Source of the DNA: an uncultured archaeon | Lineage (GTDB): Archaea > Asgardarchaeota > Thorarchaeia > Thorarchaeales > Thorarchaeaceae | Assembly (NCBI GenBank): GCA_964354495.1 | Contig: CAYHAA010000001.1 | Coordinates: forward strand, 645,010-677,009 | Length of the DNA stretch: 32,000 nucleotides | Reading direction: 5' to 3' | Part shown: piece after piece, positions 1-32,000 of the stretch | Layout of the letters: the number at the start of each line of letters is the position of its first letter | Position numbering within the stretch: the first letter of the stretch is position 1 | Notes under the pieces: generated by a model | The model's input: only the letters and a program-made list of their open reading frames with translations | Databases searched by the model: none | Told to the model about the DNA's origin: nothing | Position numbers and translations under genes: made by a program

Positions 1-68
1 AACTACAGAATCACAATGAAAGGAAGCATGGCCCTTCGTCAGACTGAGGGTACGGAGGGTGCAATTGC

Positions 69-2261
69 ATGACCGTAGTTTCGGATGTGACATCACTGGT
101 CACAAAGCTACTCAGTCAGGCTGGGATGAAACCCCGGGGTGTTCAAACCGAGGCAATCAACAGAGGTCTCTTGGAGGGAGAGAGCATCATGGTTTCCTCT
201 CCGACAGGCTCTGGCAAGACATTCTGCGGCGAGATTGCGCTTCTGAGAGCAGTTGCCTCCGGAAAGAAAGGGCTGTTTCTCGTACCACTACGAGCTCTTG
301 CAGTTCAGGTATTCAGAACGGTGAAAGAAAGATACGAGCACTTGGGCGTCTCAATTGGGCTGAGCACTGGTGATTTTCAAAACAATGGAGATGGACTTGC
401 TGAGAATGATATTATCATCACGACGTACGAACGTGCAGATTCACTCTTACGAAGCAAAAGTAGTTGTCTCTCTGAGGTCGGCACGATTGTCATCGACGAA
501 ATTCAAACGCTCTCTGAGGTCGGCCGTGGAGCTCGCCTAGAGAGCTTTATTATTCGGGCAAAGCGAACCATCCAAGACCTTCAGATTGTGGCATTATCCG
601 CAACAACAGGAGCTCCCGAGGAACTTGCAGAGTGGCTGGGATGTCATCTTGTGATCTCAGACGAACGACCTGTTCCTCTTGTGTATCGAATAGTTACAGC
701 GAGTGACAAGATTCTCACGATCAAGCATCTAGTGATGACCACAGTTCAAGGGAATGGGCAGGCAATCATCTTTCACCGGACTCGTCGGGAAGCTGAAGCA
801 GAAGCTAGACGACTCGCTGATGATGTGGGGCGCCAGTTCACTTCTGATGAGAAGACGCGCCTTGATCACGAGCTGAACTCTGTTGAGAATTGGCATGTGC
901 CCCTCTCTTCAGATCTTAGAGTCCTTCTACACAATGGTATTGCATTTCATCATGCAGGTCTTGGCTTCAATGGTCGTCGAATTGTAGAGCGATTGTTCGA
1001 TAAAGGAATGGTCCGCGTCATATGTGCAACGACAACATTGGCAGCCGGAATGGACCTGCCAGCTAGAACCGTGATACTCTCCAACTTCAGGTCTCCTGCT
1101 GACCACAGAAAATTCCTGTCAGCAAACACAGTCCACCAGATGTTGGGGAGGGCGGGTCGTCCTACTCGTGACAAGATAGGATTCGGAATAATCATTGGAA
1201 ACAGCACAGGTGAGAGTGAGGAGGCAAAACGCCGGTACTTCGAAGTCACCGAAGATGCAACATCAGGAAAGGAAGTTCTATCACCCAAGTATGATCGTGT
1301 CAACAGTGCACTTGCCCACCCTGACACTCTTGCTGAGCAGCTTCTTGTTGCTCTCGACATGATGTCCTCGGCATCCATTGAAGACATCGAGAATGGCTTG
1401 CTTGGTGAATCCTTCTTGGTCTTCTGCGCAATTCGAGACTCAAAGGCTCCAATGAGGGTCTTTCAGCTAGGCGAAATCTCGGCGGCTTCAGTCTTGGAGC
1501 AGCATGCTCTCCCTGAGACCATTCAGACTGCGCGTAAGGATTTGCTCGGTAAGACATCACTTCGTGAGAAGAACGAAACCGTAATTGGCGGGATTGTTAC
1601 GACGCTTGATGGAGGGCAATTCACATGTCGTTTCTCGGTACGTCTTTCGTCATCGGGTGTTGTTGAAGGTCCCATGTGCTCGTGTGGCTCACCCTTGTCT
1701 GAGAGCGGCATTCTGTGCTATCATCTGGTGACTCTAGGAATGGCTGCTGCCAGGAACTTGGGCAATCTGGCTGACTACGTCATTCCTCTCTCACTCTCTG
1801 AATCGAGCCCTCTGGGTCTGTTGATACGCCTTGGACTCGTCGAGGGTGATATTAGTGGAAAGATTAGACCTACACGTCTTGGTCGTGCCGTGAGTAGACT
1901 CTATCTGCGCATTCCCACGGTTCGAGAGACCCTTGCAATGCTCCCCTCGACTGAGGACGTTAAGTCGCTCTTATGGCTCTTGAGGCACGCTGTTTCAATT
2001 GAAACTGGGATGTCACTCGACGACGGATTTGACAATTTGATCAGCTATCTTGTGACCACTGATATGTCGATAGAGGACTTGGCGCAGCAGTTTGAATTAA
2101 GCATTGGCGATGTCTGTGGCTTGCTGGACACTTCTAGGTGGCTTCTGCACGCCATTTCTGTTTTAGCTGAATTGGGATGCCTTGAGAAGGCCACTGAGAT
2201 AGCTCAGGGTCTTCGTGAGGCATTGGATCGACGACTGATAAACAATGTAGAGGAGGACTAA
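69..2261 (+). CDS. Hel308/Ski2-like SF2 helicase with internal SWIM zinc finger (730 aa)
   Basis: Motifs: I SPTGSGKT, Ia LVPLRALA, II DEIQ, III SAT, IV IFHRTRREAE, V ATTTLAAGMDLP, VI QMLGRAGR. Hel308-like winged-helix end (LIRLGLVE...RPTRLGRAVSRLYL). CSCG-x8-LCYH fits SWIM CxC-xn-CxH. Confidence 0.92.
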   Translation: MTVVSDVTSLVTKLLSQAGMKPRGVQTEAINRGLLEGESIMVSSPTGSGKTFCGEIALLRAVASGKKGLFLVPLRALAVQVFRTVKERYEHLGVSIGLSTGDFQNNGDGLAENDIIITTYERADSLLRSKSSCLSEVGTIVIDEIQTLSEVGRGARLESFIIRAKRTIQDLQIVALSATTGAPEELAEWLGCHLVISDERPVPLVYRIVTASDKILTIKHLVMTTVQGNGQAIIFHRTRREAEAEARRLADDVGRQFTSDEKTRLDHELNSVENWHVPLSSDLRVLLHNGIAFHHAGLGFNGRRIVERLFDKGMVRVICATTTLAAGMDLPARTVILSNFRSPADHRKFLSANTVHQMLGRAGRPTRDKIGFGIIIGNSTGESEEAKRRYFEVTEDATSGKEVLSPKYDRVNSALAHPDTLAEQLLVALDMMSSASIEDIENGLLGESFLVFCAIRDSKAPMRVFQLGEISAASVLEQHALPETIQTARKDLLGKTSLREKNETVIGGIVTTLDGGQFTCRFSVRLSSSGVVEGPMCSCGSPLSESGILCYHLVTLGMAAARNLGNLADYVIPLSLSESSPLGLLIRLGLVEGDISGKIRPTRLGRAVSRLYLRIPTVRETLAMLPSTEDVKSLLWLLRHAVSIETGMSLDDGFDNLISYLVTTDMSIEDLAQQFELSIGDVCGLLDTSRWLLHAISVLAELGCLEKATEIAQGLREALDRRLINNVEED

Positions 2262-2266
2262 CAATT

Positions 2267-3955
2267 TTGGATACTCATCTGATTGACGCGAATGAGATTG
2301 ATGAAGAAATAACGGAAAAAGGATCGACCGTGAGTCCAAGTGAAGCTGACGTATCAGAAACCTTGAAACTCACCGGTCATATCACAACAGACTATCCAAA
2401 TGGATTGACACTAGGGGTCAAGCTCGAATCTGTTCCAGGAACTCGAGGCGTGCACGCCGACGTTGTATATGCCTTGGATTTGCGACGAGCTACATTTGGA
2501 AAGGGCGGACTTGCCATCCGAGCTGCAGTGCTAGAGACCATAAGTCGAGACCTCGACAAGGTCCTAAATGATGTTGGACTGGGCGAACTTCTTCGTGAAC
2601 GTGCAGTCCTGACTCCATGGGGTCACATGCGATTGCCGTTGTTGCAGGGTGCGTCGCATGGGTCTCTGTCCCTGATGCATGAAACTCGGACCGTGTATGT
2701 CATCGTTGAGAACGCAAAGCCTACGTTTGACCTCACCTGGCTTACAGAGGCCGGCAGAATTGTAGCTGCTGACCAGTTCGCTCTTATCAGTCAGAGTGAT
2801 TCTCGGTCGAAGCTCTCAGATCTGAGGAAGAGCGTTGGGGGCGAAAAGTGGCAGCTTCTTGAAATGGGCTTGACAAAGGGATGGTTCGGTGTCCTTGCCC
2901 TGCTCTCGTTCATGATAGGTCTGTCGACATCATTCACTATACTCTTGGCAGGTTCGAGTTCGCTCATCATACCCGTACTAGTAAGTCTCGCATCTGGTGT
3001 TGTGAGCGGGTGGCTGCTACGCTCGTCGAGAACCTGCGTTTCAGCGTTTCAGGAAACACTGGCCAAGGAACGTGAGCGTCTTTGTGAGTTGGGCGACACA
3101 ACTCGAATAACGCGCTCTATTGCGGAAAACGAGGACAGGCTTCAACTCATTGCTGATCTCAACTTCATAGTTTCGCCTCTTATGGCAGCTGTGGGTACGG
3201 CCATCAGCAACGGTGACGTTGATGCAACAGTCAGTGTTGCCTGTTCTATTCTTGATGAATGTGTCAGATTGGCTCCCAGACCCTCTGAGTCATCTCCTGT
3301 GATTCGTGGAGACGATGGCTTGCGCCATTTCATAGGGTTATTCGAGTATCTAGGAGGAAACATCGAGGAGGCGAGTCTTGCACTCGCATATGTTGGCCTC
3401 ACAGGACACCTGACTAAACGAATAACATTAGGTGAAGCAGTTGCACACCTGACGCAGCTGAACAACGCCCTTTATGACATTGGTGCACTCAGACCCAATA
3501 TCAAAGAAGCTTTGGACGACCACCTTAACATGATAGGTTTCAAAGAGACGGTGGATGAGATAGATAAGGAGATTAGGAGTGCAGAGGAGCCCACCCCTGC
3601 GTCAAGGGCAAAAACTGATGAAGAGGGCGTTCGCGACGAGCTGCAACCGGAAGAAGCAGCGCATCTGAAGCGTTTCGACAGCCTCACTGAGGATGACGAA
3701 CTTCATGATCAGATTCGACAAGCCTCTGTAGAGGTATCTCCAGATGATGAACCAGTTGCTTTGGTTGATTCTGGTACTAAGATATCTGACTCGACTGAGG
3801 AAGTGACCATTGTCGCTACTGACATTATTGCTGGGAGGATGAAGAAACAGAAGAGTGAACCTGCCGAACCAGCACAGCTTCTCCTAATTGAGGACTTTGA
3901 GTGTATGAAATCAAGCAGTGAAGCAAAAGAGGAGCGTGGATCTGCTGGCGTCTAG
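2267..3955 (+). CDS. Hypothetical membrane protein (562 aa): central hydrophobic hairpin, acidic C-terminal tail
   Basis: Long ORF with TTG start 5 nt after the helicase stop. Two hydrophobic segments (WFGVLALLSFMIGLSTSFTILLAG; LIIPVLVSLASGVVSGWLL). E/D-rich C-terminus. No family recognised. Confidence 0.8.
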   Translation: MDTHLIDANEIDEEITEKGSTVSPSEADVSETLKLTGHITTDYPNGLTLGVKLESVPGTRGVHADVVYALDLRRATFGKGGLAIRAAVLETISRDLDKVLNDVGLGELLRERAVLTPWGHMRLPLLQGASHGSLSLMHETRTVYVIVENAKPTFDLTWLTEAGRIVAADQFALISQSDSRSKLSDLRKSVGGEKWQLLEMGLTKGWFGVLALLSFMIGLSTSFTILLAGSSSLIIPVLVSLASGVVSGWLLRSSRTCVSAFQETLAKERERLCELGDTTRITRSIAENEDRLQLIADLNFIVSPLMAAVGTAISNGDVDATVSVACSILDECVRLAPRPSESSPVIRGDDGLRHFIGLFEYLGGNIEEASLALAYVGLTGHLTKRITLGEAVAHLTQLNNALYDIGALRPNIKEALDDHLNMIGFKETVDEIDKEIRSAEEPTPASRAKTDEEGVRDELQPEEAAHLKRFDSLTEDDELHDQIRQASVEVSPDDEPVALVDSGTKISDSTEEVTIVATDIIAGRMKKQKSEPAEPAQLLLIEDFECMKSSSEAKEERGSAGV

Positions 3956-4631
3956 TGGACCGTTGATGGACGCGCTCGGTCTTAGAGGCCTGATTCACCT
4001 GTGGGGAGATGCAGGGTCGGGCAAGACACTTTTCGCTGTTGCGCTTGCCTGCGATGTTTCAAGGAATCATCGTGTTGAATGGATCAATACCGATGCGAAG
4101 AGGAGTTTCATTTCTCATCTCAAGAAGAATGCTGTTGCATCAGGTGGCAAAACGGAGAATATTGCAGTCACATTCACGGAGGACCATACAGAGCTATGTA
4201 CGCTCATCGAAGGACTACCGAGTGCGATTGCTGATGTTTCTCTGGTTATTATTGATCCGATCACACGAGTCCTTGACCTGGCTCGGCATAATCCAGTCTT
4301 GTGGGGTCGTGAGATCATCGAGGACGTGTTACCGACACTGACAGGTATTGTGACTCAAAACAACATCGATATCATCATCACTAGCGAAAGCCGCATGATG
4401 CAGGACTCAACTAATCATGCAGTCCATCACAACTCGATATCAAGATGGGCTGACCATGATCTCTGCATGACCCGCAGCACAGACAAGCCCTATTCGCAGG
4501 TATCAAGATTTTCAGAGGATGGAATGAAGGAACTTGCTTCGATGCGGATAGACAATCGAGGAGTGATTGAAGTCGTACCACAGATGGTTCTGCCGACTGC
4601 ATCAAGAGGGGTGAACGAACTTGTTTGGTAA
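3918..4631 (+). CDS. RecA/RadA-superfamily ATPase, RadB-like paralog (~230 aa)
   Basis: Walker A GDAGSGKT, WINTD, Walker B LVIIDP, IIITSE strand. No N-terminal HhH domain. True start may be GTG 3936 (after AGAGGAG) or ATG 3966. Confidence 0.85.
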   Translation: MKQKRSVDLLASSGPLMDALGLRGLIHLWGDAGSGKTLFAVALACDVSRNHRVEWINTDAKRSFISHLKKNAVASGGKTENIAVTFTEDHTELCTLIEGLPSAIADVSLVIIDPITRVLDLARHNPVLWGREIIEDVLPTLTGIVTQNNIDIIITSESRMMQDSTNHAVHHNSISRWADHDLCMTRSTDKPYSQVSRFSEDGMKELASMRIDNRGVIEVVPQMVLPTASRGVNELVW

Positions 4632-5589
4632 TGTTCTGACGAAGATGATTGTGCTAGTCGTGGGTGGAGCGATAGTTCTCGCTACCGGAGCTGAGTTACT
4701 AGCATCGGTGGTTTCCGTGGTACTAGCGTTTCGATTTGGTAACTTCGTACCGCTTCTCGCTGTAGCTGTGTTGACAATTGTCATACAGATAGTTACCAAT
4801 CATGCTTCCCATGATTCTCGAGGTTTCATCGTCATTAAGACGCTAGCGTATGCCATCACTGGCTACCTTGCTTTGACTGTCTTCCTGATAGCTTTTCCCT
4901 ACGGTCTGATTATATCTATTCTGACAAGTGGAGCGGTGTGTGTGTTATCATCGGCATTTCGTAAACAGAAGCTAGGCATATACTGGACGAAAGTCAAACA
5001 GTCACTCAGTCACTCACAGAACGGACTTCACGGACTGGCCAATAGGCAAGTCCCTGTGGGCGATGGGACTTCCTTCAAGCTGAATTCGTTCCATACCATA
5101 GTGATTCTGGAGGAAGGCGTCAGAGAGAAGATTGTTCAATTGCTACGAGAACGTCCGCTCTTGCCAGTTTCGTTCACACACTACGAAGACTGTGATGTCA
5201 TATTCATCGCTGATGAAAACGATCCTGTACGATATGAACATGTCATGAAGCTTCTGAAGGACTCGAGTATCGGAGTAAAGGGCCCTGCGTCACCATTGCT
5301 TGCAGAGGCTGTGCAGATGGTTCCTATACTTGATTCTCGGAATGGCCTGAAGTTCGAGGACTACCGGCTTGCTCGTGATGAGAAGACAATCTGCAGCTTG
5401 CTTGCTCAGGCGCCATCGCGTCTGACGGTCTTTCCTTCACCCCTCGGGCTTGGCGTACTAATTCCCGCCATGGAGGCTCTAGGAATGAATGTAGAACGCC
5501 TCAAACGAGGATGTGAAGCTGATATCCTACTAAATCGAGAACACTCGCATCTTGAGGAGGTCGAAGAACCTATTGAGGGCACCGCTTGA
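4621..5589 (+). CDS. Hypothetical membrane protein (322 aa): about four N-terminal TM segments plus soluble C-terminal domain
   Basis: TTG start preceded by GGGGTGA, overlapping the upstream gene by 11 nt. The first ~110 aa are strongly hydrophobic. Confidence 0.8.
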   Translation: MFGNVLTKMIVLVVGGAIVLATGAELLASVVSVVLAFRFGNFVPLLAVAVLTIVIQIVTNHASHDSRGFIVIKTLAYAITGYLALTVFLIAFPYGLIISILTSGAVCVLSSAFRKQKLGIYWTKVKQSLSHSQNGLHGLANRQVPVGDGTSFKLNSFHTIVILEEGVREKIVQLLRERPLLPVSFTHYEDCDVIFIADENDPVRYEHVMKLLKDSSIGVKGPASPLLAEAVQMVPILDSRNGLKFEDYRLARDEKTICSLLAQAPSRLTVFPSPLGLGVLIPAMEALGMNVERLKRGCEADILLNREHSHLEEVEEPIEGTA

Positions 5590-6289
5590 GTCACTTGAAG
5601 CAACAACCGAACCATTGTTTCGAATACATCCTAGAATATTGAATGATAGTATAGGGAAGCTGTTTCTTCCTCAGCAGATTAGTCTCTTTCACGGACGAGA
5701 ACGTGCGCCGCTCAGCATACTCGCTCACGCAATGGGAGTCTCGGCAGCCAGGATTGAAAACGCAAGCTGTGCTTTCTTGGATTCAGGTACGAACTATATT
5801 CCAGCTCTGGTTCGAACACTCTGCGACTCAAAGAAAGAGTCGACAGAACTCCTGAAGAGAATCGTAGTTGGGCAGGTCTTCGGATTGGATGATGTTATTG
5901 AGAAAGTTCAGCTGCTCCATGATATGGGCAACATTTCTCTGATCGTTCTCGATAGTATTACTGGCGCCCTAAACCTATCAGGAGCTCCAGGCTGCATTGG
6001 TCGCCAGAGAACTCTCTTTGGCACTTTGGATGTCATTCGACGAGCAAACAATGACCTGAATTCCCACGTAATGATTACTGACCACTCGTCGCAAAACTGG
6101 ATATCTGGGGCGCCGACTCCCATCGGCGGGAATGTCCTGTCACATGCTGTAGACAGCGTTGTGCTCGTCGATAGACTGCGCCAAGGCGAGGAACTCGTCC
6201 GTATCCTGATTGAACGAAGCCCATCTCCATCAGCAGCTCCTGGCGTCATAGTCATGGCTGGACCGAAGGGAATCCGGAGTATCAGGTGA
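5552..6289 (+). CDS. RecA/RadA-fold paralog with degenerate Walker A (~240 aa)
   Basis: HGRERAPLS at the P-loop position (no GKT), FLDSGTNY, Walker B LIVLDSIT, and RadA-like PIGGNVLSHAVDSVVLV. Start uncertain (TTG 5552 or TTG 5573). Confidence 0.8.
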   Translation: MRRSKNLLRAPLESLEATTEPLFRIHPRILNDSIGKLFLPQQISLFHGRERAPLSILAHAMGVSAARIENASCAFLDSGTNYIPALVRTLCDSKKESTELLKRIVVGQVFGLDDVIEKVQLLHDMGNISLIVLDSITGALNLSGAPGCIGRQRTLFGTLDVIRRANNDLNSHVMITDHSSQNWISGAPTPIGGNVLSHAVDSVVLVDRLRQGEELVRILIERSPSPSAAPGVIVMAGPKGIRSIR

Positions 6290-7290
6290 ATTCAATGGGC
6301 GTGAAGAATTGGGGCGATGATGTCATTCCGTGGAAATGGACGTCAGCATCCTTAATCGCTCCTGGAGCAATCGCTATAGATGTTCCAAACTATCTCACTC
6401 GAAGACTTGTCGTGATGCGTGAGAAGAGGGAGCGAGAAGGAAGGTTACCCTTGAATCATGTTGGAATGTTTCTCAGCCTCCTCAAAGTTGCATTAGGTGC
6501 TCACGTTCTTCCCGTCTTCATCTTCGATGGTCCCCCAGAATCACGAAAACGCAGCCCGAATCCTGGACTAGTGGAGAAGGCTTCAACTCTCTACAAGAGA
6601 TTCCAACAGGAGCGGGACCCCTTCAACGAAGAAATGTCTGCTGAGCTTCGGAGAAGTCCTGCGCTCAGAGCATACTTTGCTGCCGCGCATTTGAAAGACC
6701 TCGGAAGTATCGTGGGCGTTCCAACGCTTACAGCACCTTCTGAGGCAGAGATGTTTGCAGCTGTTCTCTGTAGGGACGGTGCCGTAAAGACAGTTGTGTC
6801 AAATGATGCAGATGCTCTTCTCTTTGGGAGTCCTCATGTCACGAAACAGATACAGCTCTCATCGAATCGCATTCTCTCCGTTGCATTGAATGATTTTGAG
6901 AAGCATCTTGGCCTCGACATCGAGCTCCTCCGAGATCTTGCAGTCGTTTCAGGATGTGATTTTCATAAGAAGGGTGTTAGGGGTATTGGAGTGAAACGTG
7001 GAACGGTCCTTCTTCGCCGATATGGAGGTCTCGAAGGATTGCTCAAGGCTCACGGCTACTCCCATGCAGAGCGGAGTGAGTTCATCGAGGCGAGGGAAGT
7101 GTTTGATGAGGCTTCCTATATGTCTGCCAAGGATCTGTATCTGACTCTGAACCCTCCGCTTGTGTCCAAATTTGTTGGAGCTCTTGAGATTATCATGTCC
7201 TCGAAACATGCAGAAACAATCGCAAGCAGGATAGTTACCCTATGGCGCGGCTTTGACAACAGGCAGTCAACATTGGAGCAATGGCTCTAG
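6286..7290 (+). CDS. fen: FEN1/XPG (Rad2)-family structure-specific nuclease with C-terminal PIP box (334 aa)
   Basis: MGV start, IAID, FIFDG, APSEAE, SNDADALLFG, SGCDF, H3TH GVRGIGVK, and C-terminal QSTLEQWL matching the archaeal FEN1 PIP motif. GTGA overlap with the upstream gene. Confidence 0.88.
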   Translation: MNSMGVKNWGDDVIPWKWTSASLIAPGAIAIDVPNYLTRRLVVMREKREREGRLPLNHVGMFLSLLKVALGAHVLPVFIFDGPPESRKRSPNPGLVEKASTLYKRFQQERDPFNEEMSAELRRSPALRAYFAAAHLKDLGSIVGVPTLTAPSEAEMFAAVLCRDGAVKTVVSNDADALLFGSPHVTKQIQLSSNRILSVALNDFEKHLGLDIELLRDLAVVSGCDFHKKGVRGIGVKRGTVLLRRYGGLEGLLKAHGYSHAERSEFIEAREVFDEASYMSAKDLYLTLNPPLVSKFVGALEIIMSSKHAETIASRIVTLWRGFDNRQSTLEQWL

Positions 7291-9332
7291 AATCTCCTCT
7301 GTGCTGACCAGATGTCTTTCCATCTCTGGCTATCCCTGTTTCTTATCTGATGAAGGACTGACATTCTATATGTCTGCGATGACTTGAGTCGTGCGGTGAA
7401 GGAGCGATCAGATGCTTCCTCCATAATGTCACGCAGTATTCCGGCAACATGATCATTCTTCTTCGCGGGTACCTGTATGTGCGCAACTACGTCATTCGAG
7501 TTTCCGACCAACAATCTGACGAAGGGAAGTCGTCCGGTCATATCATCGATGAGAGAGTCTCTTGACCTTCTATCGTAGCAGTTTGCCACCGCCATCAGTC
7601 CATCAGGAAGCCCACAGAATTCTAATGCCGGGAAGTAGACTCGATTCAGCACATGGTCACTTATCATCTGATGAAGCAATCTATTTGCTGTCCGAATCGG
7701 GAAATCTACCTGGTCAAACAACCATTTCCTCTGCGTTTTGGAACCCTCGAATCTCCATAGAATACTGAGAAGCTCCGTCTGCCTCTCTGTCAACGAAAAC
7801 GGTTTGCTATCTATATGCAATGTGGAGTATTGAACGGTTCTCTTCTTATTCTTCTTCTTGGGTGAATCAATGTCTCCAATATTCTCAAGATTCCACTTTC
7901 CAGTTTGCACATTGAAGTAGTCCAAATTCATCGATATGATTTCATCCTCAACGACTGCTTCATGCGATCCTCTAGGTAGAGAAATGACCTCAGGTCCGTT
8001 GGTCAGGAACGGTTCAATATATACAGCGCAGCCACGGATTTTCTGCTCGGTCAAAATCATTCTCTCGACAAGTCCGTCATTGAGTATCTCTGACCTCTGA
8101 AGAGGCGTGAATATGTACCTATAACGAAGTCCAAGTTTTCGAAGCGATGGAATATAACGCTCGTGCAGTAGGTGTTCAAGCTTCTGTAGTGCATAGTAAG
8201 CTGTGCGCCCTCTGAACTGAGATACTTGCTCAAGATCCTTGGCGTTTAGGCTTCTGGAGATATTCCGTTTAGCAAGATTCATGCAAAGCCCTGTAAGAGG
8301 AGCGTATTTCAGCAAGTTGATCTCTCGACGGAATAGTTGCAGGAGCTTCTCATATTCGTTCGCTGCTGGTCCATCAGGTCTGAGCGCCAGGACATCCAAA
8401 CGAGTAGCTGATACAGAACGAACATCGATTTCTTCTTGGAGATGACCGCTAAATCCCTTCAGCATCGCCAGCTCATCAGAGATTTCTCTCCTGAGAGATG
8501 TCCTCAGTTTTTTGCTGTCAGAGTCTCTGGATTCAATTCTCCGATACCAGTCACTTATCTTTCTAGAGAGAGGATTTGGTTGTGCTATAGAGACATCCAG
8601 TTTCGGATCTTGACCAAGGGCTTCATTGATCAGCTCATCAGCTTGTTTCAATCTTGTAGCGAGGTCATCCCAAGAAAACTTGCCAGAATAGACACTTAGT
8701 GCACGGTCGAGGACTTCTATCTTGACCTCTTCCATCATATAGGACCATAGACTGTATAGCCATGGGACGCTCTGGTCAACAATCCGTGAGATGAAGTAGA
8801 CGCTTAGAATTGCGGCTGACAAGGAATCCAAGCCCGGCATCACTGCTGACCAATCTGCTGCACTCGGAACATGCTCTGTGACAATCCTGCTGAGAGCATA
8901 AGAGAAAGAGTTAGCCTCTTCTGACTCCTCTTTCTCCTCTGCCACTTCCGCACCTGTTCCCTCTTCTGTTTCCTCTTCTCCCATCTCTTCTTTAGCCTGT
9001 TTTCCAAAGCTCTTGGGCAACAGTGATTTGACTTGTTCTCTGAGGGTTCCTCCTGTGGGCTTGAGTGGCCTCATTCGAGTTGTTATCTCATCCATAACCT
9101 TTTCATAATTGAGAGGCTTGTTGAGTGACGCTGGCGTAACTGCGGTATCAGGAAGAGGCGACAGATGAAAGGTCTTCTCGAAAAGCGTTTCATCTAATCT
9201 GCCTGAGTCTGTTTTCCAAGAGGATGAGTCCATGATTATGTGCCTAAGTATATTCAGATCAGAAGTCCGCCTGCTTCTTTTCATCCACTCCAAGTAGCTC
9301 TGCTTTTTCTCAGTCAAGCTTGCATACATCAT
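7287..9332 (-). CDS. Large hypothetical protein (681 aa) with Lrp/AsnC-like (wHTH plus alpha/beta) units in the C-terminal half; paralog of 18841-20814
   Basis: YIPSLRKLGLRYRYI resembles the Lrp linker. A second HTH-like start (LTERQTELLSILW) is followed by YFPALEFCGL. An acidic low-complexity stretch lies in the N-terminal part. Domain call is by eye. Confidence 0.7.
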   Translation of the reverse strand: MMYASLTEKKQSYLEWMKRSRRTSDLNILRHIIMDSSSWKTDSGRLDETLFEKTFHLSPLPDTAVTPASLNKPLNYEKVMDEITTRMRPLKPTGGTLREQVKSLLPKSFGKQAKEEMGEEETEEGTGAEVAEEKEESEEANSFSYALSRIVTEHVPSAADWSAVMPGLDSLSAAILSVYFISRIVDQSVPWLYSLWSYMMEEVKIEVLDRALSVYSGKFSWDDLATRLKQADELINEALGQDPKLDVSIAQPNPLSRKISDWYRRIESRDSDSKKLRTSLRREISDELAMLKGFSGHLQEEIDVRSVSATRLDVLALRPDGPAANEYEKLLQLFRREINLLKYAPLTGLCMNLAKRNISRSLNAKDLEQVSQFRGRTAYYALQKLEHLLHERYIPSLRKLGLRYRYIFTPLQRSEILNDGLVERMILTEQKIRGCAVYIEPFLTNGPEVISLPRGSHEAVVEDEIISMNLDYFNVQTGKWNLENIGDIDSPKKKNKKRTVQYSTLHIDSKPFSLTERQTELLSILWRFEGSKTQRKWLFDQVDFPIRTANRLLHQMISDHVLNRVYFPALEFCGLPDGLMAVANCYDRRSRDSLIDDMTGRLPFVRLLVGNSNDVVAHIQVPAKKNDHVAGILRDIMEEASDRSFTARLKSSQTYRMSVLHQIRNRDSQRWKDIWSAQRRF

Positions 9333-9349
9333 CCGTTTTCGTTCTCTGT

Positions 9350-9389
9350 GCCGCTATTGAGAAGTATGTACGCTTTTGTAAATAGCGGC
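9350..9389. promoter_or_regulatory. 9-bp perfect inverted repeat GCCGCTATT-N22-AATAGCGGC in a divergent intergenic region
   Basis: Arms at 9350-9358 and 9381-9389, 18 nt from the start codon at 9332. The repeat is seen directly; function is inferred. Confidence 0.45.
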
Positions 9390-9424
9390 TAATGCTTCTT
9401 TCTGCAATTCTACGTGCTTATTAG

Positions 9425-9446
9425 TGTCAATTCAGACTTATTGACA
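9425..9446. promoter_or_regulatory. Operator-like dyad TGTCAAT-N8-ATTGACA abutting the ATG at 9446
   Basis: Perfect 7-bp arms at 9425-9431 and 9440-9446. Confidence 0.5.
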
Positions 9447-10024
9447 TGAAGCGGAATCAACTTACACTTGTCGCTCGGGATTCAATGGCTTACTTCTCAG
9501 AATCTGCTCTCGCCGATACCTTGACTGAGAGTCTATGGGACACCACCAAGAATCACACGCTGAACATTATCTTGCGTGAGCCTGCCCTCATTGAACTTGC
9601 TAATCGAAGGGATTCCGGCGTCATTCCCTTTTGTGACAACCTGCTTCATTCTGAGGACCAGGAGTGTTGGTTCTCTGCTCTCAAGGCACTAGAGGCTCTG
9701 AACACATATGATGCTGCACAACGACTTCTCATTCTGTGTGGGGATTCTGGGACAAGTGACAGAAGAATAGTCCTGAATGTGTTGGCTCGTGTTCTGACAT
9801 CTTCGCAACGTGAAGGCTTTAGGAGACTCCTACGCTCGGTTCTGGCCCCTGGGGAACTTGACATATCCAGATGGACGCCAACGGCATTGCGTGTTCTTGA
9901 GTCCGTGTGTCACGAACTTGGATTCTCTCTCGAAGATACCACAGGGAAGCTCTATGAAACAAACAGATTTGAAGCCGCAGAAGTGCAGTTTGGTACCTTG
10001 AGAAGAAGCAAGAAACCACTATAG
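9446..10024 (+). CDS. HEAT-repeat-like helical protein (192 aa)
   Basis: LLHSEDQECWFSALKALEAL and DRRIVLNVLARV resemble HEAT/PBS-lyase repeats. Confidence 0.65.
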   Translation: MKRNQLTLVARDSMAYFSESALADTLTESLWDTTKNHTLNIILREPALIELANRRDSGVIPFCDNLLHSEDQECWFSALKALEALNTYDAAQRLLILCGDSGTSDRRIVLNVLARVLTSSQREGFRRLLRSVLAPGELDISRWTPTALRVLESVCHELGFSLEDTTGKLYETNRFEAAEVQFGTLRRSKKPL

Positions 10025-10200
10025 TCCTTCTTGATGCACTCAAAGGCACCATTCTTCTTTTTTGGCTGCAGAAATAAGCCAAAATTGTCTATTTCATGTT
10101 ATACGAGTTGATGTTCGATTTCTTGAGACTTGGACAATGCTTTGAGTCCAAGGCACCTTGTTACAACGTGAGAGAATGATGTACAGCACGTTGGATACGC

Positions 10201-10830
10201 ATGGCCGATTGCTCGTCGAGCAGAGGAGGAATTGCTTTGCAGACTGATCTTCTTACACTGATGACCGCAAACCTACTCTTCTCTGTAAAGATTACTCCAT
10301 TGGTGGTAGTGATTGCCACCCTAATTCGTTCCCTTCTTCTCTTCTCAGGGAACAAGAGAGCTTTCAAGTCTTGGACTAGAAATGCTCTCCTATCAGCTAT
10401 TACCATCGTGTTTCTTCCGGGCAGCATTGTGAACACTGCAGTTCGTTATGTAGTCTGTTCGCTTTTCAGAATTGACTTGAACGGCGTTGGCGCAGGAAGC
10501 ACATATGCTGAGCTCAACCTCTTTCTGAAAGTGGATTCTCCTCCACGTGTGGCTGTTCTCGTTTCTGCCCTCTATGTCAGCACAGTTGCATCCATCTTCA
10601 TTGGGTTCTCACTACTTGTTCTTCCAGTGGTCTTCGTTGCCGGTGCTCCTCTGCAGCTGCTTTGTTGGTACTTGGCACTCGGAGTGCTTTTCAACAGCTC
10701 ACTTCGCGGAGGCGATGTGTCCCTGCTCGGAGCCGCGCTGCATGGTCACCCTGGAAAAGGCATTGCTGAGTTCATTATTGCTGTCATTGTCCTCGCAGTC
10801 TTCTACTCATTTGTGGGGGTCGGAGTATGA
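10201..10830 (+). CDS. Polytopic membrane protein resembling M50-like zinc metalloproteases but lacking HExxH (209 aa)
   Basis: FLPGSIVNTAVRYVVCSLF sits where homologs have PG..HExxH. WYLALGVLFNSSLRGGD sits where homologs have W...S...H..PS..D. Several hydrophobic helices. Confidence 0.6.
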   Translation: MADCSSSRGGIALQTDLLTLMTANLLFSVKITPLVVVIATLIRSLLLFSGNKRAFKSWTRNALLSAITIVFLPGSIVNTAVRYVVCSLFRIDLNGVGAGSTYAELNLFLKVDSPPRVAVLVSALYVSTVASIFIGFSLLVLPVVFVAGAPLQLLCWYLALGVLFNSSLRGGDVSLLGAALHGHPGKGIAEFIIAVIVLAVFYSFVGVGV

Positions 10831-11012
10831 GTCTTGTACAAGACAACCAATCAATCATGTCCCGGGTCGATCCGTTCCCCGACGAACCACACCGTTTTCT
10901 ACCATGCTGGACCTGCAGCTTGATGCAATTCCTGATCCGTCTTTTCCTAGAAGATCGACCCGTTGGACACCCTCTCATCAGCTTAGAAGAATCGGGAGTG
11001 GATATCCTGTGA
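10827..11012 (+). CDS. Putative small protein (61 aa) with CxxC, translationally coupled at both ends
   Basis: ATGA overlap with the upstream stop, TGATG overlap with the downstream start at 11012. Contains CWTC. Confidence 0.4.
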   Translation: MSLVQDNQSIMSRVDPFPDEPHRFLPCWTCSLMQFLIRLFLEDRPVGHPLISLEESGVDIL

Positions 11013-14000
11013 TGAAACAAGCCCTCATCTGCACCTTATTTGTATGCACCATTCTGTTTGCTATTCCGATGACTGCAGTCATAGCTCCAATCGGCGATAC
11101 AGCAGAAGAGCAGTTTAATGTCGAAGAAACTGACTTGAGCGCTGCTGACGCTGGCATCACACGTCCCAGCAATCCTTACATTGTCCTAGAACTCACTTCA
11201 GGTGATGTGCCTGCCCGAGGAGATGCATGGTCTCAGCTGTTGAGTTCCAAAGGAATCCCGAACGTACTACTGAGAACTGAAGATGTTCTATTGAATTCCT
11301 CGGTGATATCGGACACGCCTGCGATTCTTCTTGACGGAAGCCTTGGATCCTACAGCGGAAATCTTGTTTCGCAGTCTCTGATTGATTTGCTCATCCGCCT
11401 AGATACATCTCTGATACTTACTGGACGTTCGGCCTGGTTATTGCACAGATACTCGGGCCGAGGTTCACCCTCTCTGACCGCTCCAGCTGAGACGAAGCTA
11501 CTCGGCTCGTCAACGTACTCTGGAGCGGTCTTCCTCTCACAGCCTGAATCTCTTACTGTTGGCCTGCCTCTGACGTCTGAGAATGGTCTAGTGTTCCCAG
11601 TCGATGAAGCTCAAACTGAGATGTCACTACTCGTGAATCTCACTCGGAGCACAGACTCCTCGACTATAGCTCCTCTCAGACATGATTCTTGGCCGCTAGA
11701 TGTCTTCCTGTTCGCACCTGAGAATCCTGGTTTCCTGACATCGACTGGAGAGGGGCTTCTCGTGAACGTCATCGCATTCTGTACTGCGATACGTGAGTCT
11801 TCTACTGCATCTATTCTATCAGGGTTTCAAACCACGCAGAGTGCTCTTCTTGCAGGAGGAATGAGGTACATGCATGAACCCACGATTTCGTCTACGTATT
11901 TTGCAGTGCATACGATGGAGTCCCTCCTAGTGGGTTCCTCGTGGGAGAACTGGGTGTTGACAAACGCACCTCTGGTTCAAGACATACTCACGAGTCTTCT
12001 TGTAGACTATGGCTCAGAAGCAGGCTTTATGACATCGCAGACAGATACTGTTGTCGACTGCAGAAGCACTGCTCAGGGCCTCTGGCTTGTAAGTGAAATG
12101 AGTCTTACTGTTTCTTTCCCTGTTACTGAGATTGTTGCATACCTAAGTGCCCGACAGAGTTCTGATGGAGGATTCGAGAATTATGTTACCACAACCTTTC
12201 ACGTCACCGAATCACTTTGGGCTTCAGGGTGGCTTTCCAGCATCGATTCAAACCAGCTGGAGATTTGGTTAAGGTCTCTGGTCATTGATGGCGCAAAGAC
12301 CTCCAATCCTGATCTCTGGGGTGCAATAGGTTCGAATCCCACTAGTACCTCACCGTTGAGCAACTATGCAACAGAGTATCTGAGGTCTCTGTTCTTCCTC
12401 GGAAGAGCTCACGCAGACCCGTCAAAGTTGACAAGCTGGATTCTGACTAGAACCTCAAATGGCGACGGCTCATTCAGGAACTCAATAGGTCTTGATGAGG
12501 AGGTCGTCACTGGTACGGCTTCGGCCTTGACAAGCATGCAGATACTCGGTACTCTGAATGGGCTGAACAGGACCTCTGGGCTAAGCTGGCTCACTGATAA
12601 TCAACTTGCATCAGGTGGTTTCGGTTTGAAGACTGCCACATCTGACCTTGTTGGCAAGACGCGCGAAACCTCTCGAGTGGCAGCCTGTCTTAAGATGCTC
12701 GGAGAAACCTCAGGACCTCTTGTGACTGGAGCCGTAGCTTATGTCTATTCAATCACTACTGATGTTGGGTTCGAGCCTATGGACCCACTGCCATCGCTTA
12801 TGTGGACAAGCTGGCTTCTCGAGACGGGTAGGCTGATACATGCTTCCCAGAGCGTCGACCTTGACCTCGCCCGAAACTACATCTCCTGTTATGACGGACC
12901 ATCTACGCTCACTGTCTATCCGTTCTGGGAGAATCTCACTACCATGAGCTCACCTGAGTATGGCATGAACCAGTATAGAACAAAGAGTGTCTGGATACAG
13001 TACTTTGGAGTTTCTGCAGCTCGTTCTCTTGGCATAGAACCTGCGCCGAGTGTTGCTTCAGACATCGTCCTCTATCTCTCCCAGACTCAATACGCCACTG
13101 GACATTACCGACCAACGCCGCTCACAGGCACAGCTCACATGCAGCACTCAGTGGCTGCTGTAGAAACTCTCTATATCTTAAATGAGCTTGACACAATCCT
13201 CTATAGAGAGGCCTTGGAAACAGCCATTCTCTCGATGTATAGCGCTGGTTCGTGGAATACTGCTGGGTGGACTCTCAAACCATTCGCTGGCTCTCAACAC
13301 GCCATCGACTATCTGTCGACATGTGCTGCCATTCGATTGGGAATCGTTACTCCTGCCATGGCCGCTGAGATAGCAGCCTGCATAGACGCTCGTCTACAGT
13401 ACTCTGATCTCTTGGCATTGAGCTGGGATGTTGCTACGTTGTCTCTCTTGCAGACTTCAGCCTTCTCCGCAGGGCTTGAGTCCGTGGACACATCACTTGT
13501 GCTTGATGCCCTGAAGTCATCTCATTTTGTTGATGGATGGTTCAATGCAACCAGACTCTGGCAACCTGTCTTGACAATGAGTGTGCTCAAGATGGTGTCC
13601 ATTCTGGGGCTTCGATGTCTTCTTGATGACATTCCTGGTTCTTCATTCACTGCTAGCGCCAGTCCGACAGCAGAACTTGGGACTGTGCTTGATATCTCCA
13701 TAAGTATAGCCTCCTCGTCAGAAACTCACTCTGTCATAGTCAGAGCACTCGACATATCACTATTGTTCAATAATGTAGGAAACAACGACACGCTGCAGCT
13801 ACCGATACCTGCAAACAGAGAATGTCTTGGTCCCTGGAGCATTTCGTTGATGATTTCCGATTGGGGCTCTTCTCGTGCCTTTGGTGCATTAGAGATTGTC
13901 CTCGAAGGAACGTTACAGGGTTCTGCAGCGTTGACGACTCCAGCTGTGAAAATGGGCGCATTCATAAACGGAACTATTCTGTGGACACTCTCAAACGGCT

Positions 14001-17000
14001 TAGACGCTGGTCCTGCTCATACAACAATTCGCCTAGGCAATCCACCAACGTATCGCCAATGGAGCTATGATACACCTTCCCCCTTCGTATTCTCAGTGCC
14101 CACTTCCGACTTTGATGCTGGTATCTATTCGCTCACGGTCACGGTGGAGGTGCCATACTGTGTATCCCTCATACTCAGCGAAGAGGTAGTGATTGCAGAG
14201 CCGAATCCAACCTACATGAGCGCTCCGACAAGCTCTGATGGTCAGGTGGGCAACGAACTCCGCATAGAATGGTCATTACATTGCGTTGAGGACAACACCC
14301 TGATTGGAAGCCAGGCGGTGAGCTTGGTCATCAGAGACAATGCTAATTCAATTGTATTCACTGATGCGCTGATTTCCAGTACCAGCGGCAATGTGTTTCT
14401 CTGGATTCCAGAAGTGAGGGGCGACTTTACGTTCCAGCTGCTCTTTGATGGGAATGGCACTTTGGATAGTAGCCAAGTGGAAGGGAGTATTCGTGTCTAT
14501 GAGGAAACCGTTCTTTCTTGGATGGGTGGAGGCACGATGAATCAGTATTCAACTGTGAACCTCTCAGTCCTTCTGCAGACCTCGCAAGGAGCGGCTCTCA
14601 GTGGGCAGGCAATACAAGTACTCGTCCAAGCTCCTTCGTCAGTCACTGTTATAGATAGTTGGTGTGTCACGAATTCAACAGGATATGCTACGATTCTGTT
14701 TTCATTATCACAGAATGGTGTCTATCTGCTCCAGGCTCAATACCCTGCAAGCAGTTTTCTCCAAGGCTCTAGTGCCTCAGAATCTCTGACCTCATGGTCA
14801 TCAAGCTCTCTAGTACTGGGTGGAATCGAATCTGAGGTGACGATTGGTGGTACTTTTCAGCTACGGGCACAGCTTGATGATCTTGTACTGAATCCTGTGC
14901 CTGGACAGCCCGTTCTTCTGCGAATAACGTTCCTGCCATCCACAGTCCTTGTGGAGCAGACACTCACGTCGGACTCGGGTGGCTACGTGTTTGTTGAATG
15001 GACAGCAGGCTCAGCAGGTACCTATAGATTTGAGGCGATCTATAGTGGAACGATATCGAGAGCCTCCTCTACCGAGAACATTGATTTTCAAGTTCTCATT
15101 CCTGTTGCACTCACTCTCACTACTGCCACATCATCTGAGACAGGCTCTGAAGAATCAATACTCGTAGTGACAGTTGATCATCTTGGTAATCCTATCTCCG
15201 GCATCTCTATCTCATTGATTGTGCGTGGGCCCGGAGGCACAACTCTGTACACGAATCAGTCCTCCACAACGGGTGGCTCTGTCACATTTCTGTGGGCACC
15301 ATCCCAGAGAGGAGTGAATGAAATCACCGTGGTTTCGGCGCGACAGACTTGGTATCACGAAGCATCATCTTCAGTCACGGTGAATGTGTACGAGACTCCT
15401 GCTATTGATGTTGAGATTCCGTTGGATGCCATTGCACCAACAAGTGATACAATCGAGATTTTCATCTTCGACCATGAGAGTCAACCAGTGCAAGGAGTCA
15501 CTATTCGAGTTCAGATTAAGCTGAATGCAACGACAATAGTCGATGGCAATTTCGTGACAGATGGCAACGGGCTTGTCAGTATCACAGTGAATCTTGACAT
15601 TCCAGGTTTCCTTCAAGCCGAGACTACGCTCTTGCCTCAGGGATGGTTCCTCGAGGCTACTGCAAGTTCGAACAGTGTAGTATCGTCTGCCACAACTCTC
15701 CTGATCATAATCCCTGGCCAACCCGTGCAACAAAGCTCGACAGTTGGAATATCATTTTCTCTTAGCGACTTCTCAGGTGCTCCCTTGGCCGCATCAATGA
15801 TTCAGATTGAAATTGCCTGGGGTAACGGAACAGTCATTCGGTCTGTTACTCGTGTGACTGATAGCACAGGCCATTGTGCTCTTGCACAAACCTTCAATTC
15901 TGTCGGAGACTTTGTCATTCGTGGTTCATACAGTGGCTATGGCTCAAACTCTTCTGCTACTCATGCTGTTGCACAGCGTGTGTTCGTCACGCCATTGATT
16001 GATGTAGCTCATGAACCAAGCTGCATTTCTGGAGAAGCCATGGAGTTCATTGTCAATCTCACCGATGCCCTTGGCAACAACATCATGGGAAGGACAGTGC
16101 AACTGAGCATTGAACAGGGAGGATCAATTGTCTTCGAGGCCCAGTTTCTGTCGGGCGCGGGTCCATCAACAATCACTTGGTATCCGACTCAGGGAGGTAT
16201 TGCTACAATCACAGTAGTCCATCTTGGGAATATGTACTACCTCACAACATCGATGGACACAGCAGTATCCATCATGGAACTCGTCAGCGGCTCTATCGTT
16301 CTATTGCCATGTGAGATTGACATATTCGATTCAGCAGTTCTTGTTTACATTCTCGAAACCGCTATTCCGAGAAGCGGCGTTATAATCCGTTTTGAAGTAC
16401 TTGGAATGGACTTGGTTCCTGTGTGGACAGCTGATCGTCTGACAAACGCTTCAGGTATGGCATCAGTTATCTACACCGCGACAGAAACGCATGGAGTCCT
16501 TCACGTGAATGCAGGCCCTATCGCTGATGAGTTCCTGATTGGCGGCGACGTCCGAGAGCAACTCATTGTCAAGACGTTCTGCAACATCACAGCATCTCTG
16601 CAGCCAACACCGCCGCGCGTGAACACTCTCACTAATATCACAGTTCATGTAATAGACGACCTGGGCGGAACTATCGACGGTCCAACAGTCACTGTAAGTC
16701 TGTACAATCCCTACGGAGAGATTGTGAAGCTAGGCCTCTGGACTAATTCTGAAACAGTCCCTATTGAGAACGGCTTGGCTGTTGTGGACTTCGTACCCAC
16801 AATGGCAGGTCTATATACTGTAGTTTCGAGCTCGTCAGGTTCAACCACAGTTCATGGATTCAGCGGTACGACTCAACACACGGTCTATTCTGTGACCCAG
16901 CTCGTGCTGATTGCATCTGCATACGAGCTCGAGGTGGGACAGACACTAGATGTTATGGCAAGACTTCTTGATCACAATAGTATGCCGCTTGTGGGGAGAA

Positions 17001-18838
17001 ACATTACCCTATACCTTGATGGTCTAGGTACTGGTTCCTTAGGTCCCATTGTACCGGCTACGAACTCGACTGGTTATGTGTCGTGGAGTGTCACGATTGA
17101 TGATGAAGGAGTCTGGGTTTTGACTGCGTCTTTCGGTGGGTTGGGTGTGTATCTTCCTGCAAGCACTGATGCTGCGATCAATGTCAGATACGGGACGGTG
17201 ATTAGCCTCTCGCTCGAGACCTCTGGCGATATTGTTGCAGGCGAAACAATAGCATCGTTTTCCATCCTGTTGGCAGATTCAGGAGGAACGCCACTTGAGG
17301 GCTTCACGGTTCATTATGAGGTCCATGAAGAGAATCTTGGGCTTGTTGTCCAAGGGAGCATAATTCAGACTGACACTGATGTGATTATTCTGAATCTTAC
17401 CATCGAGCAAATGGGCATCTATGCAATCCTTGTTTCCTTCAGTGGAACGAATCACTATCACGCATCAAACGCCGGGATTCAGTTCCTGGTTCTCGGCACT
17501 ACCAATGCTGTATCACCAATTTCAGAGCGCATCGATAGATCAACGGAGAATGCAACTCGGATTGTGATAGAGGATGAGGTTTCCGTGCCGATTCCTCCGG
17601 CCGAACTTGATGTCACAATTGAGCTCCATGGTCCGGATGGACTGGTTGACCTCTCAGGTCGCCTTGTGTGGAATGAGTCTTGGGTGGACTTCTACATCTA
17701 TGGACTCCCTACCGGCGATTATGTCCTCGGCGTCACCGTGCTAGCAGCAGACATGCGCCAAGGATGCAGCGCTCAATTCGATTTTGCCATCACTAGTACT
17801 GCGTGTCTCGCTGTTTCTGAAGAAACCCTCCCTGGACTGATTTCTAAACCTCATTCTCTAACTTTCGTCTTGATGGACTCTTTGGAGGAGGTTGTGGACG
17901 CAGTTGATGTCTGGGTGAGTCTGTATGATCCACTCGGCCGTGAGATCTATGGGCATCCACTTTCGACGCGAACACTGCTTCATTCCTCTCTCATGGGAAC
18001 TGAGGTCTCTTGGACTCCGACTCTTATTGGTGAGTATCGCCTCGTTCTTGTCTTCGAGGGTGATGACTTCTTCGATGCAACATCGCTAGAGGTCATTGTT
18101 CTGGTACTTCATGAGAGCTCGATAACTCTGGCTGCACCATCCCAGTCCGAATTCGGCGAGATGATACCTGTATCCTTAACACTGCAGGGCGCCCTCGGAG
18201 GTATCTCAGGAGTCACAGTCATACTGACAGTGTCAATGGAGGGAGAAATCGAACAGCAGCTATCTCTTGTCACAGGAAGTCGTGGCATCGTAAGCACCAA
18301 TCTTGTAGGTCTCTTGGCAGGGTCTCATGCTATCGTAGTGGCATTCTCGGGCTCTGCCACGCAGGCTTCGTGCATAGGAAATATGACTGTAGTCGTTGTT
18401 CCTGTTTTTGTGATTGCGCTTGATTCAAGGGGTGACCTCTTTGTGGGACACAACTGTAGTGTTGATGTTTCGGTGAGCATCCTTGGGCTGTCCTCTGCCT
18501 GGAATGGATCTCTTGAAGCTGTTCTCTTCGACACCGCTCGCTCTAGGGTCGACACATGGAATATTGAGATAGGTCCATACTCGCTCTTTGTCATCGATTT
18601 CCTGCCTCTCGCTGAAGGCGCCTATTCGCTGAATGTCACCATCACAGGCTTGCCTATCATTGCAGAGAGGGTTCTTCCGATGGCGATTGCGATAGTGCGC
18701 GAGACACTAACACTGCAGTTGGATCCACAGACCACACCAATGTTTGGCGGGCTAGGCATCCTCGCTATTGTGGGGTTGGTCATTAGGAAGAAAATGAAGA
18801 GCATGCTCGAGTCGATGCCAGGAGAATGGAGAGAATAA
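11012..18838 (+). CDS. Giant cell-surface protein (~2608 aa): signal peptide, prenyltransferase/squalene-cyclase-like repeat domain, ~14 Ig-like repeats, C-terminal membrane anchor
   Basis: Start re-called at ATG 11012 (GGAGTG upstream; MKQALICTLFVCTILFAIPMTAVIA signal-like), not 10547. QW-like motifs YLSARQSSDGGF, WILTRTSNGDGSF, WLTDNQLASGGFG, YLSQTQYATGHY. Recurrent L.D..G.P..G..V and T(N/D)..G patterns. TM PMFGGLGILAIVGLVI followed by RKKMK. Confidence 0.85.
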   Translation: MKQALICTLFVCTILFAIPMTAVIAPIGDTAEEQFNVEETDLSAADAGITRPSNPYIVLELTSGDVPARGDAWSQLLSSKGIPNVLLRTEDVLLNSSVISDTPAILLDGSLGSYSGNLVSQSLIDLLIRLDTSLILTGRSAWLLHRYSGRGSPSLTAPAETKLLGSSTYSGAVFLSQPESLTVGLPLTSENGLVFPVDEAQTEMSLLVNLTRSTDSSTIAPLRHDSWPLDVFLFAPENPGFLTSTGEGLLVNVIAFCTAIRESSTASILSGFQTTQSALLAGGMRYMHEPTISSTYFAVHTMESLLVGSSWENWVLTNAPLVQDILTSLLVDYGSEAGFMTSQTDTVVDCRSTAQGLWLVSEMSLTVSFPVTEIVAYLSARQSSDGGFENYVTTTFHVTESLWASGWLSSIDSNQLEIWLRSLVIDGAKTSNPDLWGAIGSNPTSTSPLSNYATEYLRSLFFLGRAHADPSKLTSWILTRTSNGDGSFRNSIGLDEEVVTGTASALTSMQILGTLNGLNRTSGLSWLTDNQLASGGFGLKTATSDLVGKTRETSRVAACLKMLGETSGPLVTGAVAYVYSITTDVGFEPMDPLPSLMWTSWLLETGRLIHASQSVDLDLARNYISCYDGPSTLTVYPFWENLTTMSSPEYGMNQYRTKSVWIQYFGVSAARSLGIEPAPSVASDIVLYLSQTQYATGHYRPTPLTGTAHMQHSVAAVETLYILNELDTILYREALETAILSMYSAGSWNTAGWTLKPFAGSQHAIDYLSTCAAIRLGIVTPAMAAEIAACIDARLQYSDLLALSWDVATLSLLQTSAFSAGLESVDTSLVLDALKSSHFVDGWFNATRLWQPVLTMSVLKMVSILGLRCLLDDIPGSSFTASASPTAELGTVLDISISIASSSETHSVIVRALDISLLFNNVGNNDTLQLPIPANRECLGPWSISLMISDWGSSRAFGALEIVLEGTLQGSAALTTPAVKMGAFINGTILWTLSNGLDAGPAHTTIRLGNPPTYRQWSYDTPSPFVFSVPTSDFDAGIYSLTVTVEVPYCVSLILSEEVVIAEPNPTYMSAPTSSDGQVGNELRIEWSLHCVEDNTLIGSQAVSLVIRDNANSIVFTDALISSTSGNVFLWIPEVRGDFTFQLLFDGNGTLDSSQVEGSIRVYEETVLSWMGGGTMNQYSTVNLSVLLQTSQGAALSGQAIQVLVQAPSSVTVIDSWCVTNSTGYATILFSLSQNGVYLLQAQYPASSFLQGSSASESLTSWSSSSLVLGGIESEVTIGGTFQLRAQLDDLVLNPVPGQPVLLRITFLPSTVLVEQTLTSDSGGYVFVEWTAGSAGTYRFEAIYSGTISRASSTENIDFQVLIPVALTLTTATSSETGSEESILVVTVDHLGNPISGISISLIVRGPGGTTLYTNQSSTTGGSVTFLWAPSQRGVNEITVVSARQTWYHEASSSVTVNVYETPAIDVEIPLDAIAPTSDTIEIFIFDHESQPVQGVTIRVQIKLNATTIVDGNFVTDGNGLVSITVNLDIPGFLQAETTLLPQGWFLEATASSNSVVSSATTLLIIIPGQPVQQSSTVGISFSLSDFSGAPLAASMIQIEIAWGNGTVIRSVTRVTDSTGHCALAQTFNSVGDFVIRGSYSGYGSNSSATHAVAQRVFVTPLIDVAHEPSCISGEAMEFIVNLTDALGNNIMGRTVQLSIEQGGSIVFEAQFLSGAGPSTITWYPTQGGIATITVVHLGNMYYLTTSMDTAVSIMELVSGSIVLLPCEIDIFDSAVLVYILETAIPRSGVIIRFEVLGMDLVPVWTADRLTNASGMASVIYTATETHGVLHVNAGPIADEFLIGGDVREQLIVKTFCNITASLQPTPPRVNTLTNITVHVIDDLGGTIDGPTVTVSLYNPYGEIVKLGLWTNSETVPIENGLAVVDFVPTMAGLYTVVSSSSGSTTVHGFSGTTQHTVYSVTQLVLIASAYELEVGQTLDVMARLLDHNSMPLVGRNITLYLDGLGTGSLGPIVPATNSTGYVSWSVTIDDEGVWVLTASFGGLGVYLPASTDAAINVRYGTVISLSLETSGDIVAGETIASFSILLADSGGTPLEGFTVHYEVHEENLGLVVQGSIIQTDTDVIILNLTIEQMGIYAILVSFSGTNHYHASNAGIQFLVLGTTNAVSPISERIDRSTENATRIVIEDEVSVPIPPAELDVTIELHGPDGLVDLSGRLVWNESWVDFYIYGLPTGDYVLGVTVLAADMRQGCSAQFDFAITSTACLAVSEETLPGLISKPHSLTFVLMDSLEEVVDAVDVWVSLYDPLGREIYGHPLSTRTLLHSSLMGTEVSWTPTLIGEYRLVLVFEGDDFFDATSLEVIVLVLHESSITLAAPSQSEFGEMIPVSLTLQGALGGISGVTVILTVSMEGEIEQQLSLVTGSRGIVSTNLVGLLAGSHAIVVAFSGSATQASCIGNMTVVVVPVFVIALDSRGDLFVGHNCSVDVSVSILGLSSAWNGSLEAVLFDTARSRVDTWNIEIGPYSLFVIDFLPLAEGAYSLNVTITGLPIIAERVLPMAIAIVRETLTLQLDPQTTPMFGGLGILAIVGLVIRKKMKSMLESMPGEWRE

Positions 18839-18840
18839 TC

Positions 18841-20814
18841 TCAGGACCTGATTTGATTGAGAAAACCAGTTATATCATCATCCCAAGTCCCATCAGGTAG
18901 CAATAGCCTTTGATAGAGGTTGTTAACATATCCTGCGTAAGCAGAGACTCTGTAACCCTTGATGACGACATCATGCTCACTGGCCTTTCTAGGGAGGTCA
19001 ACGAGAATATCATACGCCCTCTTCTCCGGCACCCTTGCCATGACTACACAAAGATTGCTGCTTTCAGAAACCATGGCTGTCGTGGTTGGAAGGTGCATCA
19101 ATGTGGATCTCGCAATTGAATAGAGTTGAGGAATCTCACCCCTTATTTCAAGGCAAATCGAAGCGAGTCCATAGATAGTAGGGAAGTACTGCAAGTTCGC
19201 TATCTTTGCCTGTATAAATGAAGCCAGCTTTTCTTTCAATGACTCCTTGCTCATATTTAGAATGCCATCATATTCGCTGAGCTCCAGCGACTGGTTGTAT
19301 ATTCCCCATGATATCAGATCCAGCACCCTTGCATCTTCATCTGATAGTACACTTATTTCTCCGCAGCTTGTCAGGTCAAATTGCCGGTTCATTTGCTTGA
19401 ATGTTCTTCTACCATTCAACGAACTCTGCAAGCGGACAGTGTTGTTCTTCCAAGTTTCATGTCTTGGTGAATACAATCCGTAGTTCAATCTTGACGCGCT
19501 CCAGTCAATTGAAGCAATATTCTGTCTTGTACGCATGATTCTGTCAACAGCTGTCTTTGGCATTACAAGGACCTGAATATGCGGAGGCTTCTGACCAGGA
19601 TTTCCAAGTCTGGCTGTATACTGAAGGTGCTTGTGCGGCCACCTGTGTGCTCCTCCAATGTAAACGAGTTTGGCCAATCCAAGTCTTTCATCTTGCACAT
19701 ACCCTCTCATGATGAGGTTGCTTCTAATCAGCGAAAAACGGTCAAGCCATGCTTCCTTTGATTTCTTAGCCTCTTCTCTTGATATTGGGATACCCGTGTG
19801 TACTTCTTGCCTCAGATTAAGAGAATGAGCCAGACCAATTACCCTTGCTTTGCGATCAGGAAATGTTTCTGATATCCTATACCATGTAATACTCCAAGGA
19901 TCATTTTCGGTCTCTTCTGTCCTTGGTCCAAGGTCAGACTCGGGCCCGCCTCGATTAACAAGTGCCATTATTCGTACATACTGGGGCGGTGGTGTTCCTT
20001 GTATTAGACATTGAGTGTGCCCAAACACAAGGTTGGATAGGATTGCTCCTGACGGAAAGCTTTGGTTGACTCTTGCCAGAAAGTCTAGAGGGTCTTCTGT
20101 GGGAGGCTCCAGTTTAGTTGTCCATGCAAGAAACGCTATCAATTCCTGCCTGATTCTCTCAGAGAAGACCTTTGGCACCAGCTGATTCACCGTTTCACCC
20201 ATTGTTCTCTTACGTTCGAGTTCGGGTATGTCTACACCTTCCACGAGCTTTCCCAGGCTTGACCAAGATGGTGCCGGTTTGTCCAATAGGTCCGCTAATG
20301 ACACATCTGTCAAAGCCCGTTTTTGGCTCGCGAACAGCCTATTATACAGCTCCCAATCAGATTCCTGTTGGAGGATCGAGACTTCAAAACCGTTTATTGG
20401 GTGAAATCGGACCAGATTGCCCGTGGAATTCTCTAGGACACTCAGGAGATACCGTGAGTCCTTCCTGACTTTTTGAATTGCCAGAGTTGCATCTATTCCC
20501 TCAGGCGATAGATATGTTATCCATCTGTTGGTGCTTGGGGGATAGAGATCATCTTGACCGACTGATTCTCGTCTGTGCTTCCTCTTGAATATAGATGCAG
20601 CGAACTCAACTCGATCATCAGGTGTCAATGATATTGACCGACACAGAGCTTCATCCGTTATTGAGAAATCGATGTTGCTGTCGGACAACTCCATCTCGGA
20701 ATTATCTGCATTCAGTAGCTTCGGCCCTTCTCTCGTGTAACATAGATTACTCGGAATTACTCTGCCGCTTGATAGGAATACCCTAACAGGAAGCCTCATG
20801 AGGTCTGCATCCAT
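18841..20814 (-). CDS. Large hypothetical protein (657 aa) with Lrp/AsnC-like C-terminal half; paralog of 7287-9332
   Basis: GYVQDERLGLAKLVYI, LSDEDARVLDLISW, LQYFPTIYGL and HLPTTTAMVSESSNLCVVMARVP occur in the same order as matching blocks of the 681-aa protein. Confidence 0.7.
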   Translation of the reverse strand: MDADLMRLPVRVFLSSGRVIPSNLCYTREGPKLLNADNSEMELSDSNIDFSITDEALCRSISLTPDDRVEFAASIFKRKHRRESVGQDDLYPPSTNRWITYLSPEGIDATLAIQKVRKDSRYLLSVLENSTGNLVRFHPINGFEVSILQQESDWELYNRLFASQKRALTDVSLADLLDKPAPSWSSLGKLVEGVDIPELERKRTMGETVNQLVPKVFSERIRQELIAFLAWTTKLEPPTEDPLDFLARVNQSFPSGAILSNLVFGHTQCLIQGTPPPQYVRIMALVNRGGPESDLGPRTEETENDPWSITWYRISETFPDRKARVIGLAHSLNLRQEVHTGIPISREEAKKSKEAWLDRFSLIRSNLIMRGYVQDERLGLAKLVYIGGAHRWPHKHLQYTARLGNPGQKPPHIQVLVMPKTAVDRIMRTRQNIASIDWSASRLNYGLYSPRHETWKNNTVRLQSSLNGRRTFKQMNRQFDLTSCGEISVLSDEDARVLDLISWGIYNQSLELSEYDGILNMSKESLKEKLASFIQAKIANLQYFPTIYGLASICLEIRGEIPQLYSIARSTLMHLPTTTAMVSESSNLCVVMARVPEKRAYDILVDLPRKASEHDVVIKGYRVSAYAGYVNNLYQRLLLPDGTWDDDITGFLNQIRS

Positions 20815-20932
20815 CTGTGTTCAGGGAGTATAGGTAGTGTATTTGTAGTATTTGTTCTCGTCTTGATAGTCCATATAACAATGAGAAAGATGCAATGAGA
20901 TACTTCTATACTACCTGGGAAACTGGGAATTT

Positions 20933-20977
20933 GAGGGCCTTGCGAATCCTAAACAAATCTTCGGATCCCAGGCCCTC
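20933..20977 (-). other. Stem-loop between the repeat-peptide ORF and the 657-aa gene
   Basis: GAGGGCCT (20933-20940) and AGGCCCTC (20970-20977) are perfect 8-bp arms. On the - strand the stem extends inward via GGGAUCC/GGAUUC with bulges. Confidence 0.5.
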
Positions 20978-20986
20978 TTGTTCTCT

Positions 20987-21109
20987 CTACCAGGGTTCTG
21001 GAGGTTTGTCGGTCGGTGTATTGCAGGTGACTGCGACATAGCTCCAAGGCTCTGGAGGTTTGTCTGTGGGTGTACCAGCGTATCTTTGGTAGTTGTGTTT
21101 GTTGATCAT
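20987..21109 (-). CDS. Small peptide MINKHNYQRYAGTPTDKPPEPWSYVAVTCNTPTDKPPEPW (40 aa) with a duplicated 10-aa unit; not in ORF track
   Basis: Manual translation from ATG 21109 to TAG 20989-20987. The two 30-nt copies (21044-21073, 20990-21019) differ at 4 positions, all third-codon and synonymous in this frame. Confidence 0.65.
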   Translation of the reverse strand: MINKHNYQRYAGTPTDKPPEPWSYVAVTCNTPTDKPPEPW

Positions 21110-21316
21110 TGCGTTCACGAAATTCCATGACGCACCCTACGCCTCAGATTCCTATGGAAATCATACGCACATTGAGACTCGTCTTTTGCTTCTAAACAAG
21201 TCAAAACTCACATCAATTCCTCCAGGAGATTGGTGAGTATATTAGGCAAAGGAGTGTACAGATATTTTCAGATATTTCTATCTAGAAGATGATAGCAGAT
21301 ATTCATTGATTGGATG

Positions 21317-21326
21317 AAAAAAAAAA
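21317..21326 (-). terminator. Oligo-T (T10) tract downstream of tfb, candidate archaeal terminator
   Basis: A10 on the + strand, about 150 nt past the tfb stop at 21473. Confidence 0.5.
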
Positions 21327-21472
21327 CACTGGCACTCGTTCTAGTGGGAGGATGTCCACAATTGACTTGCCAGGCTGCTTGCGTTCTCTACGAAGGAGAG
21401 AACCAATTCACCATTATAATGAACTTGAGAACAGAATGAGATGGCTGCATCTTCCTGCAGCCCTCTCTGATT

Positions 21473-22453
21473 CTATGCAGTCAGTGCCAGAGCCTCAGGC
21501 AGTATCGTCAGACGCAATTTCGCCACGAGTTCCTTGTACCTGTTGCGAATCGTGACCTCAGTGACACCACTCACTTGCGAGATATCATGTTGTGTGACCC
21601 TGCAATCATGCATGATTGCTGCCACATAGATAGCAGCTGCTGCAAGGCCTCTTGGGTCTCGACCTGTCACAAGACCGCGGACTTCCTTTGCCTTCTCGAG
21701 GATTTCCATGGTGGTGTGCTGCACCTCTGTGGGTAGATCAAGTTCTGAGATGAACCTAGGAACGTACATGGCCGGGCTCGAGATTGGCATCCTGAGCTTC
21801 AGCTTTGTCACAAGCATTCGATAGTGTGCAGAGATCTTTTTCTTCGACTCCCTTGAATGCTCGGCTATCTCTTCAATCGAACGGGGCGAGCCCCGATGCC
21901 TGCAGGCAGCATAAACAGCTGCTGCAGCGGTTGCATCAATGCTTCGGCTTCGCCAGAGTCTTCCCGCAATGAGTTTCCGATACATACGTGCTGCCTCATC
22001 TTTCAAGCTCTGCGACATACCTAGTTGCGATGATAACCGATCAATCTCAGTCATGGCCTGAGCCAAATTCCTATCAAGCGAGCTGTGTACTCGGGTTCGA
22101 ATCTGCCACTTGCGAAGCCGGTAGATCTGTGCTCTCTGTTTTGCACTGAAAGCCACTCCCTTTCCATCTCTGTCACGCCAGTCAATGGTCGTGCTTAGCC
22201 CTTTATCGTGAATCGAAGCGCTCTCGGGCGCGCCAGTCCTTGAGCGAGAGTCTTGTTCATCTGACGTGAATGCACGCCACTCAGGACCTGAGTCTATACG
22301 GTGGTCGCTGAGCACTAACCCGCACTTTGCACAGATCAATTCTCCCTTCTCATTATCCCTGACAACCTCTACTCCCCCACACTCGGGGCATGAGGCGTTC
22401 AGGGTTTCTACTTCTCCTAGTCCCTCTCTTTTATCTAATGAATTGCTTGCCAT
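21473..22453 (-). CDS. tfb: Transcription initiation factor IIB (TFB), copy 2 (326 aa)
   Basis: Zn ribbon CPECGG...CAKCG, B-reader GPEWRAF, HDKGLST, RLRKWQ, two cyclin repeats, TEVTIRNRYKEL. Confidence 0.97.
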   Translation of the reverse strand: MASNSLDKREGLGEVETLNASCPECGGVEVVRDNEKGELICAKCGLVLSDHRIDSGPEWRAFTSDEQDSRSRTGAPESASIHDKGLSTTIDWRDRDGKGVAFSAKQRAQIYRLRKWQIRTRVHSSLDRNLAQAMTEIDRLSSQLGMSQSLKDEAARMYRKLIAGRLWRSRSIDATAAAAVYAACRHRGSPRSIEEIAEHSRESKKKISAHYRMLVTKLKLRMPISSPAMYVPRFISELDLPTEVQHTTMEILEKAKEVRGLVTGRDPRGLAAAAIYVAAIMHDCRVTQHDISQVSGVTEVTIRNRYKELVAKLRLTILPEALALTA

Positions 22454-22540
22454 TCTTGCACTTTTCCCTCCAACTACCCGGATTGACCTGAGGGTCCGGG
22501 AGCCCTCGATCTTAGTTACGATTCTTCCTCTCAGTCTGTG

Positions 22541-23500
22541 TTACGGTGCCATTGTGATGCTAAGTTTCTGAACGAGTTCCTTGTATCGATTCCTCACGGT
22601 GACCTCAGTCACGCCTGCCGCCATGGCAATATCGCGCTGAGTCACACGGTGATCCGTGAGAATGCTTGCTATGTAGATGGCAGCAGCCGCTAGACCTCGT
22701 GGATCTCTCCCAGTCACGAGAGTCCTGTTTTCCTTGGCTTGTTCTAGGATTTCGATGACTTTCTGTTGCACGATACCTGGTAGATCGAGCTCTGTGACGA
22801 AGCGTGGCACATAGTTCGCCGGATCTGAGATGGGCATCTTCAGACTCAGTTTTTCCACTAGTAGTCTGTAGTGCTGTCCAATCTTCTTTCGGCTCACTCG
22901 TGAGTGTCTCGCTATCTCCTCAAGAGAACGTGGTGCATTTCTCAGTCTGCATGCGGCGTATATTGATGCTCCGACCATTGCATCGATTGATCTGCTACGA
23001 GCAAGTCGTCGAACAATCAGTTTTCTGTACAGTAGTGCAGCAAGTTCCTTGATACTCTTATTGAGTCCCAGCTGTGAGGACAGTCGGTCAAGCTCAGACA
23101 TTGCCTGGGCAAGATTTCTGTCGACCGAGCTATGAACTCTAGTTCGTATCTGCCATTTACGAAGACGATAGATCTCTGAGCGCTTCTTCGCCGAGAATCG
23201 CTTTCCCTGCGAGTCATGGTCGCGCCAGTCGATCATGGTGCTGAGACCCTTGTCGTGTATCGCGTAGTTCGTTGGGGCGCCAGCTCGTGAGCGAGCGTCC
23301 TTCTCATCGCTCGTGAAAGCTCTCCATTCAGGTCCTGAGTCTATCCGATGCTCTGAAACGACCAGACCGCACGATGCACAGATTCGTTCTCCCTTCTCAA
23401 GGTCTTGTACTGCCTCCTTACCTCCACATTCGGGGCAAGTGAAGCCAGTATCTCCTCTAGAAGACCGTTCTGGTTGTTTTCTTTCACTGCGCGATGACAT
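22541..23500 (-). CDS. tfb: Transcription initiation factor IIB (TFB), copy 1 (319 aa)
   Basis: Zn ribbon CPECGG...CASCG, GPEWRAF, HDKGLST, RLRKWQ, two cyclin repeats, TEVTVRNRYKEL. Confidence 0.97.
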   Translation of the reverse strand: MSSRSERKQPERSSRGDTGFTCPECGGKEAVQDLEKGERICASCGLVVSEHRIDSGPEWRAFTSDEKDARSRAGAPTNYAIHDKGLSTMIDWRDHDSQGKRFSAKKRSEIYRLRKWQIRTRVHSSVDRNLAQAMSELDRLSSQLGLNKSIKELAALLYRKLIVRRLARSRSIDAMVGASIYAACRLRNAPRSLEEIARHSRVSRKKIGQHYRLLVEKLSLKMPISDPANYVPRFVTELDLPGIVQQKVIEILEQAKENRTLVTGRDPRGLAAAAIYIASILTDHRVTQRDIAMAAGVTEVTVRNRYKELVQKLSITMAP

Positions 23501-23660
23501 GGTTATTCAGCTCCTCTGCTATGGGAATCGACAATTCGGTACGCATGATGTTGCCATGTAAAACAGTCGTTGCATCGAGGTGGCGTCGATGTTGTAAAGA
23601 ATTCAGTCCAATCCCCGTTCAGTGCCGTTACCTTTATATACCCTGATATACTCTGAAGTG

Positions 23661-23675
23661 CTTATAAAGCTTTCG
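23661..23675 (-). promoter_or_regulatory. BRE-TATA promoter candidate for the tfb pair
   Basis: The - strand reads CGAAAGC-TTTATAAG, matching archaeal BRE plus TATA. A second TATATAAA lies at about 23633-23640. Confidence 0.6.
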
Positions 23676-23752
23676 TTCCTTTTGTACACTAAGGATTGCT
23701 TCGGGGGCGCAGACAATACGACGCATTTTTTTTGATATAAGCGTTGCGAAAG

Positions 23753-23941
23753 GGCTGGCCGGCGGTGATACCTCTACCCCTGCAGGTTCTTTGCTGATCC
23801 TCTATTCATAGTCTTCTCGACACTGTGCAGACAGTCACCTCGTTGTCGGAGGCTGTGGTCTATACTGGCGCTGGTGGTACAATCAACAGGAACTTCCTCT
23901 CCCTTGCACTTGGCTTGCGATGCCTAGCTTGGGGGCCAACC
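23753..23941 (-). ncRNA. Weak candidate structured RNA with partial RNase P-like words
   Basis: No convincing ORF. 8-bp end pairing GGUUGGCC/GGCCAGCC, GAGGAAGUUCC at 23889-23899, possible GUUGAU/AUCAGC helix. A canonical CR-V/P4 3' strand and P2 were not found. Confidence 0.2.
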
Positions 23942-24027
23942 TGTGACGTGCTCGCCTCCTAGAACCTCGTGGACGGGCTCACGCACGGCTAGTACATGCT
24001 ACATCCTGTCAGGTCGTGGGATCTTTG

Positions 24028-25680
24028 TCATTCTCGCTGCTTCTCAATCTCACTCCATGGTTTGTTCCTGTCCATCTCAATCCTGTACCATGGCCTACCA
24101 CTGTATTTTGCAATCCACAGGATGGTTTGCCTTAGTTCATTGCTCATCTTCACCCCTGATCTTGAGGTTGTGCTTGTCTTCAGGTCGAATCCCAGCTCAG
24201 TAAGGGCAGTGCTGACTTGCTCGACACCCTCCAAGTCAGTTGTGAGCCCCATGCCTAGACTGGTCAGCACCATGTAACCATAGGCCGTCAGCCAGACCTC
24301 TCTAAGGTCTACTTCATCACCTTCTGCTCCAACTCGAACGAGGTGCATCTCTGCCTCTCGCAGATTGATAATCCGATGAGCAATCTTTGCTATCGCGCTG
24401 TGCTGACTGCTCAGCTCCTCAATCCTCAAACCTGTTGAAGTTCTCTCTTGGTCTACAGCCCGTACAATTTCCGCTAGCAGTCTCTCTTTCACCTGCTGAT
24501 GAACCATTTCGGTAGAGGCGTCCGAGGAGAAGGAGAGAAAGAGCCCCGATAGGTTGCTATCGATGAAACCATAGTCCTTCAATCCCATAGCATAGAGGAT
24601 GTCCTGCTGTACCTGGCAGTTGTTCCGATTCTTCCTTGCCACTTGATGCAAGAAATGCCATGAGTATGAATCTTTGGGTCGTTCGTATACCATATTATAA
24701 TCTCCAAGTGCCACGAACCATGGGTATGAATCTTTGGGTCGTTCGGATACCTTATCTTTCTCCAGCCAAGAGTATGGCGCTTCACTGTGGAACGGATTTC
24801 TAAACAGAGCGAGCTCTTCCAGGTTGGTGCATTGACTAAGCGGAGTTAGGTCAACAGACTGCAGGCGGTTCGCGTTCAGCCAGAGTGTTTGCAGGCTGGT
24901 GCAAGAGGCGAGAGGACGCAGGTCGATTGAATGTAGATAGTTCTCATTCAACCCGAGTTTTTGCAGGCTGGTGCAAGAGGCAAGGGGATTCAAGTCGATG
25001 TAATGTAGTCGATTTGCATGTAGCCAGAGTCTCCCAAATCTCGTGCAATAACTAAGAGGGCCCAAGTCGATACTATGGATTACATTCTCACTCAGCTCGA
25101 GTTCCCAGAAGCTTGTGCAGTAGCTGAGCGGATTCAGGTCTATTGATTGGAGATGGTTTCCATTAAGCTCGAGTTTTCGCAAGCCGGTACAGGCGCTAAG
25201 GGCTGATAGATCTATGGTCTGTAGCTGATTGTAATCCAAAGAGAGCTCCAGTAGATTAGTGCATGTTTCAAGGGCCGTCAGGTCGATGTTCTGGAGCTGA
25301 TTCTTTCCCAGACGAAGTCCCTGCAAGCCAGCGCAGGCGGCCAGAGGTGCGAGGTCGATACTCCAGAGTTGGTTGTAGTCCAAGGATACCGCACGCAGGC
25401 TGGTGCAAGTAGCAAGGGGTGATAGGTCAATAGTCTTGAGGTGGTTGCCAGATAGCCCGAGTTCTTGCAGATTAGAGCATGAGGCGAATGGGGTCAGGTC
25501 TACGGACTGAAGCTGATTCCCATGTAGCGAAACTCTCTGCAGGTTAATGCACGAAGCGAGAGGACTAAGGTCAATATCGATCATTCGCCTCAGTTCGAGA
25601 TTAATCATAGTAACATTATCCTCGAACTCAGCCAGTTCCTGAGTCCCATCCACCGTGGCAAGTGTCAGCACAATCGTCAT
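24028..25680 (-). CDS. Leucine-rich repeat protein (550 aa): 11 repeats of 24 aa plus helical C-terminal domain
   Basis: Consensus (I/V)DLxPLxxCTxLxxLxLxxNxLxx repeated 11 times with invariant Cys. No signal peptide seen. Confidence 0.93.
   Translation of the reverse strand: MTIVLTLATVDGTQELAEFEDNVTMINLELRRMIDIDLSPLASCINLQRVSLHGNQLQSVDLTPFASCSNLQELGLSGNHLKTIDLSPLATCTSLRAVSLDYNQLWSIDLAPLAACAGLQGLRLGKNQLQNIDLTALETCTNLLELSLDYNQLQTIDLSALSACTGLRKLELNGNHLQSIDLNPLSYCTSFWELELSENVIHSIDLGPLSYCTRFGRLWLHANRLHYIDLNPLASCTSLQKLGLNENYLHSIDLRPLASCTSLQTLWLNANRLQSVDLTPLSQCTNLEELALFRNPFHSEAPYSWLEKDKVSERPKDSYPWFVALGDYNMVYERPKDSYSWHFLHQVARKNRNNCQVQQDILYAMGLKDYGFIDSNLSGLFLSFSSDASTEMVHQQVKERLLAEIVRAVDQERTSTGLRIEELSSQHSAIAKIAHRIINLREAEMHLVRVGAEGDEVDLREVWLTAYGYMVLTSLGMGLTTDLEGVEQVSTALTELGFDLKTSTTSRSGVKMSNELRQTILWIAKYSGRPWYRIEMDRNKPWSEIEKQRE
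24658..24751. repeat. 34-nt near-perfect direct repeat pair, period 60 nt, inside the LRR gene
   Basis: CCATG(A/G)GTATGAATCTTTGGGTCGTTCG(T/G)ATACC at 24658-24691 and 24718-24751. Encodes VSERPKDSYPW and VYERPKDSYSW. Confidence 0.85.
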
Positions 25681-25858
25681 GACGCCCGTTCCCTCATCTC
25701 ACGATTCTTGTCGAAACAATCAGAAAAGCATTGTGTGGAGAGTCAGACTCGACTTTCATTAGCCTCCTTAAGCGTGTTGTGTCGGAAAATCCTGGGATGA
25801 AGACACTTAATAGCCCCTTCAGCCCCCACTTTCCGGTGCAATAGATGGAGGAGGTCGT

Positions 25859-27196
25859 TTGCTCACACGTGTCCAGAAGATCTACTTTGGCATGGCTCGT
25901 CTGGGTCCAAGTATTATGCTTGACATGCTAGATTTGGCAAGCGCATTGTTCTATTTTTCAATCCAATTGCTGCCAGCTATCTATACTGGTTCTGCGATAG
26001 CCCTGAGTTATCTCTCAATCATGGTGTCGGAGTTGACATTTGGAAATCTGAGTGATAGAATGCGATCAAAGAGATGGGGGCGACGAAAGCCATTCATCAT
26101 GGTCGGAGCTCCACTCATGGCCGCATCATTCCTATTGGTGTTCAGCCCACATCTGTTCCTGGCAGAAGGGAATGTCCTGGGTCTCTTCTTCTATGCCACA
26201 ATCACAATGAGTCTGTTCAAGGTCTTCTATGGCATGACAATGACTCCCTTCCAGGCATGGATGCCTGAGCTCACTGAGCCTGAAGAGCGTCCTGCAGTGT
26301 CTTCTTGGCAGAATGTTGCCAATTTCATTGGGTTTGTAATTGGTACATTCGGTACGACTCTTCTAGCTGCACTAGCGGTTGGGTGGGGTCTTCCAAGCGA
26401 GATTCTCTACATGATTTTGGGCTTTATTGTCATTCAACTTCTAGGATTCACTCCATCACTGATGGGTCTCCACAAGGAAGGGAAATTCATACCGAATCCT
26501 TCCATCATGAAGGATCTTCGCGTAGCTATGAAGGATAGGAATTATGTTGGTTGGCTTGCAGCTCAGGGCCTCCTCTCGGTTGGTATATCGACTGTCATAA
26601 GGACTACGTTCCCGTACATCAACGACTATCTCACGTTCAGTATGACGGAGCTCATCATATTCGGCGTCGAACTCCTATCCGTAGTCTTTGTGTTTTTCGT
26701 GGTTTACCAGTTCACTATCCGCATGAAAGGCAAACGTTTCACATTGCAGCTCTCTATGCTGTTGGCGGTAATTTCTTTACCATTTACGCTGGTAATCACA
26801 ACATCCACTGCTGCCTTTATGCTCCTGGCATTTGCCGGTGCCGGCGTGGCTGGATATTATCTATTCCCATACATTGTCTATGCAGACTTCGCACACAAGA
26901 ATGAGATAATGACAGGCGAGGGTCGAGCAGGATTCTACACGAGCTTTCCATCAATACCGCTGAATGGGATGCAGGCTCTCTCGGCTTTTCTTTGGGGTTT
27001 CATCTTTGCTCTACCTGAAGTTGTTCCTGTCCCCGGTCAAGCTACCTTTGTTTCACAGGGGTATTTGATCTGGGGCCCAATAGCAGCTCTATTCATCCTC
27101 CTGGCTGTGCTGGTACTCTTCCTAGTGGATATTGACCCGGATTTCGAAAAAATAAAAGCAGAAGCCCCCCCCTCTGGATTGGAAATCAATCCATAG
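25859..27196 (+). CDS. MFS transporter, GPH (MelB-like glycoside-pentoside-hexuronide) family (445 aa)
   Basis: GGAGG RBS before TTG. GNLSDRMRSKRWGRRKPFI and PFQAWMPELT motifs, G..YYLFP...AD, G.AG.Y. About 12 hydrophobic helices. Confidence 0.9.
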   Translation: MLTRVQKIYFGMARLGPSIMLDMLDLASALFYFSIQLLPAIYTGSAIALSYLSIMVSELTFGNLSDRMRSKRWGRRKPFIMVGAPLMAASFLLVFSPHLFLAEGNVLGLFFYATITMSLFKVFYGMTMTPFQAWMPELTEPEERPAVSSWQNVANFIGFVIGTFGTTLLAALAVGWGLPSEILYMILGFIVIQLLGFTPSLMGLHKEGKFIPNPSIMKDLRVAMKDRNYVGWLAAQGLLSVGISTVIRTTFPYINDYLTFSMTELIIFGVELLSVVFVFFVVYQFTIRMKGKRFTLQLSMLLAVISLPFTLVITTSTAAFMLLAFAGAGVAGYYLFPYIVYADFAHKNEIMTGEGRAGFYTSFPSIPLNGMQALSAFLWGFIFALPEVVPVPGQATFVSQGYLIWGPIAALFILLAVLVLFLVDIDPDFEKIKAEAPPSGLEINP

Positions 27197-27250
27197 TATG
27201 AGTCTGCTATGCAATGCACCCATTAGCATAACACGATGGGTCATGAGATA

Positions 27251-30085
27251 CTACCAACGGAAGCGGCACATCTTGATCTCTCTTGCACCGAATGCGAGTG
27301 TTATGCTGTGAGCTGAGACAGAGAGTTCGCTGATGACAGCGCCGTCCACTCTCACCTCCGATGCTGCCCTAATATGCTCTGCTAGTTTCACATCTGTTTT
27401 GGCGTCTCTGTTCTCAAGGTTATAGAGTGTCACCAGAATGGAGTCACCGAGCATTCTCATAGAGGATATCCTCACCGCAGGATTGCTGAGTTGCGCAATG
27501 GGGTGGAACAGACCATGCGGAGGCTTGGCGCGATCTAGCGCGATTACTACTGGCTGGCTCTGAAACACGTCTGCATGCTCTGCGCTAGTGGCCAATGGAT
27601 CTTCCCGTGAGTGTACAAGAAATCCATAGTGAAACTCATACTCCTTGTTCATCTCTTGAGCACCCGGAGTCTCTTCCGCTGGGCCTGCATGCATAGGTCT
27701 CTCGAGGAAGTCAGAACGCGAGAGCCAACCGACGCAACGAAGAAGTGTCACCGCTATACGATGACCATCAGCGAGCTCCACTTCTGGAAGTCCTCTATTG
27801 AGGACAGTCACTGCATCTTTGCCTCTCTCATCTTCAATCCGTATGAATCCCTTCTGAGGCTGGACGCCAGATGGTTTCTCTGGATACTGTGTTCTGGTTC
27901 TGTCCAGTTCGCTGGCATTTGGTACTGGTTCTGCCATCGCTGATCGTTTCACATAGCCAAAATGAGTCGCAGTCAAAGTAGTGTCTGATTCGAACGGAAG
28001 GTCAAAACATATTCTGAGTCGATGGTCCTTCGCAGTGTTCGTGAGCCTGGTAGTCACCTCAATCCTCGGAGTATCTCGATAGAACCTGAACACGGAGATA
28101 ACGGGGATCTCGGCCCTTCCAGTCCTCTTCTCCCTAGAGGAATCGACCGAGCCATAGACATCTAGTGTTAGCGTTTGTCGAATCTCCGCCACTATGGGCC
28201 CCGTGCTGACCGCAGTTCGCTTGACACTTTTGACCTGCGCTTTTTCTGGTTCAACATTCCCGAAGGAATATTCGTCGCCGCGATCGCCGTAGTCCTCGAA
28301 CACATGCAGCTTCTGATACTGTATTCCGCTGCTCTTATTCGTGAGACTGATGCTTCCGTCTTTGTTAAAGGATACTGAATAAAACTTGTTTTCGACATAG
28401 TTCTCGCGGACCTCAAGCTTGCCTTCGGATACAATATCAGCGTGCTCTCCGACTGGCACGAGCTTAGAGAATGCCCATGGTCTTAATGGTATGACCGCAG
28501 CATATACACTCTGAGTCGGGCGAGCAGCGACAAGGTGAATTCTCTTGTATTTCTTACTCCCTATAATTCTGTCAGCCTCTCTCTTAAGGCTCTCCACGTC
28601 GAAGTCGCCAACAGGATGCCTATCCGCAATGAACCTCAGCTCCAGCTGACCTGGCTCATCTCCCTCAAAATACTCCACGCCATTTATGTAGAAGTCCATC
28701 AACTTCCTTCCTGGGAGTAGTCTCATGCCCATCTTAGCCGTAGTCATGCCGATTGTCGTATCCATGAAGACGTCCTCTCTGGATTTGAGGAGCTGAACAT
28801 CGTATGTTCTCCCATCGTCTGTACGGAGCCCTTTCACGGCCTCCTCTCTTGGGCCAGCGAATTCAACGTAGACTGGTGTTGAGGAGCTGCCACCTGCATT
28901 ATAAACAACAACAGCTGATTCATTTGATTGCGCAGCAATCTTGTGAATGCTCTTCTCTGCGTCTGCCAACGCGCCTTCACAGATTGACTCTGCCCACGAG
29001 AATCGAGTCTTCATCTCTTCATGCGTCTGATCCACTGAGCAGCCACATATCGAGTCATGAGGCTGATTGCGGAGCAGCCATTTCCAGGATGTCTTCAGGA
29101 AGCCGCTGGGATATTGAAGTCCCATAGTAGAAGACAAGTACGCCCAAATTGGCTCAGTTCTCCGCGTCAGCAGGTCCTCGATTCTCTGGTTCGACTGCTT
29201 GATCCATACTCGAACTGAATACGTGTTTTGTAGAAGATGCGCTCTCGATGGAGATCTGAATTCGCCGGCATATACTGGACGATTGTAACCGTACTCTGCA
29301 ATTGCGCAATCCAGTTTCTCAACATAGTGCTTCAGAGTAGATACGGAGACATCACACTCTTCCTTCGTCATTCTTCCTGCGTATTCCTTCGCAAAGGGCT
29401 GTGGAAAACGATGGTCCGACCCATTCATGAGAAGGTAGACAGGCACCGGAGAGAATGGCTCCAGTTCAGCTGTCTTCTCATCGACAACTCTCACGAACTC
29501 CTCATAGTCCGCTGGAAGCATAGATGCGTTACCATAGCCAAATGGGAGATAGATTCCATTGACTGAGGTGTCTGAGCTCTCGTGAGACTTCCATACGAAC
29601 GGGACAGTCATGATGCCTGGAGGAACACCACGCCATAGTACAACGGTCTTGAGATTTGTTAGATCACCAAGTAGTTGTGGTATTCCGCTCGAGTGCCCAA
29701 ACTGGTCGGGCAAGTAGGCAATATCCATTAGAGGTATATCAAGGTCTGCCGCCAATTCACGACTATACTCGAGGTTGCGAATGAGACTCTCTCCTCCAAC
29801 CAGCCATTCATCGGGAAGAAGATACCATGGCCCAACTGCTATCTTGCCCTCGCGAATTCGCTGCAGCAGCTCCTGAGCTCTCTCAGGGCGTATTTCCAGG
29901 TAATCCTCGAGGACGACTGTCTGCCCATCCAACATGAACACATAGTCCTGGTCCTGCAATATCCTGAGAAGCTCATCAACGAGCTGAACGAGCATGTATC
30001 GAAATCTCTGGAATGGAAGGTACCACTCTCTATCCCAATGGGTGTGTGGTACAATGATGACTTTCTTGGCAACCATCTGTATCAC
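27251..30085 (-). CDS. GH38 alpha-mannosidase (MngB/mannosylglycerate hydrolase-like), ~941-944 aa
   Basis: PHTHWDREWY zinc motif, LDGQ, VGPWY, nucleophile YLPDQFGH, NGSDH, HDSICGCS, TLLRCVGWLS. Start GTG 30085 or ATG 30076. Confidence 0.95.
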   Translation of the reverse strand: MIQMVAKKVIIVPHTHWDREWYLPFQRFRYMLVQLVDELLRILQDQDYVFMLDGQTVVLEDYLEIRPERAQELLQRIREGKIAVGPWYLLPDEWLVGGESLIRNLEYSRELAADLDIPLMDIAYLPDQFGHSSGIPQLLGDLTNLKTVVLWRGVPPGIMTVPFVWKSHESSDTSVNGIYLPFGYGNASMLPADYEEFVRVVDEKTAELEPFSPVPVYLLMNGSDHRFPQPFAKEYAGRMTKEECDVSVSTLKHYVEKLDCAIAEYGYNRPVYAGEFRSPSRAHLLQNTYSVRVWIKQSNQRIEDLLTRRTEPIWAYLSSTMGLQYPSGFLKTSWKWLLRNQPHDSICGCSVDQTHEEMKTRFSWAESICEGALADAEKSIHKIAAQSNESAVVVYNAGGSSSTPVYVEFAGPREEAVKGLRTDDGRTYDVQLLKSREDVFMDTTIGMTTAKMGMRLLPGRKLMDFYINGVEYFEGDEPGQLELRFIADRHPVGDFDVESLKREADRIIGSKKYKRIHLVAARPTQSVYAAVIPLRPWAFSKLVPVGEHADIVSEGKLEVRENYVENKFYSVSFNKDGSISLTNKSSGIQYQKLHVFEDYGDRGDEYSFGNVEPEKAQVKSVKRTAVSTGPIVAEIRQTLTLDVYGSVDSSREKRTGRAEIPVISVFRFYRDTPRIEVTTRLTNTAKDHRLRICFDLPFESDTTLTATHFGYVKRSAMAEPVPNASELDRTRTQYPEKPSGVQPQKGFIRIEDERGKDAVTVLNRGLPEVELADGHRIAVTLLRCVGWLSRSDFLERPMHAGPAEETPGAQEMNKEYEFHYGFLVHSREDPLATSAEHADVFQSQPVVIALDRAKPPHGLFHPIAQLSNPAVRISSMRMLGDSILVTLYNLENRDAKTDVKLAEHIRAASEVRVDGAVISELSVSAHSITLAFGAREIKMCRFRW

Positions 30086-30184
30086 TCAGCACATCAGATC
30101 AATTCCCTCTACAGAAGAACCATGTCCAATAAACATGTTGCGAGAAACCCAGCTAGGCACCTCCGGGGTCAGCCAAGTTCTTGC

Positions 30185-30742
30185 TCACACCGCGGCTTCT
30201 TCGCTAATCTCCATGGCTAGGCTCTTGAATGATTCATCGATATTCTCTCCTGTGCTCAACTTGACGAAGAACACTGGGACCGACAGCGTCTTGGCGATCT
30301 CACGCAATGCATCTGTCTGACCCCTCAGAAGCCTACTTGAGCGGTCGACTATCATGATTGTAGGCAGTGGATGCCCCACATGGATGTTCAAGGAGTCCAG
30401 AAAGTTCGATAGTTCAGAAGGCAGATTGACTCGAGCTGGATCAGCACAGAGTACGATACCTGTGAATCTACGGAAATAGTCCCTTGGTTGAAGAGCGTTA
30501 TAGAGCTCCCAGACCCAAGCACCATGAAGCTCCAAGTCAAATTCAAGCGTAAGAATGACGCCATTCCTCATAATAGTAATGTGCTTGACCCACTCGTCTT
30601 TTGGCCAAGACCTCTCAAGGGACTTCTTGGCCAGTTCTCTCGGGTCTGCCAACTTCTTGTTTAGTAGTTTCTCACAGAAACTGAAGCCAAGCTCCTCATC
30701 TCCCGCAACTAGTATTCTGTAGGTATCAGGTCTCGAGCTCAC
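30185..30742 (-). CDS. Ras/Rab-fold small GTPase-like protein with degenerate G motifs (~185 aa)
   Basis: YRILVAGDEELGFS (G1 position), DYFRRFTGIVLCAD, IMIVDRSS (G4 position), FFVKLSTGENIDESFKSLAMEI (G5 and last helix). Start re-called at GTG 30742 behind AAAGGAGG; the track gives 30799. Confidence 0.7.
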   Translation of the reverse strand: MSSRPDTYRILVAGDEELGFSFCEKLLNKKLADPRELAKKSLERSWPKDEWVKHITIMRNGVILTLEFDLELHGAWVWELYNALQPRDYFRRFTGIVLCADPARVNLPSELSNFLDSLNIHVGHPLPTIMIVDRSSRLLRGQTDALREIAKTLSVPVFFVKLSTGENIDESFKSLAMEISEEAAV

Positions 30743-30918
30743 ATGGCCGCCTCCTTTAATACTCCGGGATGAAATAGATTCTATGTTTCTATTAATCACA
30801 ACATATGCAGAAAAACGATTCGTTGGTCAACAGTATACGTCAGAGTTTCATAGGTGCGTAGTATTACAGACCGCAATCGTTACATGTGGAATTGAGAATG
30901 ATGCAACAGGGATATCCT

Positions 30919-32000
30919 ATGGCCTATCACAGCACTCCACTGAAATACGGCGATCAAGAGATTGATGACTTCATTCCTAAGAAGATCAAGGATGTGAAGG
31001 TCCTTCGCATCGACCAATACACTCCTGACTTCACGGACCTGAAGAAGAAGCTTAAGCAAGTACTCGATTCACCACTGGGTACAAAGCCCTTCAATGAGCT
31101 GGTGAAGAGTATCTACTCCAAGGGCAAGCGGATTCTCTTCATGGTAGATGATAAGACCAGGCCAAACCTGCATACCAAGATACTTCTGCCACTCATAGCT
31201 GACCGACTGCTGAAGATTGGTGTGAGAAAAGAGGATATTGGCATCATCATCTCAAGTGGTTCACATACTCCTGCCAGTCCTAAGGAAGTAGAGGATAGAA
31301 TCCTGGGCTCAGCTCTCTACAAGGTCTGGAAGGACAATGTGCTTGCTCATGACTGTGATAGCGGAAACGAGCATGTCGGAGTAACTTCCAGAGGTACGCC
31401 GATTCTCATAGATAAGAAGGTTCTAGACTCGAGTCTGTTGATTCCCCTCTCAGATAGCGAGTATCATTACTTCGCTGGACAAGCGGGAACGGTCAAGCTC
31501 TTCTGTCCCGGCGTTGCAGGGCGTGAAACCATCAGGGTCAACCATCCACGAATGTTCGATTTAGAGAAGGGGTTTGTTGATGGCTGCCGACTGGGCAACT
31601 GCGAAGGAAATCCGGTCATAGAAGACATGATCGAAATAACAACAAAGATGATGGAGCGAATCCCTATCTTCTGTGTCGATGTCATAGTCAATCACGATGA
31701 GATGGTGTATCTTCAGGCCGGAAACATAATTGAGTGCCACAAGGCTGCTAGAGAGCCTTTGCGTGAGCTCAGAGTCATCGATGTTGATAAGCCCGGCGAC
31801 ATCGTATTCGTGTCTGTTGGGGAGCTGGGAGTGAATCTCTACCAAGCCGGCAAAGGAGTCCATGCAGCATGGAATGCAGTGCGTCATGATCGTAAGGGGT
31901 GGATTGTCCTCTTAGCTCCTTGTGCTGACGGAATCGGAAGCGCACCGTATGCTGATGCGATGCAGTCTGCCAAGGATCTCGAAGTCAGGGATGCTCTCCG
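30919..32000 (+). CDS. larA: LarA-family nickel-pincer-dependent racemase/epimerase, 3' end truncated by the window; not in ORF track
   Basis: Manual translation, open to the window end: MAYHSTPLKYG, VDDKTRP, SGSH, EYHYFAGQAGTVK, RVNH, GNPV, NLYQAGKG, APCADGIG. An in-frame ATG at 30898 is an alternative start. Substrate not assignable. Confidence 0.9.
   Translation, partial: MAYHSTPLKYGDQEIDDFIPKKIKDVKVLRIDQYTPDFTDLKKKLKQVLDSPLGTKPFNELVKSIYSKGKRILFMVDDKTRPNLHTKILLPLIADRLLKIGVRKEDIGIIISSGSHTPASPKEVEDRILGSALYKVWKDNVLAHDCDSGNEHVGVTSRGTPILIDKKVLDSSLLIPLSDSEYHYFAGQAGTVKLFCPGVAGRETIRVNHPRMFDLEKGFVDGCRLGNCEGNPVIEDMIEITTKMMERIPIFCVDVIVNHDEMVYLQAGNIIECHKAAREPLRELRVIDVDKPGDIVFVSVGELGVNLYQAGKGVHAAWNAVRHDRKGWIVLLAPCADGIGSAPYADAMQSAKDLEVRDAL

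Follow-up and report, generated by a model that had tools for sequence, protein, structure and literature searches.

In eukaryotes, the Shu complex combines the SWIM protein SWS1/Shu2 with RAD51 paralogs, and in archaea a HerA-NurA-Mre11-Rad50 operon carries out the end resection that produces substrates for RadA. Bacterial natural competence brings together the ComEC channel, the ComFA helicase, the mediator DprA and RecA. DNA import is mediated by the Ced system in Sulfolobales and by the Ted system in Thermoproteales, a precedent for a transmembrane (TM)-anchored HerA/VirB4-like component in archaeal DNA import; the imported DNA feeds homologous recombination, and the Ted loci also hold HerA and Rad50 genes (PMC9905601). 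A precedent for a helicase acting with RAD51 paralogs is given by HELQ, which binds BCDX2 (PMC13623763).

The window analysed here, a stretch of 32,000 nt from a member of the Thorarchaeaceae, which belongs to the Asgard archaea (Thorarchaeota), contains between positions 69 and 7290 exactly six forward-strand ORFs in the ORF listing (O1 to O6, Table 1). Their junctions are, in order, +5, -38, -11, -38 and -4 nt, the O4/O5 overlap being reduced to only -17 nt if O5 starts at the TTG at 5573, as in its database homologues; a GAGGAGG sequence lies 12 nt upstream of this codon, which is likely the true start. Values of dN/dS between 0.11 and 0.27 revealed purifying selection on all six genes, and their order was retained in nine of nine same-genus loci and, outside the genus, in all contiguous loci. 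Therefore, the six-gene arrangement is far beyond chance, and the co-oriented, overlapping cluster that an earlier note had described was borne out by the ORF listing, the conserved order and the dN/dS values. Its treatment as a self-contained six-gene unit had to be abandoned, as U9 overlaps the start of O1 by 4 nt (ATGA) and, together with eight further coupled genes (U1 to U8), makes nine genes before O1. O1 to O6 thus close, at the 3' end, an operon of 15 translationally coupled genes that is specific to Thorarchaeales and, counted more widely, form the last third of a block of about 20 genes found in Thorarchaeota only.

Table 1. Features of the locus and related genes (positions in the window unless stated otherwise).
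Feature	Position	Strand	Description
U1-U8 and rest of U9	L039 8380-17082		outside the window, upstream of O1
U9, 3' end	1..72	+	786-aa protein, 2 TM helices, degenerate HerA/VirB4-like ATPase domain
O1	69..2261	+	730 aa, Hel308/Ski2-like SF2 helicase paralog
SWIM-type motif	1677..1724	+	CxC-x10-CxH, CSCGSPLSESGILCYH, O1 aa 537-552
O2	2267..3955	+	562 aa, new-family membrane protein
O2 TM hairpin	2879-3022		O2 aa 205-252
O3	3918..4631	+	237 aa, divergent RadB/RAD51-paralog-like RecA-fold ATPase
O3 Walker A	4005-4028		GDAGSGKT
O4	4621..5589	+	322 aa, new-family membrane protein
O4 TM helices	4621-4962		four, N-terminal
O5	5552..6289	+	245 aa, RadA/Rad51 core without HhH domain
O5 Walker A replacement	5690-5716		HGRERAPLS
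O6	6286..7290	+	334 aa, FEN1 paralog
O6 PIP-like tail	7264-7287		QSTLEQWL
O7	7287..9332	-	681 aa, convergent conserved neighbour without family assignment
192-aa protein	9446..10024	+	weak HEAT-repeat match
5-TM membrane protein	10201..10830	+	209 aa
Giant surface protein	11012..18838	+	about 2,600 aa
Canonical Hel308	C6:85607
Canonical FEN1	C20:38823

From its 5' end, the operon encodes two uncharacterised proteins, a second full-length RadA (U3), a Zn-ribbon/wHTH protein and one uncharacterised protein (genes 1-5); an XPD-like helicase (U6), a 2-TM protein (U7), a small protein and the 2-TM degenerate HerA-like protein U9 (genes 6-9); the SWIM-Hel308 helicase O1, the 2-TM protein O2 and the RadB-like ATPase O3 (genes 10-12); and the 4-TM protein O4, the P-loop-dead RadA core O5 and the FEN1 paralog O6 (genes 13-15). 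Catalytic motifs are retained in O1, O3, O6, U3 and U6 and consistently missing from O5 and U9. When gene order was surveyed across related genomes, as the earlier note had proposed, it was conserved in all contiguous Thorarchaeaceae loci examined, with the 15-gene order found in every contiguous locus from 15 of 16 genera and two apparent exceptions that correspond to 100-N scaffold gaps; the membrane genes, for which a variable insertion had been considered, were always present. Thorarchaeaceae genomes in which the operon was detected have one copy of it, always at the same locus; it was not detected in about 30% of the MAGs of this family, including a few rated at least 90% complete. As two genes split them in the sister family, O1-O2 and O3-O6 are separable blocks.

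The helicase O1 carries GSGKT as motif I and DEIQ as motif II, is devoid of the C-terminal HhH domain 5, and shows 32% identity to the canonical Hel308 of the same genome; the HamB entry 8vx9 of the PDB was among its matches. Its SWIM-type motif is an insertion in the winged-helix region, which was present in seven of seven same-genus orthologs, in 14 of 14 from other genera and in the sister-family ortholog, and absent from the canonical Hel308 of the same genome. The Pfam SWIM model did not report the O1 motif.

Regarding the RecA-fold proteins, the likeness of O3 to RadB is weak, and its Walker A and Walker B motifs are both intact. In O5 the Walker A is replaced by an unrelated string (Table 1) and the Walker B is retained, the P-loop being intact in the sister-family ortholog. 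O6 retains all seven active-site carboxylates (D32, D81, E153, E155, D174, D176 and D225) and ends in a PIP-like tail that is degenerate in some genera (QTTLEEIC) and in the sister-family genome G025. Canonical Hel308, RadA, FEN1 and HerA-NurA are located elsewhere in the same genome, so that the search for canonical radA, hel308 and fen genes suggested earlier was answered positively, and the enzyme genes of the operon are all additional to the housekeeping ones. For FEN1 and Hel308, the paralogs are very divergent from the canonical host copies (26-32% identity).

The AF2 model of O2 (pLDDT 75.9) shows a beta-rich domain at the N-terminus, then a TM helical hairpin, and at the C-terminus a helical bundle with a disordered acidic tail; a search for fold relatives found none. 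Only 61 representative clusters among 1.84 billion proteins matched it, and the family is in these searches confined to Thorarchaeales: 54 of 85 genomes of the Thorarchaeaceae have it, compared to none of the 314 genomes of other Asgard archaea. In O4, the TM helices are followed by an alpha/beta domain predicted to be cytoplasmic (pLDDT 82.5), without clear relatives in the fold search. Outside Thorarchaeales, neither sequence nor fold comparison detected relatives of O2 or O4. The U9 profile matched PDB HerA chains with E-values of 0.18-0.9 and a DUF87 paralog in the same genome with an E-value of 3e-5; strong matches were found only in Thorarchaeaceae and in G025, and no P-loop was present in any ortholog examined.

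Downstream of the operon, the gene for a 5-TM protein always lies before that of a giant surface protein, which has an N-terminal signal/TM segment, a C-terminal TM anchor, and Big_1, Big_3_5, Filamin, MG2 and alpha-alpha toroid domains, a set that appears related to that of alpha-2-macroglobulin (A2M). Both genes follow the operon in seven of seven other Thorarchaeaceae genera tested, whereas in G025 they lie inside it, between O2 and O3. As the two positions differ, the linkage between the operon and the surface genes outlived a rearrangement, although, deduced from two arrangements in related genomes, it could be inherited synteny.

Compared to the described systems, the locus resembles Ced and Ted in being chromosomal and in encoding a TM-anchored HerA/VirB4-like protein together with several small 2-TM and polytopic membrane proteins. 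It differs from them in that its HerA-like subunit is without a P-loop and that neither a VirB6/CedA-like 6-7-TM channel nor a VirB2-like pilin could be recognised in the operon. Unlike Ced and Ted, it encodes its own recombinase, along with two mediators, two helicases and a flap nuclease, and it is linked to a giant surface protein instead of pili. Its Hel308-family helicase, SWIM zinc-finger motif and RecA-fold paralogs, one of them without ATPase motifs, recall HELQ-BCDX2 and Shu; in contrast to Shu, where a separate protein carries the SWIM motif, here the motif is part of the helicase and, unlike in both, the genes share an operon with membrane proteins and the paralogs are lineage-specific and may not be orthologous to those of eukaryotes. 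The presence of a HerA-family protein beside a nuclease and genes for recombination recalls the HerA-NurA-Mre11-Rad50 operon, but here the HerA-like protein is degenerate and membrane-anchored, the nuclease is of the FEN1 type and not NurA, Mre11 and Rad50 are missing, and the canonical NurA-HerA lies elsewhere in the genome. If the operon served DNA uptake, it would parallel natural competence in combining membrane components with a membrane-located helicase motor, a recombinase and its loader, but by analogy only, as no homology to competence proteins was detected in it. No description of the operon was found in the literature, in line with the earlier note, which had not recognised it as a described one.

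The above results suggest that these close archaeal relatives of eukaryotes possess an undescribed machine for handling DNA at the cell envelope. We tentatively propose, giving it somewhat less than an even chance, a membrane-anchored recombination machine that most likely acts on DNA at the envelope. Its components would assemble at the cytoplasmic face of the membrane, with O2, O4, U7 and U9 as anchors or scaffolds whose soluble domains are predicted to be cytoplasmic, as the TM helices are even in number and flanked by positive charges. DNA would be unwound or translocated by O1 (3'-5') and by the XPD-like helicase (5'-3'), whereas the ATP-binding O3 and the ATPase-dead O5 may form a RAD51-paralog mediator pair like Rad55-Rad57, BCDX2 or Shu, possibly docked via the SWIM finger of O1, that would load or stabilise the operon's own RadA (U3) on single-stranded DNA. 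PCNA could then recruit O6 by its PIP-like tail to trim 5' flaps after strand invasion and synthesis. The likeliest substrate would be DNA crossing or held at the envelope, during uptake or cell-to-cell exchange, and then recombined. Ordinary fork repair offers no evident task for the membrane and surface components. As it has no P-loop, U9 cannot power translocation in the way that CedB/TedB are thought to, and the system was found to contain neither a VirB6/CedA-like channel nor a pilin nor any other recognised component of DNA uptake.

The PIP-like tail and the Hel308/FEN1 identities suit chromosomal fork repair equally well, and a less probable reading, although one of some weight, is that of an internal chromosome-maintenance module tethered to the membrane, in which Hel308, RAD51-paralog mediators, FEN1-PCNA, XPD and the second RadA form a dedicated fork-restart, crosslink-repair or double-strand-break pathway; the tether might fix broken or replicating chromosomes in place, or link repair to segregation or division. 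In eukaryotes, Hel308/HELQ acts together with RAD51 paralogs and SWIM proteins in fork repair (PMC13623763), the O6 tail implies a PCNA context, inheritance is strictly vertical, with a single copy at a fixed locus, and the HerA-like subunit is predicted to be catalytically dead and hence not a translocation motor. Against this, the genome already has the full canonical set, and such a module offers no role for the five membrane proteins or the linked 5-TM and giant extracellular proteins. The HELQ/Shu/RAD51-paralog fork-repair counterpart suggested in the earlier note, to which this module corresponds, holds as a reasonable analogy but leaves the membrane and surface parts unexplained. The other suggestion of that note, a membrane-tethered system processing incoming DNA for uptake or defence, fits the wider context better because of the five membrane proteins, the TM-anchored degenerate HerA-like protein and the linked giant surface protein, although a single copy, a fixed locus and the restriction to one lineage make its defence variant unlikely.

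Such a defence against viruses or plasmids, in which a membrane sensor would act with helicases and a nuclease to degrade invading DNA, is improbable. Its location at the membrane, where DNA enters, the presence of one nuclease and two helicases, and the scores of O1 against Hachiman HamB and other defence helicase models in PADLOC would fit, but these matches reflect the shared Ski2/Hel308 core, no PADLOC model fits beyond this generic similarity and no other component matches any. Furthermore, HamA nuclease is missing from the operon, phyletic pattern and gene content differ from those of Hachiman (HamA-HamB), the single copy at a fixed locus with conserved order departs from the patchy and mobile occurrence of defence systems, the neighbours are ordinary chromosomal genes, and a degradative system would not be expected to contain recombinase and mediator genes. 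Still less probable is a domesticated or resident mobile-element module, for example one of conjugative origin or a set of viral replication and recombination genes that became fixed in the lineage. The paralogs are far removed from the host FEN1 and Hel308, the combination of a HerA/VirB4-like protein, helicases, a recombinase and membrane proteins recalls transfer modules, and Ced and Ted are themselves domesticated T4SS (PMC9905601); nevertheless, no relatives of the system were found in IMG/VR, phage or plasmid records, PHROG gave no matches, GC is uniform across the window (0.47-0.51), the flanks are conserved, and inspection of the operon borders, short of a tRNA scan, brought up neither an integrase nor a tRNA gene. 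That unrelated repair paralogs and membrane proteins merely share a transcript as conserved neighbours without a common function is the least probable of these explanations, given that nearly all junctions have overlapping start and stop codons, that the order is invariant down to 25-30% identity and that all components are limited to the same lineage.

Between the operon and the surface genes, the convergent O7 gene is linked to the system in both families, and the gene for the HEAT-like 192-aa protein is a conserved neighbour in some genera.

The six co-oriented, close-packed genes O1 to O6, with junctions of +5, -38, -11, -38 and -4 nt in the ORF listing, are present as the earlier note had described them, but they are not a self-contained unit, since nine further plus-strand genes (U1 to U9) precede O1 in the neighbouring DNA on the 5' side of the window (L039), each overlapping the next or lying no more than 4 nt from it; U9 and O1 overlap by ATGA. 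The 15-gene operon (listed in the table with its surroundings) is bordered upstream by a minus-strand GH3 gene. Protein-database homologues of O5 begin seven codons later than the listed ORF, at TTG 5573, which is preceded by GAGGAGG; with this start the O4/O5 overlap is only 17 nt. In one sediment metatranscriptome (X20), two short contigs matched O1 (1075-1283) and O2 (2816-3038) at identities of at least 99%, neither of them bridging a gene junction and both possibly due to carry-over of DNA; three further runs were of unstated library type. An all-against-all hhalign comparison of the 15 operon families related only U3, O3 and O5 to each other, and an origin of the operon by internal duplication was rejected for this reason.

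Genes of the operon and of its surroundings (positions in the window unless another sequence is named)
Gene	Position	Strand	Length	Assignment
U1		+	287 aa	no family
U2		+	155 aa	no family
U3	L039 9709-10800 (C1:637708-638799)	+	363 aa	full-length RadA, HhH domain, Rad51 177 bits, GPARGGKT
U4		+	152 aa	CxxC...CxxC, possible wHTH
U5		+	206 aa	no family
U6		+	680 aa	XPD-like: DEAD_2 + Helicase_C_2, GIGKT, DEAH, cysteine cluster
U7		+	201 aa	2 TM helices
U8		+	102 aa	no family
U9		+	786 aa	2 TM helices, degenerate HerA-like
O1	69-2261	+		Hel308/Ski2-like helicase; DEAD 109 bits, NCBIfam Hel308 models, PDB Hjm/Hel308
O2	2267-3955	+		no family; membrane protein (hydropathy, AlphaFold2)
O3	3918-4631	+		weakly RadB/AAA_25-like (domain searches)
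O4	4621-5589	+		no family; membrane protein (hydropathy, AlphaFold2)
O5	5552-6289	+		weakly Rad51-like, 24.8 bits
O6	6286-7290	+		XPG_I/FEN1-like; XPG_I 63 bits, PDB FEN1 E 1e-23
O7	7287-9332	-	681 aa	large protein without assigned family
5-TM protein	10201-10830	+	209 aa	homologue within operon in sister-family genome G025
Giant A2M-like surface protein	11012-18838	+	~2,600 aa	Big_1, Big_3_5, Filamin, MG2, alpha-alpha-toroid domains
Flanking gene	18841-20814	-	657 aa	large protein without assigned family
TFB (TFIIB) paralog	21473-22453	-		tandem with next
TFB (TFIIB) paralog	22541-23500	-		tandem with previous
Leucine-rich-repeat protein	24028-25680	-	550 aa	LRR_8, LRR_4, BspA-type LRR_5
O5 ortholog of G025	L079 2045-2740	-		P-loop intact, GGPGTGKT

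Whether canonical radA, radB, hel308 and fen genes exist elsewhere in the genome, a point raised in the earlier note, could be answered in the affirmative. The genome, which is 97.7% complete, encodes a canonical RadA (C1:560193, 304 bits, on the contig that carries the operon), three RadB-like proteins, a canonical Hel308 (contig C6, 835 bits) and a canonical FEN1 (contig C20, 90.9 bits), so that the enzyme genes of the operon are extra copies; an adjoining NurA-HerA pair is also found elsewhere. O1 and the canonical Hel308 of the same genome share 32% identity. Between genera, the canonical FEN1 is 67-72% identical, versus 44-56% for O6, and the canonical Hel308 58-64%, versus 46-60% for O1. 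O1 to O6 are all under purifying selection, with dN/dS values of 0.11-0.27 against the closest relative. In two other genomes (G391, 98% complete, and G005, 80% complete) no canonical Hel308 was found above E 1e-30 and the operon helicase was the only one detected; the latter may perhaps be the sole Hel308 in some lineages.

The three RecA-fold proteins differ in the features that they retain. U3 is a second full-length RadA with an intact P-loop; it has Walker A, Walker B and the N-terminal HhH, that is, all the RadA/Rad51 features tested, and shares 38-39% identity with canonical RadA from relatives. O3 scored 29 bits against the NCBIfam RadB model (cut-off 172), and its profile found RadB as the nearest PDB entry (E 2e-6), followed by RAD51D and XRCC3 (E 4e-4 to 3e-3); its Walker A, GxxxxGK[T/S], is intact in every ortholog. 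The O5 profile matched the cores of RadA, Rad51 and DMC1 in the PDB (E 1e-18), and every Thorarchaeaceae ortholog has H-G-x-E/D-R/K-x-P-L-T/S at the P-loop position, with GKT/S in none. This replacement rules out the usual nucleotide binding, though Walker B is kept, and with the HhH domain also absent O5 would not be classed as a RadA/Rad51 recombinase (Walker A and B plus N-terminal HhH). The sister-family ortholog in G025 has an intact P-loop, and the disappearance of the ATPase site in Thorarchaeaceae is therefore derived. A complex prediction for O3, O5 and the cytoplasmic domain of O4 (residues 136-322) gave a score of 0.00 and counts neither way. A 2025 survey of Asgard RadA paralogs (PMC12722695) mentions neither Thorarchaeota nor the second, operon-encoded RadA nor this system, and finds that the Rad51/DMC1 split has no counterpart in Asgard archaea.

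O1 combines a Hel308-like motor with a zinc finger signature. Pfam DEAD and Helicase_C were matched, PDB Hjm/Hel308 structures were found at E 1e-66 to 1e-69, and the NCBIfam Hel308 models scored 264-349 bits over residues 9-395, that is, over the RecA domains only and far under their equivalog cut-offs. SF2 motif I reads GSGKT and motif II DEIQ in place of DEIH, and O1 has the two RecA-like domains with motifs I and II that characterize Hel308/Hjm. Helicase_dom4_arc was matched weakly (Pfam, 17 bits), and the alignment of O1 to the canonical Hel308 of the genome stops before the final ~74 residues of the latter, where the known Hel308 architecture, rather than an HhH scan of that stretch, leads one to expect HhH domain 5; O1 therefore seems to deviate from the full five-domain architecture, which includes the C-terminal HhH domain 5. 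The SWIM signature CxC-x10-CxH lies at residues 537-552 (CSCGSPLSESGILCYH), within an insertion of ~70 residues that is absent from the canonical Hel308. It was kept as CSCG-x10-CxH in all 22 O1 orthologs inspected, sister family included, and so has the conserved CxCxnCxH form of a SWIM signature; the motif is short, and a Pfam search of O1 at E <= 0.01 produced no SWIM model match. A full-text literature search found no paper on a SWIM-bearing Hel308.

In O6, aligned to the canonical FEN1, the seven active-site carboxylates D32, D81, E153, E155, D174, D176 and D225 are all invariant, and together with the XPG-I domain they mark it as a member of the FEN1 family. It is neither an equivalog-level FEN1 nor the housekeeping copy: it scored 102 bits against TIGR03674 (cut-off 352) and shares 26% identity with the canonical FEN1, which is present in all genomes checked. 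Its C-terminus, QSTLEQWL, is PIP-like (consensus QxxLxx[FWY][FWYL]); among orthologs the Q and L/M are present in all, the last two positions vary (WL, WF, WV, FA, IC, TC), and in G025 the tail is degenerate.

The membrane proteins O2 and O4 had zero matches in Pfam and PADLOC, and in NCBIfam a single sub-threshold transporter match for O2 (E 0.009) and none for O4. According to hydropathy and AlphaFold2 models, O2 consists of an N-terminal beta-rich domain, a TM helical hairpin (205-252), a C-terminal helical bundle and a disordered acidic tail, and O4 of an alpha/beta domain preceded by four TM helices at the N-terminus. As the numbers of TM helices are even and their flanks positively charged, we infer that the soluble domains of both proteins are all cytoplasmic. 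Profile searches of O2 and O4 against the PDB returned nothing, and searches with their models (Foldseek PDB, AFDB clusters, VIA-align wide and ESM Atlas) returned their own orthologs or generic helical hairpins only. Weak matches to HEPN-like four-helix bundles for O2 residues 289-422 (Z 8.0-8.5), to FAD-oxidase C-domain-like and ESX/VirB4 N-domain folds for the soluble domain of O4 (Z <= 7.4) and to TerL (TM 0.2) were all judged uninformative. An Atlas feature search yielded no usable matches, and PHROGs and NCBIfam nothing for the ten proteins of unknown function. The profile of U9 matched four HerA structures weakly (E 0.18-0.9) and, at E 3e-5, a DUF87 paralog encoded in the same genome.

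The gene-neighbourhood survey proposed in the earlier note showed that the arrangement is conserved. The order O1 to O6 was kept in 9/9 loci of the same genus, and the 15-gene order was complete in 16 of the 19 loci from other genera and in a metagenome contig that has only 30% identity in O2; in a 17th contiguous locus (G386), U2 and U8 were unmatched. Two loci in which the six genes seemed to stand alone (G370 and G346) were rejected as evidence for this, as 100-N scaffold gaps lie exactly at the break. An exhaustive HMMER search of 1.84 billion proteins found only 61 representative clusters of O2, and among 400 Asgard genomes the O2 profile matched 54 of the 85 genomes in a single GTDB family, spread over 15 of its 16 genera, and nothing credible in 314 others. 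Names in the databases give the lineage as Candidatus Thorarchaeota. The U9 profile had a similar distribution, plus one full-length match in the sister family, which belongs to the same order, and the two profiles combined placed the system in 59/85 family genomes; those without matches are mostly fragmented MAGs, with a few rated at least 90% complete. No relatives of the operon were found in IMG/VR, phage or plasmid records (scan of viral contigs with O5, tblastn of O2 against phage and plasmid records), and base composition is uniform across the window.

In the sister-family genome G025 (96% complete), the operon genes lie on one contig and all on one strand, in the order: two unmatched genes in the positions of U1 and U2, U3 (RadA), U4, U5, U6 (XPD-like), two small genes, U9, O1 with SWIM, a homologue of O2 (profile E 1e-16), a 5-TM protein of 196 aa, a giant surface protein, and then proteins like O3 (E 4e-19), O4 (E 6e-7) and O5 (E 7e-15) and a FEN1 paralog (E 4e-42). 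The 5-TM and giant proteins are homologues of those encoded downstream of the operon in the window, the giant protein of the window having a signal/TM start and, at the C-terminus, a TM anchor. As the pair lies between O2 and O3 in G025, O1-O2 and O3-O6 are separable blocks. In Thorarchaeaceae, the pair was found directly 3' of the operon in all seven other genera tested (after the convergent O7 where present); its position inside the operon in G025 and downstream of it here indicates that its linkage to the DNA-enzyme genes outlasted a rearrangement.

Among known systems, Ced/Ted DNA import depends on a TM-anchored VirB4/HerA-like protein and small membrane proteins, with HerA and Rad50 in some loci (PMC9905601). 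Whereas the ATPase CedB/TedB is active, U9 is only weakly HerA-like and Walker A is missing from all its orthologs. Pfam, NCBIfam and PDB-profile searches found no VirB6-like channel of 6-7 TM helices (CedA/TedA) or VirB2-like pilin (CedA1/TedC) among the membrane proteins, these families being too divergent for exclusion by such tools; their recognition took HHpred (PMC9905601). PADLOC matched only O1, to helicase models (HamB and others), and left O2 to O6 and O7 unmatched except for a weak TRIP13 P-loop match of O3, and the component set fits no defined PADLOC defence system. Whatever its substrate, the operon specifies a large machine that is conserved and includes several protein families without a recognised fold; a full-text literature search found no paper that describes it.

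All the parts are most simply accommodated by a model in which a recombination machine is put together at the membrane, on its cytoplasmic side. O2, O4, U7 and U9 would be its anchors or scaffolds, the XPD-like helicase U6 (5'-3') and O1 (3'-5') its motors and U3 its recombinase; the ATP-binding O3 and the ATPase-dead O5 would form a mediator pair of the RAD51-paralog type, possibly docked via the SWIM finger, and O6 would trim flaps with PCNA. The binding of HELQ to BCDX2 (PMC13623763) and Ced/Ted import provide precedents for such a machine. The earlier note had offered two readings, a fork-repair module like HELQ, Shu and the RAD51 paralogs or a membrane-tethered system for processing incoming DNA. 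Because membrane and surface components are present, the most likely substrate is DNA at the envelope, in uptake or exchange, although the HerA-like subunit is dead and a channel or pilin could not be recognised. A role in internal repair instead is nearly as likely, as Hel308, FEN1 and PCNA have a fork-repair flavour.

The operon shows that one Asgard order probably built a multi-paralog recombination toolkit independently (second RadA, active/dead RecA-fold pair, SWIM-Hel308, second XPD and second FEN1), apparently wired to a giant surface protein and to membrane proteins, of which there are at least five. With envelope DNA as the substrate, a bolder and rather improbable proposal is that Thorarchaeales have a dedicated trans-envelope apparatus for DNA exchange and recombination, in which the adhesin-like giant protein and the new membrane proteins would capture or pass DNA at the envelope, the two helicases of opposite polarity would process it on the cytoplasmic side, a private RadA, with the active/dead mediator pair docked on SWIM-Hel308, would recombine it into the chromosome, and the PCNA-linked FEN1 would finish the joints. 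If true, the closest relatives of eukaryotes would possess, encoded in an operon, a prokaryotic forerunner or analogue of the eukaryotic HELQ/RAD51-paralog/SWIM mediator network, tied to gene exchange from cell to cell. The operon bears on how genetic exchange and the mediators of recombination, such as RAD51 paralogs, SWIM proteins and HELQ, arose, and supplies clonable candidates for asking if RAD51-paralog-type mediation and helicase-SWIM coupling predate eukaryotes, and for studying DNA exchange or repair in Asgard archaea and the roles of the new membrane families.

The surface-protein unit is flanked by two large proteins without assigned family, O7 and the product of 18841-20814, for which the O7 profile against the latter (E 0.12) did not confirm a relationship as paralogs; an O7-like gene is linked to the operon in G025 too, but on its opposite side. 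The chromosomal neighbours are otherwise ordinary: GH3, an oxidoreductase, two TFB paralogs, an LRR protein, an MFS transporter, a GH38 enzyme and LarA. In Sulfolobales, the TFB paralog TFB3 activates a DNA-damage response that includes Ups/Ced (PMC6101594, PMC6101591); a regulatory link between the tandem TFBs and the operon would be pure speculation. Beyond the TFB pair lies the leucine-rich-repeat gene, on the same minus strand.

Follow-up and report, generated by a model that had tools for sequence, protein, structure and literature searches.

The window analysed here is the whole stretch of 32,000 nucleotides of archaeal DNA, and the features of the cassette described below lie on its reverse strand. 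A micro-ORF of 40 amino acids plus stop is located at 21109-20987, with a start codon (ATG) at 21109-21107 and a stop codon (TAG) at 20989-20987. Its product has the layout MINKHNYQRYAG-unit-SYVAVTCN-unit-stop. Both units read TPTDKPPEPW. Unit 1 occupies 21044-21073, and unit 2 (20990-21019) follows it in phase at a spacing of 54 nt, with the TAG directly 3' of it. The stop therefore abuts the second Trp, as the original prediction had it. Its claim that the two identical units differ only by synonymous changes also held on a recount, in which all four nucleotide differences were third-position and synonymous. When the 30-nt pattern was searched with up to three mismatches, the two unit sites were the only matches in the window, and none were found in 100 shuffles. 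The unit pair occurs once in the 3.3-Mb genome. A GTG at 21118 is an alternative start that would yield a product of 43 aa. The ATG was taken because the orthologues begin at ATG. The gene downstream (18841-20814, reverse strand) encodes a protein of 657 aa, which belongs to a family of proteins of about 650-680 aa with two paralogue groups, a 673-aa paralogue among them. The gap between the two genes measures 172 nt, one less than the 173 nt given earlier.

The micro-gene appears to form a transcription unit by itself. From 5' to 3', this comprises a TATA-like box, about 105 nt of leader, the GTGA site, the ORF, and a stem-loop that usually has a T-tract behind it. The predicted promoter is the TATA-like box CCTAATATAC (21237-21246), about 135 nt upstream of the ATG. 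It is the sole strongly conserved block upstream in six close relatives, and a comparable A/T box is present at a similar distance in 21 more distant loci. The predicted 5' leader of about 105 nt (21110-21215) is based on a transcription start inferred from sequence. Nearly all loci have about 135 nt between the TATA-like box and the ATG, and the leader length is nearly constant. Rfam gave no match at E ≤ 1 for 20700-21500, and RNAalifold gave no consensus structure for 21 leaders, the alignment of which was poor. A candidate Shine-Dalgarno-like site is GTGA (21115-21118), 5 nt before the ATG; sites of this kind are known to pair with the 3' end of the 16S rRNA. In both paralogue groups, either GTGA or GGTAA precedes the ATG by 5-10 nt.

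The original prediction placed the ORF between a T10 tract and a hairpin. The hairpin was recovered by computation as a terminator-like stem-loop (20977-20933) that starts 9 nt past the stop and has a dG of -22.8 kcal/mol. The T10 tract (21326-21317) probably does not belong to the micro-gene. It lies about 208 nt 5' of the ATG and precedes the micro-gene's own TATA-like box, so it is more probably the end of the preceding TFB gene. The T-tract after the stem-loop in the window is weak, with a longest run of 3. A stem-loop is present in 23/23 loci (dG -11 to -26, mean z -3.5) with stem sequences that are unrelated, and 16 of these 23 loci have a run of five or more T behind it. The 657-aa gene also possesses a predicted TATA-like box, TACAAATAC (20839-20847), about 29 nt before its ATG. 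This distance points to a leaderless or near-leaderless mRNA that would be transcribed from its own predicted promoter. Most group-1 orthologues have a conserved block, GATA(C/A)A(A/T)ATAG, 24-35 nt before the start. Group 2 has TTCTAAAA about 45-50 nt before the partner ATG, together with a GGAGA, GGGGA, or GGTGA site.

The hidden peptide had been proposed to be under purifying selection, and this was borne out. Against the closest orthologue, the 40-aa frame gave a pN of 0.13 and a pS of 0.68. Across comparisons, the values for this frame were 0.13-0.26 and 0.54-0.95, and the other five frames were without such a signal. The competing 59-aa frame (pN 0.23, pS 0.31 against the closest orthologue) shows no purifying selection. 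Strain-level variants in the micro-ORF fall on the third codon position in seven of seven cases and are synonymous in six of them, and those in its flanks have no codon periodicity. The frame, its start, and its end are kept in about 60 loci. It is this frame that is conserved between relatives, and not the nucleotide sequence. These comparisons show the frame at 21109-20987 to be a mostly unannotated micro-gene that is, by all appearances, translated.

The number of units per peptide ranges from 1 to 4, and group-2 peptides are essentially single-unit. In 11 of the 13 multi-unit peptides, the units are identical in amino acid sequence, with 58 synonymous and no non-synonymous differences. The two-unit peptides of eight genomes contribute 41 synonymous differences and no non-synonymous ones. 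The units of one peptide (L059) contribute three more, an independent four-unit peptide of another genus seven plus two, and an independent duplication in group 2 five. The unit duplication has at least three independent origins. The units of two multi-unit peptides, L033 and L060, are not identical. Those of L059 share 21 identical nucleotides, and conversion or re-duplication therefore accounts for part of the identity. Synonymous divergence is near-saturated in most repeats, and so the identity is held largely by selection. The unit sequence does vary between genomes; in the relative G012, for example, it is VPTGRPPEPW. In each of two sister pairs, both units switched between D and G at position 4, and the unit-specific synonymous markers on both sides of the switch were kept. 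Thr3 of the unit is replaced in form-B peptides. Only Pro-Trp is constant in the peptides, mostly as Glu-Pro-Trp. The functional entity is shown by these patterns to be a unit of about 10-14 residues that ends in Pro-Trp.

Homologous micro-ORFs are 12-57 aa in length and proline-rich, and have Pro-Trp at the C-terminus or two residues before it. They are located 115-220 nt upstream of nearly all genes of the 657-aa family and are co-oriented with them. They were found at all 27 group-1 loci with usable upstream sequence, at 23/23 loci of the second paralogue group, and at about 12 of 20 loci from other genera. No Pro-Trp micro-ORF was found in the other eight upstream regions of those genera; their coordinates are approximate, and these misses are therefore no evidence of absence. 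The micro-ORFs of group 2 have 12-17 codons, and in 9 of the 23 loci two extra residues follow the Trp. A survey of relatives for copy number and neighbours, as had been proposed, gave one to four units and the Lrp-like gene as the neighbour in both paralogue groups. Each genome has two paralogous peptide-protein pairs, and the type of peptide differs between the two paralogue groups. A six-frame count over the 3.3-Mb genome gave only 12 frames that end in EPW-stop. Two of them are as short as a micro-ORF and are followed by a family gene, and they precede the genome's two family members. For a distant paralogue of 681 aa, also in the window (7287-9332), the 500 nt upstream do not include such an ORF. 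The group-2 pairs are found in a different, housekeeping neighbourhood that does not include the giant surface protein. The synteny with this convergent MG2/prenyltransferase-like giant surface protein is equally conserved, even where the 657-aa protein is only 28-34% identical. In some relatives, LCM and PEMT/ICMT-like genes (carboxyl-methyltransferase family) lie beside the cassette, and these are absent at the locus of this genome.

The partner family is represented in 70 of the 76 genomes of one Thorarchaeota family and is confined to it. The 657-aa protein itself has no Pfam match at E ≤ 0.01, no NCBIfam match at E ≤ 1, and no PDB sequence match at E ≤ 1. The Lrp/AsnC sequence profiles (PF13404, PF13412, and PF01037) do not match it, and in a language-model atlas the leads, all to HTH_24/AsnC clusters, stayed below threshold. 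The AF2 model (pLDDT 84) consists of a beta-rich domain, a helical region, and tandem Lrp/AsnC-like modules. In a Foldseek search, the model matched NirDL (4ch7, E 2.5e-5, probability 1.0), Lrp/AsnC entries of AFDB (E 8e-14 to 1e-5), and Sulfolobus ST1022 (probability 0.82). The earlier guess that the protein is Lrp-like agrees with this search. In the predicted model, the C-terminal half is a tandem Lrp/AsnC (NirDL-like) fold, matched at the level of the fold. Its C-terminal residues, approximately 340, superpose on the tandem wHTH and RAM of the Lrp/AsnC (feast/famine) regulators and of fused NirDL/AhbAB. The partner differs from these in having no sequence-profile match and an extra N-terminal part of about 300 residues without a recognised fold. 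A comparison of this N-terminal half with 48,161 PDB representatives reached a Z of 4.9 at best, and AFDB gave no match outside its own family. The Lrp/AsnC fold is also found in an enzyme, the siroheme decarboxylase NirDL/AhbAB, and the partner therefore need not be a regulator. To our knowledge, the ligands of the Lrp/AsnC-NirDL family are amino acids or tetrapyrroles, and none is a genetically encoded peptide.

The reading most compatible with the evidence is that the peptide is a putative ligand of the downstream protein, which was one of three options in the original prediction. The micro-gene may encode a precursor or ligand peptide that is recognised by the adjacent Lrp/AsnC-like protein. 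Judged from the gene arrangement and the predicted fold, we consider this quite possible, though we stop short of calling it probable. The peptide would be a trans-acting product, and the adjacent protein would recognise the unit. It could be active whole, or it could be cut behind the aromatic residue to give identical pieces that end in Pro-Trp. The RAM domains of Lrp/AsnC proteins are known to bind amino acids, which in some members include aromatic ones. The peptide could be the cognate ligand, most simply in the RAM-type ligand site, where it would alter the protein's activity as a regulator. The variable unit residues would set the specificity of the pair, with Pro-Trp as the common anchor. 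Such specificity would be needed because there are two paralogous pairs per genome. The peptide could act within the cell, or it could be exported and then sensed. The peptides have no signal sequence, hydrophobic N-terminus, or transmembrane segment, and any export would therefore take a dedicated route. No exporter or Opp-like genes were found in the window or conserved at the locus. Co-folding of the 657-aa protein with the peptide gave a score of 0.29 (mark 0.32), which is neutral as to binding. Co-variation with the D/G state of the unit was found in 2 columns of the 657-aa protein against 10 for a control pattern, and gave no signal.

The arrangement resembles that of the RRNPP cassettes of Firmicutes and their phages (Rgg/SHP, ComR/ComS, PlcR/PapR, Rap/Phr, and AimR/AimP). 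In these, a tiny and often unannotated ORF also lies beside the gene of an HTH-type cytoplasmic protein. The peptide carries its informative part at the C-terminal end and varies in sequence between lineages although it stays paired with the receptor, one genome can have paralogous pairs, and the peptide gene has its own promoter. An adjacent conserved small ORF with a C-terminal conserved part was likewise found here at 27/27 group-1 and 23/23 group-2 loci. There are also differences. The receptors of RRNPP systems are built of TPR repeats, whereas the partner here is Lrp/AsnC-like with an N-terminal half without a recognised fold, and Pfam gave no TPR match in it. Neither component is homologous to its counterpart, and the host is an archaeon. 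The peptides have neither a signal sequence nor the hydrophobic character of SHP, and there can be up to four identical units. The likeness is one of genes and sequence, whereas secretion, processing, re-import, and binding are known for RRNPP. Multi-copy precursors such as yeast alpha-factor, cyanobactin and other RiPP precursors, and animal neuropeptide precursors also carry several identical or near-identical short units per product. Their copy number varies between lineages and their units are more conserved than their spacers, as is the case here. Either they are secretory or their maturases are known, and no such enzyme is known for the present peptides. In addition, repeat identity in those precursors is usually attributed to unequal crossing-over or conversion, whereas here it is attributed largely to selection.

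It is unlikely, in our estimation, that the micro-gene is instead a precursor of the RiPP or cofactor type. Its Pro-Trp-ended units would then be cores or substrates that undergo modification (for example at Glu/Trp or the C-terminus) and release. The recognition or modifying component would be the adjacent protein, acting through the wHTH or an AhbAB/NirDL-like catalytic site, and the multi-unit peptides would be multi-core precursors. PqqA and MftA have their constant residues at the C-terminal end, and the peptides here are similar in this respect. The variation in copy number with identical units would fit such a precursor. So would the layout of the gene, which looks like that of a precursor in having a strong-looking promoter to itself and being separated from the following gene by a stem-loop. 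Among solved structures, the partner is best matched by an enzyme, NirDL, and the partner possesses an invariant W-P-H-x-H loop. The methyltransferase-like genes beside the cassette of some relatives could also be of use to such a pathway, but they are missing from this genome's locus. No recognised maturase, protease, or exporter is present in the window or conserved at the locus. As had been noted earlier, no maturase is visible: ATP-grasp, radical SAM, YcaO, lanthipeptide, and peptidase domains were not found in the scanned window ORFs of at least 100 aa, and were also absent from the conserved flanks of the locus. Pfam gave no PqqD/RRE match. The graspetide variant put forward in the original prediction is not supported, since the residues that it relies on are not conserved: position 4 of the unit can be D or G, and K, R, W, and V all occur at position 5. 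In several genera, the Glu before Pro-Trp also gives way to other residues (DGPW, DTPW, and LPW).

A cis-acting leader peptide is rather unlikely. In such a case, stalling at the Pro/Trp codons or at termination would set whether transcription stops at the stem-loop or reads through into the Lrp-like gene, or it would occlude that gene's promoter. The ORF is directly upstream and co-oriented at a fairly constant distance, and the terminator-like stem-loop follows it in all 23 loci. The group-2 ORFs have the size of classical leader peptides, and the constant residues lie beside the stop in most loci. These features are shared with leader and arrest peptides (trpL, tnaC, speFL, ermCL, and eukaryotic peptide-dependent uORFs), which have 12-40 codons, constant residues at or near the stop, and then a stem-loop and T-tract. 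A 373-nt contig from a related strain (about 95% identical), found in one oligo-dT soil RNA library, spans 20724-21099. It extends from the ORF across the stem-loop into the start of the 657-aa gene, which would fit read-through if the contig is RNA. This contig is weak evidence and not proof of transcription because it could be DNA carry-over, and it reveals neither the start and end nor the strand of a transcript. Apart from this one library, in which the share was small, the searches of sequencing runs for the locus gave DNA data only. Against attenuation, a predicted TATA-like box is conserved between the stem-loop and the partner at a leaderless or short-leader distance in both groups, and the separate boxes of the two genes argue against a cis-acting leader peptide. 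The stem-loop lies 2-40 nt past the stop in group 1 and about 30-70 nt past it in group 2, mostly outside the footprint of a terminating ribosome. The motif is not always at the stop, given the two residues after EPW in 9/23 group-2 loci. A non-systematic look at the locus gave no alternative antiterminator pairing. The stalling at Pro-Pro through aIF5A that was suggested originally is not upheld as stated, since Pro-Pro is missing from many orthologues and only Pro-Trp is constant. Selection here acts on the whole unit and on the identity between units. A stall motif would leave unexplained why the variable residues of the unit are identical between repeats but different between species.

It is improbable that the micro-gene encodes a stand-alone small protein or linear-motif peptide with its target elsewhere. 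It would then be a polyproline-II ligand of another protein, for example a eukaryote-like domain that binds proline or aromatic motifs, or the co-syntenic giant surface protein. The linkage to the Lrp/AsnC-like gene would reflect no more than shared regulation or ancestry. DPW, DPF, and NPF are short linear motifs, and the proline-rich peptides with repeated [E/S]-P-[W/F] motifs resemble them. The synteny of the surface protein, kept at low identity of the 657-aa protein, would also be in keeping with such a target. However, the pairing persists in the housekeeping neighbourhood of group 2, where the surface protein is not present, and each paralogue group has its own peptide type.

The weakest reading, that there is no gene but a direct DNA repeat (a protein-binding site or a mobile-element remnant) or an RNA element that is open by chance, can draw on the intergenic position of the copies about five helical turns apart and on five of six peptide sequences having no match among 15 billion predicted proteins, but it is effectively refuted by the codon-position pattern, as in every genome the copies diverge precisely at the third positions of codons, the frame with its start and stop is kept though the nucleotide sequence is not, and single-unit orthologues exist without any repeat.

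Thorarchaeota thus keep a tiny Pro-Trp peptide gene next to a lineage-specific Lrp/AsnC-like protein, and these results suggest an undescribed peptide-and-receptor pair. A full-text search of the literature found nothing on such a peptide or cassette. Archaeal annotation mostly misses micro-genes of 12-40 codons. Here, a whole family of them is demonstrably coding from comparative evidence alone, and it is tied to a protein with a ligand-sensing fold. The pattern of units that are identical as protein across near-saturated synonymous divergence, after several independent duplications, is unusual. Regulation by genetically encoded peptide-receptor pairs has so far been described chiefly from Firmicutes and their phages. 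Should the adjacent protein prove to have the peptide as its ligand, Asgard archaea would gain such a pair, and the Lrp/AsnC fold would gain a peptide ligand. The ligand reading can be extended to a system of Asgard archaea in which a genetically encoded peptide serves as the signal for a cognate receptor. Identical proline-rich peptides with Pro-Trp ends would come from a multi-copy precursor and be sensed by lineage- and paralogue-specific Lrp/AsnC-type receptors, and the pairs would fall into specificity groups that resemble pherotypes. This extension is speculative, and we regard it as unlikely. If true, Archaea would have their first described cassette for peptide-based signalling or quorum sensing, and it would also be a clear case of repeat identity kept by selection on the product and not by homogenisation of DNA.

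A further feature of the locus is a candidate operator region (21259-21302, reverse strand) upstream of the TATA-like box of the micro-gene. It contains three direct repeats of ATATCTG (21302-21296, 21275-21269, and 21265-21259) and a palindrome, CTATC-N8-GATAG (21295-21278). One relative, G012, lacks the other two repeats and keeps the first copy, as ATATCT(G/A), together with the palindrome.

A 40-amino acid, proline-rich peptide is encoded by a micro-ORF on the minus strand, from ATG at 21109 to TAG at 20989–20987. As originally noted, it contains two identical TPTDKPPEPW units of 30 nt each (21073–21044 and 21019–20990, both minus strand), and the stop codon directly follows the second Trp. 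The two copies are in phase, spaced 54 nt apart, and all four of their differences are synonymous third positions. The unit pair was found only once in the window and only once in the 3.3-Mb genome, and it did not appear in 100 shuffles. In the closest relative, G012, whose neighboring protein is 75% identical, the frame is open with identical start and stop and also encodes 40 amino acids. The G012 units are identical to each other (VPTGRPPEPW) and differ from those of the window at three positions. Between the two orthologues, pN was 0.13 and pS 0.68 in this frame. None of the other five frames had a synonymous excess against G012, including the 59-aa frame (21128–20949) that had been named as a competitor. 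Contigs of related strains carry seven variants within the ORF, all at third codon positions and six of them synonymous. The remaining one replaces Ile2 with Met, a residue that also occurs there in orthologues. No periodicity was seen among variants of the flanking spacer. Purifying selection on the 40-aa frame is thus borne out by both comparisons, and the reading as a non-coding repeat can effectively be dismissed. Of six such peptides, five are absent from a collection of 15 billion predicted proteins, so "hidden" is a fair label.

The micro-gene lies 172 nt (not 173, as first counted) upstream of the gene for a 657-aa Lrp/AsnC-like protein (18841–20814, minus strand). The orthologues of this protein (group 1) and a second paralogue group (group 2) each have their own micro-ORF. 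In group 1, all loci whose upstream sequence could be used (19 from genomes and 8 from metagenomes, with partner proteins as little as 28% identical) have a small co-stranded ORF ending in Pro-Trp, 115–220 nt upstream of the partner gene. These peptides take three forms: two units with a hydrophobic spacer, as in the window; two units followed by a tail with a third Pro-Trp at its end; and a single unit, with a Ser-Pro-Phe motif ahead of it at the place of the first Glu-Pro-Trp. All 23 group-2 loci have an ORF with an M-x-P-x(6-9)-E-P-W unit; 22 of these ORFs have 12–17 codons, and the one in genome G001 is a two-unit version of 47 aa. The stop follows the unit directly in 14 loci and after two further residues in 9. 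Such an ORF was also present in 12 of the 20 regions fetched from other genera, with endings that include DGPW, DTPW, and DEPF. Across its six frames, the window's genome has only 12 EPW-stop frames. The two that are of micro-ORF size with a family gene downstream are those upstream of the genome's two family members. Judged from these sequences, the association of the micro-ORF with the partner family cannot be chance.

Thirteen peptides have repeated units, which arose by three or more independent duplications: one in the form-A/B lineage of group 1, one in a four-unit A-B-A-B peptide of another genus, and one in the two-unit group-2 peptide of G001. The identical repeats differ by 58 synonymous (41 + 3 + 9 + 5) and 0 non-synonymous nucleotides, counts that are not phylogenetically independent. 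The zero is not informative in itself because picking "identical" pairs fixes it. Therefore, the meaningful statement is that 11 of the 13 peptides have no amino acid differences between repeats, despite 2–7 silent differences per repeated-unit pair. The units of the L033 and L060 peptides have diverged. At synonymous sites, the units of one peptide are as divergent (pS about 0.7) as orthologues from different species, and from species to species up to half of the unit's positions differ. Two pairs of sisters, backed by 76 tree-supporting columns versus 2 and 10, each have one member with Asp and one with Gly at unit position 4, with both units alike each time. Unit-specific synonymous codons that flank position 4 on both sides are common to the sisters. 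This pattern is as predicted by parallel substitution under selection for identical units; very short conversion tracts may also have produced it. Homogenization at the DNA level also happens, since the L059 units share 21 identical nucleotides. The A-B-A-B peptide is a 57-aa micro-ORF at 544–717 of locus L076 (genome G080), with four Pro-Trp-ended units. Its A units differ at seven of nine codons, every difference being silent.

The 657-aa partner had no matches in Pfam, NCBIfam, or PDB sequence searches. Its family is present in 70 of 76 genomes (16 genera) of one family of the phylum and is essentially absent elsewhere among 301 genomes sampled. The sole match outside, near-full-length and high-scoring, is on contig C292 of G290 (family f5); it is probably mis-binned, because the contig is short and the genome has 8% contamination. 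Public homologues are all labeled "hypothetical protein" of Thorarchaeota, relatives being labeled Candidatus Thorarchaeota. Throughout the genus there are two paralogues per genome, with a mutual identity of about 30%. The AlphaFold2 model, for which 18 family members were used (mean pLDDT 84), superposes at residues ~280–656 on tandem Lrp/AsnC-type modules. It matches NirDL, a fused siroheme decarboxylase (probability 1.0, E 2.5e-5), as well as many AFDB entries with an Lrp/AsnC annotation, the lowest E being 8e-14. The "Lrp-like" label is thus upheld, but for the fold alone. The N-terminal 300 residues, modeled separately (pLDDT 79), had no convincing structural match (best Z 4.9). Trp392, His394, and His396, in a loop of the first RAM-like domain, are invariant. 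RAM domains of Lrp/AsnC proteins are ligand sensors. A 681-aa protein (7287–9332, minus strand) had been proposed as a distant Lrp-like paralogue. It is without a Pfam or NCBIfam match, tblastn with the 657-aa protein misses it, and no Pro-Trp micro-ORF was found within 500 nt upstream of its gene.

It looks as if the micro-gene is its own transcription unit ahead of an independently promoted partner, since it has its own TATA-like box and stem-loop, followed by a separate box for the partner. The TATA-like box (21246–21237, minus strand) is the sole strongly conserved upstream block and lies about 135 nt before the ATG, at equal distance in both paralogue groups. A 5' leader of about 105 nt (21110–21215, minus strand) is therefore predicted. 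Long 5' leaders are unusual in archaea. The equivalent region is of near-constant length in both groups (about 40 loci) and holds short conserved blocks such as AGCA and TTTCTC(A/G)C; it gave no Rfam match, and no consensus structure was recovered. GTGA or GGTAA precedes the ATG by 5–10 nt. A stem-loop follows the stop in all 23 loci examined, with unrelated stem sequences (−11 to −26 kcal/mol, mean z −3.5), and a T-run of at least 5 follows in 16 of them. The ORF had been placed between a T10 tract and a hairpin. The hairpin is real (20977–20933, minus strand, dG −22.8), and the T10 tract (21326–21317) probably ends the preceding TFB gene, because it is upstream of the micro-gene's promoter-like box. 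In group 1, a second conserved A/T box lies downstream of the stem-loop, 24–35 nt before the partner ATG, so the partner mRNA would be leaderless. In group 2, the box is TTCTAAAA, and a GGAGA/GGGGA/GGTGA site precedes the partner ATG. Just upstream of the TATA-like box (21259–21302, minus strand) are three ATATCTG direct repeats and a palindrome, CTATC-N8-GATAG. Together they are a possible operator; the closest relative conserves the first repeat and the palindrome.

The micro-gene family is real and conserved in these uncultured Asgard archaea. Its selection signature is unusual, and it has a specific partner with a ligand-sensing fold; what the micro-gene does is inferred. Five points need explaining: (a) selection that acts on the unit throughout; (b) a strict tie to a single protein family, across both paralogue groups and in many genera; (c) Pro-Trp as a constant anchor, with preceding residues that vary between lineages and between one genome's two pairs; (d) one to four units per peptide, with identity maintained; and (e) separate predicted promoters. 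A trans-acting peptide that the neighboring protein recognizes through its unit is tentatively favored, because it would account for each of the five. Pair specificity would reside in the variable residues. With more than one identical unit, a peptide could yield several identical ligands by cleavage behind the aromatic residue, or could bind an oligomer multivalently, and it would act either inside the cell or after export. A RiPP- or cofactor-type fate, with the neighbor as recognition or modifying protein, covers the five points almost as well, but it seems unlikely because there is no recognizable maturase. The graspetide features originally suggested were not found when looked for. A cis-acting leader peptide explains the position and size of the ORF; it leaves (c), (d), and (e) unexplained, as well as the two residues that follow EPW in nine group-2 loci. 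Unlike in leader-peptide attenuators, a predicted promoter separates the micro-ORF from the partner gene, and this reading is improbable. More doubtful still is a peptide directed at some other target.

The nearest functional analogues of the favored trans-acting peptide are the Rgg/SHP, ComR/ComS, PlcR/PapR, Rap/Phr, and AimR/AimP cassettes. At most the cassette would work like these without being a member, because the receptor fold differs, neither side has a homologous component, and secretion and binding are conjectural. Alpha-factor and other multi-copy precursors are likewise built from repeated units. Nothing in the literature searched described this peptide family. A peptide gene with a cognate protein is a known arrangement; here, in another domain of life, it appears to be assembled from unrelated components.

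Other genes accompany the cassette. Two tandem TFB (TFIIB-like) paralogues (21473–23500, minus strand) lie directly upstream and also precede it in L032, L033, L057, and L059; their presence marks the genome as archaeal. A giant surface protein (10547–18838, plus strand) is convergent to the 657-aa gene and nearly abuts it. It is about 2,600–2,760 aa across loci and is alpha-2-macroglobulin-like, with a prenyltransferase-like alpha-alpha toroid, MG2/MG4, Big_1, and filamin repeats. This arrangement is conserved to the same degree as the peptide pairing, because it holds at 15 of 21 loci (L031, L032, L033, L055, L057, and L059 among them), even with the most distant orthologues (28–34% identity). 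At L058 (G000 contig C24, 8770–10642, minus strand), two genes for M24-family metallopeptidases (Met-aminopeptidase/X-Pro peptidase) lie 1.7 kb downstream of a group-2 cassette; group-2 peptides all start M-x-P, and the proximity of the two genes may be coincidence. Some relatives (L032, 4120–5532; L033/L034, 4100–5425; the P0009 contig) have genes for a PF04072 leucine-carboxyl-methyltransferase-family protein and a PEMT/ICMT-like membrane methyltransferase. These genes, absent from the window's locus, separate the micro-gene from the TFB genes, and each of the two families has members that methylate C-terminal carboxyl groups.
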